Shown one piece after another: positions 1 to 64,000 of a stretch of DNA of 64,000 nt. Origin of the DNA: Scyliorhinus canicula (taxonomy: Eukaryota). Numbering within the stretch: position 1 is the stretch's first letter; the number at the start of each line of letters is the position of its first letter. The stretch covers positions 53,498,388-53,562,387 of the forward strand of contig NC_052146.1 in NCBI RefSeq assembly GCF_902713615.1, given 5' to 3'. The position numbers and the translations under genes were made by a program. The notes under the pieces are model-generated. The model made no database searches. It was not told the origin of the DNA and was given only the letters and a program-made list of their open reading frames with translations.

Positions 1-667
1 CTCACTAGAATATCTCTAACACTAAAAGGCCAACACTTAGCTTTGGAAACTGGCCCACCAGGTCAGGGGAACAAATGGCCTTTCGTTCGATTCTGAGTCT
101 GCAGGCTTCAAGCTTGTATGGACTGGTAGCTAGGAGCGCCTATCTCGTAGCGTGTGTTGACTGGACACTTACTTGGTTGGTGCAGCTGCTAGGCAGGTCA
201 CGGTCAAGGGTTGTTTCAAGCTGCTGAGAGACCCTGCCAAGAAGATCAAACTGAACTTGGGGACTCTATTTTATAGTCCCCAGGGGTTCTGTGCCCTTGT
301 AGGCAGACCCTGTACCTGGATCCAATTGATTGGACTAAGTTCTGATCATTTGAATTGATTTCTCCAATACTGGAGCTGTTCCCTGATCGCTGGGCGGTTC
401 TTAAGTGTCCGTTGACCTTCCTTTGTCTTGGCTCCTGCTGGCGCTGAGGAGTCTGGTTTGGTCTTGATTACTTCAATGTATCCAATTGTTCCTGGGGATT
501 GCTCATTAATATGTAGATGGTTTTTGGTTTTGGTTCTGTCTGGGTTCTGCAAGTCTTAATACACAGGACCTTGTACCTGCTTGTTTTCCTGTCCTTGGCT
601 GAATTTCCCTGCATTCTTAGCGGGCTTCCATTTTGGAATCGGGAAGTGACCAACCCAGGTGGCTACA
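1..667 (-). mobile_element. LTR (LTR retrotransposon/ERV), truncated by window start, abutting or inserted into a CR1 fragment
   Basis: Minus strand begins TGTAGCC at 667. TATA-like CTATAAAA on minus at ~269-276 lies inside a GGGGACT...AGTCCCC inverted repeat. Sharp junction with CR1 ORF2 sequence at 668. Confidence 0.55.
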
Positions 668-1948
668 AACAGCAGAAGTTCTAGAGACATATAGAATTTG
701 CAAAAAGGAACTTACAAAGGAAATTAGGAGAGCAAAAGGCAACTTGAAAAGATACTGGCAGGTAAACTGAAGAAAAATCCTAAATTGTTTTACAAGTACA
801 TTAAGGGGAAAAGGATAACTAGGGGAAGAGTTGAGCGCATGAGGGACCACAGTGGTAACTTGTGTGTGGAGCCAGAGGACATAGGTAGGGTTCTAAACTA
901 ATACTTTGCGTTAGTGATCACTCGTGAGAGGGATGCTGGGGGTGTAGAAATCAGGGCGAAGGACTGTGATAAAATCAAAGAGATTAACATAGACAAAGAG
1001 GAGGTTCTGAAGGGCCAGATGAAACATATCCTACTCTTTTGAGTGAGACAAGGGAGGAAATAGCAGGGGTGCTGGCAATAATTTTCAATTCCTCTCTGGC
1101 CACAGGAGAGTTGCGGAGGACTGGAAGATAGCCAATGTGGTACCTTTATTAAAGAAGGGTGGAAGGGATAGATAAGGAAACTATAAGCCAGTCAGTCTAA
1201 TTTCAGTAGTGGAAAAACTATTGGAAGGAACTCTGAGAGACAGAATTAATCTGCATTTGGAGAGGCAGATATTAATCAAGAGCAGTTAGCATGGTTTTGT
1301 TAAGGAGAGGAACTGTTATGGTGGAACGTTATAAAACGTTGGTCAGGCCACAGCTAGAGCATTGTCTGCAGCTCTGGAATCCACATTATGGGAGGGAATG
1401 TGATAGCACTGGAAAAGGTGCAGAGGAGATTTACCAGGATCTTGTCCGGGCTGGAGAGTTAGTTACGAATGGAAATTGGATAGACTGGGATTGTTTTCCT
1501 TGGAGCATAGGAAATGAGGGGGAACATGATTGTGATGTATAAAACTATGAGGGGCATAGACAGAGTAAACAGTAAGAAACATTTCCCTGTGGTGGATAGG
1601 TCAATGTCCAGGGGACATAGATTTAAGGAAAGGGGTAGGAGGTTTAGAGGGGATGTGAGGAAAAACCTTTTCACCCAGAGGGTGATGGGAGTCTGGAACT
1701 TGCTGCCGGAAAAGCTGTTCTCCCCAATGCTGGATTCTCCGCCTCACCGGGATCTTGCTACTGGCAGCATGAGGCGGAGAATTTAAGAAGTTTTTAGGTG
1801 TACACTTGCAATCTCAAGGCGTACAAGGCTATCGCCAAGTGCTGGCAAATAGGGTTAGAATAGTTAGGTAGTGTTTTTGCCAGGCACAGATGTGATGGGC
1901 CGAAGGGCCTTTTCTGTCCTGTAGACCTTTATGTCTCTCTAACTCTAA
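668..1948 (+). mobile_element. Degraded CR1 LINE 3' portion with internal deletion of the RT core
   Basis: Broken frames read KEIRRAK..KNPKLFYKYIKGKRIT, EDWKIANVVPL.KKG..NYKPVSL, HGFVK, then jump to YKTLVRPQLEHC, RGHRFK..FTQRV. CR1 tail GGGCCGAAGGGCCT near 1900. Confidence 0.9.
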
Positions 1949-2158
1949 AATAAATGAGAACACAGGACATAAACAGGAAAGACTCTTACATTTGTAAAAG
2001 ACAAATAAAAAATGCACTTAGGGCAGAGTGCAATATTTGATACTGATTGGAATGTTGGCCAGAAGATACAGAGCCAGGACTAGTAAGTAAGAAAATATAT
2101 TTTTTATAATTACTACTTGTGCATAGCCTAGTAGTTAGTATTTATAAATATTGTAGCA

Positions 2159-2720
2159 ATGGATGCTAAACCAGTAGTATGTTTGCATGAATGATGTGGC
2201 TCTTTCTATATCCACAAATTATCACGTAGGGGTATGTGTGAAGTGTTGAAAGGCTGCATTGCTCAATGCTGTGCCGGAATATTATCAGATCACATGCTGC
2301 AACATGCAAGGGTGGAATGCTTTCTGGAGTGTACATTCCTGATGGTAGTCAATGTAAAGGTCAGATGGAACAGGCAAAGGAACCGGGAAGGAGGAGGCCG
2401 GTGAGGAGGGTTTAACTACCGGCTGAATGATCTGTGGACTCAAGTTGTGGGTGAGCATGCACATGAGCCAGTGATGAAGATTCAATGCCAGAGAACCCTG
2501 AGAATCTTCATTTGACAAGGAGATATATTTTGGTTGACACCAAAGTGGTGAACACAGAATACAGGAGAAGGCGGTGTAGCCCATACGATCACCTGCACAA
2601 AACACAATAGGAAGAACAGACAAATGTCCACTGTTGACATTTCCATAATCAGTGGGATAGACATTCTGTTTTGTCAACAAGAATCTAAAATGTTACCTGC
2701 CAGGTACCAAATAAGGGTCA
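2159..2720 (+). pseudogene. Highly degraded CR1 ORF1 (zinc finger + SGNH esterase) remnant
   Basis: Remnant M.AKPVVC..MW..VC.KC and SIISGID.LFC.QES..YLPG resemble the CR1 ORF1s at 31500-32431 and 44350-45276. Confidence 0.55.
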
Positions 2721-3070
2721 TGGCAGATCAGTGTCAAGGTGCCCGGGTGACAAGTTACCCATGCCAGAGATTGGGTCCGGGGGCCCTCCCCTTCTGTAGT
2801 GGGGTGAGGGTGTTGAAGGAGCCCCTAATAGGTAAGTTGGGACAGTGGAGGGGGATCCAGAGGCCACGGTGGGGAGTTCGAGGGGGAGCGCGAGATCGGA
2901 GCAGCATTTACAAATGAGCTGGTCAGTACAGGAAGGGAGGAGATTGTGGCCTCGGAGAGACATTCCTCGCTAAGGCCCAAGAAAAACAGAGAGCGGGATA
3001 ATTCTCGACACAGCAGGCAATGAGAAACACCCCGCTCACTCTGGGCAAAATCCTCCGATTGGGAGACTAG

Positions 3071-4249
3071 GGGTCTGGATTCTCCGATTTTGAGGATCCG
3101 GGATGTTTTACGTGGAGAAAAGCAGTGCCGCCCGGATGGGATGAGCAGATCTTGCATTGTGAGGGAGAGGATGGCCCTTGGATGGACTTTGGTAGCAACT
3201 CTCTTAAGGAGTTACCCCCTTGTCCCACTGCAAGGTCCACTGCATCAGAGCCACGCTGGTCAGGACCAGTGGTGTTTCTCACCCAGTTGACTCCCTGCCC
3301 AGAGGACAGGAGAATCATGCAGGCCCAGAGAATATGGAGCCCAGCCTGTGAAGTGGATGCAAATGGGTCATTAAGACCCATTGTATCCTCTCACTGGTGT
3401 GTGGGCGGGAGCAATGATCTGATGTCAGTGGGAGGGGGCCAGTGTATCAGAAATGGATCAGCGCCGGCCGATTTCTCCCCAACGCTGCATTCTCCGCCTG
3501 ATCGGGATTTTGCTACATGAGTGCGGCCTTATCCGGGATCTTGGATTCATGTCGCATTACATTGGTGCCTGTGCTAGCCCATTAGAATGTCCTGAATCGC
3601 TCCAGGACTGGCACTGCTTTCAGGGCCATAGAATCCCGTGATTCAATCCCAGCATCAGCACTTCGGGCGTAATTCTCCGCTCCCGGGAAAAATCGGGAGG
3701 GCTGTGGTGAACTCGGCTGAGTTTAACGATGGCCTCGGAGGCCTCCTTGCCCCCTATTCTCCCCTCCCGGCGTGGCTAGGAGCGGCGCTCCATAACTCTC
3801 GGCCGCGGGGGTATCGGGGGCCGTCTTTCCCCTCAGCCGCCCCGCAAGACGTGGCGGCTTGATCTTGCGGGGCGGTGGAGGGGAAATTGTGCGTCCGATT
3901 TGGACGCCGGCCCAACGATTGGTGGGCACCGATTGCGGGCCTGTCCCCTCCCGAGCACAGTCGTGGTGCTCTTTTCTTGCTAGGCCACCTATAGGCCCCA
4001 AACGGGCTTCTCACTCCCGTTGCATGACGGCAGCGACCAGGTGTGTTTGCCGCTGTCGTGAAACAGCCGCGAACGGCAGGCCGCTCGGCCCATCCGGGTC
4101 GGAGAATCGCCGTTCGCCGTGAAAAACGATTCTTCCGAGCGGGGGGTGGGGGGGAGAATCGCGGGGGGCGCCAGGGGGGGCGTGAAATTTGCCGGGTGGC
4201 CCTCCCGCGAGAATTGCGCCCTTAGTCTCTGCAATGGCAAATCCAGCCC
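3071..4249. mobile_element. PIF/Harbinger-type MITE (outer) hosting a nested MITE
   Basis: Ends GGGTCTGGATTCTCC ... GGCAAATCCAGCCC match the TIR family found throughout the window. Confidence 0.55.
3665..4221. mobile_element. PIF/Harbinger-type MITE (nested, CpG-rich)
   Basis: TIRs GGGCGTAATTCTC / GAGAATTGCGCCC; 3-bp flanks TTC/TTA; internally similar to the 9265-10531 MITE. Confidence 0.85.
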
Positions 4250-6096
4250 ATTATTCTTCTGCTGATCTGTATTGGAGTTAGATCCATATTTTGACAACGT
4301 AATTTTGCCATTTGAATTCTATTTTTTGGCACTTAACCGAATATATTCATTTTGAAGGTATGAGCACTAGAATTTTAAATAATGTCAACAATGATAAGTT
4401 TTCTTGTACAGTGCTGACTATATTTGCACGACAATTGCTGGAAAGTTTGTAGAATTACTGTATCATGTTTAATTTATCCCATTTACATGAACTGGGAAAT
4501 TATATTGGCAGTTAAAAGAGACATTTCGCACAGCAAATTATTTACAATATTTTGTGTTGTAAATTATATTTTGTGCTAACATTTTCACAATTCATTAATT
4601 ACAAAGTATAAATATATACAGTGAATTTTTAAAAAATCATTTTTGGGATGGGGGCACCACTGGGAAGGCTAGCATTGCTGTCTATCCCTAATTACCTGTG
4701 AGAAGTCGTTTTATAAGTTATTTAAAGTTAAGATCATACCTGAAGTATAAATTGTATGGCTTCAATTTAATACAACTCTCACTTTATGCAATGTTCTATG
4801 TGCAGCGTGTACCATCTCAGGGTATAAAAAACCTCAAACAAGCTGAAATGGTGTTTCTTAGCTCACACGTCACCAGCCCACCCTCTTGGTTGGGAAAATT
4901 GTGGTATATGGAAGAAAGAAGAAAAATAAACACAGCCGAGACCAAAACTAAACAGCAGAGTTTCACTCCTCATTTCGAGGTGTTTTAACTATGATTACAA
5001 CATGATAAGTGACCGCCAAAACCAACATCAAAGTGTTATTTTACATTGCATAACGCTCCGAGTAACTTTTGAAGCCAATTTTTCACAATCTGTTTGAAAC
5101 ATTTGGAGGCTTTTGTGACACACAACCAGATGTTCTGGGTTTGGAATAGGAACTGAGAACTATTCCTTCTTTTCGGGGAAGAACTCAGGAACGGAGGCAA
5201 CTTTATGTGGTGAGAGGAAGGGGGGAGGGCCAGAGATGGGGTGGTGCGATGTGAGGAGGGGTGGGGAGGTGAATCCCAATCGTTTCCTTACATGCAGGAT
5301 AAATTGCAGCTACTCTGTTCAATCTAACTTGGGGCTATGTTTGGTGGGAGTTTGAACTCCAATCTGTAGTGTATGAATTTATTGCAGGCGACCTGCTGGG
5401 TTAGTTGACACAAAGACTATCACCACAGTTCTAGCCGTGTTCCGCAAAAGAGTAACATTATGGTCAACCACCTGTGGATCACTTCTCCAAGTATTTCTTG
5501 CTCTTGCAAACCATTTTGTCTTATTTACTGCCACATATTTTGCTTTCTAATCCCAAATAAGGCACAGAATGGTTCAACCATCAGGATTTTCCTTTTACCT
5601 TTGTTTACCTGGAAGAAAGAGGAGAGGATTTGAGGGAGGGTGTGTGGGTCAGTCTGCACTGAAATTGGATCGCACTTGTGTGGAGAGTAGAGAGATGCTC
5701 TGGCAGTCAGTGTTGCCAACAAGAAATGTTGTTGAACCTTTAAGCACCGAAGTACCTCATTAACCTGTTATAGACATAACTGAAGTCTCTGTTGAAGCAA
5801 ATAGTAATGAACTGTCTGTGCCAAATGAGGGCCCCATTATTTCAGTTCCTGTTAACCTCGATCCTATGGAAGCATCTCAGAGAATAGAATTATGCCCCTG
5901 TACCAGAAACAGAAAACCTCCTCAAAAACTTGATTTATAATAATTGAAACTATATATCTTATGGATACAGTGTGTAATTAGAATTCAGGACTAAGCACAA
6001 ATGTAATTATTTCTCCAATTTTGAGCATGTTTTCTATTTGCCTGTATAAAGTCATTTGGTAAATAAGGATTGTAGAAAGGAGTTAAAGGGGAGAGA

Positions 6097-6304
6097 TGTG
6101 GTGATTGTCGTTTAAGACCAGCCTGAATGAATGTGGTCTGGACAATCAATCAACACCTAGCAAGGGGATCTCTGTAAGGGGAGGAGTTTTTCTGGTTAGA
6201 AAGACTGTATTATGGACTAGCTTAAAGCACGCAGCTCATGAAGCAATCTTGTGAAAAAAGTTTGTTTGGTCAACTTAAGAAACCTCTGGGAATACATCTT
6301 CACA
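6097..6304 (+). repeat. Gypsy LTR (208 bp), preceded by PPT and followed by a tRNA-Ser(GCU)-type PBS
   Basis: TGTG...CACA termini; upstream AAAGGGGAGAGA; downstream TGGTGACAAGGA is the CpG-decayed form of TGGCGACGAGGA, complementary to the tRNA-Ser(GCU) 3' end. Confidence 0.8.
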
Positions 6305-7793
6305 TCTGGTGACAAGGAGAAATGATCCTGGCGCTGCCTCGGGCTCCAGACCTGTGAGGCTTGTGTTTCAAACTAAGACTGCAGAAAAAAAAATTCACCA
6401 GAATGTCTCTCTTCAGGTGAATAAATCCATTCCTCCACAGAAGACTGGAGTTAATACATTCAACATCTCAGGATTTATTTTCAGGTAAATTAAATAGGGG
6501 AGGAGGCAAAGCACAAAGCAATTTTTTTGATCATCTATGGAAGTCAGACCTACAATCTTATTTTCAGTCTGACAGCTCCTAGTGTGCCAGGTTCCAAATC
6601 ATTCAGTGAGCTCGCGGACTTAATGGAAATCATTTTCAACCCCAAACTATCAGTCATAATCCAGAGATTCAAATTTAATTTAAGGGTGAATTGATTGCGC
6701 GTACATTGCCATAATAAAGCAACTATCAAAGCATTGTCATTTTGGAGCAAACCTAAATGACATGCTACGGCATTGATTAGTCTGTGCTGTGAGCAATGAT
6801 GCCATGCAGCACCGATTGCTATCAGATGTCAACGTCAATTTCAAATGGGAAATGGCAAGAGCGCTGGTCATGGGGAAAGCATTGAGAAAGATTCACAGGA
6901 GCTGCAGAGTGCACAAAATGGCATTGTATATCAATTATGGTGGGAACCTGCAGCCAGCAACGGCATCGAAACTGCCAGCACAGACGCAAAGTGGGAAACA
7001 TTTCAAGTCACCCACAGAACAAAAAGATATAGTGGAAGAAATTAGACAATGATTCTTAAAGTGAAATGTCACCGATGTGGAAGTAACCACACCCCTGACC
7101 CATATAGGTTTCAGGAAAAAAAAAGTGTCATTATCGTCATAAAAGTGGACATTTGAAAGAACAGTGTAGAGCTAAGTCAATATTGCCGAGTAACCATTCT
7201 GTACCTTATTTGGATTAGGAATGCCAAGTAACCAATCAGCCAAGATGATACAGTTCAACAATGTGAAAGAACCTGACACTGTTTATTCTGATATTCACTC
7301 TCTTTTTAATCTTAAAGCTGTCAAGCCAGACCTTATTACTGTAACGCCCCGTCTCAATGGGAAGACTCTAAGTATGGAAGTGGATATAGTGGCATCAGCC
7401 ATTGTGATAGATGAACACAATTTCAGTACCTGAGAGAGGGTGCCCAACCATTGAACTGGGAGAGCACTGCTGCCAAGTTGAAGACATACATGGGAGAAGT
7501 AATAAAAGTAAAAGGCACCAAAACAGTATTCGGGAGTTATGGGCATCATTCTGCCCATCTCCCTAAATAATAGTGATGGGTGAAGGACCAGGCCTTCTGG
7601 ACCGTGATTGGTTTAAAGAAATCAAGTTAAATTGGTCTGCGATTTTTCAAGTGCGGGCAGGGAGACTGCCGGAGTAGTTAAGAAAGCATGACTGTCTTCC
7701 ATGACAAATTAGACAAAATCAGAGGCTTGCAAGCTATGATTACATTGATACAGAGGCAACTCCTTGATTCTTTAGAGCAAGATCAGATATCAT

Positions 7794-8417
7794 GGGTGGG
7801 ATTCTCTGGTCTCCGACACCGCGTTTGGCGATTGGCCGGGGAATCCCCTTGGGGCCGCAATCGGGGACGGTGCCACTTTTGTGATGCACCGCCCCCTCCA
7901 AAATGGCGCACTCGCAGAGTATGCCGCATGTCCTCGGGACGGCCTTAGGACGTTACCTGAGGCCCTCCACCGAAGCTCCGCCCCCGATCCCCGATGGATC
8001 GAGTTCCCGACGGCGTTGGGCGCGTGTGCTAATTTTTGGGGGGAATCCAGCATGGTGGCTGCGGACTGAGCCCAGCGCGCCACAGTCGGGGGAAGCCAAT
8101 CCACAGACATGGGGGACATTGGCGGGGGCTGGGGTCACTGGTGGGGGATGGCGAGCCTGGCCAAAGGGGGGCACTATTTGGCAGGCCGGGTACGCATGCG
8201 GCTGGTGCCATGTTGCACTGCGCGACCGCTGCAGGCTGCCGCCGTGCGCATGCACGGCCACGGACCCGGCAATTCTCCGGCCATATGCGCATCTAGAGCC
8301 GGGGGCTCTATCCTGCGCGCTTGCTAGCCCCCCCACCAGATGGAGGATCGGTGGAGGTTATGTGCCGTTTTTGCAGGTGTAAAATGCCAATGGCTTCCCA
8401 AATGGAGAATCCAGCCC
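7794..8417. mobile_element. PIF/Harbinger-type MITE inserted in Gypsy pol
   Basis: TIRs GGGTGGGATTCTCT / GGAGAATCCAGCCC; interrupts FFRAR.. | ..AFQEKVNAELSRLE. Confidence 0.85.
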
Positions 8418-8905
8418 ACATGCCTTCCAAGAGAAAGTGAATGCTGAGTTAAGCAGGTTGGAAGAACTCAGCATCGTCCAGTCAGTTCAGTTCTTGGAAT
8501 GAGCAGCATCCATCATTCCTGAAACCGGATAAGATCATCCGTGATGACAGTTAATCAGGCCACAAAGCTGAGTAAGTATCCAATCCTGAGAATTGAAGAC
8601 CTGCTGGCAGGAAGTCAATCTTACACAAAGTTGGATATGAGTCATGCATACCGGCAACTTGAATGAGGTAACACTTCCCAGGGGTATGTCACGATGAACA
8701 CACACAAAGGCCTGCTCCAGTATATCCTGCCTTTTGGTCTGTCTTCGGCATGTGCAGTATTTCAAAGGATGATGGGAAGTCTGTAATTAGGGCAACCATG
8801 GATTGAAGTATTCCTTGACGATAGTCTTATGGCTAAATTGACAGAGACTGAACATCCAGCAAACATAGAAGAGGTGTTAAAGAGATTTCAGGAGACAGGC
8901 TTTTA

Positions 8906-9188
8906 GGGGGGCATGGTGGCACAGTGGTTAACACAGCTGCCTCACAGCTCTAGGGACCTGGGTCAATTCCGGTCTTGGGTGACGGTGTGGAGTTTGCACG
9001 TTCTCCCTGTGTCTACGTGGGTTTCCTCTGGGTGCTTCCTTCCACCATTCAAAGATGTGCGGTTTAGGTGGGATTATGGAGATAGGGTGGGGAAATGGGC
9101 AGAGGCAAGGTGCTCTTTCCGAGGGTTGGTACAGACCCGATTGGCCAAATGGCCTCCTTCTGCACTGTGATAATTCTATGATTCTATG
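8906..9188 (+). mobile_element. HE1-like V-SINE (CR1-type tail) inserted in Gypsy RT
   Basis: tRNA-like head (GGTGGCACAGTGGTTA..GGTCAATTCC), V-core GTGGGTTTCCTC, tail ending TTCTATGATTCTATG. Confidence 0.9.
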
Positions 9189-9264
9189 GAGTCCACTTCA
9201 GCAAAGAGAAGTGTCCTTTACAAGCCACTGAGGTCACCCACCTGAGGCACTTCATAAACACACA

Positions 9265-10531
9265 GGGCACGATTCTCCGATGCCGCACGGCATCGGGAAA
9301 GCCGTCAAGAACTCGGCCGAGTTTCACGACGGCGTTGGAGGCCGCTCCTCGCACCCTGTCTCCCCCCCCCCCCCCAGGGGGCTAGGAGCAGCGTTGTGAG
9401 AAACTCGGCCGCCGGGCTTGCTACAAAGCGGCGCGCCAAGAATGACGCGACGGCGGCGCTTAAGTGACGTCAGCCGTGCACGCGCAGGTTGGCCGGCTCC
9501 AACCCACGCGTGCGCGGTTACCGTCTTCCCCTCCGCTGCCCCACAAGACATGGTGGCTTGATCTTGCGGGGCAGCGGAGGGGAAAGAGTGCGTCTCTTAG
9601 AGATGCCGGGCCGACGATCGGTGGGCACCGATCGCGGGCCAGTCAACTCCCGAGCACGCCCGTGGTGCTTGTTCTTATCTCCACCCCCCACAGGCCACAA
9701 ACTTACCTTTTGATGTGACCATCAGTTGACACGACATGCAGTTGGAAGTGAACAGTGGTTTTAATGATCTTACAATGGAGCCTGCCTGTGCCGAGATGAA
9801 CTGGCAGGCAGGCTCAGACTGCCAGGCTTTATACTTCCGGTTAGTGGGAGGAGCCATGTGCGGAGCCATAGGCGGAGCCAAGTGTGGAGCCCAGTACAAA
9901 CTCCTCATCTCCCCCTAGGGGCAGAGCCACGCAACTGCTCGTATACCAAGCTTACCTGTCTGGCTGTGAGAGTAATCAATCAGAGAGTCTGCATTTTGGG
10001 TGCCCCCTTACCCTTGGGGCCTCTTACCTTCGCGTGGAGTGTTTCATTGTAAGTGAGTCAGTAAGTAATTCATTTGGGTCTGATTGATGAGCATGCCTTA
10101 AAAGTGCCTGAAGGTGTCACACAGAGATCAGCAGCATTGGTGGGTTTACAGTTGGTGGCACCCTGTGCTGATCATTTTTGGTGCAGCTCGCCGCCCCTGC
10201 CCCCTTCTTCCCTCCACCTGCCCCCTTCTTCCCTCCACAGCGAGTAAATCACAGTGTGAATTACACGGACTGTGATTCACCACACCTTTCGCGCTATGTT
10301 CACGCCAGCAGTGACCAGGTGTGGTTGACGCCGGCGTGAACAGGTCGGGAACGGCAGGCCGCTCGACCCATCCGGGCCGGAGAATCGCCGGTCGCCGTGA
10401 AAAACGGCGTGCGGCGATTCCGCGACACGCCATTTTGGGGGGGGGGTGGGAGAATCGCGGGGGGTGCCAGAGCGGCATGTCGTGATTCGCGCGATTCTCC
10501 CACCCCGCGTGGGGAGCGGAGAATCACGCCC
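9265..10531. mobile_element. PIF/Harbinger-type MITE in Gypsy pol, containing a nested solo LTR
   Basis: TIRs GGGCACGATTCTCC / GGAGAATCACGCCC; perfect 3-bp TSD ACA; removing it restores Gypsy INTQGLHTMEEKVK. Confidence 0.92.
9711..10284 (-). mobile_element. Solo LTR with internal foreign (locally templated) patches
   Basis: TG...CA ends (TGATGTGA...TTCACCACA); perfect 5-bp TSD CCTTT at 9706-9710 and 10285-10289; TATA-like GTATAAAG and ATTAAA on the minus strand. Confidence 0.85.
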
Positions 10532-12194
10532 ACAGGGTTACACACCATGGAAGAAAAGGTCAAGGTGATAAAATAGGTGCCTTCTCCTATCAGTTTTGTA
10601 GAATGATAAACTACTGTAGACAGTTTTTACCCAACTTATCGACTTTACTGGTTCCCTTACATATTCTGTTTAACGAAACACCTTTTTTGGTCTTAGAATG
10701 CTCCCCAGGAGGAAGCGTTCAACAAAGAAAAACAATTGCTGCATTCCTCAAACCTGTTAGTACACCTCAACCCATCTAAAGAACAGATAGTGACATACTG
10801 CACCTCTCCATATGGCGTTGCTGAGATGTCGACCCATGACATGAACGACAGCTCTTAAAGAGCGATAGGGTGTGTGTCAAGAAGTTACATGGAAAACACC
10901 TTCCCATTGTTACTGACCACAAATTGCTTTTGGGCCTCTTCAAAGAGGACAAGGCTTTCATACCGATAGCCTCAGCAAGAATTCAACAATGAGCATTAAT
11001 TATGTCTGCCGACAAAAATACTTTCAAACACTGACTTGGGATGCACATAGCGAATGAGGATGGCCATAGCTACTTTCCCTTGTGAGAAAGTGTCACATGT
11101 ACTCTTGTATCCCTAGAAATTGTCTTGACATTAGAGTTTCTGGACACATTAGCAGTCTGTGTGAAGCACATTGGAATCTGGATTTAATGGGAGCTGCAGA
11201 GTTTTTACGTGTACTCAGAAACCCAGGAGTGGTGGGCACTCTTGTTGTGTGACATCTGTGCCTGACCGGAACCCTAGGCTTGGTGGCGGTGAGTAGCTGC
11301 TGGCCTCTGATTGGCCTGGAGATTGGGAATTTCAATACCGGGCGGGGCCATTGGTGGAACTTAACTTGATTTGAGCAGGCTTCCCCCACTGAACCAACAC
11401 ATGCTTCCCCATTGGTTCTCCAACCAGTAGACGAGATCCTTGTCGGCATCACAAAATTCAGCCCTTCAGTGGGAATGTATGTACTGATTCCACATATACA
11501 TCTTCACAAAAATTGCTTCTGCACATTACTTGAGTGATAAACCTGCAGGTCAAGGATGGATTTACAATGAAACACTCCACGCCAAGGTAAGAGGCCCCAA
11601 GGGTAAGGGTGGCACCCAAAATGCAGACTCTCTGATTGATTACTCTCACAGCCAGTCAGGTACAGACATACATGGAAACCCTGCCCACAATTGTAAAATC
11701 AATTCGTATTCTCAACTGAGGGCGGGACTTATCTGATCTGTTGCAGCTTTTGGCTTTGCTCAGGCGCTATGGAGTCATTCATCCATTTGGAACTACATTG
11801 CCCATGCTGCATGTGGCCGAGCATCTGTGCAATGAGAAGCATCAGTATGGAATCAGGCAGATGTAGCCTGTGGTGCCTGATGGGAACTTGAGAATCAGTG
11901 ATCAAGGGTGGCTGTCACATGGACAGGGTTGAATTTGGAGGTGAGCATCTATAAATCCCAGCCCCCAGTGGCAGGGATTAGGATTGCAGACATTTAAAAC
12001 CCCTCAAACCCATCCCCCGCTTCACCCTCCCATTCCCTCTCCTCCACCTGCAATCCCCCCTTCCATTCCCCTTCACAGGAAATGGTGTGTTTCATTGAAA
12101 ATCCACCCATGCATAACCCAAAGGTTATTTGTATATTCTGATTGAAAAAAACGACTATGGCAATGGTCAAGGTCATCATGAATCAATAATGGAA

Positions 12195-12490
12195 AGCAGC
12201 ACGGTGGCACAGTGGTTAGCACTGCTGGCTCAGCACCACGGACCGGGTTCTGTTCCGGCCTTACGTGACTGTGGAGTTTGTACATTCTCCCCGTGTCTAC
12301 GTGGGTTTCCTCCGGGTGCTCCAGTTTCTTCTCACAGTCCAAAGATGTGCAGGTTAGATGATGCTAAATTTCCCTCTAGGGTAGCATTGCCGGAATAGGA
12401 GAGGTGATATTGTCCCTCGGTAGGTGCACACCCAATGGGCCGAATGATCTCCTTCTGCATTTTGGGGGTTCTATGATTTTGGGATTCTAA
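12195..12490 (+). mobile_element. HE1-like V-SINE, diverged
   Basis: GCAGCACGGTGGCACAGTGGTTAGC head, V-core, GGGCCGAATG..TTCTATG tail. Confidence 0.9.
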
Positions 12491-13846
12491 AGTTAATAAA
12501 GTGTAAGCTAACCTCCACTGTAAAGTGAGTACTTTGTCGAAGGTAAATCCCTCAGCGTGATTGAGGGCACCTCACACACATGCTGACAATGTGTTTTGTT
12601 TTCTGTTTGGACAGGAATTCTTCGTGTCATGGTAGGTGAACACACAAAAAAGTGGGAAACATTTAAGCTGTGCAGATTCTACAAAAGCTGTGCCTTGACA
12701 CCCTAAGTTTGAATGAATACGGAGCTTACCTGATGCTTCCTGAGGGTGCAGGTCTCAAGCAGCTGTCAGACGAGGGAGAGAAGGACAATTATGGAGAGAG
12801 TTGTGGCCTTGCAGCGGTAATGAAAACTGCAGGGAAGAGGCTAAATTTCTGACTGAAGATTAATTCAAGAGAATTTGATTACGTCGTGTTGAAAATGGAG
12901 GGGAAACTGGGAAAAAGGTTGACGTGAGACTGGGGATGCTTTGTGGCCTGGTGAGGTGCTGGGGCAAGAGAGAGGGGTGGAATTGAGGGCAGGAAATGAA
13001 AGCATAAACGGGCATAATGCATTTTCTGGAGATATCCAGCTTTGGCTGTCGACAGATCTGTTAACAAGCAGTATATGAAGCACGAGGGATTCAGATCTAT
13101 TTGCAACTTTTATTTCTTACTCATTGGTTTGTCCTGTTTGAATTTGTGGGACTAATGGATTCAACAGTTTTATTTGTAATTTGCAGTTTATAATCCTTGA
13201 AGAGCTGCTGATGCAGTGCCGCCCTTTTGTCTGTGCCCCAATTGGGCAAGAGGATGAGTGAGTGGGATGGGCGAGGCTCGGCTTCAAGTGTAGAACATGA
13301 CAGTGGAATGTTGGAGAGCGCTGAAGGTTTCATTCCTGGGCACATCTTACAGTGCAGCAGTACTCAAGGCAGCAGCACAGCTACTCACTGCACAGCGACA
13401 ATATACACGTGTTTGCACTCGGGAAGTGTACATTATGCTCAGTATTGGAATGTTTTGCAAACAGATAAAACACTGATGTTAAGTGTAATCTTTAATAAAG
13501 GCAAAGGGAGTCAGATGGTGGGAGTATTATTGCTGATTCTTCCTTTTGCCTGTGATTGTTTGCTGATGGGTGGAGGGTGTTGATATGGTTGACAGTGATG
13601 TAGTTTGAATTTGATAAGGGGACTTTAAGAGCCTTACTCACCCCAGTATAATTTCCTATCAATGATGGAGTGTTTTGAAGGATGTCGCCGGACATCCAAG
13701 AGTGGTGGGGTGGCATGAGGGATCGGAAGAGGCCATTCAAAACCCAGTAGGCCATTCGGCCCCTCGAGCCTGCTCTGCCATTTGGTAAAGTCCCGGCTGA
13801 GATCTGCTTGTGTTTCGAATTCCTCGTTTTAAGAAAAAATTGCAGG

Positions 13847-13995
13847 ATGAAATGAAAATCGCTTATTGTCACAAGTAGGCTTGAAATGAAGTTACTGTGA
13901 AAAGTCCCTAGTTGCGTGCCTGTTCGGCGAGGCTGGTACGGGAATTGAACTGTGCTGCTGGCCTTCCTTGGTCTGCTTTCAAAGCCAGCGATTTG
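13847..13995 (-). mobile_element. tRNA-derived SINE with CTTTTCACAGTAACTTCAT..GTGACAATAAGCG tail (probably L2-type), 5' truncated
   Basis: Similar to the 63591-63772 copy; B-box-like GTTCAATTCC on minus. Confidence 0.75.
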
Positions 13996-13999
13996 TGTG

Positions 14000-14760
14000 G
14001 GTCGCTGGCTGGGGCTTCAGCATTTTGTCGTCCTTCCATAATTGCTACTTGAAAGTGGGTGAGCTCCATTGTGATCCCTCTGCAGTCCCGTGTTGTAAGT
14101 ACACCCTCGGCACTGTTTGGAAGGGAGCTCCAGGATTCTGACCCAGCGAAAGTGGAGGAAAGGCCAGTTGGGATGGTGTGTGTTGGGCTCAGAAGGGGAT
14201 GCTGTAGCTGCTTGGTGTTCCCCATGTGTCTTCTGCTGCAGCCTTGTCCTAGACATTAGAGATAGCGGATTTGGAAGGTCGAAGGAGCCTAGGCGAGTTG
14301 CTGAGGTGCATCTTGTACACACAACTGCCACTGTGCGTCAGTGGTGGAAGGAGTGAATGTTTGTGGTTAGCATGTCGATTGAGCAGGGCTGCTTTTTCCT
14401 GGATGGTGCCCATCTATTACCCCCCTCCCGACGATTTAATTCCATCGCCTAACAAGAGTCTTATCTACCTCCACTATTAAAATGTTCAGTGACCCTCGGC
14501 CTCCACTGCTGTCTGAGGCAGAAGGCTCCAAAGTCTCTCATCCCTCCCACAAAAGATATCTCCTCATCCCTGTGCCTAATCTGAGGCCTAATTTTAAAAC
14601 CGTGTCCTCAGCCCAGGCCCACAGTTCTGGAATCATCCATGAAAGGAAGCACCTTTTCCCATGTCCACTGTGTCAATGCCTTTCAGGATCTTTCATACTT
14701 CAAATCAAGTCACCCCCTAAACTCCAAGCGGAAACGAGCCGGGTCTGTCTAAACCTTTTC
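14000..14760 (-). mobile_element. Old CR1 3'-end fragments (two families)
   Basis: Minus strand reads GSESWSSLPNSAEG plus CR1 3' UTR motifs, shared with the fragments at 38000-38190 and 27120-27220. Confidence 0.65.
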
Positions 14761-14814
14761 TTTTTCCGGGCATCAGTCAAGCAAAGGAAAACAGTAGATT
14801 CTGGACAATTGGGT

Positions 14815-15120
14815 GAAGCAATGCTTCGCCTGCACCTCCTTTAATCTGGTCTATTGCATTTGCTGCTCCCAATGTGGCCTACTCTATTGGGGAGACTAAA
14901 TGCAGACTGGGTGACCTGCAGAGCACCCTCGCTCCGTCCTTAAGCAGAACCCAGACCTCTCCGTTGCTTGCCATTTCAACTCGCCGACTTTGCCATCATG
15001 TTCCGCAGTTCGGCCTGCTGCAATGTCCCCAGTGAAACCTGACGCAAGCTGCAGGAACATCTTCCAATTAGGCAGGTTACAGTCTTCGGGCAAAACATCG
15101 ATTTCAACAACTTCAGAACG
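14815..15120 (+). mobile_element. Penelope-like element fragment (GIY-YIG endonuclease)
   Basis: Broken frame F.CTSFNLVYCI.CSQCGL.YIGETK.RLGD..EH.RSV..PDLSVACHFNS..IF.LG.LQ.SG.NIDFNNFR. Confidence 0.85.
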
Positions 15121-15259
15121 TGAACTCTCTCCTCCACCTTCAGCCCATTGTTATTTCCATCAATTCATTTTCATTTTTCTTCCTTTAAAAAATATTTTTA
15201 TTGAAATATTTGTAAAATTTTATAATAATAACAGCAAAAGAACATTAAACATTAACATG

Positions 15260-15656
15260 GTGAAATCGATCGCGAGGCGTTCAAAGGGCCTAGAAGCCTT
15301 GACCAGGTGGGCTCTGTCTGGTCTATAGAAGTGTCGTTTGCACTCCGCACAGATCGATCAGTCTGGTGACCGCTTATACCTCCTCAGTGGAGAAAGGCAG
15401 ATTTCGGACTTTGATGTAATGGGCGAGCCGGGTGGCAGAGGTCGTCGTGGATGACTTTTAGGCGGTTGCTCTGTGCGCTGGCGCACGTCCTTACGGGATA
15501 GGGCATCTGGGGGCTCGTTGAGCTTCCCCGGTCGATACTTAATATCGTAGCTATAGGTGGAGAGTTCGATCCTCCACCGCAGAATTTTATAGTTTTTAAT
15601 TTTGCCCCTTTGCGAGTTGTCGAACATGAAGGCAACCGATCTTTGGTCGGTGATGA
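15260..15656 (-). pseudogene. Isolated Gypsy pol fragment (RNase H end to integrase start) from a second, younger family
   Basis: LITDQRSVAFMF..KIKNYKILRWRIELSTYSYDIKYRPGKLNEPPDALSR..HDDLCHP..ICAECK..SRPFERLAIDF. Confidence 0.9.
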
Positions 15657-16003
15657 GGGCAGCACGGTAGCATGGTGGTTAGCATAAATGCTTCACAGCT
15701 CCAGGGTCCCAGGTTCGGTTCCCGGCTGGGTCACTGTCTGTGCGGAGTCTGCACGTCCTCCCCCTTTGTGCGTGGGTTTCCTCCGGGTGCTCCGGTTTCC
15801 TCCCACAGTCCAAAGATGTGCGGGTTAGGTGGATTGGCCATGCTAAATTGCCCGTAGTGTCCTAAAAAGTAAGGTTAAGGGGGGGGGGGTTGTTGGGTTA
15901 CGGGTATAGGGTGGATACGTGGGGTTGAGTAGGGTGATCATTGATCGGCACAACATTGAGGGCCGAAGGGCCTGTTCTGTGCTGTACTGTTCTATGTTCT
16001 ATG
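15657..16003 (+). mobile_element. HE1-like V-SINE, young full-length (CR1-type tail)
   Basis: Full tRNA head and V-core; tail CGGCACAACAT.GAGGGCCGAAGGGCCTGTTCTGTGCTGTACTGTTCTATG matches the CR1 3' end at ~36590-36641. Confidence 0.95.
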
Positions 16004-16793
16004 AGTAACACAATGATGATCGGCTGGATTCTCCGTTTCTGAGGTGAAGTGCCGATGCAAATGGAGATTCCACAGGAAGTTCACGACATGAAAATCGGTG
16101 TGAACCCCTCACCGATTCCGGTACCAGTGAGGGGCTAGCACCGGTGCCGCTTGAGACTCCCATGGATCGCACCAAAAATGGCCGGAAAATGGTTATGTCC
16201 TCGGCCGCGCCGGCAGTGCTTGAACCCTACCCGCCCCCTGCTATCCCCCACCATTCCCACCAGCCCTAGCAGAAGTCCCCCCAGCCAGCGGCACAGATCC
16301 CGGATGCATGTGGCGGGACACTGTCGGCAGCCGGCACGTTGTGTTCCCGACTGCTGGGACCACACGTGGCCCGCATGTCGGGTTCTCGGTTCATCGGGAG
16401 CGGAGCATCGTGGATGGGCCAGCCAATGACATGCCAACGGCGTTTAAATGGCACGCAGCGTGCATCACAATGACACGGTTTTTGCCAGAACATGGCAGAC
16501 CAGCGTCAAATTGGTACCAGACCCGATTCCTCCGTCAGAATCCATTCTCCACCCAATCGCCGACCACAATTTTGGCATTGGACCATGGAGAATCCAACCC
16601 GATGTTTATTTATAATGCATACTATTTACAAAGGAGCCTGGTTGACCCGGTCCTCGCTCTCTGTCAGTCCTATCTGGCCGACCTTATATACAACCCCGTA
16701 TCAGCCCCGTAGTTAGCGGGGGAGTTCATACTCCTTGAACCATACGAGGAACACAAACAATGCAGCCCCGCATGCTCCGTGCAGGTTATTACA
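16004..16793 (-). mobile_element. Gypsy-type LTR remnant interrupted by a MITE
   Basis: Minus strand starts TGTAATAA at 16793, has GTATATAAG and AATAAA, and shares TATGAACTCCCCC with the LTR at ~21590-21830. Confidence 0.55.
16021..16600. mobile_element. PIF/Harbinger-type MITE
   Basis: TIRs CGGCTGGATTCTCC / GGAGAATCCAACCC; perfect 3-bp TSD GAT. Confidence 0.9.
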
Positions 16794-17186
16794 GAATCCA
16801 TGTACAGTATTTATAAATAACATGGCAAGCTTTGACATGGTTAGGGACTGGGAAAGATAAGCTTGGATTTCAACAAGGCAATTATTCAAACAGGTGTGTT
16901 TTTATGCTGATCAAAATGTGTATTTTCTTGCGGTTGGCCTTCGGGTCCTGGGAGGGCAGAGGCGGGGGCGGCGAGCTGCACCAAAAATGATCAGCACAGG
17001 GTGCCACCAACTGTAAATCCACCAATGCTGCTGATCTCTGTGTGACACCTTCAGGCACTTTTAAGGCATGCTCATCAATCAGACCCAAATTCAATGCTTA
17101 AGCCAGATTTTCAAACAGGTGTGATTTATTACAACCGCACCCATTAAGCAGCTATTTTCACCCACTCATCAAAATAATTCTCACTT

Positions 17187-17390
17187 GAGCAGCACGGTGG
17201 CGCAGTGGGTTAGCCCTGCTGCCTCACGGCGCTAAGGTCCCAGGTTTAATTCTGGGTTTGCACATTCTCCCCGTGTTTGCGTGGGTTTCACCCCCACAAC
17301 CCAAAGATGTGCAGGATAGGTGGATTGGCCACGCTAAATTGCCCCTTAATTGGATATTCTAAATTTATAAAAAAATAAATTAAAAAAAAT
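17187..17390 (+). mobile_element. Short V-SINE with A-rich tail and long TSD
   Basis: 14-bp TSD AATAATTCTCACTT (17173-17186 and 17391-17404); tRNA head and shortened V-core. Confidence 0.9.
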
Positions 17391-18309
17391 AATAATTCTC
17401 ACTTCAGATGACGTTAAAATTATGAGCAAAAAATGTCTGAGAATCTGCTTCTTGTATACCCCCCCCCCCCCCCCCAATTTTCCATTAATTATTGCATAAT
17501 TAAGTGGTCAGTGAATGATATAGCAATGTATGCCTATGTGCATTGTATAATCTCGTAGGTGCTATGTGATATAATCCAGTGGCATAAAATGCATCAATTA
17601 ATAAATATGATGCTGTACAGAAGGGAGCTATTCAGAAGATATTGGGTGCGAGGCCTGGATCGGGCGCTGTTTAATACTGGTCCACACAAATGATGAACAG
17701 GCCTAATGGCACCAGGGGGTCTGCCACGCCTTTGGAGACACCTGGGTGGTCGGGGACAGGGCAGGTTGGCCCCCTGGCTCTTCCTCTGGCACCTGGGCAT
17801 CTTGGCACTGACAGTCTGGCACCTTGGCACTGCCCCCCAGCACTGCCAGTGTGCCCAGGTAATATTGCCAGGCTGGCAGGGGCACTGCCACGTGCCTGGA
17901 TGGTAATGCCACATGTCTGGGCCTGTGGGGGCCCATGTCCATGAAAAGGGGGATAGGGGAGTATAAAGAGTTGGGGGGGTGGGTGAAGAGAGGGTATGCC
18001 GAGGCCTAATAACGGTTGGGAAGGTGAAGTGTGGGAAGCCCTAAGTGTGGCTGAATAGCGGTGTGGATCTCACCCAAAAAGCCAGCGAGAGACAACCTGC
18101 CACAATTGCCCAAAATGGCACCTAAAAAATGTTTTGGTTGAATCACATCCATTGCCTGTTTTGGTTCTTTGATGGTGCTATTCATTGATTTCTGCTTCCC
18201 TACGTTTTCCCCATAGTCCCGTAAATTCTTCTCCTTCAAGTATTTATCTAATTCCCTTCTGAAATATATTATTGAACCTGCTTCTACTACCCTTTCAGGT
18301 TGCGATCTG

Positions 18310-18712
18310 TGTCATAATATACATCCATGTATATGATGGAGTGCAGACAGGCAGTGATTGACACACAGGATGACCAGTGAGCACACAGAACACAGCAGCC
18401 AATCACCAGACAGGACATGACCACTATAAAGCCAGAGGGCACCAGTTGTCCCGCTCTCTTGGGATCCAGCCTCTGAGACAGTCAGAGCTCGTGAGCAGCA
18501 GCTAGTACAAACACCATGTGGTAGTCAGTTAGTCTGGTCAGGTTAGCCTTGGGTCCCCAGTCAAGTCAGTATAGTGTCAACCCACAGTTAAACATGTAAT
18601 ATAGTTAGATGTTAAATAAAATGGTGTTGCATCTCATCAAGTGTTGGAAGCCTGTCTTTCTCTACACTGCATCAAACGCAGTCCACATAGACCCAGCTTA
18701 CCCAACACATCA
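18310..18712 (+). mobile_element. Solo LTR (403 bp)
   Basis: TG...CA ends; perfect 5-bp TSD ATCTG; CCAAT (~18399), CTATAAAG (~18424), AATAAA (~18615). Confidence 0.9.
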
Positions 18713-18817
18713 ATCTGGATATAAATACTGACAAGACTGCTAAGAAAAGTAGACAGGATGCTTGGTTTTAGAAATTAAGACATAGAAGACAAAAGCAAGG
18801 ATGTTTTAACTTATATT

Positions 18818-19052
18818 CCTTTTTCTAAATAAATTTAGAGTACCCAATTCATTTTTTCCAATTAAGGGACGATTTAGCATGGCCAATCCACCTAGCCTGC
18901 ACATCTTTTTTTTGGGGTTGTGGAGGCAAAACCCACGCAAGCACGGGGAGAATGTGCAAACTCCACACGGTCAGTGACCCAGGGCCGGGATCGAACCTGG
19001 AACCTCGGCGCCGTGAGGCAGCAACGCTAACCATTTCGCCACCATGCTGCCA
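18818..19052 (-). mobile_element. Short V-SINE with A-rich tail and long TSD
   Basis: 15-bp TSD GTTTTAACTTATATT (18803-18817 and 19053-19067). Confidence 0.92.
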
Positions 19053-19069
19053 GTTTTAACTTATATTAT

Positions 19070-20160
19070 AAAAAATGTTGCTGTGTGCCCCCTCTGGTTC
19101 TTCTGTCAGTCACATTAAATCTGTGTCCTACCGTTACCAACCCTTCTGCCAGTTTCTCCTTAGTTATTCTTAACGAATATTCATGATTTTGAACATCTGC
19201 ATCCAATCTCCTCTTACCTTTCCCTTGTCTGAGGCGAACAACCCCAGTTTCTCCAGTCCCTCCACATAGTGAAGTTCCTCAATCCTGATGCCTTCTTTGG
19301 GTGGGATTTCTGGTCGATCCTGCCGAAGGCGAGCCTCCGCTGTGAGTTCCGTGGTGGCAGAGGATGCGAACAATGGGAAACCACATGGGCAACCATTACA
19401 AATCACGGCACAGCGGGGGGAGGGGGCTGCAGGGGGAATCCTGTCTAATTTCGTCACTGCTGTGTCAAAGCGTATTGCGCAAAATTAAATGTAACACTCC
19501 AGTCGAGGCCCAACCAATATCTTAAAGAAGTTAAAATTTCCTTGTTTTTGTCTTCTGTATCCCCATTACTAATGTAAAGGATCCTGTTTACTTTTCTTAG
19601 CAGTTTTGTCTATTTGAATTGCCACCGTCAGAGATTTGTGTCCCACCCTGCTGTTCCTGCACACCCTTTAACTTCTTTTTATGTATTTTAAAAGAAATTG
19701 AGAGTACCCAGTTCTTTTCCAATTAAGGGGAAATTTAGTTTGGCCAATCCACCTACACTGCACACCTTTGGGTTGTGGGGGTAAGACCCAAACAGACACA
19801 GGGAGAATGTGCAAACTCCACACGGACAGTGACCCGGGGCCAGGATCGAACCTGGGTCCTCAGCACCATGAGGCAGCCGTGCTAACCACTATGCCGCTCC
19901 CCTTCTTGCCCTTTAACATCCCATTATTTTGCTTCTGGTCAAAATGTATCACCTCACACTTCTCAGCATTAAATTTGATCTGTTGTCTTTTGGCCTATTT
20001 CAATAGTCTACGTCTTCTGTTACTATCCATCACATTGTTTATTGGACTTCTGAGCTTCGAGTCATCTGTATGCTCTGAAATTATGCTCTGTATACCCAAA
20101 TCAAGATCATTAGTCTATCAAAAAGAGCAGTGGTCCTAATACTGACCGCTGGTGAACACC
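19070..20160 (-). mobile_element. Old degraded CR1 ORF2 fragment, interrupted by a small MITE (~19299-19446) and a SINE
   Basis: Minus-strand remnants LEKLGLF..RGD...FKIM, IKFNAEKCEVIHF, SVLGPLLF.I..NDLD. Confidence 0.7.
19673..19908 (-). mobile_element. Short V-SINE with A-rich tail
   Basis: Same structure as 18818-19052; flanked by the repeat CCCTTTAAC. Confidence 0.85.
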
Positions 20161-20579
20161 ATTGTCTACTTGATTCCAGAGTAAACCACTTCATCATGTT
20201 TCCCACAGACAAAAGGAGGAGAGAATATTGAAATATAATTTTGTTTCAAACTGTTGTGACAGCTGGCCAGCTCAAAGAGGCCAAAACTGAAAATGACTTG
20301 GGTTAGATAAATAATATAAAAGCAATAATAAGCTAAAACAACTCCCAACTTCTGGCGCAAATCTTTATACAATTAAGGCTAATATATATAGATTAATTAT
20401 ACAACTTTTGGAACAAGTTTACAATATTAATACTCAATTGATGCCATTTGATACAATCCTCTGAAAAAGATTTCACTGTTCTGTAGCTACGTAACGACAT
20501 TAGATCTTGCATTTCACTGTTAATGGGTAGTCAGTCGGCCCTTGTTTTCTTTTTGCATTTATGGTAATCCTCACAAGAC

Positions 20580-21830
20580 CCACGAGGACACATCAATTGA
20601 TTTCCCCATGGGACCCGTGGACCATGAGCTCCTCCATTAGCGGACAGAGGCCCATCAACTGGGGCTAAAACACTCCCCTTATTAAAGCCAATCTGGATGG
20701 AGACCGGTACGTTGGGTAGTGTCGGTTGGGACCTTTGAGCTGTAACATCACTGAGGAGTACATAAGCCATCATAAAAACATCGTCCAGGTTCACAGATTG
20801 CTTCAGCAGATTCCCGCCGCCTGTACAACCCCATCGTCGCCAATAGCGGACAAAGTAGTATTAAGATTGAACTAAATGGACATCCAGCAGTGACAGTGCG
20901 CAAATCCGGATGAATGTTTCTGCTCCTTGTCGACGCCCACTCAAAGTGAATGGATGTGCACGGAATATCTTCCACCACCTCGCAAATCACCTCAGAAAAA
21001 TTGCACCAATCCTTCAGCATCCATTTAATTCCAGGGGTGCTTGTCACAGATAATTGATCCCCGTTTACCAGCAAAGGATTCCAGGCATTTATGCGGGGCC
21101 TGTCCTCATCACCACCTATCCTCAAACGGTCTGGCTGAGCGTGCAGGCCAGACATTTAAACAGGGCCTGAAGAAACAGAATGTAGCTTCCCTTGAGATGG
21201 CCCAGTGTTTGTTGAATTATCAGATGACGCCGCATGTCACAACCTGGCTAGCCACACTGGATGAATCTGTGCCTCGACCACACTATCTGCCGTTCTTTAA
21301 TCAGGAAGTACTTCCCATCAGGATCCATGCCCAGGCGAGCAGGACATGGACAACACAGCCTCAGATATGGTCACAGAATCCTCAATGCTCCTGGAGGACA
21401 TTGCAATCAGAAATGGGCCTTCAACAGTGCCTCTTGTGCTCTCCGAGTGCAAAAGGTGCTACCCAACAAGATATAAGCCCCCTGACCCACCAACAGATGC
21501 TGGAAGCACAGACACGACGAAGTAACAAAAGAGACCCCTTCAATAATCCATCATAGGGGAATCTTCAAACTTGGGGGAGTGGGGAGGGATATAGTAACAC
21601 TCATGGGACCCACGGGTCACCTCAATTGATCTCCCCATGGGACTCATGGACTATGAACTCCCCCTCTAGCTGGCGGAGGTCCACCAGCTGGGGCTCGAAC
21701 ATTTGCCTTATAAACGTTGGCCCAGACTGGGGCCGCCATTGCTTGTAGTCCCGGTTGGGACCTTTGAGCTGTAAGCGGCATTGCTGCCTTTACTTTGTGT
21801 TGATCAATTAAATATTGTGGCTGAATGCTA
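20580..21830 (+). mobile_element. Internally deleted old Gypsy element with two diverged LTRs and integrase remnants
   Basis: Direct repeats ~20580-20745 and ~21590-21775 share TCAATTGAT.TCCCCATGGGAC and CGGTTGGGACCTTTGAGCTGTAA. PPT GGGGAGTGGGGAGGGA at ~21573. Integrase motifs FLLLVDAHSK, SSNGLAERAGQTFK, LLNYQMTPHVTT. Confidence 0.85.
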
Positions 21831-22309
21831 TAACTAATAGGGAATTGGCAATCGTGGTTAAGTGAGCACTTCACACAACCCAAGTGGATTCCCGTGGGTG
21901 GGCGGGCCATGTAGCATGTGGGTGTCATAGCCTAGCATTCTAATCAGACCGTGATGACTGGACAGTGTACCTGAACACTGCAGGAGGCTACACCACACTC
22001 GAGCAGCCATCATCCGAACACCCAGGGGGTGGGAAACAGCTCCAGCAACATGTCCAGAGCCAGAGGGTGGCTGAATGCCATAGGTAGGGGCCAGCGCCCA
22101 GTCCGGGTGATGTTGTGAGCGGGTGTCCGGAGTACAGGGTCTGGGGACTGGTGAGGGGGGCCCGCTGCAGCCTGGAGTACATAGGGAGGGCGTTCTGGGT
22201 AGGGTGGTGGTGGGGAATCAATGGGGAAATGAAGGGTCCTGAGTTGGGAGCCACTGCTGTTTGTCGGTCTAACACCCTCTCCCAGTGCCTTACAGATATT
22301 GAACGCTAT

Positions 22310-23005
22310 GGCAGGGATGTTGGACGCAGTGGTTGCCCTAGTGATGCTGGTGCTATGTGATGTGGCAGATACTAGAGAAGGCAGCTGCAGCAGCATCTGC
22401 ACTAGCTTGAGGCAGCGGCCCATGTGCCAGACCTGACCCGCACCCTGAGTATCTGGCTGCCCATCAGGCTAGGGGGGGACCCAGAGGGGGAGTCCCGCGA
22501 TGGCCCAGGGTGTACAGGCGGCGCCGGTCATTTGAACAAATGATGGACAGCGTGAGCCACAGGAGGCTCCACCTCAACAAGGAGACGTTTTGATACCTGT
22601 GCCATACCCCCGTGGACTTGGCACCACATGGAGGACGATAGCACATGCTCCCGGTGGCTGTCAAGGTCACTGCAACCTTGACCTTTTATGTTGTGGGATC
22701 ATTCCAGAGTTTGAGCGGGGCGTGATAGGCATCTCACAGGCCACAGCCCACAGGTGCACCCGGGGGGTCACGAATACCCTGTATGCCCAAACAGAAGACT
22801 ATATCATTTTTGACATGGCCCATCAGGATACCCGGGCAGCAGGATTCTCCACCATCGCCAGGATGCCCCAGGTCCAGGAAGTCATAGATGCCATGCATCT
22901 TGCCCTGCGCTCACAGGGCATCTGGGGGTACCCTTTGTTAACCAAAAGGGGTTCCATTCCCTCAACATACAGCTCGTGTGCAACCACCAGATGAAGATAA
23001 TGCGC
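22310..23005 (+). pseudogene. Harbinger DDE transposase (HARBI1-like) N-terminal half, frameshifted
   Basis: RRLHL.KETF.YLC; LPVAVKVTATLTFY..GSFQ; GISQATAHRC; AAGFSTIARMPQVQEVIDAMH; N.KGFHSLNIQLVC. Confidence 0.88.
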
Positions 23006-23029
23006 GCTATGGATCTGCTGGAGTGACGC

Positions 23030-24020
23030 TGACATCTCCATCTGAATGTTCGGGTTGGTCCCTATCATCCCCATCAGCTCCGGGTAATCCTGTTCCAGAG
23101 ACTCAGCATCAGGCTAGGATCCATCTGGGTCCAGGGATCCAGCAGACCTCTGACTGAGACAGCAGTTTCCCACTGAGGTGTGTGTATCTGCGCTGGTGGA
23201 GAGTGGGGGTGACAGCTGTGCCGTGGCTACACAGTTGCATACTCGGAGCTCTCCTCCGAAGTGTTCTCCTCGGGGTCAGGAGAGGATGCTGCCCGGGATG
23301 GGTCGGCTCCGTCGGCTGGAGGACCTGTGGGAGAATGGACATGTGGGCAGTGGGAGGGATGGGTCAGCCAGTAAGGCAATCACTACTCACGTTTGGCAGG
23401 TCCCCCGGGTGGAGCCTAATTGTTGCTCACCTCTGCAGCGTCTGCCAGCCTCCGCATTGGTGACCGCCCTGTCCTCGGCCACACCATCACCTCCAGGGCC
23501 CGCTCCTCAAAGTGGGTCAGGATTCCCACGTCCTGCACCCCGACTCCAGTCTGGGCCTTCTCCCGCCGATTATGGGAGAGCTTTTCCTGAGGAGACACAG
23601 TGTAGGCATCGTTAGCCAGAAGCGTGGTTCACAGTGGTGGGGGGGAGGGGGGAGGTGAAGGGAGGGTTGAGGTGAAGGGAGGGTTGAAGGGGTGGATGTA
23701 GGGAGTGCTGAAGGGGGCGGGATGGAGGGAGGATTGGGAGTCCCTTGGGGTGATGCTCCTTGGGAGGTGGGACGTTGTCTACTCTCTCGTGCTGCCCGGT
23801 GTAGGTGGTTGACCTTCTTCTGACACTGGAGGCCGGTCCTCCTGGTCACACTGCCTGAGCCGACTGCTGCGTCCGCCTTGTCCCAAGCAGCACTGGCTGC
23901 CTTGTGGCTCACCCTCGGGGACCCTCATGGGAACAGCAAATCACTCCTGGCCTCCACTGCATCCAGGAGCCTCCCCAGGTCAGCAACCCCAAATCTTGGG
24001 GCCAGTCTCCTGAGCGCCAT
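23030..24020 (-). pseudogene. Harbinger Myb/SANT-like DNA-binding protein gene (spliced), degraded
   Basis: MALRRLAPRF..ADLGRLLDAVEARSDLLFP..AAWDK..TRRTGLQCQKKVNHL; acceptor TCTCCTCAG|GAAAAGCTC at ~23588; GTGAGT...CCCACAG intron at ~23390-23324. Confidence 0.85.
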
Positions 24021-26041
24021 TGCTGCGAGCTGGCTGGTGTTGGCTGAGTAAGTGCAGCTAAAGTGCAGCTCGGCGTTGTTAGCAGGGGGCTGGCGAGCAC
24101 AGTCCCGGCGAATCGACTGGCAAGCCGGCATCGGGGCGAGAAGCCTGTGAATCCTTGTCAAGTGGACCAATTAACGTTGAACAATGTAGCCGACCTCGCT
24201 GGGCCAAGCGCCGGGAAACCCGGGACAATTCTCGTTCACTCGCAAACTTGGAAATTTTTCCGGAATATCACACCCTTTTACATCAGTCCACTGAATTGCG
24301 CCCTTAGATTAATGTCTGGAATCAGATTTTCAACCTCTGTATCCTATTAAGAGCAACAAGATCCTTAAGTGCTGGGACTGGTTCGCTGCTCTAGCTGAAG
24401 TCCCCTCATGTAACCTCAAAATTACAGTTTTTGATACTAGTATATAAATACTTAACTTTCTATAAATAAATGAGTCAATGCATCTGTTAAATAAGAGTAA
24501 TTTCCAGCAAACATGTTACACATCCTTGCACTAATGTCACAAACTGTAATTTCTTGCTTGGGAAGTATGTGTGTGGGAAATAAAGAACAGAAGATAAAGG
24601 AGAAAAGTAATTTGTAAAGGAGATTTTCTGCTTCAGTCCTCCCATGAGGAACTGTGCTTGCCAGGAGTGTTTATTTGGATTAATTTCAAGGCCTTGGGGT
24701 TGGCGTGCAGTTTCCCAACACTCTCTCTTTGTGAGTGCAGTTCCAGTAGCAGTGAAGTTGAAAAATCCCCCTTTGTATAAAAGGAAGGACGAAGAGAACC
24801 AACAGAGATGAACATGTTTGGGATTTTCTGCAGCCCCCATCCACGGGGTGCTTTGCAGCGGGGGGATGTAGCCCACTATTGTGCGGCTGTGGCATCTTCT
24901 GAACCTGTCGCTGTCAACAGTGTTTCCCGTTGTTTGCACCCTCTGTCATTGGGTAACCATCATTGGCAATGGGGCCAGAAGATCTCATCGGTGGAACTGG
25001 CCGGGAAATCTCGCCCATTGACTCTGATGATCCAATCGAGATGCTCAATACAAGGACTGGTCTTTACTAATACATTGAAAAGACAAACATTTATTTGTTT
25101 CCTGGCGGTATTCAAATACACAACGACAGACATGATATGAAAGTGGTCGATGACTGCAACCACATTTTAAAGTATTACCAAGCAATCACGAGTTATTGTC
25201 ACCTTATGATATTGCAAGATGCCTTCGACAGAAGCTTCAACATCACAAGCAAAAAATGGCAAATTGTCCCAATTTCTCCCTCCAATTTACTATTAGTGAT
25301 ATACAATTAACTAAAATGGAATTAAAGTGGAAAAGATTAGATAACCGGGTTAATGTTTTTACAGTATCTAAATCAGCTGGTATCAATCATAACTGCCTTA
25401 TTCTATATAATTACTTGGAGATAGTCATCAAATTTACACATAATCCCAAATTGAAACATGCTTCTGGCTCCAAATGTAACACAGAAATTCTGCACCGGGG
25501 ATCTTACAAATTTATCCTGAAACTGCAATATTTTCAGAGCTCAATGGTATTCTCAACTGAGTGTCCAAGTTTTAGGAATAAAAAGACGGAATATTCCTTC
25601 ACTAATTCTGAGCAAGGGAAATGGCTGTCCATTCCTTTGTCAGTAATTAAGCTAGGTAAAATTAATAGCACAGTGCAGGTTAATATAGTCTTTTATGTTG
25701 AACACAATTCAACCTGCCTTGGATTTTTAAAAATCGTGCACCTGACCAAACAATGGCTCGTGATAGTTGACTAGCTGTTGACTAATCCATGAGAATAAAT
25801 TCCTATCTTCTTGCCTTCACACCAGGAAGTATTAATAGCTGATGTTATTTTGGTTATTAAGAACCAGCTGGTACCATTCTAATTGAAGGAATATATTGGC
25901 AACACAAACATTTTTATCCGTATTTCTGGCATATTCTTCAATTTTCAATGGGCAAAGCGAGAAGTACAGATTATAGTGCATTGTGGCAGTTTTGCATTAA
26001 CTTTCCACAAAAACAGCAATTGTTTAAAGAAAGATAAATTT

Positions 26042-26370
26042 AGGGTAGCACGGTAGCATAGCGGTTAGCACAGTTGCTTCACAGCTCCAGGGACCCAGGT
26101 TCGATTCCCGGCATGGGTCACTGTCTGTGCGGAGTCCGCACGTTCTCCCCGTGTGTGCGTGGGTTTCCTCCGTGTGCTCCAGTTTCCTCCCACAGACCAA
26201 AGATGAGTAGGTCAGGTGGATTGGCCATCAGTAAAAGCCCGTAGTGTCCAAAAAGGTTAAGTGGGGTTACGGGAATGGAGTGGAGGGGTGGGCTTAAGTG
26301 GGGTGCTTTTTCCAAGGCCTGTGCAGACTCGATAGGTCGAATGGCCTCCCTCTGCACTGTAAATTCTATG
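26042..26370 (+). mobile_element. HE1-like V-SINE (CR1-type tail)
   Basis: tRNA head, V-core, CTGCACTGTAAATTCTATG end. Confidence 0.92.
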
Positions 26371-26775
26371 AAATGTCCCAATTGCTCACCTATCTCTTTG
26401 TGACGTACAAAGAGCTGATGTGCTGCCCTGCTACTGTGTATCACTTTACAGAAAAATGCTTTTGATTGCACGGCTTCACTTATTTTCAGCCATATTGAGG
26501 TTTGGGCTTAGGAAGCCTTTTCTTCAGATACATTACAGGCTTTGCAATGTAACATGGGGAACTGGAGCCTCTGCTGATTCCAGACTGCCTGTTCATTTTG
26601 ACTGGAATATCGGAATGCATTAATGTTGTCCTCCTATTGCTCCTGATTTTTATACTATTTTGGAAATGCTTGCTGCCCATTCTGTTATGTCCATTGTAAT
26701 ATCTTCTTAATAGTCCAACGTTAGTAAAGTCTCTAAATTAAAAATCATTATGCAGTACACTGGGTTTGAAAACCT

Positions 26776-27115
26776 ACAACGGTAGCATTGCGGTTAGCAC
26801 AATTGCTTCACAGCGCCAGGGTCCCAAGTTCGATTCCCGGCTTGGGTCACTGTCTGTGCGGAGTCTGCACCTTCTCCCCGTGCCTGTGTGGGTTTCTTCC
26901 GGGTGCTCCGGTTTCCTCCCACAGTCCAAAGATATGCAGGTTAGGTGGATTGGCCATGCTAAATTGCCCTCAGTGTTCAAAAAAGGTAAGGTGGAGTTAT
27001 GAGGATAGGGTGGAAGTGTGGGGATAGGGTGGAGGTGTGGGCTTAGGTAGGGTGCTCTGACAAACGGCAGACTCGATGGGCCGAATGGCCTCCTTCTGCA
27101 CTGTAAATTCTGTGA
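26776..27115 (+). mobile_element. HE1-like V-SINE (CR1-type tail)
   Basis: Similar to the 26042-26370 copy. Confidence 0.92.
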
Positions 27116-27688
27116 AACCATGAAGGCAACTCATCACCACCTACTGAAGGGGAACAAGCGATAGGCATTAAATGCTGGCCTAATCAGCGATGCCCACATC
27201 TCGTAAATTACTTTTTTTTTAAATCAGGAAGATTGAATAAAGGTCTATATGGCCCCTTCAGATCTGGTGGCCTGTGGAAACCTCTCCACCCCACCCAACG
27301 CCACCCCACCCCACAGCCCTGTCCCCGAAGATCCCGATTGCCACCCCACCCCATCCCCACCCCTGCCCATCTTGGGTCCCATTAAACTTACCTTGGCCTC
27401 TGATGTCTGTCCTTAGACTCAGGTGTTCTCATGCACTTTTCTTCAGTCCACTGCATCTCTTGTCCTGATGGGGAAGACATCGGGAATGTATTCCCCACTG
27501 ACTCTTTGGATGGCATGCAGTGATACCCGGTCATGTGAAAAATCCAGCCCATGGTACCTGATTTACGGATGCTTTGATGAAATAACTCTTATATTGACTA
27601 CTGCCTATTGTCAGGTTTTACTCTACTGTTGAAAGATAACTGTCAATGTCCTGGATTTTTCATTTGGACTCATTTTTTGCCTATCCTA

Positions 27689-28391
27689 ATGGGTTGAGAA
27701 ATTAATTCATACTGCTGACTGATCTCTCAGCTGTCATGCATAGGCCCAAAACACATCTTGGGCCTTGTTTAGCCCATGGAGGCCTTTAATTCCAGGCCAC
27801 TGTGTGACTGTATACTGTATCAGGAGACAGTGAGAATCTGATCAGGAGAGGTGGATGAGGGTCAGGCAAGGGAGGGTTTAATCAGAAGAGGGCAATAGGT
27901 AAATCGGGCCAGTTGGGAGAGGAGGAGGCTTTTGGATGGGGGTAAAGCAGCCAATGACGGAATGGAAATATGGCAATTGGCCTTGATCCTGGTCAATATT
28001 CTAGTTTCTAGCTTTTTCCACCCATTCCCACACTGAGGGAAGCCAAACTAAGATTTATAGAAAAAGCTAGAAACTATTGGCCATGCTCAAGGCCAATTGT
28101 CATATTGCCATTCTGCCATTGGCTGCTTCACCCCATCCAAAAGGCACTTCCTCTCCCAACTGGCCTGATTTACCTATCGCCGTCTTCTGATTAAACCCTT
28201 GATTGCCTGATCTCCATCCACCTCTCCTTATCACATTCTCACTATCCCCTGATACATGAGGGTCACTTTTGGTCATACATTGGTGCGGAACTAAAGGCCT
28301 CCATGGGCTAAACGAGGCCCACATTATGTTTTGGGCCTACGCGTGACAGCTGAGAGATCAGTCATCGGTATGAACTGATTTCTCAACCCAT
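27689..28391. repeat. ~700-bp foldback inverted repeat (probable MITE)
   Basis: 27689-28018 is the approximate reverse complement of 28060-28391; ~41-bp spacer; ends ATGGGTTGAGAAAT / ATTTCTCAACCCAT. Confidence 0.92.
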
Positions 28392-28619
28392 GATTCCCGA
28401 GGAAAGCTGTGATGAAGCTTTTGCAGCTAGATCAGAAACTTTCCAGTTGCCAACTGTGACTAAACCTGTCCCTGGAAGTTTAGTCACATCACTCATCAGC
28501 CATAACATCCACGCTTGTGACACACTGCCTTCATAAAACATAGAACCTTACAGCGCAGTACGGGCCCTTCGGCCCTCGATGTTGCGCCGACCTGTGAAAC
28601 CATCTGAAGCCTATCTGAC

Positions 28620-31480
28620 CTACACTATTCCATTTTCATCCATATGTCTATCCAGTGACCACTTAAATGCCCTTAAAGTTGGCGAGTCTACTACTGTTGC
28701 AGGCAGGGCGTTCCACACCCCGACTACTCTCTGAGTAAAGAAACTGCCTCTGACATCTGTCCTATATCCACCACCCCTCAAGTTAAAGCTATGTCCCCTC
28801 GTGTTGGTCATCACCATCCGAGGAAAGAGACTCTCACTGTCCACCCTATCTAACCCTCTGACTATCTTATATGTCTCTATTAAGTCACCTCTCAGCCTTC
28901 TCCTCTCTAACGAAAACACCTCAAGTCCCAGAGCCTTTCCTCATAAGACCTTCCCTCCATACCAGGCAACATCCTAGTAAATCTCCTCTGAACACTTTCC
29001 AAAGCTTCCACATCCTTCCTATAATGTGGTGACCAGAACTGCACGCAGTACTCCAGGAGCGGCCGCACCAGAGTTATGTACAGCTGCAGCATGACCTTGT
29101 GGCTCCGAAACTCAATCCCCCTACTGATGAAGGCTAGCACACCATATGCCTTCTTAACAGCCCTATTAACCTGGGTGGCAACTTTCAGGGATTTATGTAC
29201 CTGGATGCCGAGATCTCTCTGTTCATCTACACTACCAAGAATCTTGCCATTAGCCCAGTACTCTGCATTCCTGTTACTCCTTCCAAAGTGAATCACCTCA
29301 CACTTTTCCGCATTAAACTCCATCTGCCACCTCACAGCCCAGCTCTGCAGCTTATCTATGTCCCTCTGTATCCTATAACATCGTTCAGCACTATCCACAA
29401 CTCCACCGACCTTCGTGTCATCAGCAAATTTACTAACCCATCCTTCTACACCCTCTTCCAGGTCATTTATAAAAATGACAAACAGCAGTGGCCCCAAAAC
29501 AGATCCTTGCGGTACACCACTAGTAACTGAACTCTAGGATGAACATTTGCCATCAACCACCACCCTCTGTCTTCTTTCAGCTAGCCAATTACTGATCCAA
29601 ACCGCTAAATCACCTTCAATCCCATACTTCCTTATTTTCTGCAATAGCCTACCGTGGGGAACCTTATCAAACGCCTTACTGAAATCCATATACACCACAT
29701 CAACCGCTTTACCCTCATCCACCTATTTGATCACCTTCTCAAAAAACTCAATAAGGTTTGTGACGCATAACCTACCCTTCACAAAACCGTGTTGAGTATT
29801 GCTAATCAACTTGTTCTTTTCAAGATGATTATAAACCCTATCTCTTATCACCTTTTCCAACATTTTACCCACAACCGAAGTAAGGCTCACAGGTCTATAA
29901 TTACCAGGGTTGTTTCTACTCCCCTTCTTGAACAAGGGGACAACATTTGATATCCTCCAGTCTTCCGGCACTATTCCTGTCGACAAAGACGACATAAAGA
30001 TCAAGGACAAAGGCTCTGCAATCTCCTCCCTGGCTTCCCAGAGAATCCTTGGGTAAATCCCATCCGGCCCAGGGGACTTATCTATTTTTACACTTTCCAA
30101 AATTGCTAACACCTCCTCCTTGTGAACCTCAATTCCATCTAGCCTGGTCGACTGAGTATTCTCCTCGACAACATTGTCTTTCTCCAGTGTAAACACTGAT
30201 GAAAAATATCCATTTAATGCTTCCCCTATCTCCTTTGATTTCACACACAACTTTCCACTACTATCCGTGATTGGCCCTAATCTTACTCTAGTCATTCTTT
30301 TGTTCCTGATATACCTATAGAAAGCCTTAGGGTTTTCCTTGATCCTATCCGCCAATGACTTTTCGTGTCCTCTCCTCGCTCTTCTTAACTCTCCCTTTAG
30401 GTCCTTCCTGGCTAACTTGTAACTCTCAAGTGCCCTAACTGAGCCTTCATGTCTCATCCTAACATAAGCCTTCTTCTTCCTCTTGACAAGTGCTTCAACT
30501 TCCTTAGTAACCCACGGTTCCCTTGCTCGACAACTTCCTCCCTGCCTGACAGGTACATACTTATCAAGAACACGCAGTAGCTCTTCCTTGAAAAAGCTCC
30601 ACATTTCGATTGTACCCATCCCCTGCAGTTTCCTTCCCCATCCTATACATCCTAAATCTTGCCGACTAGCATCATAATTGCCTTTCCCCCAGCTATAATT
30701 CTTGCCTTGCGGTATATACCTATCCCTGCCCATTGCTAAAGTAAACATAACCGAATTGTGATCACTATCACCAAAGTGCTCACCTACATCTAAATCTGAC
30801 ACCTGGCCGGGTTCATTACCCAGTACCAAATCCAATGTGGCCTCGCCCCTTGTTGGCCTGTCTACATACTGTGTCAGAAAACCCTCCTGCACACACTGCA
30901 CAAAAACTGACCCATCTATAGTATTCGAACTATAGCATTTCCAGTCAATATTTGGAAAGTTAAAGTCCCCCATAACAACTACCCTGTTACTCTCGCTCCT
31001 GTCGAGAATCATCTTTGCAATCTTTTCCTCCACATCTCTGGAACTATTCGGAGGTCTATAGACAACTCCCAACAGGGTGACCTCTCCTCTCCTGTTCCTA
31101 ACCTTGGCCCATACTACCTCAGTAGACGAGTCCTCAAACGTCCTTTCAACCGCCGTAATACTTTCCTTGATTAACAATGCCACACCCCCCCCCCCCCTCT
31201 TTTACCATCTTCCCTGTTCTTACAGAAACATCTAAATCCTGGAACCTGCAACAACCATTCCTGTCCCTGCTCTACCCATGTCTCCGAAATCGGCACAACA
31301 TCGAGATCCCAGGTACCAACCCATGCTGCAAGCTCACCCACCTTATTCCGGATGCTCCTAGCGTTGAAGTAGACACACTTCAAACTAGCGTCTTGCTTGC
31401 CGGTGCCCTCTTTCGAACTTTTAACCCTATCCGTGACCTCACTACTCTCAACATCCTGTACACTGGGACTACAATTTAGG
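28620..31480 (-). pseudogene. CR1 ORF2 (APE endonuclease + reverse transcriptase), disrupted
   Basis: YFNARSI, GDFNFP, SDHN, KSPGPDG, QHGFVKG, DFSKAFDKV, FADD. Frameshifts at ~31185 and ~28915; premature stops at ~29723 and ~29534. Confidence 0.95.
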
Positions 31481-31499
31481 TTCCCAACCCCCTGCTGAA

Positions 31500-32431
31500 T
31501 TAGTTTAAACCCCCCCGAAGAGCACTAGCAGATCTCCCCCCCAGGATATTGGTACCCCTCTGGTTCAGGTGAAGACCATCCTGTTTGTAGAGGTCCCACC
31601 TACCCCAGAATGAGCCCCAATTATCCAGGAAACCAAAACCCTCCCTTCTGCACCATCCCTGTAGCCACGTGTTCAACTCCTCTCTCTCCTTATTTCTCAC
31701 TTCGCTAGCACGTGGCACGGGTAACAACCCAGAGATAACAACTCTGTTTATTCTAGCTCTCAGCTTCCACCCTAGCTCCCTGAATTTCTGTCTCAAATCC
31801 CCATCTCTCTTCCTACCTATGTCGTTGGTACCTATGTGAACCACGACTTGGGGCTGCTCCCCCTCCCCCTTAAGGATCACAAAAACACGATCAGAGACAT
31901 CACGAACCCTGGCACCTGGCAACAAACCAACCGTGAGTCTCTTGCGTTCCCACAGAACCTCCTGTCTGTTCCTCTAACTATGGAGTCCCCAATGACAAGT
32001 GCTCTGTTCCTCTTCTCCCTTTCCTTCTGAGCAACAGGGACAGACTCTGTGCCAGAGATCTGTGCCCCATTGCTTACCCCTGGTACGTCGTCCCCTGCAA
32101 CAATATCCAAAACGGTATACTTGTTATAGAGGGGAACGACCACAGAGGATCCCTGCACTGCCTGCCGGTTCCCTCTCCCTCCCCTGACGGTAACCCATCC
32201 ACCTTCTTCTTTTACCTGAGGTGTGACTACCTCCATATAACTCCTCTCAATAACCCCCTCCGCCTCCCGAATGATCCAAAGTTCATCCTGCTCCAGCTCC
32301 AGGTGCCTAACGCGGTTCTCGAGGAGCTGGAGTTGGGTGCACTTCCCGCAGATGTAGTCAGCAGGGACACTCGAGGTGACCCTTTCCTCCCACATTTTGC
32401 AGGAGGAACATTCAACTGCCCTAGCCTCCAT
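31500..32431 (-). pseudogene. CR1 ORF1 (zinc finger/coiled coil + SGNH esterase), one frameshift at ~31922
   Basis: MEARAVECSSCKMW..YICGKC; IGDSIVRG; LPGARV; HIGTND; DGLHLN. Confidence 0.95.
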
Positions 32432-32621
32432 TCCCACTGAACTAACTTCCCAACTACTGAAAACTAAAAAAAACAAAAAGAACAAAAAAAAACTTGTTAG
32501 TTTAGCAATCCGACGGACAGAACTTTTTTTTTGGTTCGAGGAGGAGGATGGGTGGGAGACACTACGTAAGTAGTGTTTCGGGTAAAGCTGTCAGTCGAGA
32601 ACAGCCCCTTCACAAACCACC

Positions 32622-32835
32622 TTCAACTTACGCTGACCGTACTGCACGTATGCAAATCTCCCCGGAACAGCCAATCAGAAGCTCTGCTCTGCTGCCCTCT
32701 GCTGGATGCTTGCCTTCACTCGAACTTCTCGGGTCACTTGCGCAGGTACACGTTCAACTTACGCTGACCGCACTGCACGTATGCAAATCTCCCCGGAACA
32801 GCCAATCAGAAGCTCTGCTCTGCTGCCCTCTGCTG
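32622..32835 (-). promoter_or_regulatory. Tandem 131-bp monomers (~1.6 copies) in the CR1 5' UTR; putative internal promoter
   Basis: Copies start at 32622 and 32753; each contains the octamer ATGCAAAT and a CAGCCAATCAG CCAAT box. Confidence 0.7.
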
Positions 32836-33755
32836 CCCTCTTCCTCCACCAATTGGAAAGCAAAAAGACTCATTACCCAATTGGATGATACTTGACTGTT
32901 AGCTAAACAGCCTTTGTGGTCCCCTCCCCTTTCCCCCTTCTCTGGGAGTGCTGTGTCTGAGAAATTGATCTTCAATTCCTAGAGACGCCAGGCCAATCCT
33001 GCAGAGTTGGCAACCTTATTCCAGCAAAGCCAGTGTTCATCATGATGACAGCTGTCTTGAATTTGCTTTGTCACAGGGGTCTTTTAGACAGCGACTGGAA
33101 ATAAATGTCAAATCTCCAAACTTAAAATGAACCAGTGCGTTATGTAGGTAACTGATACCTTTGCTTGGGGAGTGCCTTGATTAACAACAAGCAGGAGCAC
33201 AAGAGATCCCTGCACTTTTACTAGCTGTTCTCCAAAGTGTGGGACATTATTGATGTCACTCAGAGGCCATATGGATCTATACTACCACCATGGCCCTCTT
33301 TAAAAACAGAGAGGCATGTATTTCATCAATCTGTAGCTGGTGTGTGATCACAGGAGTACAGTTGTATACGTTATTGCTTGCTGCTCTGGGAACGCTTCTA
33401 GTTCATACATTTTGTGTCATTATCTGGTGCCACCATCATTTGGTGGGTCATAACGATTACAGACCTCGTTGTTAGGGGACAGAAACTGTAAATTGCTACC
33501 CTTGCTAATGACATCTTTTGAAATACTGACTTATAATGACTAGTGAAGGCGCTTCTTTGCTCGTGTCTTGGAAAATTACAGAATCTGAAGAGAAAACTAG
33601 AAACTAAAACCTCAGCTGGTCGAGAAGAGGCCTCAGAGACAACAGAGGCCAGCAAATTGCGCACCTTTTAATTGTCACTGCCATCCTCTACAGCAAATGG
33701 AACAGAGATTGATATGCCCAGGTGGGACGTGTGAACACACACTATTTTCATTTTG

Positions 33756-34292
33756 GGACTATGTCCCCATTCCGTTGTGAAAACTGGTCTTCTATGCCAG
33801 GAAAACTGGCATCAAAAGGCCACAGATTCACCGTCTTGCAGGGGGCTAGCAGGCAGCTGTTGCTTGCGCACGGTGGCAGCCTCCAGCGGCCGCGCCGTAC
33901 TCCATGGCGGACTCAGCCCGCAGACCTGGACCGCAGAAATAGTGTCCCACATCAGCCGCTCGCCCGACCCGGATCGTCCGCACACATAGCCCCCAGTCCC
34001 ACATGAAGCACCCCCTGCCCTCCGATCGACCCTCCCCCGACTGTGGCGGCCTCGGACTGAGTCCGCAGCTGCCATGCAAGGACCATATTCGAACCAGGCC
34101 GTCGGGAATTCAGCCAGTCGGGGACGGAGAATAGCGGGCGGGCCTCAGGCCATTGTCTGAGTACGCCGCTTTTCGGGGGGGGGGGGGGGGGAATAGCAGA
34201 ACTGATGCCAGTCCCGATTTCGTGCAGGAAAACAGATTCTTCGCCCCGTCGCCGAACACGATTTTGGCGTCGGGGTGTGGAGAATCCAGCCC
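33756..34292. mobile_element. PIF/Harbinger-type MITE, left end missing
   Basis: Right TIR GGAGAATCCAGCCC; internal GCGGACTCAG/CCACAGTCGGGG blocks are the inverse of those in 7794-8417. Confidence 0.8.
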
Positions 34293-36034
34293 ATGTTCTT
34301 ATGAGATGGAGCATTGCAGATGAAGAATGTGTTCTGGTTACTCTTTCTCAATGCTCAAATTGACTAAGAGTCTGTACTGCTGCCGTATACCCTTCGTCAC
34401 CGGGAAACCCGAGGCGGGGGTGCACCATCGGTGGGACGGTATATCCAACCGGCATGAACAGCCCGTAAACTCCGCCACATATATGTTTAAATATCATACT
34501 TTGTTTTCTAATACTCATGTGAAGCACCTTGTATGTTTCATTACATTAAAGGCGCTACATACGCCCTGTGGCGCTGGCGAGATCTTCCGGTCACGCCAAA
34601 GTCTATGGTGCTTGCTTGGTTCACCCGTCCCGCAGTGGAGGTTGACCCGGAAAATCCCGGCAGCAGGAATGGCCGGGAAATCCTGTCTATAGATGCTATT
34701 GTTGCCACCCCCTTCCACCCCCACCCCGCCTTCAATATGCATTGTGGAAAACCCCTTTGTCTCAGCATGTGCCAGGAATGTTATCAATGTATTTAAATGG
34801 GATAAGAGGTTCCTTATAGCACAAGGTCAGCTCAGTGTGTGACAAGTGCACACAGTGCCGAGACTGTAATGCCCCTGCAGAGCAGACACTGTGGTGGAGA
34901 ATGCATTGTCAGCTCCTATATAATCAGCCACTCGAATTCTTAAAGTCGAAGTTAAATCCACTTTGCACTGAATGTACTGAATTCTTCATGCAGCGTTTCT
35001 TGAATCTTACATAATTTAAATTATAATTGAGATGCACATATGCTAAGTCCTCAAGATCTAAATGATTGACGACGGTGCCAGAAGACTGAACTGGTCCAAC
35101 ATTTTGATCATTCAGAATTCAGCTGGGTGGAACAGAACGGCCTTGTAAGCTGATTCTTAAACCTGTTCATTCTGGTAGGGGAAAAACTGAGTTAAAATGC
35201 CAAGTCTCAGGTCTAATATGTGTGTACATATCTTTACTTAAACTAAACAATTCCCAAAACATTAACATGTATAATATATCTTGTTCAGTGATGTTCCATT
35301 TTGCTATTTGAATTGCATTTCCTTCATAAAATAAGCTGACCATGAAAAACAAATGATAACAAATTCTTCAAATTAGATCACTGGGTGAAGGTCATTGCAG
35401 TGCTGTCCTCCATTTAGTTCTGTCTCCAAAGCATCTGCAGCTGCCTCTCCGGCAACATCCAGGTCCTGACAATTACTGCGTGCACAATGCAGAATCTGGG
35501 GCATACTACTGAGTCCTATAATTCTCCATCTAACCCACCCTCAGTATTTTGCAAATTAAAAGAAGGAACCTTAGAACTCCAATGTCACTGCTCGAATTAT
35601 AATAGTTTTTTCATTAGCTCACGTTCACGGAATGATTACTGGCAAGACCAGCACTTACTTAAATGAGGTTACTGGGGCTCAGCACACAGACGGTCATGAG
35701 GGTCAAACAGTGCATGAAAATTTGGGAGGGTTGGTTTTGGAGTAGAAAAGTAGGAAATTGCATTTGCTCCTTTTTTCAGTTTCAGAAATTATTTGCCACT
35801 AATTAAAAGCTGAATTTACATCTAGAGCAGCTTAGAAATTCTAGGCAAAGAAAACTTACGTTTGAAATTCACAGAATTTAATCATGTAAAAAGGCCACTC
35901 AGCCCATCGCACTTAGCTTATCCCGCTGCAAGGCTGGATTGTTTCATTTTAAAATTTTGCTTTATTGTTACACTTTATTGATTTTGGAATCAAACTAATT
36001 TCCTTTCAATCACTTTAGCTGAGCTAGTTTTAAC

Positions 36035-36641
36035 TAGCGTTTATTAACAGGGGGTGCTTGAGTTTAAGAGCCGCAGGGTTATGCTGCAACTATACATGAT
36101 CCTGGTGTGACCACATTTGGAGTATTGTGTGCAGTTCTGGTCACCTCACTATAGGAAGGATGTGGAAGCATTGGAAAGGGTGCAAAGGAGATTTACCAGG
36201 ATGCTGCCTGGTTGGCAGGATGTGTCTTATGAGGAAAGGTTGAGGGAGCTAGGGCTTTTCTCTTTGGAGCGGAGGAGGATGAGAGGCGACTTAATAGAGG
36301 TTTATAAGATGATGAGGGGGATAGATGGAGTGAACGTTCAGAGACCATTTCCTCGGGTGGATGTAGCTGTTACAAGGGAGCATAACTATAAGATTCAGGC
36401 TGGGAGATATAGGAGGGATATCAGAGGTAGGTTCTTTACTCAGAGAGTGGTTAGCCTGTGGAATGGACTGCCTGCTGTGATAGTGGAGTCGGACACTTTA
36501 GGAACTTTCAAGCGGTTATTGGATAGGCACATGGAGCACACCACAATGACAGGGAGTGGGATAGCTTGATCTTGGTTTCGGACAATGCTCGGCACAACAT
36601 CGAGGGCCGAAGGGCCTGTTCTGTGCTGTACTGTTCTATGT
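36035..36641 (+). mobile_element. 5'-truncated CR1 LINE
   Basis: EYCVQFWSPHYRKDVEALERVQRRFTRMLPG...; 3' tail shared with the V-SINEs. Confidence 0.95.
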
Positions 36642-37112
36642 GAATTATCTCTAATTCAAGAACTGTAAAATTGATGAATTTGGGGATAATTTTCAGTTTG
36701 CGTTCTGGTAGATAACTGCTGGTTACGGATCTGTCATTTGTTTTACACCCTGCCTGATTTTGATTGTATTGTGCTCAGTCGAAAGGGGTGAATGATAACT
36801 GAGCATTTTCCAAATTCTTTGAATTGAAGATTACCCTGTTATTCCTTAAAATATATTTTGGTTATCTTCTTCAGAATATCGTAATGTTCCCTGAATTTCT
36901 TCACAACTTTGCATATTCCAACATCAGTGTAACTGATTAACCTCATAGTTCCAAAACCTTAAGTCATATCTCTCCTTGAGTTTACTTCTCTGATAATAGA
37001 TTTATCTTACTTTGTCTCTCTTCCAGGCACAGTAATCCAAAACCTAAATAGTTTTGGTGTCCTCTCTGAATACTTTCTACTGCCGGATAACTTTTCATAA
37101 GTGAAACAGAAG

Positions 37113-37744
37113 GGCTGGGATTCTCCAAAAGCACGGCTAAGTGTTGATGCTGGCGTAAACACTGGAGTGTTTCATGCCGACGTCAACGGGCCTCTTGGCC
37201 CAGCGATTCTGTGGCCCACGGGGGGGCCAGCACAGTGCCGGAGTGCTCCGCACAGCTCCAGCCGGCAATACACAGTTCTGCACTGCTGACCGCGGGTCCG
37301 TTCATTCCGCTCCGGTGCTGTGCGATATGGTTGACCCACATAGCGGGCCAGCGCAGAAGAGGATACGACCCCACCCCAGGTTGCGCGCAACCGCTGATCG
37401 GTGGCCCTCGGTTGTGGGCCTGGCCGTCATGGAGGCCCCCCCGGAGACTGACCCCTCCCAACCAGGACGGCCACCGCGGCCATGACATTGAGCTCAGCCG
37501 GGTGGAACCATACGTGAACCACGTCGGCGGGAACTCAGCCAGTCGACCATGGAGAATCGCCGCAGGGAACTCTTTCAGCTGCCCCTGACCGGTGCCGCCT
37601 CAACCGGGCTCGCGTGACTGGTGCCAATTCTCCAGTCGCCAGAGGTTTGTGTCCTGGCATCAGACCCGATCGCGGGTCCGACACCGCATTCTCCGCCCCC
37701 ATGCCAAACGCGATTTCAGCACGGAAGCTCGGAGAATCCCGACC
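37113..37744. mobile_element. PIF/Harbinger-type MITE
   Basis: TIRs GGCTGGGATTCTCC / GGAGAATCCCGACC; perfect 3-bp TSD AAG. Confidence 0.9.
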
Positions 37745-37747
37745 AAG

Positions 37748-38660
37748 AATTACAGGAGTAGACTGCACAGCCAATCGAGTCTGTTCCGAACAATCATGGC
37801 TAACCTTGGCTGCAACTTCATTTTTCCTAGCCGCTCCACATATCCCTTAATTCCCCGGGAGACCAAAAGTTTGACTGTCCCCGCCTTAAATCTGTTCGAC
37901 GATGAATCATCCACAACCCTTTGTGGTAGAGAATTCTGAAGATTCACAACTCTTTGAGTGAAGAAATTTCTCCTCACCTCATTTCTATATTATTATCTCC
38001 TTCATTAATTAATGGGATGTGGCCGTCACTGGCTAGAGCAGCATTTATTGCCCATTCCTTATTGTACTTGAGAAGATGGTGGTGATCTGCCTGCTTGAAC
38101 CATTGCAGTCCATTTGGTGTAGGTACACCCACAGTGCTGTTAGGGAGGGAGTTCCAGGATTTTGACCCAACCACAGCGAAGGAACAGCGATATATTTGTA
38201 ATGGTGAATGGTGAATGGCTTGTTGGGGGGGGGGGGGGGTGTAGGGGACTTCCAGCTTGTGGGGTTCCCATGATTAACCCCCTAATCCTGAGACTGCTCC
38301 TGTGGTTTAGACTCCCTGCCAAGTGAAAACATATGAAGATACGAATGAGGAACAGGAGTAGGCCACTTGGCCCCTCGAGCCTGTTCAGCTATTCAATAAA
38401 ATCACAGCTGACTTAATTTTAACCTCAACTTCACATTCAACAATGTCTCAGTGTCTACCCTATCAACCCTCTTCAGAATATTGTAGGTTTCAATCAGATC
38501 GCCTCTCATTCTTCTGAACTCCAGAGAATATAACCCCAAATTACTTTGCCAGTCATCAAAGCAACTCCCCAATATGCCCGGGACCAATTTGGTGAACCTT
38601 CGATGACCGCCTCCAATGGGAGCATATCATTTCTTGAATGTGGAGACCAAAGCTTCACAA
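37748..38660 (-). mobile_element. Cluster of nested old CR1 3' fragments
   Basis: RRNFFTQRVVNL, GSKSWNSLPNSTVG, LGLYSLEFRRMRGDLIETY. Confidence 0.85.
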
Positions 38661-38989
38661 AACAAACATGGCTGTACACAAAGCTCCACTCACAATCATT
38701 CCTGCATATCACTGAATGGAGTTACATTGGATTTATTTATACAACCCAATATGGGAGGAGTTTTCCCATTTTTTTTCAATCTGTTAGTTTCAGCAACAAA
38801 AGCAGGGATAATCCCGCTGGTGCCGACGGGAACACTCACTGTTTATTCAGCCTTTTTTAACAGAATTTGGTTTTCCACGTGCGCTCGTGGTGGCTTGCTT
38901 CTGATTCGCTTGCCCAGGAAAACTTAACCCCTGCAACAAAAACACGTCCCCAGCACTTGATCCTAGTCCAATCTGGGAGGTGACTCTCC

Positions 38990-39231
38990 CAGGATGACAG
39001 CATCACATTTCATGGAGGGAGCCCTCATCAAGTCTGTGGATGGTGTCGAGCAGAGGCATGAGATCCTGTATCCATGATCAGCCAGATGTCCAGCAAGCAA
39101 GGTCACCAGCCCCACCTGGGATACTGTGATACTGGGATACTATCGTAGCGATAGTGGGTGCCAGCTCGCTCTGTAAGAGGATGGGGCTACAGTGCCGAAA
39201 GAAGACAGATGACCTCCTTCGTGTAGCCAGG
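38990..39231 (+). pseudogene. Harbinger Myb/SANT-like gene exon 1 remnant
   Basis: VDGVEQRHEILYP..WD.I..CKRMGLQCRKKTDDLLRVAR followed by donor GTAAGT at 39232. Confidence 0.8.
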
Positions 39232-40597
39232 GTAAGTCTGGCTCCTCGTGTCATCCGCTGCACCCATTAAAACACTCATAATACCTCCACGGTAATCTCT
39301 CTCCCAGCTACTTCAAAGGTTCCCAACACTTGTCATGGAACCCACTCCACAGTCCCCTTGAGTAGATAATCTGCTTCTCACATCCCTGTTCCCACTCACC
39401 TCCAAGGCAGGCTAGACTTCCTTACCCTCTGACCTCGTAGTACTCCCTTCTATACTCTCCCCACCTGTCTCATTGAAGGACAAACATGAGCACAGCCTGT
39501 TGGTGTCATGTCTGAGCTGAGAACCCTAACGCCATTGGCGAGAGAGCCTTTGAACTGCCCTGTGCAGTGTGAGACTGGCAGCGCTATGTCTCTCCCACCT
39601 TCCACATTGGCGAAGCAGTAATGCTGTGCCGCACCTGGCACGAGCCCCCCAGTACTGCCCACTCCCCCAAATCTCTATCCATCAAAGCTTAGCCATTGTA
39701 GAGTGTCTCTACCTCATCAGTAGGTGGATAAAAACAATGGAACCCCTCACCTCAGAGGAGCAGTAACAGCTGAGGTGTGTCATTCAGCCTTTCTGGGGCC
39801 TAGGATAAGTCCGTTCATTGGCAGGACACATTCAGCTTTCTGTCAGGCAGGAGTCAACATATCGCTCAGGGTGAGAGAAACTTCACTCTGACCTCACTGC
39901 AAATCATCATCATTCTCCTTCAGCTTATAGCCAATTGCTTTAGTGCCCTGCTCATGAACATAGCCACCATCACGATGACCTCCCACAGGCACCCCAGTAG
40001 TGAGTGGATATAAGATCGTATTGTGGGAGAGGTCTTCATACCCTGGTCCTGTTCGTTCCCAAACCGAGAAGCAACAAAGGTGTCCCTAGCTCTGCATACC
40101 ATGTGGGCCCTGGCCATCGTCCAAGGTCCTTCCGCTGCATTCTCTGCATGTTGCCCCTTGCCTCCTCCTTGACCACCTCATTCAAGAAGATTTAACGCTT
40201 CTCCATCTCCCACTGGTCCAGCTGCTCTCCTCACTGCAGTACCAGATTGAGCAGAGTGCAGTAGACCACAATGATGTGGGACATCCTCTGGGAGCTGTAT
40301 TGGAGGACTACCCCAACTGGTCGAGGCACTGGAACTGCGTCTTGAGCAGTCCACTTACCTACTCAACCAGCGCAAGCGCTGATGCATCAGCTACGTTATA
40401 GCGAGTCTCAGCTAGTGTTTGCAGCCTCAGGACTGGCATCATCAGCCACCCCCTGACTGCGTACACTTTTTCCCCAAGGAGCCATCCCAACAGGTGCTTC
40501 TGTCCCTCAAAAATGGCTGGGATCTGTGAGCACCCCAAGATGTAACTATCATGGATACTTCTTGAGAAAGTGGCATACACCTGCATAAGGTATATTG

Positions 40598-41319
40598 CAG
40601 GGGTGGGCAAACTACGGCCCGCGGGCCGCATGCGGCCCGACAAAGGTTTTTATGCGGCCCGCCAATGAGGTGCCCAGAATCATAACCGGCATTTTTGAAA
40701 AGCCGCCGGGGAAAAGCCACTGAAGTAAATGCGCTTATTGAATAAGCGCATTTACTTCAGCGGCTTTTCCCCGGCGGCTTTTCAAAAATGCCGGTTATGA
40801 TTCCGGGCACCTCATTGGCGGGCCGCATAAAAACGCGCGTAGTGGGGTGGATGAGTGGGGCTGTCTCATTGGTCGGTTTAGTTGGGTGTGCGACCAATAG
40901 GAGTCCAGGTTACAAACAATAAGCCTTATTATTGTTTGTAACCTGGACTCCTATTGGTCGCACACCCAACTAAACCGACCAATAAGGCAGCCCCACTCAT
41001 CCACCCCACTACGCGCGTTTTTATCGTTGACTCGGCTAGGCTGTGCTTCTGTCAGTGTTAAGGATCAGCACAAGCAACTTGACACCTGATTTCAACAAAC
41101 TGGTAAATGACTGCAGTCAGATGCATCATTCTCATTGACATTGTTCTGTTACTTACTGAATTACTTTGTTTTTCAAATAAATGTGCTTTTTTTTTTCTTT
41201 AAAGACCTTTTATTTTGGCTATTTAAAATATTAATTATTTTACTTAATATACTATGCGGCCCTTTAAAATTGTGAATTTCTGAATGTGGCCCTTGCACGG
41301 AAAAGTTTGCCAACCCCTG
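40598..41319. mobile_element. hAT (Charlie/Buster-type) MITE containing two long palindromes
   Basis: TIRs CAGGGGTGGGCAAACT / AGTTTGCCAACCCCTG; perfect 8-bp TSD GTATATTG with central TA; subterminal GCGGCCC motifs. Confidence 0.95.
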
Positions 41320-41503
41320 GTATATTGTGTGGTGTCACATGATCTGGACATTGAAGGAGTAGTATCCCTTTTGGTTCATGAATGGCGTACCATGCTGCCA
41401 TGGGAAGCGCAGAGCCACGTGGGTGCAATCGATGACGCACTGTACTGGGCATACCTGCTATGTGGGCAAAGCCCATGGCCCTGGCCTCCTGGGACACCTG
41501 CTC

Positions 41504-44500
41504 CATAAGACCATAAGACATAGGAGCAGAATTAGGCCACTCGGCCCATCGAGTCTGCTCCGCCATTCACTCATGGCTGATATTTTCTCATTAGTCAAGA
41601 ACCTATCTTTCTCTGTCTCTGTCTTAAAGACACTCAGTGATTTGGCCTCCACAATCTTCTGCGGCAAAGAGTTCCACAGATTCACCACCCTCTGGCTGAA
41701 GAAATCCCTCCTCATCCCAGTTTTAAAGGATAGTCCCTTTAGTCTGTTTAGTTTTTCCCACAAGTGGAAACATTCTCTCCACGTCCACTCTATCCAGGGC
41801 TTGCAGTATCCTGTAAGTTTCAATAAGATCCCCCTTCATCCTTCTAAACTCCTAAGGGTGCAAATGCGGAGTCCTCAACCGTTCCTCATACGACAAGTTC
41901 TTCATTCCAGGGATCATGCTTGTGAACCTCCTCTGAACCCTTTCCAAGGCCAGCACATCCTTCCTTAGCTACACGGCTCAAAACTGCTCAAATACTCCAA
42001 ATAGGGTCTGACCAGAGCCTCAGAAGTACATCCCTGGTCTTGTATTCTAGCCCTCTTGACATGAATGCTAACATTGCATTTTCCTTATTAACTGCTGATT
42101 GAACCTGCACATTAACCTTAAGAGAATCATGAACAAGGACTCTCAAGTCCTTTTGTGCTTCTGATTTCCTAAGCATTTCCCCATTTAGAAAATAGTCCAT
42201 GCATAAATTCCGCCTTCCAAAGTGCAAAACCTCACACTTTTCCACATTGTATATAATTTGCCACTTCACGGCCCACTCTCCTAGCTTGTCCAAGTCCCTC
42301 TGCAGCTCCCTTGCTTCCTCAATACTACCTGTCCCTCTCCACAGATCTTTGTATCATCTGCAAACTTAGCAACAGTGCCTTCAGTTCTTCCTTCCAGATC
42401 ATGAATGTATATTGTGAAAAGTTGTGATCCCAGCACAAACACCTGAGGCTCACAACTAGTCACCAGCTCCCATCCTGAAAAAGACCCCTTTTCTGCCCAC
42501 TCTCTGCCTTCTGCCAATAAGCCAATCCTCTATCCATGCCAGGATTTTACCCTTAACACCATGGGCTCTTAACTTATTTAACAGTCTCTATGGCGGCATC
42601 TTGTCAAAGGCTTTCTGGAAATCTAAATAAATCACATCCACTGGTTCTCCTTTGTCTAACTTCTTTGTTACCTCCTCAAAGAACTCTAACAGATTTGTCA
42701 GTCACGATCTCCCTTTGATAAAGCTGTGCTGACCCAGTCCGATTTTAGCATGCACTTCCAAGTACTTTGCAATCTTATCTTTAATAACAAACTTTAAAAT
42801 CTTACCAATGACCAAAGCCAGGCTAACTGGCCTATAATTTCCCGTCTTCTGCCTCCCTCCCTTCTTAAACAGTGGTGTTACATTAGCCACTTTCCAGTCC
42901 TCTGGGACCCTTCCTTCCTCCAGTGATTCTTGAAAGATCACCACCAAAGCCTCCACAATCTCCTCAGTAACTCTTTTAGGACCCTGGGGTGTAGTGCATC
43001 CGGTCCAGGTGACTTATCTACCTTCAGACCTACCTCTGCCCCCTGATTCTCCTGGAGCTCTGGCATCCCACTGGTGTCTTCCACCATGAAGACTGATGCA
43101 AAATAACCATTCAGTTCGTCTGCCATTTCTTTGTTTCCTATTATTACTTCTCCAGCCACGCTTTCCAGTGGTCCAATGTCTATTTTGCCTCTCTTACCTT
43201 TTGTATATTGAAAGAAACTCTTCCTATCTTCTTTTATATTACTAGCTAACTTGCACTCATATTTCATCTTCTCTCCCCTTATTGCTTTTTTCGTTGTCCT
43301 CTGCTCATTTTGAAATGATTTCCAATCCTCTGGCTTCCCACTACTCCTTGCCACTTTGTATGCTTTTCCTTTTGCTTTTATGGTGTCCTTGAGGTCCCTC
43401 GTCAACCATGCCTTGTCCTGCCCTTAACATGTTTCCTCCTCCTTCGGATGAATTTCTGCTGTACCTCCCTAATACCTCCCCAAAACTCCTGCCATTGCTG
43501 TTCCACTGTCTTCCCTGCTAGGCTCCTTTTCCAATCAACTCTGGCCAGCTCCTTCCTCATGTCTTTGTAGTTACCCTTTTTAATTGTAATCCATTACATA
43601 TGATTGTTGCTTCTCCTTCTCAGATTACAGGCTAAATTCTATCATATTCTGGTCACTGCTCCCTAAGGGTTCCTTCACCTTACGTTCCCTAATCAAGTCT
43701 GCCTCATTACACATCACCAAATCAAGAATTCCCTCGTGGGCTCTACCACATGCTGCTCCAAAAAAACATCTCTTAAACATTCCACAAATTCCTTTTCTTG
43801 GGATCCAAAACCCAACCTGATTTTCCCAGTCCCCCCCATTATCTCCTGATTTATTTTTTGCCCCACATCCTGCCTACTGCTAGGGGGCCTGTACATAACT
43901 CCCATCAGGGTCTTTTTACCTTTGCAATTCCTCAACTCTACCCACAGAGATTCTATGCCTTCTGATCCTATATCGCTCCTTGCTATTGATTTAACGTCAT
44001 TCCTTACTAACAATGCAATCCCGCCCCCTTTGCCCATCTGCCTGTCCTTTCGATAGGACACATATCCTTGTATATTTAGATCCCAGCCCTGATCCCCTTG
44101 CAGCCACGTCTCTGTGATGCCCACAACATTGTATCGGCCAATTTCAATGTGCGCAGCAAGCTCATTTACCTTATTCCGTACACTGCATGCATTAAGGTAC
44201 AATACCCTCAGTCCTGCATTGCCCACCTCCCTTCTCACACTTGTCACCTTTTTTGCTCTGCCTGAGGGTGATGTTCTATTATTTTTGTTCTCTATTTCCC
44301 CTTCAGTCATGACACCTTCTAAACTAATGCTCTGGTTCCCACCCCCCTGCTACATTAATTTAAATCCTCCCGAGTGACACTCGCAAACCTCCCAACCAGG
44401 ATATTGGTGCCCCTCGAGTTTAGATGTAACCTGCCCTTCTTGTACAGGTCGCACCTGCCGGGGAAGAGACCCAATGGTCCAGAAATTTGAAACTCTCCCT

Positions 44501-45688
44501 CCTACACCGCTAGTTTAGCCACATGTTTCGCCGCAGTATCCTCCTATTTCTAGCCTCACTGGCACGTGGTACAGGGAGTAATCCTGAGATTACAATCCTA
44601 GAGGTCCTGCTTCTTAGCTTACTGCCGAACTCCCTGAACTCCTTCTGCAGGACCTCATCACTCTTCCTGCCTATGTCATTAGTACCTATGTGTACTACCA
44701 CCTCTGGCTGCTCACCCTTCCCCTTCAGGATGTCCTGTGTTCGTTCAGAGACATTCTTGACCCTGGCACCAGGGAGGCAACACACCATTCTGGAGTCCCT
44801 TTCACGTCCACAGAAGCGTATATCTGCGCCCCTTACTATAGAGTCCCCTATAACTATCGCTTTCCTGCACTTTGCCCTCCTCCGCTGAGCAACAGAGTCA
44901 CTTGTGGTGCCACTGTTCTGGCTGCTGTTGTTTTCCACTGATAGGCTATCCCCCCAACAGTATCCAAAAAGATATACCTGTTAGAAGGGGGACAGCCACA
45001 GAGGATTCCTGCACTGACTGCCTGCCCTTTCTACCGGTCACCCATCTGTCTGCCTGCACCTTGGGTGTGACCACATCTCTATAATTCCTATCTATGATGC
45101 TTTCCGCCACCTGCAAACTCCTAAATGCATCCAACAGCTGCTCCAACCGAGCCACGCGGTCTGTGAGGAGCTGCAATTAGTTAAACTTGCTGCAGATGTA
45201 ATCGACCGGAACGCGGGAAGCGTCACAGATCTGCCACATCTCACAGTTGGAGCACTGCACCCCGCTTGAGTGACATTTAAACACTCGTTAATTAATAAAT
45301 AAACACATGAATTATTGTTAGATTGAGTTACTAATTAACTATATGGCCCTGACGCTAGATTTTTACAGTAAAATGAAATGCTAAATATTAATTTCTACCC
45401 TCAGGTTTAGTTACTCCTCTACCTAGTTTATAACTTTCAATTAGTTATTTTTTCAATGTCATTTTTTTTTTCAAATTTAACAGATCCCCAACCAGCCAAT
45501 AAGGTCAAAGCTTTACTGAGATGTCACCTCAGTTTTGCCCCCCCCATTTGAAAAGGTATTAAAATCACTTACCAATCCAAGATGCTCTCTGGATCTCTCC
45601 CTGCAGATAACAGTTACAAGCCAGAAGAAAGGAAATAGAACGGTAGGGAAAAAGCACCTCTTCACATTCTGCACCAAATCACCTCACT
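41504..45688 (-). mobile_element. Full-length older CR1 LINE (degraded ORF1 ~44350-45276, ORF2 ~41600-44330)
   Basis: IGDSIVRG, HIGTND, YLNACSV..ITETW, EDWKVANVTPLFKKG, KFADDTK; tail (TCTTATG)n. Confidence 0.95.
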
Positions 45689-45830
45689 GTCCCAGTCCAA
45701 GTTGATGTGCATGTGGGCCATCTCAAACAGCGCATCTGTGACCTCTCTTTTGTGCATAAGATGGAGATGCCACACAGGTCACCTGTGCTACCCTGGAATG
45801 AGCCACAGGCATAGAAGTACAGAACAATAG

Positions 45831-46063
45831 TTTAATAATCGTTATTGTCACAAGTAGGCTTACATTGCAATGAAGTTACTGTGAAAAGCCCCTAGTCTGT
45901 TCAGGTACACGGGGAGAATTCAGAATGTCCAACTTACTGAACAGCACATCTTTCGGATCTGGTGGGAGGAAACCGGAGCACCCGGATGAAACCCACGCAG
46001 ACACTGGGAGAACATGCAGACTCTGCACAGTCACCCAGCCGGGAATTGAACCTGGGACCCTGG
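45831..46063 (-). mobile_element. V-SINE with the alternative CTTTTCACAGTAACTTCAT tail, 5' truncated
   Basis: B-box and V-core joined to the tail found on the 13847 and 63591 SINEs. Confidence 0.85.
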
Positions 46064-47059
46064 TCTGTCCCATGGCAGTGCCTTTCAGGGTCACAGACAA
46101 CGTGTGGCCTTCCAGTTCATGTGGTGCCAATTCTTGCATCACCTGTCACAAGTGATCCATCATCCCCGGGACAGAAGCAGTCTTCTCTGACACTGGACCT
46201 CGACTGAAAGTAGGAAGTGTAGCACTAGAATATCCTTGGCGGTAATGTCTCCTCCGAGACTCTGCCATCTGTGGCCCTGCTTCTGGAAGAGCAGTGGGTG
46301 GTGCCTCCCCCTCCTCGGCAGGGGACTGGACCTGGCCGCGTGCAGTGGCACATCGATGTCACTGCTGCTTGATTGCAGTCAAAAAAATTGCCAGCTCGAC
46401 TGGCTCCATGATTCCCCTGAATCAAAAGCTGAAAGAAAGAGGGCATCAAAGTGAGTGATGATGAGCCTTGACAGTGCCCTGACACACAGCTCTATCAGGA
46501 TCTGGGCCATGTTACTCCCCCAAAGGTGAGGAGTGAGGTCAGTTGAGTGCATTCAATGGACCTGCATTTTTCCAGGGGAACGAGATGCTGCCACCTGCCA
46601 CCTCTTGAACCTGTGAGTGACTTCACCATGATGTCTTGCATTGCGGGGGGGTCACAGCTGTGTCGCCTCTCTGTTATGGGGTTCAATGCTTGGGGGCGAG
46701 GATTCCAGCTTCTTGCTCCTCACTTTGTTGCAGGTTGCAGGGGTTGTTAAAGCAGGCAGCCTCAAACTCAGTCCCCTTGCCTCACCTCCAGTCCTGCCTC
46801 CATTTCTCTAGATCCCTGCCGTATTCTCCTCATTGATGGAAATTGCCCAGGTCAAAAGAAAAAGGACATGTATTCCTTACCCAGTGGTGATTTAGGTGAA
46901 GGTAGTGACAGCCTGTTCCTGCCCAGACACCCCAGGCAAAAGACAGTCCAGTCGAAGCAGCAACTCCAAACAGCAACAGAAACAACAGTTGTAGAGACAT
47001 CAGTTACAGCAGTCAAATCTGGTTGGGACTGAACTATTTTGTGTAAAACCATTTCAACT

Positions 47060-47245
47060 CAATTAAAAAAACTGAGGGACAAAGTAAGTGGGGCAGCCCA
47101 TTAAAGCGATACTGCCTTTAACAAAAACAAAGCACAAATGAAAATTAAAACATCAAACTAAAATGTGATTGAAAAAGTCAGTGAGGCACCCCAGTCCCTG
47201 TGGAGACTAGCGGGCACAGAGGCCTTGGTGGAGCCAGTGGAGGGG
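47060..47245 (-). mobile_element. Tx1-like LINE 3'-end fragment
   Basis: Minus strand STGSTKA...PQGLGCL.D..NHILV* followed by a T-rich 3' UTR. Confidence 0.5.
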
Positions 47246-49323
47246 TTAGATTCTAAAGTGTTAACAATTGGGGGCCATTCAGTGCCACACTCATGCATTA
47301 CAATGCTGACTAAATTGGCACAATTGTCACGGAACGGTCAAGGAAGCTGATTAAGCAACTGGCTTCCTCTGGTGGCAGGCAAAGCACACCTGGTGCATGT
47401 GAAAGCTGCAATTAGCATGCCACCTTCATCCATAGAGGGCACCATCATTCCGTCAGCTCCCATTGGCTGCAGGCTAAACAAGCCTTCCAACTTGAACAAC
47501 CAGTCACCCAGACACTAATGCCTGACAGCCTGGCCTCTATAACCAGTGGCCTTGAAATTTCACATATCTCATGCCTTATGGCTTCAAAGTGCCTCTTGTG
47601 TGAGGAAGTTCATTCTAACATACGTGTTCTCCCACCTTTTTATGAAGGTCTTCAGCCCTCATGAAAACACCCAGGGTGGGATTCTCTGGTCTGCCAACCG
47701 CATTTTCCATTGCAGCCAGGTGCGCCCCCGCCAGCAGCGGGAAACTCCCTTTCCACAACCAGCCAATGGGATTCCCTATTACCCCATGTCGTCGGGAAAC
47801 CTGTGGGCATGGGTGCGCTGTCGGCGCACTGGAGGATCCTGCTGACGGAGAACTTTGCTGCCTTCTTTAGAATCCCTGACTCTGCCCATGCAGCCTGACA
47901 TCTCACGGGACCGCAACCAGAGATCTCAAGGTCACCCCTGCACTAACCCTGTGGACTCACCTGTTTCTGCCCACTTCCCAGCTATCACTCTCGAAGATTA
48001 ATCCCTCAGTGGTGACATTGCCACAAGCCCAGCAAGGAGGACACAGGAAGTAATGCCTGTAAACCAGCTGCCAGACATCTTTAAACCTAGAACCATGAAG
48101 GGCCGTTAAGGCCTCCGAGCAACCTCACCCCCCCAGATGCCAAGACTGAACCCATCCCCCCAAGCCCTGATCTGGGTCTCCCTCATCTCCCTCTGCAATT
48201 GGCACCCTGGATGGTGATGGCTACTTGAGCGCTGACCTCCGATACCCCTTCAGGGCTGAAGTCAGGTCCTCGTATTTATACAGCTGTTGTAAATCGTGCT
48301 GGCACGCGATGAATATTCAGTGACGGGGAAGCATGTAATAAGCTGCTTTTCTACTTAAATGAAGTTCCGAATTTCTGTGGCGGGTGCACCACGAGCGAGG
48401 GGCCTGGAAAATTGGAAAACATGTACTCACTGGGGAGAATTGCGTTTCCCAATTCTCGTTGTACTTTGTGCCAGCTTTGCTGTTCTCGCTGGCGACTAAC
48501 CTGGGCTGAAAATCGTTCCCAGTCTGTTTATCCTGACTCGCTTTATTTAATTATGTTTCCTTCATCTTGTAATCATATATACTACTTCAGTACCAATATG
48601 TATTGCTTTCTATTTTTTTATATTAAATTCCTTGTGCAATTCAATTGTTTTGCGACCATCTGAGTTAATTGTTGAATGTTGCAGAACAGCAAGTGATGAG
48701 TTCCATTCTAAAGTAGATAAAATGCCAGAAGAGTAAGATTTTAGAATCTGTGCTAAAGAGGAGTAAAACCTACACTGCAGCTCTTATAGCACACAAGAGA
48801 ATAATGTTGGCCCAAGATTTCAGTCCAGGCAAATTTCTCTGGATTTGGGGGTAGGAAAATGAAGTGGAACCTGGTACCACTGGGATTCTTCCCCCTTTAT
48901 TTCAGGTTTCTATCTGCCAGTTTGGGCAGATCTTCTATTTGTACCCTTCTCCACCTCCTGGAGGTGTCTCAGAGGATTTCTGGCACTAGTCCAGGAATTC
49001 AGCCCTTCCAGCCCTTAAACGAATATGGTGGATTAGAACTGAAGTGAATCACCATGACACCTCTCGAAACACTTGTCAAATCTTACCTCTGAGATCAATT
49101 ATGCCTTGTGGAAAAATGGCTCCTTTTGTTCCTGAAGACTGCTCTGTTCTTTTATTCTCACCCGGAAGCACTTGCTAGCACCGCAAGTAGAGGTCACAAA
49201 GGCATGATTGCTGTGGGAACCATTGAAGAGATCCTGCTGGAAGCAGTGACCCATGACAATGATCCTATCCCACTACTTATAGAAATTTGGCAACCACTTA
49301 GGGAGGCAGTCATGGGCTCTGTT

Positions 49324-50355
49324 AGAACATAGAACATAGAACACTACAGCGCAGTACGGGCCCTTCGGCCCTCGATGTAGCGCCGACCTGTGAAACCATC
49401 TGAAGCCTATCTGACCTACACTATTCCATTTTCATCCATATGTCTATCCAGTGGCCACTTAAATGCCCTTAAAGTTGGCGAGTCTACTACTGTTGCAGGC
49501 AGGGCGTTCCACACCCCTACTACTCTCTGAGTAAAGAAACTGCCTCTGACATCTGTCCTATATCTATCACCCCTCAATTTAAAGCTATGTCCCCTCGTGT
49601 TGGTCATCACAATCCGAGGAAAAAGACTCTCACTGTCCACCCTATCTAACCCTCTGACTATCTTATATGTCTCTATTAAGTCACCTCTCAGCCTTCTCCT
49701 CTCTAACGAAAACAACCTCAATTCCCTGAGCCTTTCCTCGTAAGACCTTCCCTCCATACCAGGCAACATCCTAGTAAATCTCCTCTGAACCCTTTCCAAA
49801 GCTTCCACATCTTTCCTATAATGTGGTGACCAGAACTGCACGCAGTACTCCAGGTGCGGCCACACCAGAGTTATGTACAGCTGCAGCATGACCTTGTGGC
49901 TCCGAAACTCAATCCCTCTGCTGATAAAGGCTAGCACACCATATGCCTTCTTAACAGCCCTATTAACCTGGGTGGCAACTTTCAGGGATTTATGTACCTG
50001 GATGCCGAGATCTCTCTGTTCATCTACACTACCAAGAATCTTGCCATTAGCCCAGTACTCTGCATTCCTGTTACTCCTTCCAAAGTGAACCACCTCACAC
50101 TTTTCCGCATTAAACTCCATCTGCCACCTCTCAGCCCAGCTCTGCAGCTTATCTATGTCCCTCTGTATCCTATAACATCCTTCAGCACTATCCACAACTT
50201 CACCGACCTTCGTGTCATCTGCAAATTTACTAACCCATCCTTCTACACCCTCTTCCAGGTCATTTATATAAATGACAAACATCAGTGGCCCCAAAACAGA
50301 TCCTTGCGGTACACCACTAGTAACTGAACTCCAGGATGAACATTTGCCATCAACC
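49324..50355 (-). mobile_element. 5'-truncated young CR1, same family as 28532-32840
   Basis: Near-identical to 28532-29560; open RT C-terminal frame (GVPQGSVLGP..FADD..) to stop at 49416. Confidence 0.97.
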
Positions 50356-50502
50356 TGTTCTGCTACTCTTCCACCAGTAGGATAGACCCCAAGGAATTTC
50401 TGATCATCACATAAGCTCTGAGATTGCTTAGACTTCCAAGAACCCAACGGTAGTTGACAAGTCAAATTGAAATTAACAATGGGGATTCAATTTGAAATTG
50501 AA

Positions 50503-50698
50503 TCATAGAGTCCCTATAGTGCAGAAGGAGGCCATTCAGCCCATCGAGTCTGCACTGACGCTCTGAAAGTGCACCCTACCCATGCCCACTCCCCGTCCAC
50601 CCGCCCTCTCTCCATAACCCCGTAACCCTACCTGCATATCTCAGGAAACTAAGGGGCAATTTAAGATTGCTAATCCACCTAACCCGCACATCTTTGGA
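50503..50698 (-). mobile_element. 5'-truncated V-SINE
   Basis: CCAAAGATGTGCGGGTTAGGTGGATT core plus CR1-type tail. Confidence 0.85.
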
Positions 50699-51094
50699 AT
50701 TATGTTTTTATCCTCCATTGATGCAAAAAGACAGGCTAGGGCGTTAACAGGCAGCATAATTAATCTGCCAAAGCCACAGTTGAACCAACTCGTAAACCAC
50801 CACCAAACTGTTGCAGTGGTCTGAGGCAAAACTTCCTTCCAATGACAAATTAGCAATTGCAGCATTATCTTGCTCCCCATTGAAAATACAGTGCAGCAGT
50901 GAGAAAGTCAGGGGGCTATTGATGCTATGAACATCACTATTCTCTAAATCGTCCTGTGTGATGCATCATAAAGATAGGTTCTGTTACAATGATGTTACTG
51001 ATAAAGACCATCAAGAATGTCAAAGGATTTGACAAGAGCACTATTGGACCATTGGAATTCATGATAAGCAATGAAAGACCTGTAAAGTTAGGTG

Positions 51095-51440
51095 AACATA
51101 GAACATAGAACAGTACAGCACAGAACAGGCCCTTCGGCCCTCAATGTTGTGCCGAGCCATGATCACCCTACTCAAACCCACATATCCACCCTATACCCGT
51201 AACCCAACCCCCCCCCTTAACCTTACATTTATTAGGACACTACGGGCAATTTAGCATGGCCAATCCACCTAACCCGCACATCTTTGGACTGTGGGAGGAG
51301 GCCGGAGCACCCGGAGGAAACCCACGCACACAGGGGGAGGACGTGCAGACTCCACACAGACAGTGACCCAGCCGGGAATCGAACCTGGGACCCTGGAGCT
51401 GTGAAGCATTTATGCTAACCACCATGCTACCCTGCTGCCC
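51095..51440 (-). mobile_element. HE1-like V-SINE, young full-length
   Basis: Near-identical reverse complement of 15657-16003. Confidence 0.95.
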
Positions 51441-52991
51441 CCTGTGACTGCTCGACATGTTAGTAGATATTAGACTGGTGGTCAGCCAACTTTGTGGCTT
51501 GCGTGGCAAATGGCGTTATTGAATGGTCTTAACCGTTGCAAATTCTTTAAGTTGTAACATCGACTTCTGCATCCACTCCCAGATCTCGTGGGAAGCGTAC
51601 ACAGAGTTGAGACTGGCTACCACCCCCTTGACAGCTTGCTAAGCTATCGTCTTTTGGAGAGTGTCCTAGATTACCAAAGAAGGAAGCTCTCCTAGGATCT
51701 ACTTCTTGTCAAAAGACATTCGCTTTATTGCTTCAGCATTGGCCCAAGAACTGAACCTATCATTAACATGCGCAGTTGTAGCTGTGGTGCTGGCTGCTTG
51801 TCTCACAGACATTTGGCTACTATTGAAGAACAGCAGCCACACTGCTTCCAGGCCTAACAATCACCGGGAAGGAGATGATACTTACTTTTCTGATCCCCCT
51901 TATCTTGCTACCTCATTTACTGAGACCTTGTGATTTGAGGCAGCCCTGAGCACTAGGCCCACGGCAGCTTCCTAAAAGTGTTGATCTGTCCTTGCAATCT
52001 TTGGTTGCAGGATGAGGAAAGTGAGGCGAGGAGGATGGAAATGTCCCCCGACTACAGAACTTTCGACAAGTCTCTGCCCTTTGTTCATCACCTGTAGCAC
52101 CTGAGAAATGGTGTGTTCCTCAGGCGTGACAGAGAGGGGGAAGTACCGCTTCACCACATGTACAGACTCTATTCTCTGTCTCCCCTGTTGTTATATTTTG
52201 CTCCTTACAAGCTTTGGAAAGACTAAAATATCCTTTGCAATGTTTCCCTTTTATCTGTAAATGGTTGAAATCTTTAAAAAAATTAACTGCAACTCTTTCA
52301 GGGCTGTTGATTTGTGCAGTTTGCACCCTTTGCCCTACAGCAAGTTTCAGACATCCATCCCAATTTGGAACTGGGTCCAAAAATAAAAGGGCACAGCCTG
52401 CAAATTGCTCAGTTATCAATTTATCAGGAAGTTGGTGAGTATTATATCTCCCCGTGCTTCAGTGACACTATTTTAGTGTCAGGACTGGGAAACTTATCTC
52501 AACACATTCACACAATATAATTAAATGTTCCCTTCATAGACTGTCTTAAATATATGTATTTATTCCTCCTTTTCAACTGTATTATTTTATTATAGTAACT
52601 TTATTGACGTAATCTGATACTATTATAGCATATAAATGCTATCAGGCTTTGCAAAGAATATCTTGATGTAGATATTTGGAATCAATACTTACAAAATGAA
52701 AACAATCCTACTGTAAACAAAATGAGACAAATACATTGAAACCGGTTAAACACGGGGCCCTCACTTCTGCTGGAATGGCAACTGAATCAGATTGCCACTC
52801 TGCTCAAAATTAGGTCCAACTCAGGTCAGGTGAGTGTGTTGTTCTCTGCCTTGCTCTAACCAGATGGCTTTGATGTGTAGTGTTGATCAGAGAACAACAA
52901 GTCTTGTAAACTAACAAAACTATTAAACACTACAAATGGATTTGAAACCTATTCCTAAGAAACTAACAGTTGATTAAACACACACAAATTC

Positions 52992-55900
52992 AATGGAGGA
53001 CGGTTCGCAGCTGGGAGGGTTCCTAGCCTGGGGAGGAAGGGAGGGGGGGGAAGGGGAATACCGGGTTGCTGCTGGTAGGGTCAGGAAGGAGCTAGTGGGG
53101 GCCGGGGGGACAGAGGTGAGGTGTTGTCGCTGTGGGGACTGGGTCGGGCAGGGGGTGCTGGCCTGGGGCTGGCAGTCGACGGGCTATGGCTAGTCGACGG
53201 GGGAGGGGGGCGGGACGCCCTCTGATCCGGTTGGTCACCTGGAATGCGAGAGGGTTGAATTGGCCGGTGAAGCGGTCGAGGATACTTGCTCATCTGAAGG
53301 GGCTAAAGGCAGATGTGGCAATGCTTCAGGAGATCCACCTGAAGGTGGCGGACCAGGTCCGCCTGAGGAAGGGATGGGTGGGGCAGGTTTTCCACTCTGG
53401 GTTGGATGTGAAGAACCGGGGAGTGGCGATTCTGGTGGGGAAAAATGTGTTGTTTGAGGCATCAGAGGTGGTAGGTATGTTATGGTTAGGGGCAGGCAAC
53501 AAGGAGAGAAAGTGGTACTTGCTAGTGTGAATGCCCCAAATTGGGACGATGCGGGCTTTATGATGCGTATGTTGGGACGGGTCCCGGATCTGGAGACGGG
53601 AGGTCTGATCATGGGGGGGACTTTAATATGGTGTTGGATCCTTCACTGGATCAGTCCAGCTCTAGGACGGGTAGGAGGCCGGCGGCGGCCAAGGTACTGA
53701 GAGGGTTTATGGACCAGATGGGTGGGGTGGATCCATGGAGGTTTGTGAGGCCGAGGGCATGCGAGTACTCTTTCTTCTCCCACGTACATAGGGTCTACTC
53801 TCGGATAGACTTCTTCGTGGTGAGTAGGGGACTGATTCCGAGAGTGGAGGAGGCCGAGTTTTCGGCCATTGCAATCTCCGACCATGCGCCGCATTGGATG
53901 GAGTTGGAGATGGGGGAGGTGCGGGACCAGCGCCCGTTGTGGCGGTTGGATGTGGGGTTGTTGGCGGAGGAGGAGGTGTGTAGGAGGGTCCGGGCAAGTA
54001 TTGAGGGGTACCTCGAGGTGAATGATACGGGGGAGGTTCAGGTGGGCATGGTCTGGGAAGCCCTGAAGGCAGTGGTTCGTGGGGAGCTGATATCCATCCG
54101 GGCACACAGGGAGAGGAGTGAGAGGGATAGACTGGTGGGAAAGATGCTGGAGGTGAACAGGAGGTATGCAGAGGCACCAGAGGAGGGACTGTTGGGGGAG
54201 AGGCACAGCCTGCAGGCTAAATTTGATTTGCTGGCCACTGGAAAGGCGGAGGCACAGTGGAGGAAGGCACAAGGGGCAGTGTACGAACATGGTGAAAAGG
54301 CGAGTAGGATGCTGGCTCATCAGCTCCGCAAGCGGGATGCGGCTAAGGAAATTGCTGGAGTGAGAGACAAGAGTGGGAATGTGGTGCGGAAGGGGGTAGA
54401 GGTGAATGAGGTCTTCAAGGACTTTTACGGGGAACTGTACCGGTCGGAGCCAACGGGGTAGAGGAAGGAAATGGAGAGGTTCCTCAACGGGCTTTCTTTC
54501 CCGAAGGTGCAGGAGGAGAAGGTGGAGGGGTTGGGTGCGCCGATTGAGCTGGAGGAGCTAGTTAAGGGGATCGGGCAGATGCAGTCAGGGAAGGCACCGG
54601 GGCCGGATGGGTTCCCGGTGGAATTTTATAAAAAGTTTGTGGACCTAGTGGGCCCCTTGCTGGTGCGAACACTCAATGAAGCGTGGGAAGGGGGGACTTT
54701 GCCCCCGACGATGTCGCGGGCGCTGATCTCGTTAATTTTAAAGAGGGACAAGGACCCCCAGCAGTGTGGTTCATACAGGCCCATATCTCTCCTCAACGTG
54801 GATGCTAAGGTGCTGGCAAAAATCCTGGCCACCAGGATAGAGGACTGTGTGCCAGGGGTGGTGCACGAGGACCAGACAGGTTTTGTGAAGGGAAGGCAAC
54901 TGAACACGAATGTGCGGAGATTGTTGAATGTCATCATGATGCCGGCGATTGAGGGGGAGGCAGAGATAGTGGTGGCGCTGGATGCGGAGAAGGCCTTCGA
55001 TAGAGTGGAGTGGGGGTACCTATGGGAGGTGTTGGGGAGGTTTGGATTTGGTGAAGGGTTCATTAGATGGGAAGGCTGCTATATGAGGCCCCGATGGCAT
55101 GCGTGGCCACAAATAGGAGGAGGTCGGAGTACTTCCGGCTTTACCGAGGGACCAGGCAGGGTTGCCCCTTGTCCCCCTTGTTGTTTGCACTGGCAATCGA
55201 GCCGCTGGCGATGGTGTTGAAGGATTCAGAGAGGTGGAGAGGCTTGGTGCGAGGTGGGGAGGAACATAGGGTGTCGTTGTATGCCGATGACCTGTTACTG
55301 TATGTGGCGGACCCGGTGGGAGGGATGCCGGGGGTGATGGAGTTGCTAGCTGAGTTTGGGACCTTTTCAGGTTATAAATTAAATTTAGGCAAGAGTGAGG
55401 TGTTTGTGGTGCACCCTGGAGACTAGGAGGAAGGAATTGGTAGGCTCCCACTTAGGCGGGCAGGGGAGAGCTTTAGGTACCTGGGGGTGCAGGTGGCCAG
55501 GGACTGGGGGACTCTTCACAAGCATAATTTCACCAGACTTGTAGATCAGATGGAGGAGGAGTTCAAGAGGTGGGACATGCTGCCATTATCGTTGGCGGGG
55601 AGGGTACAGTCCGTCAAAATGACGGTGCTTCCGAGGTTCTTGTTCCTCTTTCAGTGCCTGCCCATCTTTATCTCCAGGGCCTTCTTTAGGAGAGTGACTA
55701 GCAGTATTTTGAGCTTTGTGTGGGCACATGGGACTCCGAGAGTGAAGAGGGTGTTCCTGGAGCGAGGGAGTGATAGAGGCGGGCTAGCGCTGCCCAACCT
55801 TCTGGGGTACTATTGGGCGGCCAATGTGTCAATGGTGCATAAATGGGTGATGGAGGGGGGAGGGGCAGCGTGGAAAAGAATGGAGATGGCGTCATGTAGA

Positions 55901-57176
55901 GGTACGAGCCTGGGTGCCATGGTGACGGCGCCGTTGCCGCTCTCCCCTAAGAGGTTTACCACGAGCCCGGTGGTGGTGGCAACCCTGAGAATCTGGGAAC
56001 AGTGGAGACGGCATCGGGGGGAAACAGGGGGCTCGATGGAGGCTCCACTGGGTGGCAACCATCGGTTCGTCCCGGGGAATAAGGATGGGGGATTTAGGGG
56101 GTGGCAAAGGGCGGGCATCAGCAAATTGAGGGACCTGTTTATTGGCGGGAGGTTTGCGGGCCTGGGGGAACTGGAAGATAAATTTGGCCTTCCCCAGGGG
56201 AACATGTTCAGATACCTGCAGGTAAAGGCGTTTGCTAGGCGACAGGTAGAGGGATTCCCTCTGCTGCCCTCGGGGGGGACGATGGACAGAGTGCTTTCGG
56301 GGGTGTGGGTCGGAGAGGGGAAGGTGTCTGACATCTATAAGGTAATGCAGGAGGTGGAGGAGTCGTCAGTGGAGGAGCTGAAGGCTAAATGGGAGGAGGA
56401 ACTCGGGGAGCAGATAGAGGACGGGACTTGGGCGGATGCCTTGGAGAGAGTCAACTCTTCCTCCTCATGTGCGAGGCTTAGTCTCATCCAATTTAAGGTG
56501 CTGCACCGGGCCCACATGTCCGGGACTAGGATGAGTAGGTTCTTTGGGGGTGAGGACAGGTGCACCAGATGTTCGGGGGAGTCCAGCGAACCACGCCCAT
56601 ATGTTCTGGGCATGCCCAGCACTGGAAGAATTCTGGAAGGGGGTGGCGGGGACGGTGTCGAGGGTGGTTGGATCCAGGGTCAAACCAGGGTGGGGACTCG
56701 CGATGTTTGGAGTTGCGGTAGAGCCGGGAGTGCAGGAGGCAAAAGAGGCCGGTGTCCTGGCCTTTGCATCCCTAGTAGCCCGACAAAGGATTCTGCTACA
56801 GTGGAAGGATGCGAGGCCCCCAAGTGTGGAGACCTGGATCAGTGACATGGTGGGATTTATAAAATTGGAAAGGGTCAAATTTGCCCTGAGGGGATCAATA
56901 CAAGGGTTCTATAAACGATGGCAGCCTTTTCTGGACTTCCTGGCTCAAAGATAGGTATCTCGGTCAATAGCAGCAGCAACCCGGGGGGGGGGGGTGTTCC
57001 TTATTGTAGTGTCTATTCTGTAACTTTATATTGTGTTAATTTGCGTTGTTGTCAAAATGCTGTGTTGTTCATGGAGGTGGGGCGAATATTTATGATTGTT
57101 AATATTATTGTTATTTTACTATGGTGCGTTATTGTTGTATAAATTCAAAATTTTTCAATAAAAATTATTTTAAAAA
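52992..57176 (+). mobile_element. L1-clade LINE, 5' truncated just upstream of ORF2
   Basis: 16-bp TSD AAACACACA(C/T)AAATTC (52976-52991 and 57177-57192); AATAAA and A-tail at the 3' end. Confidence 0.96.
53186..56954 (+). pseudogene. L1-clade ORF2 (APE + RT + C-terminal CCHC), disrupted
   Basis: VTWNARGLN, LQE.H, GGDFN, SRIDFF, ISDH, KAPGPDGF, LDAEKAFDRV, RQGCPLSP, YADD, C..C..HMFWACP. Stops at ~54459 and ~55424; several frameshifts. Confidence 0.95.
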
Positions 57177-59100
57177 AAACACACATAAATTCTCATCTAA
57201 CATCTAACTCACTAGCAGATTAACTACTATCTTTCTCTCTCACTATCTTCAGTACTTCTAGCCAGCTCCTGCTCATACCACTCCTCCAACCTTCTGTCCC
57301 ACAAGGCTCAGCATCATCCCTCATATACTTCTAGGATTACTCCCTCTAGTGGCTGTCTGTACACATTTCATTAACCCTTACATTATCTTCATGTATGATA
57401 ATACCACAGGTGAGATCTGTGTAATGTAGCACAATCCTGAGTCCTACAGCTGAAGCCAGCTCAGTCGCAATTAATTAAGCCTGGCCTGCTTTTTTTTTAC
57501 AGCACTAGCTGTCGTGAAGCAGGTAGGTTTAAAGGGCCAGCCAAGTTGAAACTTTTTTGAGAAGATAATTGGGTAGGATTTGGGGTGGTTGCAGGTGGGA
57601 GTTGACAGTCAGGCAGTTGGGTCTCAGGAGTAGGGTGGGGAGGGGCATGCACAGGAATTGGGCCGGGGCCGTGGGGGTGTGGGGTGGGGGAGGGTGTGGG
57701 TGGTCCCTGGCGGGGGTCGGGAAACCTTTGGTTTGGGAGTTCCTACTCTTGGCCATGCTAACTCTGATATACATGGAGAAGGGGGGGAATTTTCCAATGC
57801 AGCATAACCTCATGGGACCCACCCCTTTCATTTTTTACAGCAAAGTATTTTAAAATATGACGGGTAATCCTGGCAGCCATGCCGGCGTGCTACCCACTGT
57901 ATTTCCTGCCTGAGATTAAACTTTGCCAAAGCATGTCAAAATTCTCCAAAAATTGAAGACTAATTAGGGGACATTGCCATGAGTAACCTATCAAGAAGAT
58001 TGTAGCGGCATCAAAGAATGTTGTGTGGCCTTTCCCATTTTCTTTGAAGAATTTTGCTTATTATTTGTAACAGTTATAGGAGATGGTGGTAAAAAAACTG
58101 TTTAACTTATGTCCAAGAATCTTCCAACTGATTACGGAGGAGTCCTTTCCTTGTCCAGTTGGAATGGGAAGCAGCAAACCATAAATATAGAAGCATTCGG
58201 CAATCAATATTCAATGTTGGGTCCCCAGGATGGATGTCATGTGATAAAACCTCCAGGGATTTGTTCAATCCATTGACAACCCTGGAAGTAGAGGACTCCA
58301 TCGAAACTGATCAGAGATTTTGCTGCAAACAGTCTCTGGATGGTCTATGGATTTTTGGGACTTTATCGTGTCACATTTGTAGAAGCTACTGGCTTTGTGC
58401 AGACAGCAGAGCAAGTTTCCAACTAACTGTTATCGAACGCTCGTGATACATTTTTTAACTTGTCGTTTCAGTGTGCAGTTATGTGAAATGCCTGTGAATG
58501 CGCAGATTATAGGTCACAGATTGAGTCCTGCAAATAACTCCAACTCTGTGAAAAACCTAATGTGGGTCCATCAATTAGCGGTAGCATGCTTTTCTGGGGC
58601 AAAGCAGTCTTTCCCTTTGAAAGTCCCAAGTCAGTAAATTATTTTCCCATTAACATTCTTCTCGTAGCAAGTTATCTTTATTGGCTGTGACTTTTTTTTT
58701 ATAAAGAACTTGCTTTTCCTGACTAGCGTGAAGTGTAGTCCCAAATTACAATTCATTTTCCTTTTTCTGATTGGACCGAAGGCTCTTTTGAATAGCAGCA
58801 AACAGTTGGAACCCATTGACGTGCTATCACCCAAGCAACATACACAAATCGGTGGTGGTGGGGCGTGGGGGGTGGAAGCAGAGGAATAATAGGTAGCAGC
58901 CATGCATTTTGTGTGAGTAGAGGAAATCAAGGCCAAGCCCAGCTCCTTCAGCTTGGGGGCGGAGAACACATGAAAGGCCGCATGTGGACTTATTTGTACT
59001 GAATGTGGCCCGTTTAGAGCTTAGCCACAATAATATGTAAGGTTTCTTTGAAAGGCAGGATAAACAAGGAAATGAGTAGCTAATCATTTCCAGATATTAC

Positions 59101-59151
59101 CTTCCTTCCTCCCTCCTTCAGAGACACTACTCCATTCATTAGGAAACAGCA
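59101..59151 (-). other. Candidate 51-nt exon of an unidentified host gene
   Basis: Acceptor TTTTTCCTGTCTATTTTCTTTAATCAG; donor AAG|GTAATA; length is a multiple of 3; two frames open; non-repetitive context. Confidence 0.3.
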
Positions 59152-60246
59152 CTGATTAAAGAAAATAGACAGGAAAAACTGCGCTGGGAATAGAAAAAGC
59201 AAGATTCTACATTGCAAAAACTTCTGACCTAGGCCAATAAACGATGCCTAAAAGTGTAGACACTTTACTTTGCCGTTTTATTATATTAAAGCTGGCTTGA
59301 ATCAATACTTCCCGCCCAGATACTTGAACAGAAATAAATGAAGCAAACTAAACAAAAAAAGCAGATTGCAAACCTGTAATCATTTGGAGCTATTGTCCTA
59401 TTTCAACATTCACTGTGATGTTTCTTTAAATTGTGTTTGTTATTTTCTGCCTCCATTTGCATTAGTTAATTAAAGATTATTTTCATTCATTACTTCTTTA
59501 ATCTGAAAGGGGATTTAGATGGGATTCATTTCGGCCTTATTGGCTTCTGAACTGTTCTACGATATATTCAGATCCTCTATTCAAAAAAATCTTATTTCAA
59601 ACAAAATTTAATCTGACAACTATTGCAGTTAGAGAATACCCTCCCAGTTCTTAGTGCAGTGGATTGCAGAATGATACAACCTGTAAGTGTCATGTTCTAC
59701 CATTCCATCGGGCCTTTCTCTACTGTAACAGAAACACCCTCAATGTGTCTAAACCTTTCTTTAATACAATTAAAACAATGTTTTCTAAGAAATTCTGAAA
59801 GTCAAATAAATATCCCCCTATTTAAAAACAAAGGTCCAAAGATGCAAGTTCTTACTCCAGTAAACTCTTCCAGGACTTTTCCAAAGTTCCACTAGAGCCA
59901 ACAATGGAGCCTTAACAAGGTGAACTACTCCATTCGGCCTGATGCAAATAAATTACTGGTTAAGTACAATAATTATTTGAAGAGTAAAACAGTTGCAATG
60001 CCGATAAGCAGCGTGTTCCTTGAAGGATTTATTAAGTTTTTTTCTTAACAGTTATCAGAGTTTCCAAGGGGGATTGATCCCATTCAATCTACCAGCAGTG
60101 TACTCAGCATAGGGTGATGGTGGGAAGCCACATTCTATACATGTTATTGCTGTCTGAAATAGAGACTTTCATGAGGATATTCCCAGAAAGGGATTCAACT
60201 AGATCTTGTTAAATTAATGTTGAACATAAAACCAATGTAACGTCAA

Positions 60247-60600
60247 AGGGGAGGCAGTGGCATTGTGGTATTATTGTTAGACTAGTGATCCAGAGGCTAA
60301 AGTCATGCTCTGGGGACCCATGTTTGATTCCCGTCATGGCAGATGGTGAAATTTGAATTCAATAACATTTTGGAATTAAAATTCTAAAAGGTGTGCTTGA
60401 AACCATTGTCAATTGTTGTAAAAACCCATCTGGTTCAGTAATGTCCTTCAGGGAAGGAAGTCTGCAGTCCTTACCTTGTCTGGCCTACATGAGACTCCCG
60501 ATCCACAGAAATGTGATTGACTCTTAAATGCCCTCAGGGATGGGCAATGAATGCTTGCCCAGTCAGTGATGCCCATATCCCATGAATGAATTTTTAAAAA
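60247..60600 (+). mobile_element. tRNA-derived SINE of a different family (UCON3-like core by recollection, CR1-type tail)
   Basis: Head GGAGGCAGTGGC..GTTTGATTCCC; core CCATCTGGTTCA.TAATGTCCTTCAGGGAAGGAA; tail GATGCCCA.ATCCCATGAATGAAT. Confidence 0.75.
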
Positions 60601-60604
60601 GATT

Positions 60605-60946
60605 GAGCCGGCACATCGGCATAGTGGTTAGCACTGTTGCCTCATAGCGCCAGGAACCCGGGTTCAATTCCGGCCTCAGGTGACTGTCTGTGTGGAGTCT
60701 GCACATTCTCCCCGTGCCTGTGTGGGTTTCCTCCGGGTGCTCCGGTTTGCTCCCACATTCGAAAACTGTGCAGGTTAGTGGATTGACCATGCTAAATTGC
60801 CCCTTAGTGTCCAAAAGGTTAGGTGGGTTTACTGGGTTGTGGGAATAGGGTCGGGGTGTGGGCCTAGGTAGGGTACTCTTTCCAAGAGTCGGTACAGCTC
60901 GATGGGCCGAATGGCCTCATTCTGCACTGTACCGATTCTATTCTGT
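60605..60946 (+). mobile_element. HE1-like V-SINE (CR1-type tail)
   Basis: tRNA head, V-core, TTCTATTCTGTG end. Confidence 0.92.
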
Positions 60947-63213
60947 GAGCCCTCTTCAAGAAGAAACATCTTAATTAATCCAAACAACAAATCCTTACTC
61001 TGCTTCAGGACGTTTTATGAGGCAGTACCACTCTATATGCTCGAGTATGAATCTTTAGCTGCTTGTACAGAATGTTGTTTCAGTTATGTTTTGCAGTTAT
61101 ATCATCAAAAAGGGAAGTAATTGAAATATTTTTTTTCAAAATACAATCCTTTGAGAACTGTACTGTCGGCAATCCCCCTCAAAACATTCTTTTGGAAAGG
61201 CCGAGAGAAAAAAAAGCAGAAAGAAAGATTTAATTTTGAGATAGACAGCTGGAGTCAGATTTCTGCTTTCTCAAACAAAAATGATTGAATCCTTTAAACA
61301 TTATGCATTTCGTGGTTGTTAAACAATCGTGCCGTTTTTGCAACTTCAGAAACAGCACTCGGGGATTTCATTGACTGGGATTTCCTATATTTCTAGAGGA
61401 CCCTCCACAGCACAACATGGTAGCTAATCAAAGTACACTTAGAGCCCTTCCTTAAACAAGACCCCATGAGAATATCAGGATGCCACTAAGAAGGAATGAA
61501 TGACCTCTTGTCCACCTGCAGTTTAAAACAATATGCACCACTCTGGGCTTTGGGGACCATTCATTCAGTGCTATTTTCTTCCTTAATTCACACATAAAGC
61601 TTCACCATAGCGTGTAACCCTTGTCTTAACTTTGTCTGTGAGGAAACAATGTTTCAGTTTAAAAAAAATTTCTTCTCTGAAGGCTTCAGGGTTAGCAATT
61701 AGGAAGTGAATAATCGGTAACATGCGAAAAGACTTCTCCGCACGCCAGCAAAAGCTTTCTTGCCCTTGGGCATTTTTGTTAGTTCCCAGATGCCAAAGTT
61801 AAGAGCCAGTCAATCTTTGATCATTTGACATTAGTTTGGCTTTTTTCAAAAATAGATAGAGTAGATGTGCAAGTGGGGTCGAAAATTCAGTGAAAGCAGG
61901 ATGCAACACATTAACTAAATCTTTACCACATCCTTTTAAAAACATTGCATGTGTAATTGCATCTATCGAATCTTTCAACTTGTAGAAATAACAGAATGAG
62001 ATATGTTCATTACACACAACCCCATGCAAATACTTCTGCATCTCTTTCTAAATAAACTTTGCGTCAAAAACACAGTTTATTTAAATTTACGTTAATTAAG
62101 TCAATACTTATGCAAGAGGATTCAACAAATGCATCCTTGCTTAAGTTGGCTCCAACATCCACAGTATTAGGCTTGCACTTTTTACAATGCATCATCATAG
62201 TGGACTCGGCAAAAAAAAGCCAATTGATACATCAGCCAGTAATTTATTAGCCCAAACCAGCTGAGATCTAGCTCATACATTTACTGGTGAAATGACTCTG
62301 AAACTAGAAACCCCCATCCTTCTTGTAAAAAAAAAGAAATTTGATTACACTAAGTAATGCATTTGGAAAAAAAGAACACAAGGCAGCAAAACCAATTTAT
62401 TCTTTGGGTGTTCTTTTAGCTTGATACTGAAGTCCCAGATGCATGAGCAAAGATCAACACGAATCTAATTCGGCCCTATTTCAGAATTGCTGAACACTTG
62501 TATTTTAAGTCCCTGATTCAAGGAACTATTTATATTGTTCAAAAGTAGAGCGTTTCCAAGCTGGATGTCCCTCTCACCACTCCCCCCCACCCCTCCCCCC
62601 CCCCCCCCCCCCCCCCACCTTTTGAATCCTTCTCAGGCCTTTAAGTAACGTATCCCAACAAAATGCCATCCTGAGGATTAGCCAAATGCATTTTAAGGAA
62701 GCGCACTCCAAAGTGGATGATGTCACTTGACAGACATTGTGAATGTTTTATAGATAATAATGTTTTATTGTTGATGTATGTGGAAATTGTAAATAGGCTA
62801 TATCTGTGCACTTCTGCTCGGTGTGTGTGGTGGAAATAACAACTGCACACAAAATTACTGTCAAGCCTGCCTTTGATTGATCACATTTAACATCATCTCA
62901 CAAATTAAATACCTAACAGTAGTTGCTGATGAATGACCATAAATTATTAACTCACAAATCAAACGCTATCAATAACAAATTTAATGGCAGTTCTTACTCC
63001 AAATTACATAATTATATAAATTGATATGTAGGTTTTTGATCTCTTATTAGTAAATGCAAGGGCGGATTCCAAAATATGGCATTAAATTAAAGGCTTTCTG
63101 ACAGAAAACATAAAATGCCATCACATTTTAAATGTAGTCATCCTCACAACTGGCAGAGATTGATGAGATCCGCTCAGTGAAGTTGCTTTCACAAGAAACC
63201 CTGAATAACATAA

Positions 63214-63919
63214 TGTTACGGCACCCTGGGTTAGAGCACGGTCGATTCTAGCCCCACAGACCCCAGAGTTCCAGCACAAGTGAATCAACCAGTAAATTGT
63301 ATAAAGTTTCTGAGCTCTTTTTCCCTTGACTGCTCCAATGACTTACAGGCATCATGTTTGTAAGTGGCACAAACTACTGCTACCCCCTTTTACTGCCTCA
63401 CCCTCTTCCCACTCACACACAAGACAGACATACACAAAGGAAGGGAAAGGGGTAATACGATAGGGATTAAAATGGAAAAAGAGAGATGAGAGTCCTTGTT
63501 TCTGATATTGAAGTTGTTGTAGCCGGTTATTGTACCACGATGTAGAGTGTTGAAACCATCGGTTTGATTGCTAATGAGGATCTTCTGGCAATAATAATAA
63601 CAATAATCGCTTGTTGTCACAAGTAGGCTTCTTCAATGAAGTTACTGTGAAAATCTCCTAGTCGTCACATTCTGACGCCTATTCGAAGAGGCCGGTACAG
63701 GAATTGAACCCGCGCTGCTGGCCTTGTTCTGCAATACAAGCCAGCTGTTTAGCCCACTGTGCTAAACCAACCAGTAAGATTCAGTCAGAGCTTCCAGGCT
63801 GCAGAATTTCCTCTGGGATACGTGCCACTTTCACTTTTATTACCTGGGCCTTCACGCAATAGAACAGTGTCAGGCCTGTGTAATTCCTATTTGTTTCAAA
63901 CTCCACCAGAATGACCAAT
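63214..63919. mobile_element. Probable LTR remnant interrupted by SINEs
   Basis: Starts TGTTACG with an abrupt compositional change; other end not seen. Confidence 0.4.
63591..63772 (-). mobile_element. Full-length short tRNA-derived SINE with (ATT)n end
   Basis: Head GGTTTAGCACAGTGGGCTAA..GGGTTCAATTCC; tail TTTTCACAGTAACTTCATTGAAG..GTGACAACAAGCGATTATT. Confidence 0.85.
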
Positions 63920-64000
63920 ACAGCACGGTAGCCTTGTGGATAGCACAATCGCTTCACAGCTCCAGGGTCCCAGGTTTGATACTGGCTTGGGTCACTGTCT
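63920..64000 (+). mobile_element. V-SINE 5' end, cut by window edge
   Basis: CAGCACGGTAGC..GCTTCACAGCTCCAGGGTCCCAGGTT.GAT. Confidence 0.85.

Follow-up and report, generated by a model that had tools for sequence, protein, structure and literature searches.

Two inverted copies of nearby DNA inside a solo LTR-like repeat of a catshark, probably a single repair scar from serial template switching

How did two separate pieces of neighboring DNA come to lie side by side, both inverted, inside one mobile repeat? This question is raised by a locus in a 64-kb stretch of the Scyliorhinus canicula genome (the window; all coordinates are window positions, and all features are given on the + strand). 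Here, an insert resembling a solo LTR carries an inverted copy of one nearby segment (patch A, from donor A), a short filler, an inverted copy of a second segment (patch B, from donor B), and a tandem duplication. A sequence-only reading of the window had reported these inverted copies, the filler, and the duplication. Comparison of the window with itself by blastn and base-by-base alignment showed this description to be correct in every particular and the matches to be far beyond chance. We consider it probable, at about 0.72, that the patches are a single inherited repair scar from serial template switching. Read evidence was taken from Logan contigs of four runs, aligned to 9500–10500 at 85% likeness. 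Run X1 represents sample S1, runs X3 and X6 represent sample S2 from another study, and run X9 represents another species. The read evidence consists of collapsed contigs throughout, and copy numbers derived from it are approximate.

The insert spans 9711–10284, has TG..CA ends, and is flanked by a 5-bp CCTTT duplication at 9706–9710 and 10285–10289. It interrupts a repeat that belongs to a very abundant catshark family. The left part of this host repeat (9292–9710), whose final five bases are the target site CCTTT, had a word depth of 10^4–10^5 in reads and was 72–79% identical to 3692–4003 in the self-comparison of the window. The right part (10285–10540) opens with the second CCTTT copy. 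An uninterrupted copy of the host repeat is present in the window at 3821–4174. In the self-comparison, 9521–9702 matched 3821–4003, and 10308–10470 matched 4030–4174. The empty-site paralog at 4004–4029 is 26 bases long, equal to 8 + 23 − 5 at the host locus. TG..CA ends, a target duplication of 4–6 bp, and an empty site of matching length, all found here, are the marks of a solo LTR. The 5′ part of the insert (9711–9955) starts with TG, contains three GGAGCC motifs and a TATA-like box, and had a read depth of 10^3–10^5. Its final three bases, TAC, are also found in donor A. Contigs from other family copies start at 9710/9711 and reach 9952–9955. The 3′ part (10247–10284) holds a hairpin at 10247–10277, ends with CA, and had a read depth of 10^3–10^4 from 10248. 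Past 10284, the flanks of other LTR copies diverge in the read contigs. Judged from sequence features, 9711–10284 is likely a solo LTR that is multicopy with shared ends. The host repeat itself (9292–9702, 10308–10540, and 3692–4174) reached word depths of up to 4 × 10^5 in read contigs and occurs in the second species too. It contains palindromes at 9526–9584 and 9600–9649, plus repeated GGAGAATCGC motifs.

Patch A occupies 9953–10052 and is an inverted copy of donor A (11562–11662) with 97% identity. Self-blastn aligned 9953–10052 with 11662–11562 at 97.0% over 101 columns (E 1e-41) and found no second match to this stretch anywhere in the 64-kb window. Base-by-base alignment located the differences as mismatches at 9959 and 10031 and a 1-base gap at 10005. 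X6 record 22 (9935–10101) crosses patch A with 0 differences from the window, so all three differences between patch A and donor A are real in the second sample. X1 record 6 (9919–10201) crosses the patch as well. Donor A is unique sequence that lies 1312 bases (1.3 kb) beyond the right edge of the break and is low copy in reads.

The core of patch B (10072–10197) is an inverted copy of 16965–17090 with 1 mismatch in 126 bases, at 10144. Self-blastn aligned 10072–10215 with 17090–16951 at 95.1% over 144 columns (E 1e-60), and this stretch also gave no second match anywhere in the 64-kb window. Similarity to donor B extends raggedly beyond the core, leftward to 10062 and rightward to about 10216. 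Past 10197, mismatches cluster at 10198, 10202, and 10204–10208, and base-by-base alignment showed substitutions to be concentrated at both ends of the patch. Donor B (16951–17100, with a clean core at 16965–17090) is likewise unique sequence and lies 6701 bases (6.7 kb) beyond the right break edge. On the + strand, it is rich in G at its left end. Patch B and the LTR 3′ part are linked by X6 record 23 (10072–10280) and X3 record 14 (10168–10280). A separate contig of 250 nt, X3 record 13, aligns to 10072–10197 only and then departs from the patch; the donor B locus is therefore seen on its own. At position 10144, the assembly has G, and all read contigs (three runs, two samples) have A, which is the donor’s letter. 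Either an assembly error or a bubble popped towards the donor copy may account for this mismatch.

A 19-base filler (10053–10071) separates the two patches. Its first 9 bases are without template, and 6 of its last 10 agree with donor B. The filler and the end of patch A combine into a 12-base quasi-repeat (GTAAGTGAGTCA / GTAAGTAATTCA). To the right of patch B, an exact 21-bp C/T-rich unit is duplicated in tandem (10197–10238, with units at 10197–10217 and 10218–10238). The duplication starts exactly where clean donor B homology stops, and the unit matches the next 21 donor B bases at 12 positions. Allowing up to 3 mismatches, neither the 10053–10071 filler nor the 21-bp unit had a further match in the window. 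Exact words of at least 9 bases from the fillers and the unit gave chance-level matches only within 5–22 kb; one 9-mer recurs in patch A at 10001, with p roughly 0.1 by estimate. The duplication is gap-free in the second sample (X6 record 23). That sample has C>T at 10231 and 10241, within and just past the duplication, and one contig of the first sample has small indels at 10215–10222. The duplication region may be polymorphic. A short filler (10239–10246) precedes the point where the LTR resumes, and its limit is uncertain since LTR copies differ there. The joints of other copies fall at 10250–10254, and their letters just upstream are unlike those of the window.

At the left junction, TAC is common to the LTR and to the start of donor A read in reverse, giving a 3-base microhomology. 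The LTR’s own sequence ends in TAC, because the joints of other copies reach 9955. At the middle junction, CATTG is common to the donor A end (…CATTGTAA) and the donor B start (…AAGCATTGAA…). This junction is not a simple join, as 9 untemplated bases are followed by 10 poorly copied ones. At the right junction, clean copying ends at 10197, up to 8 filler bases intervene, and the LTR restarts at about 10247. The donor sequence reaching this junction ends in a G-rich + strand run. Microhomology is clear at one junction only, and the rest are blurred by filler and by about 10–15% divergence among LTR copies. The hairpin at 10247–10277 has 9–12 bp, a DNA fold energy of −8.9 kcal/mol, and a z of −3.3, and its foot adjoins the right junction of the patch. 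This hairpin at the LTR 3′ end may have acted as a stalling site. Predicted folding at the donor limits was otherwise not above that of shuffles.

Summed word depth was 10^3 to 2 × 10^5 over 9738–9941 and 10^3–10^4 over 10248–10281, whereas it was 3–17 over 9976–10213, which covers the patches. Single contigs at the locus had depths of 3.4–7, placing the patches in about one to three contigs. This depth fits two copies of each patch sequence. Because donor-derived reads would fall on the patches at the 85% threshold, the donors are low copy too and therefore not transposable elements. The expectation that patches and donors are not multicopy was thereby upheld. The patches were also expected to be foreign to the LTR family, and this was found to be so. 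Other LTR copies jump from 9952–9955 to 10250–10254 with 23–28 other letters between, and this patch-less joint pattern was seen in the second species as well as in three runs. A normal copy thus measures about 300 bp. In the window copy, about 24 LTR bases are replaced by about 295, with the pre-event state taken from other family copies and not from this locus. In the second species (X9), the LTR family and the host repeat are present, and its contigs cover neither patches nor donors. Contigs of two samples from two studies span all of the LTR/A, A/B, and B/duplication/LTR junctions (X1 record 6, X6 records 22 and 23, and X3 record 14), and read support for the junctions is thus in place.

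The sequence-only reading had proposed a multi-template repair insertion from local DNA, naming polymerase theta end joining together with MMBIR/FoSTeS. The multi-template local insertion stands, and an MMBIR/FoSTeS-type or long-range snap-back process fits; the usual form of Pol theta end joining fits less well. We infer microhomology-mediated template switching, either MMBIR/FoSTeS-type or snap-back, as the favored pathway. The event would begin with a break or stalled fork inside the roughly 300-bp solo LTR-like repeat, beside the small hairpin. A DNA end would then be extended by a poorly processive polymerase over about 150 bases at 16951–17100 and about 100 at 11562–11662, with the two templates copied in either order. 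Both templates would lie to the right of the break on the same chromosome and be copied inverted. The new strand would finally rejoin the other end, with about 24 LTR bases lost and about 295 gained. A fork or strand switch, or snap-back of the right end, would explain why both donors are one-sided and inverted. Low processivity and fidelity of the polymerase would explain the clustered switch-point errors, the filler, and the duplication.

Two routes could produce this outcome. In the first, a break would be followed by long resection, and the 3′ tail of the right end (minus strand) would fold onto its own single strand. The tail would copy 16951 to 17100, release, copy 11562 to 11662, release again, and pair with the left end at TAC. 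In the second, a + strand growing rightward would quit its template at 9955 and prime at GTA on an exposed + strand, for example, the lagging template of a neighboring fork. It would copy 11662 down to 11562, switch to about 17100, copy down to the G-rich run, slip, and return to the LTR. Both routes yield exactly the same product and are indistinguishable here.

Usual Pol theta inserts range in length from a few bases to a few tens and are templated right beside the break. The patches of 100 and about 126–150 bases come instead from 1.3 and 6.7 kb away, beyond such short flanks, and a reach of 6.7 kb by Pol theta would require long resection and snap-back. The likeness to Pol theta end joining (PMC4032859, PMC4490562, PMC4912351) lies in a deletion and insertion at one site, microhomology, and a mixture of templated and untemplated bases; repeated priming can also leave small duplications. 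Pol theta is reported to extend ends using either cis or trans templates (PMC4912351).

MMBIR/FoSTeS events (PMC8421209) share several features with this locus, namely inverted copying from a nearby, retained template, several templates per event, microhomology at a junction, a small recipient loss, and errors near switch points. As in such events, both donors are intact in the window, and the donor B locus forms a separate read contig. Human germline cases of inverted, multi-template templated insertions with microhomology are on record, including events with up to five templates, which were sought only within 100 bp (PMC8421209). The operational definition of MMB-TI likewise places the template within 100 bp (PMC8421209), and the donors here, although inverted, fall outside it at 1312 and 6701 bases. 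The present segments also differ from MMB-TI in their length of 100–150 bases, in their position in a shark repeat, and in being known solely as a variant that is fixed or common. Four-point short-range switches in great apes (PMC7954356) similarly replace a stretch by a nearby reverse complement and leave inverted repeats. Those switches copy a median of 12 and a maximum of 128 bases within one fork (PMC7954356), whereas two successive templates at kilobase distances were used here. Distances of 1.3 and 6.7 kb and segments of 100–150 bases exceed both the usual short-range switches (PMC7954356) and Pol theta inserts. In reach and segment length, the event falls at the long extreme of a known mutation class.

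Two free pieces of nearby DNA, such as flaps, over-replicated DNA, or small circles, could also have been captured and ligated by end joining without template switching. Intact donors and filler-bearing junctions are found in class 2 templated sequence insertions (PMC5110952) as well, and the fillers here have no template in the window. However, capture does not predict the same side and the same inversion for both pieces, which would arise by chance in about 1 of 8 cases by our estimate. The ragged, error-rich ends of patch B and the common TAC fit priming better than ligation, and we regard capture as unlikely. Human class 2 insertions (PMC5110952) resemble this locus further in having a break-site patch whose length runs from tens to hundreds of bases, a microdeletion, microhomology, non-templated bases, and neither target duplication nor poly(A). 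Their sources differ, since those insertions come from distant sites on any chromosome and are thought to be RNA-derived, whereas the donors here are local.

The supposed RNA origin of class 2 insertions (PMC5110952) lends some ground to RNA-templated repair, in which the left end of the break would have been extended by Pol theta or a reverse transcriptase along a local + strand transcript containing both donors. The orientation of the patches agrees with left-end priming on + strand RNA. However, no sampled patch or donor word occurred in about 19 RNA-type contig sets of the species, an observation that covers contigs only and weighs lightly. The patch limits are not at splice sites, patch A has GTA past the only plausible exon end, and poly(A) is absent. 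Taken with these observations, RNA-templated repair appears quite improbable. A circRNA or back-splice product and a spliced retrocopy were rejected: AG/GT is absent from the segment limits on either strand, 19 bases intervene, and patch A overruns the only candidate donor site by 3 bases.

Any two-copy match is symmetrical, and nothing but this symmetry favors the reversed direction, in which the patches would belong to the LTR or to a transducing subfamily and the donors would be secondary copies. Other family copies in two species lack the patches, patch depth is single-copy-like, and two independent partial insertions would be required. A retroviral-type transduction landing less than 7 kb from both of its sources would be a very unlikely coincidence, and we give the reversed direction a very low probability. 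Split repeats of the DIRS/Ngaro type, in which the end of an interval is joined to its start, were rejected as well, because here the patch is found beyond the interval, in inverted orientation and within an unrelated LTR. Gene conversion homogenizing old paralogs was rejected on the basis of a lenient alignment of 9650–10350 with the donor regions, which showed no homology past the patches. A chimeric join of reads from three places has a negligible chance: apart from base 10144, which differs from all read contigs and is the only position where doubt remains, the junctions recur in the second sample and study (X6 records 22 and 23, X3 record 14), and an artefactual structure is refuted.

The insertion had been called recent, for which no support was found. 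The event is common to both samples, and the patches differ from their donors at 3–4 of about 227 clean positions. Divergence from the donors was not significantly different between patch A and patch B (Fisher p 0.32), as expected for one event. These differences give no age, because some may stem from error-prone copying itself. The proposal that the scar records local chromatin contacts is likewise not supported, as one-sided, inverted donors fit a cis mechanism at least as well. The suggested long-range dsRNA, conditional on transcription, found no backing either; transcription was not seen with the sampled patch and donor words in the RNA-type contig sets. Open stretches of 82 and 71 codons in the donors had no Pfam match. 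The repair scar is real, inherited, and of a known mutation kind, with no sign of selection or function.

The locus is a clean, read-confirmed case from a vertebrate germline in which an insertion drew on two templates at kilobase reach. Lost and gained bases are both readable because the recipient belongs to a repeat family. A single locus by itself changes nothing. Across many such events, orientation, side, and distance could separate snap-back or fork switching from fragment capture or 3D contacts. A more general idea is that inverted copies of unique DNA a few kilobases off, always on one side, are a recurrent germline signature in this shark genome; we offer it tentatively and regard it as rather doubtful. 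If true, kilobase resection with snap-back or neighboring-fork switching would be a regular source of inverted repeats, and this locus would be a two-step example recording the path of a DNA end. In principle, the new inverted repeats of 100 and 126 bases might render the region fragile or pair inside a transcript.

Other repeats are present in the window. A LINE remnant at 53541–56845 contains endonuclease and reverse transcriptase fragments in + strand frames, along with a 452-aa open frame without a Pfam match. A 1-kb direct repeat with 97% identity, at 28532–29558 and 49328–50355, has its copies about 21 kb apart. Open frames near it contain endonuclease and reverse transcriptase domains (29723–31183 and 49416–50465), which identifies the 1-kb repeats as a pair of young LINE copies from one family, not as LTRs. 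SINE copies at 15657–16003 and 51097–51440 are inverted relative to each other and 95% identical, whereas other copies in the window are 70–80% alike. The 95% identity of this pair points to a young subfamily or to conversion.

What the first reader, a model, noticed from the sequence alone, without database searches (positions are those of the whole stretch)
40647..41024. hAT MITE whose interior is two abutting near-perfect palindromes (T-shaped fold)
Seen: palindrome 1 has 93-bp arms (40647-40739 and 40741-40833), a 1-nt loop and 2 mismatches, both at CpG. Palindrome 2 has 96-bp arms (40827-40922 and 40929-41024), a 6-nt loop and 2 mismatches. They overlap at ATAAAAA, and both centres use the same motif in opposite arrangement (GCTTATT-G-AATAAGC and AATAAG-C-CTTATT). 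Closed by the TIRs, the single strand folds into a T shape, geometrically like an AAV ITR (analogy only). Known: spacerless palindromes of this length extrude cruciforms and are unstable. Inference: built by a coupled fold-back/template-switch event at the CTTATT motif. If it is a family trait, the structure may aid transposition or be maintained by arm-to-arm conversion, and it could yield hairpin RNAs.
Basis: partly seen in the sequence, partly recalled or inferred. Interest (0 to 1): 0.7.

Follow-up and report, generated by a model that had tools for sequence, protein, structure and literature searches.

The report
Double palindrome inside a shark transposon
A small cut-and-paste (hAT) transposon in a catshark genome really contains two adjoining, almost perfect 190-base palindromes; they are inherited by what looks like a few hundred sister copies and are most likely an outsized repair scar left when another transposon cut itself out, with no sign of a function.

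Summary
A 722-bp hAT-type MITE (40598-41319) has 16-nt inverted ends and a perfect 8-bp target duplication, GTATATTG. It holds two abutting palindromes: arms of 94 nt around G40740, and arms of about 97 nt around C40924. They overlap by 8 nt, ATAAAAAC.

This is not an assembly artefact and not a one-off. Read contigs from two DNA samples of this species and from a second species cover the interior far above single-copy depth. Diverged contigs bridge the junction between the palindromes.

The scan found the same structure before on other DNA of this genome: four other copies are noted, and one was followed up with the same reading. I could not verify those notes here.

Most likely origin (about 55%) is a giant hAT excision footprint made once in the subfamily's founder:
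- both centres are single-base apexes;
- the inner arm ends carry a direct GCTTATT duplication, 7 of 8 positions of a hAT target duplication;
- the two unfolded flanks are joined at an 8-nt microhomology.

The arms are about five times the longest such footprint arm I found reported (20 nt).

Nothing supports a role in transposition, since the palindrome-free short form is far more abundant. Arm-to-arm conversion is not needed either: this copy is young and carries a private arm mismatch. RNA output is untested.

The parts
40590..40597 (.). Left copy of the 8-bp target-site duplication, GTATATTG
   Evidence: Identical 8-mer on both sides of the element
40598..41319 (+). The whole non-autonomous hAT element (MITE), 722 bp
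   Evidence: Inverted ends plus 8-bp duplication. ORFs within the element are at most 46 aa; longer ones overlapping its edges run out into the flanks.
40598..40613 (+). Left terminal inverted repeat, CAGGGGTGGGCAAACT
   Evidence: 15 of 16 positions match the reverse complement of the right end
41304..41319 (+). Right terminal inverted repeat, AGTTTGCCAACCCCTG
40598..40689 (+). Left part shared with the far more abundant short form of the MITE
   Evidence: Contig joints 40686-40689 to 41232 with 6-9 filler bases, in organism A runs X1, X3 and X10 (tables 5 and 5c)
40622..40639 (.). 18-bp perfect palindrome CGGGCCGCATGCGGCCCG in the left subterminal region. TGCGGCCC recurs at 40631, 40653 and 41255 (+) and at 40623 and 40820 (-).
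40646..40739 (+). Palindrome 1, left arm. Its first 44 nt are ordinary subterminal MITE sequence.
   Evidence: the overlap with the short-form part comes
40740..40740 (+). Single-base apex (G) of palindrome 1
40741..40834 (+). Palindrome 1, right arm (inverted copy of 40646-40739)
40733..40739 (+). GCTTATT: inferred left copy of the inner 8-bp target duplication (7 bases kept; the 8th is represented by the apex)
   Evidence: Sequence and simulation
40827..40834 (+). ATAAAAAC: 8-nt overlap of the two palindromes, read as the microhomology at which the two unfolded flanks were joined
   Evidence: Its complement GTTTTTAT stands at 40646-40653 and 41017-41024. The two flanks share an 8-mer by chance in 18% of shuffles.
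40827..40923 (+). Palindrome 2, left arm (inverted copy of the right arm, lacking one ATT)
40924..40924 (+). Single-base apex (C) of palindrome 2 in the 1-nt-loop reading
40925..41024 (+). Palindrome 2, right arm. It begins with CTTATT (inferred right copy of the inner target duplication) and carries 3 extra bases (ATT slip).
41025..41319 (+). Non-palindromic, AT-rich right part. 41232-41319 is shared with the short form.
41320..41327 (.). Right copy of the target-site duplication, GTATATTG

Best explanation
The stretch is one young copy of a subfamily of a non-autonomous hAT transposon in a catshark genome. I estimate the subfamily at a few hundred copies, but that figure is rough. The element has no gene of its own. 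It would be moved in trans by a hAT transposase that recognises its inverted ends and subterminal TGCGGCCC motifs; this step is inferred.

The double palindrome was not made at this locus. It was inherited from the subfamily's founder; this is shown indirectly, by reads and by other copies noted in the scan.

In the founder it most likely arose once, as an oversized hAT excision footprint (inferred):
1. A second hAT element had inserted inside the founder at GCTTATTG, duplicating those 8 bp.
2. When it excised, the transposase left both flanks closed as DNA hairpins with a single-base tip, as hAT chemistry does.
3. Instead of being nicked a few bases from the tip, each hairpin was opened about 95 nt away and unfolded. 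Each flank thereby became a palindrome of about 190 bp.
4. The two unfolded ends were joined where they happened to share 8 complementary bases (ATAAAAAC / GTTTTTAT).

The scarred element stayed mobile and multiplied. The palindromes are best seen as a passenger scar without a shown function. When transcribed they would form long RNA hairpins, and as single-stranded DNA they would form a three-way fold, but neither is shown to matter.
For: hAT MITE identity:
- 15/16-matching CAG...CTG ends, a perfect 8-bp duplication GTATATTG, and only short ORFs.

Family trait, not an artefact:
- Summed contig depth over the interior is about 2,700-13,000 in X1 and 435-2,100 in X3. Flank contigs have depths of about 3-6. 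Organism B shows 86-430 (tables 2 and 8).
- Contigs with 7-8 differences bridge the junction between the palindromes (X1 record 5, 40774-40869; X10 record 10, 40767-40861).
- Other contigs bridge the right edge of palindrome 2 (X1 record 6, X3 record 18).
- Four further copies with the same 376-379-base double palindrome are noted on other pieces of this genome. Those notes were not verified here.

Secondary origin:
- The left arm of palindrome 1 includes 44 nt of ordinary subterminal MITE sequence that the short form also has (joints). Its mirror copy must therefore be a later inverted duplication.

Footprint signature:
- Both centres are odd palindromes with a 1-nt apex.
- The 7 bases before the first apex (GCTTATT) equal the complement of the second apex plus the 6 bases after it. 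The chance of that is about 6e-5.
- Published Ac/Ds footprints are palindromic insertions centred on the complement of the base next to the transposon, mostly joined at microhomologies (PMC5873905).
- A step-by-step simulation of insertion at GCTTATTG, excision, unfolding and joining at ATAAAAAC reproduces the 722-bp element. The exceptions are the four arm mismatches, a 3-nt slip and, under one opening geometry, one apex base.

Youth of this copy:
- The target duplication is perfect, CpG observed/expected is 0.84-1.17 in the palindromes, and only about 3-4 positions differ from all read contigs (40719, 41160, 41225, 41187).
Against: - The inner target duplication is 7 of 8, not 8 of 8, under the canonical chemistry with both hairpins opened on the 3' side. 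The first apex is G where C is predicted. A full fit needs one hairpin unfolded from the other side, or a later change at the centre.
- A 3-nt ATT difference between the arms at the second centre also has to be a later slip.
- No progenitor with a single GCTTATTG, and no copy still holding the inner element, was seen. None of the 15 joints shown has that form, but 55 joints were not shown.
- Arms of 94-97 nt are about five times the longest footprint arm I found reported (20 nt, quoted in PMC5873905).
- The copy number and the presence of the palindrome centres in other copies rest on summed contig depth, which the tool says is not a copy number, and on unverified scan notes. Short-read contigs cannot span the centres.
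Confidence: 0.55

Rival explanations
1. The palindromes come from a transposase-independent break or replication error in the founder. Either both ends of a double-strand break folded back and were extended, or a replication fork switched templates three times: at the two CTTATT/AATAAG sites and at ATAAAAAC.
For: - The layout A-X-X'-A'-Y-Y'-A, with the middle piece equal to the reverse complement of Y'-A-X, can be written as three template switches.
- Fold-back priming at breaks is an established route to inverted duplications (PMC10622511).
- The 8-nt microhomology at the junction fits any microhomology-mediated joining.
- The 7-of-8 inner duplication, rather than 8 of 8, weakens the transposon reading.
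Against: - Fold-back priming needs a native short inverted repeat and leaves its spacer at the centre: 6 and 35 bp in the cases read. Here both centres have a 1-nt apex, which cannot form by base-paired snap-back unless the founder already held 13-19-bp palindromes at both sites.
- There is no microhomology at either turn-around point (sequence).
- This model does not predict a 7-8-bp direct duplication at the inner arm ends, which is the hallmark of a staggered transposon insertion.
Confidence: 0.25
2. An inverted, circularly permuted copy of the element's own interior was inserted into itself. For example, a small circle excised between the two GTTTTTAT repeats re-entered at the X|Y' border. 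Alternatively, a tandem duplication was followed by inversion of its middle.
For: The middle segment 40741-40923 is exactly the reverse complement of the junction that a circle or tandem dimer of the unit would have.
Against: It needs several independent rare steps that land at the same 8-bp site. It predicts neither single-base apexes nor their G/C mirror relation. The hairpin-unfolding model produces the same permuted layout in one repair event.
Confidence: 0.07
3. Whatever its origin, the double palindrome is kept because it does something. It might help transposase binding or transposition, be kept symmetrical by arm-to-arm gene conversion, or yield regulatory hairpin RNAs.
For: - The scarred form did multiply, and it is present in two species.
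- The mirror arm adds an extra inverted TGCGGCCC subterminal motif at 40820.
- The arms would form long perfect RNA hairpins.
- Contigs of runs guessed to be RNA cover the interior (X10).
Against: - The palindrome-free short form is far more abundant. Depth at the shared ends is 100,000-435,000 against thousands for the interior in X1.
- The arm mismatch at 40719 is private to this copy and uncorrected. The number of arm mismatches is what a copy with about 0.5% private changes would have, so no conversion is needed.
- Rfam matches are all below the gathering scores.
- The RNA label of X10 is a guess, and intronic copies would appear in RNA anyway.
Confidence: 0.08
4. The palindromes are a sequencing or assembly fold-back artefact at this locus.
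For: Long-read chimeras can create palindromes. No contig listed spans either centre or links the unique flanks to the interior.
Against: - The same structure is noted at four other loci.
- Independent short-read samples and a second species hold the arm sequences and the junction between the palindromes.
- The arms differ at CpG sites in the way real mutations do.
- A 0-mismatch contig ends exactly at both arm borders, 40834-40922, as a de Bruijn graph does at a true palindrome (record 11).
Confidence: 0.02

Closest known systems
hAT excision footprints (Ac/Ds, Tam3, hobo, Hermes, TcBuster): flank hairpins, P-nucleotides, microhomology joining
   Same: - Both target-duplication copies are kept.
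- The inverted repeats are centred on a single base at the former transposon border.
- The two sides are joined at a microhomology.
This matches the description in PMC5873905 and PMC3499496. The layout is reproduced by simulating that chemistry.
   Different: - Arms are 94-97 nt on both sides, against 1-3 nt usually and 20 nt at most in the yeast data quoted in PMC5873905.
- One apex base is the complement of the canonical prediction.
- The scar lies inside another transposon and was then copied many times.
Tam3-induced inverted duplications in Antirrhinum (nivea locus)
   Same: A hAT element causes inverted duplications of flanking DNA (cited in PMC3744419 and PMC9909510). From memory, and not checked here, the niv-525 allele carries an inverted duplication of about 200 bp that arose at a Tam3 site.
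   Different: Those are single alleles in a gene, some large-scale and ascribed to aberrant transposition. I could not read the original papers, so centre structure and arm lengths were not compared.
Ordinary hAT MITEs (from memory, the MER5-type ends of vertebrate hAT-Charlie elements)
   Same: 8-bp duplication, CAGGGGTG... ends, short size, high copy number, no coding capacity. The short form seen in the reads, about 190 bp, is a typical MITE.
   Different: This subfamily has a 542-bp interior with two internal side-by-side palindromes. The resemblance to MER5 is recalled, not tested; no repeat library was available.
Fold-back inverted duplications at double-strand breaks
   Same: An inverted duplication starting at a break, with arms made by copying the flank (PMC10622511).
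   Different: Those start at native inverted repeats and keep a spacer of 6-35 bp. Here the apexes are single bases and the inner arm ends carry a target-site-like direct duplication.
AAV inverted terminal repeat (T-shaped hairpin)
   Same: Two small adjoining palindromes enclosed by an outer stem in the single-strand fold.
   Different: This is a geometric analogy only. The structure is internal, not terminal. hAT transposition uses double-stranded DNA. There is no Rep-type site and no replication role.

Membership tests
hAT superfamily, non-autonomous element (MITE) | 8-bp target-site duplication | tested here: met
   GTATATTG at 40590-40597 and 41320-41327
hAT superfamily, non-autonomous element (MITE) | Short terminal inverted repeats of CAG...CTG type | tested here: met
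   15 of 16 terminal bases complementary
hAT superfamily, non-autonomous element (MITE) | Small, non-coding, multi-copy | tested here: met
   722 bp. ORFs within the element are at most 46 aa. Contig depth is far above the flanks in four runs.
hAT superfamily, non-autonomous element (MITE) | A matching autonomous element with a hAT transposase sharing the ends | not testable with these tools
   There is no hAT transposase in the window; the only ORFs with a Pfam match there are LINE fragments. The rest of the genome is not searchable here.
hAT excision footprint | Both copies of the 8-bp target duplication flank the scar | tested here: inconclusive
   7 of 8 positions agree under canonical chemistry. 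8 of 8 agree if one hairpin was unfolded from the 5' side.
hAT excision footprint | Palindromic insertions centred on the complement of the base next to the transposon (PMC5873905) | tested here: inconclusive
   Both centres are single-base apexes. The second apex (C) is the complement of the predicted G. The first apex (G) is not the complement of the predicted 8th base.
hAT excision footprint | Joint at a microhomology | tested here: met
   8-nt overlap ATAAAAAC at 40827-40834, with its complement at both outer edges
hAT excision footprint | Short arms (a few nt; 20 nt at most reported) | tested here: not met
   Arms are 94 and about 97 nt, against 20 nt (PMC5873905)
hAT excision footprint | A donor with the element still inserted, or an unscarred empty site | not testable with these tools
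   The genome is not searchable. The single read-laying run listed no such joint among the 15 shown; 55 were not shown.
Foldback (FB-type) transposon | Long terminal inverted repeats making up most of the element | tested here: not met
   The ends pair over only 16 nt. The palindromes are internal and lie side by side.
microRNA precursor families (Rfam) | Score at or above the family's gathering threshold | tested here: not met
   The best match is MIR1888 at 60.5 bits against 72. All matches are sub-threshold and hit both strands, as any perfect hairpin would.

The most novel reading that the evidence does not exclude
The double palindrome is a germ-line hAT excision footprint in which both hairpin-capped flanks were unfolded about 95 nt from their tips. 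That is roughly five times the longest footprint arm I found reported. The scarred element then transposed many times and persists in two catshark species. If so, the family is a natural record showing two things: vertebrate hairpin-capped breaks can be opened far from the tip, and near-spacerless 190-bp palindromes are both transposable and stably inherited in a vertebrate genome.
Probability: 0.5. Interest if true: 0.55.

Novelty: new variant of a known kind. Interest (0 to 1): 0.42.

Why it matters
If the footprint reading holds, it extends what is known about the repair of transposase-made (and, by kinship, RAG-type) DNA hairpins. It would mean they can be unfolded about 100 nt from the tip in a vertebrate germ line.

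It would also supply many dated natural replicates of long, almost spacerless palindromes. On these one could measure palindrome stability, centre mutations, arm-to-arm conversion and hairpin-RNA output.

If the reading fails, this is simply a rearranged MITE subfamily of local interest.

Tried and rejected
- A second copy in the window: none. blastn of the element against the window gives only self and arm-to-arm hits, and the TIR pattern matches once.
- Scanning metagenome contigs for a CpG-free 20-mer of the second arm: 0 hits. The prokaryote genome, phage and plasmid collections were not tried, being irrelevant to a shark repeat.
- The search of earlier findings by sequence: blank.
- Rfam: only sub-threshold microRNA hairpin look-alikes, rejected as family membership.
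- Tandem repeats around the element: none.
- Confirming the exact Hermes nicking position from the primary papers: the Hermes structure papers, Yu et al. 2004 and Martin et al. 1988 are not held. I relied on the statement in PMC5873905.
- niv-525 is not in the library, so the Tam3 precedent stays a recollection.
- Alternative inner target words: GCTTATTA fits worse than GCTTATTG. GCTTATTC fits about as well as canonical GCTTATTG: it matches both apexes but needs a substitution at 40931 and a 3-nt indel. Only GCTTATTG with the left hairpin opened from the 5' side leaves just the arm mismatches and the 3-nt slip.
- A reading in which the apex comes from the transposon's own end base was rejected. 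It gives no target duplication and would need unequal end bases.

Full report
**1. What is there**

The sequence at 40400-41700 holds a 722-bp element, 40598-41319.
- Its ends are CAGGGGTGGGCAAACT and AGTTTGCCAACCCCTG, complementary at 15 of 16 positions.
- It is flanked by a perfect 8-bp direct repeat, GTATATTG. This is the hallmark of a hAT-superfamily insertion.
- ORFs lying within it are at most 46 aa.

The repeat finder confirms both palindromes:
- Palindrome 1 has arms 40646-40739 and 40741-40834: 94 nt, 98% complementary, 1 nt between them.
- Palindrome 2 has arms 40827-40922 and 40929-41024: 96 nt, 98% complementary, 6 nt between them.

A base-by-base walk shows the following.
- The two mismatches in palindrome 1 are CpG against CpA (40719/40761 and 40676/40804).
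- The two mismatches in palindrome 2 are transitions away from CpG (40864/40987 and 40867/40984).
- Palindrome 2 can also be read as a single-base apex (C40924) with one extra ATT in the right arm.
- The palindromes overlap by 8 nt, ATAAAAAC (40827-40834). Its complement GTTTTTAT stands at the outer edge of each palindrome (40646 and 41017).

The layout is therefore A-X-X'-A'-Y-Y'-A. As single-stranded DNA the element folds into two long side-by-side hairpins closed by the terminal stem. The energy is -280.5 kcal/mol, z = -42 against shuffles.

**2. Surroundings**

There is no second copy in the window and no tandem repeat nearby. Among the larger ORFs I scanned within about 10 kb on either side, and all ORFs of 200 aa or more in the window, the only Pfam matches are LINE endonuclease and reverse-transcriptase fragments. 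No hAT transposase is present. The element sits in repeat-rich, apparently non-coding DNA. Earlier notes of the scan identify the genome as a catshark.

**3. One-off, artefact or family trait?**

Contigs of four public runs were laid on 40200-41700 at 85% likeness or better.

Depth:
- Contigs confined to the flanks have depths of about 3-6 (records 1, 8, 17, 21).
- Summed depth over the palindromic interior is about 2,700-13,000 in X1 and 435-2,100 in X3. These are two samples of organism A.
- It is 86-430 in X8, a second species.
- The tool warns that summed depth is not a copy number, so I read this only as 'many copies, probably hundreds'.

Contigs:
- Contigs that differ from the window at 7-8 positions bridge the junction between the palindromes (X1 record 5, 40774-40869; X10 record 10, 40767-40861).
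- Others bridge the right edge of palindrome 2 (X1 record 6; X3 record 18). Diverged sister copies therefore share the arrangement.
- A 0-mismatch contig ends exactly at both borders of one arm (40834-40922, record 11). A de Bruijn graph does this at a true palindrome.

Scan notes:
- The scan's own notes list four more copies with a 376-379-base double palindrome on other pieces of this genome: s1-243477, s1-213924, s1-249354 and s1-286470.
- That makes five copies in about 86 Mb read so far, again pointing to hundreds genome-wide. I could not check these notes. They are leads that agree with the read data.

An assembly artefact and a single-locus rearrangement are both very unlikely.

**4. 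Relation to the rest of the MITE family**

The reads show joints from 40686-40689 to 41232 with 6-9 filler bases such as GTGAAG, in organism A runs X1, X3 and X10 (tables 5 and 5c). These are a short form of about 190 bp that shares only 40598-40689 and 41232-41319 with this element.

Depth over those shared ends is 100,000-435,000 in X1, far above the interior. Two things follow.
- The left arm of palindrome 1 contains 44 nt of ordinary subterminal MITE sequence, so its mirror image is a secondary inverted duplication.
- The palindrome-bearing form is a small minority, so nothing suggests that the palindromes promote transposition.

**5. Age, and the arm-to-arm question**

At 40719 every contig in all four runs reads G where the window has A (table 3). 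That arm mismatch is a private CpG-type change in this copy and has not been corrected against the other arm.

Only about three other positions in the element differ from all, or nearly all, contigs (41160, 41225 and a 2-nt gap at 41187). CpG observed/expected is 0.84-1.17 in the palindromes. The copy is young.

With roughly 0.5% private change, one or two arm mismatches are expected without any gene conversion. The two mismatches in palindrome 2 show no alternative letters in the reads, so they may already have been in the founder.

**6. How the palindromes were made**

Three features constrain the mechanism.
- (a) Both centres are odd palindromes turning on a single base, G and C.
- (b) The seven bases before the first apex (GCTTATT) equal the complement of the second apex followed by the six bases after it (G + CTTATT). 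The chance of that is about 6e-5.
- (c) The two palindromes are fused through an 8-nt word whose complement lies at both outer edges.

hAT transposases excise by leaving covalently closed hairpins on the flanking DNA (PMC6900584; PMC4763223). [quoted passage not shown] The maximal arm reported is 20 nt, in yeast (PMC5873905).

I simulated that pathway. The steps were:
1. insertion of a second element at GCTTATTG inside a palindrome-free long form;
2. excision with single-base-tip flank hairpins;
3. unfolding of both hairpins;
4. joining at ATAAAAAC.

The product equals the observed 722 bp apart from:
- the four arm mismatches;
- the 3-nt ATT slip;
- if both hairpins are opened on the 3' side, the first apex (C predicted, G seen).

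If the left hairpin is unfolded from a nick on its 5' side by strand-displacement synthesis, the apex also fits. The inner target duplication is then 8 of 8.

A shared 8-mer between the two flanks arises by chance in 18% of shuffles. The joining microhomology therefore needs no special explanation.

I put this reading at about 55%. Its weak points are:
- the 7-of-8 fit under the canonical geometry;
- the unprecedented arm length;
- the lack of a progenitor or an occupied site, which I could not search for.

An earlier follow-up on a sister copy (s1-243477) reached the same reading. That is not independent evidence, but my own simulation and literature check agree with it.

**7. Rivals**

However, it needs native inverted repeats and leaves their spacer: 6 and 35 bp in PMC10622511. 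A 1-nt apex with no microhomology at the turn, plus a target-site-like duplication, fits it poorly unless the founder already had short palindromes at both sites (about 25%).

Self-insertion of a permuted circle, or a tandem duplication followed by inversion, needs more steps (about 7%).

A maintained function is not excluded, but no result here supports it (about 8%):
- Rfam gives only sub-threshold microRNA hairpin matches on both strands.
- The 'RNA' label of run X10 is a guess.

An assembly artefact is at about 2%.

**8. Comparison with known things**

The element is a member of the hAT MITE kind. The target duplication, the ends, the size, the lack of coding capacity and the high copy number were all tested and met. 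A matching transposase was not testable.

Its ends resemble the MER5-type ends of vertebrate hAT-Charlie MITEs. That is from memory only, because no repeat library was available.

As an excision footprint it meets the microhomology criterion and partly meets the apex and target-duplication criteria. It fails the usual size range.

It is not a foldback transposon, because the palindromes are internal. The AAV-ITR likeness is geometry only.

Tam3 is cited as inducing inverted duplications of flanking DNA. I recall, unverified, an allele (niv-525) with an inverted duplication of about 200 bp. If that is right, the arm length is less unprecedented than the yeast figure suggests.

**9. Limits**

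- Read laying and the look-up of sequencing runs allow one call each, and both were used.
- A metagenome pattern scan was blank.
- The rest of the genome could not be searched. The subfamily consensus, the progenitor and the exact copy number therefore remain open.

**10. Verdict**

This is a real, family-wide double palindrome inside a young hAT MITE. It is most likely a giant excision scar that hitch-hiked as the element multiplied. It is a new variant of a known kind. It is of moderate interest to people who study transposons and hairpin repair, and has no shown function.

Noticed in passing
window:41475-41700: Just right of the element lies a repeat with enormous summed contig depth: up to about 1.5 million in X1, against about 5 for single-copy contigs. 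It is also very deep in the second species. It is presumably one of the most abundant SINE/LINE-tail repeats of this shark.
   Followed up: no
window:40622-40639: An 18-bp perfect palindrome, CGGGCCGCATGCGGCCCG, lies in the left subterminal part of the MITE. TGCGGCCC recurs three times direct and twice inverted in the element. These are candidate transposase-binding subterminal motifs. The core resembles, but is not identical to, the GCGCATGCGC module noted elsewhere in this genome (s1-237858).
   Followed up: partly
window:40662-40983: Six CCAAT boxes lie in the palindromic interior (+ at 40662, 40894, 40979; - at 40814, 40868, 40953). Within each arm of palindrome 2, an inverted pair ATTGGTCG / CGACCAAT starts 23 bp apart (40868 and 40891), a spacing reminiscent of paired NF-Y sites. 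No test of binding or promoter activity was possible.
   Followed up: no
window:40240-41456: In run X10 only (guessed to be RNA), single contigs join 40240 to 41456, 40559 to 41447 and 40450 to 40523. The skipped ends are non-canonical and the content between them is unknown. They may come from related repeat copies that lack the MITE rather than from splicing. The flanks at 40404-40556 are themselves moderately repeated, so the MITE probably landed in an older repeat.
   Followed up: no
window:29723-31183, 43714-44310, 49416-50465, 53541-55220: LINE fragments with apurinic-type endonuclease and reverse-transcriptase domains lie on both strands around the element. No hAT transposase ORF is present anywhere in the window.
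   Followed up: partly
window:41187-41225: The AT-rich right part of the element differs from the read consensus by a 2-nt length change in the T-run (41187) and by A for T at 41225. A sister copy is reported as 702 bp against 722 bp here, so this part seems length-variable between copies.
   Followed up: no
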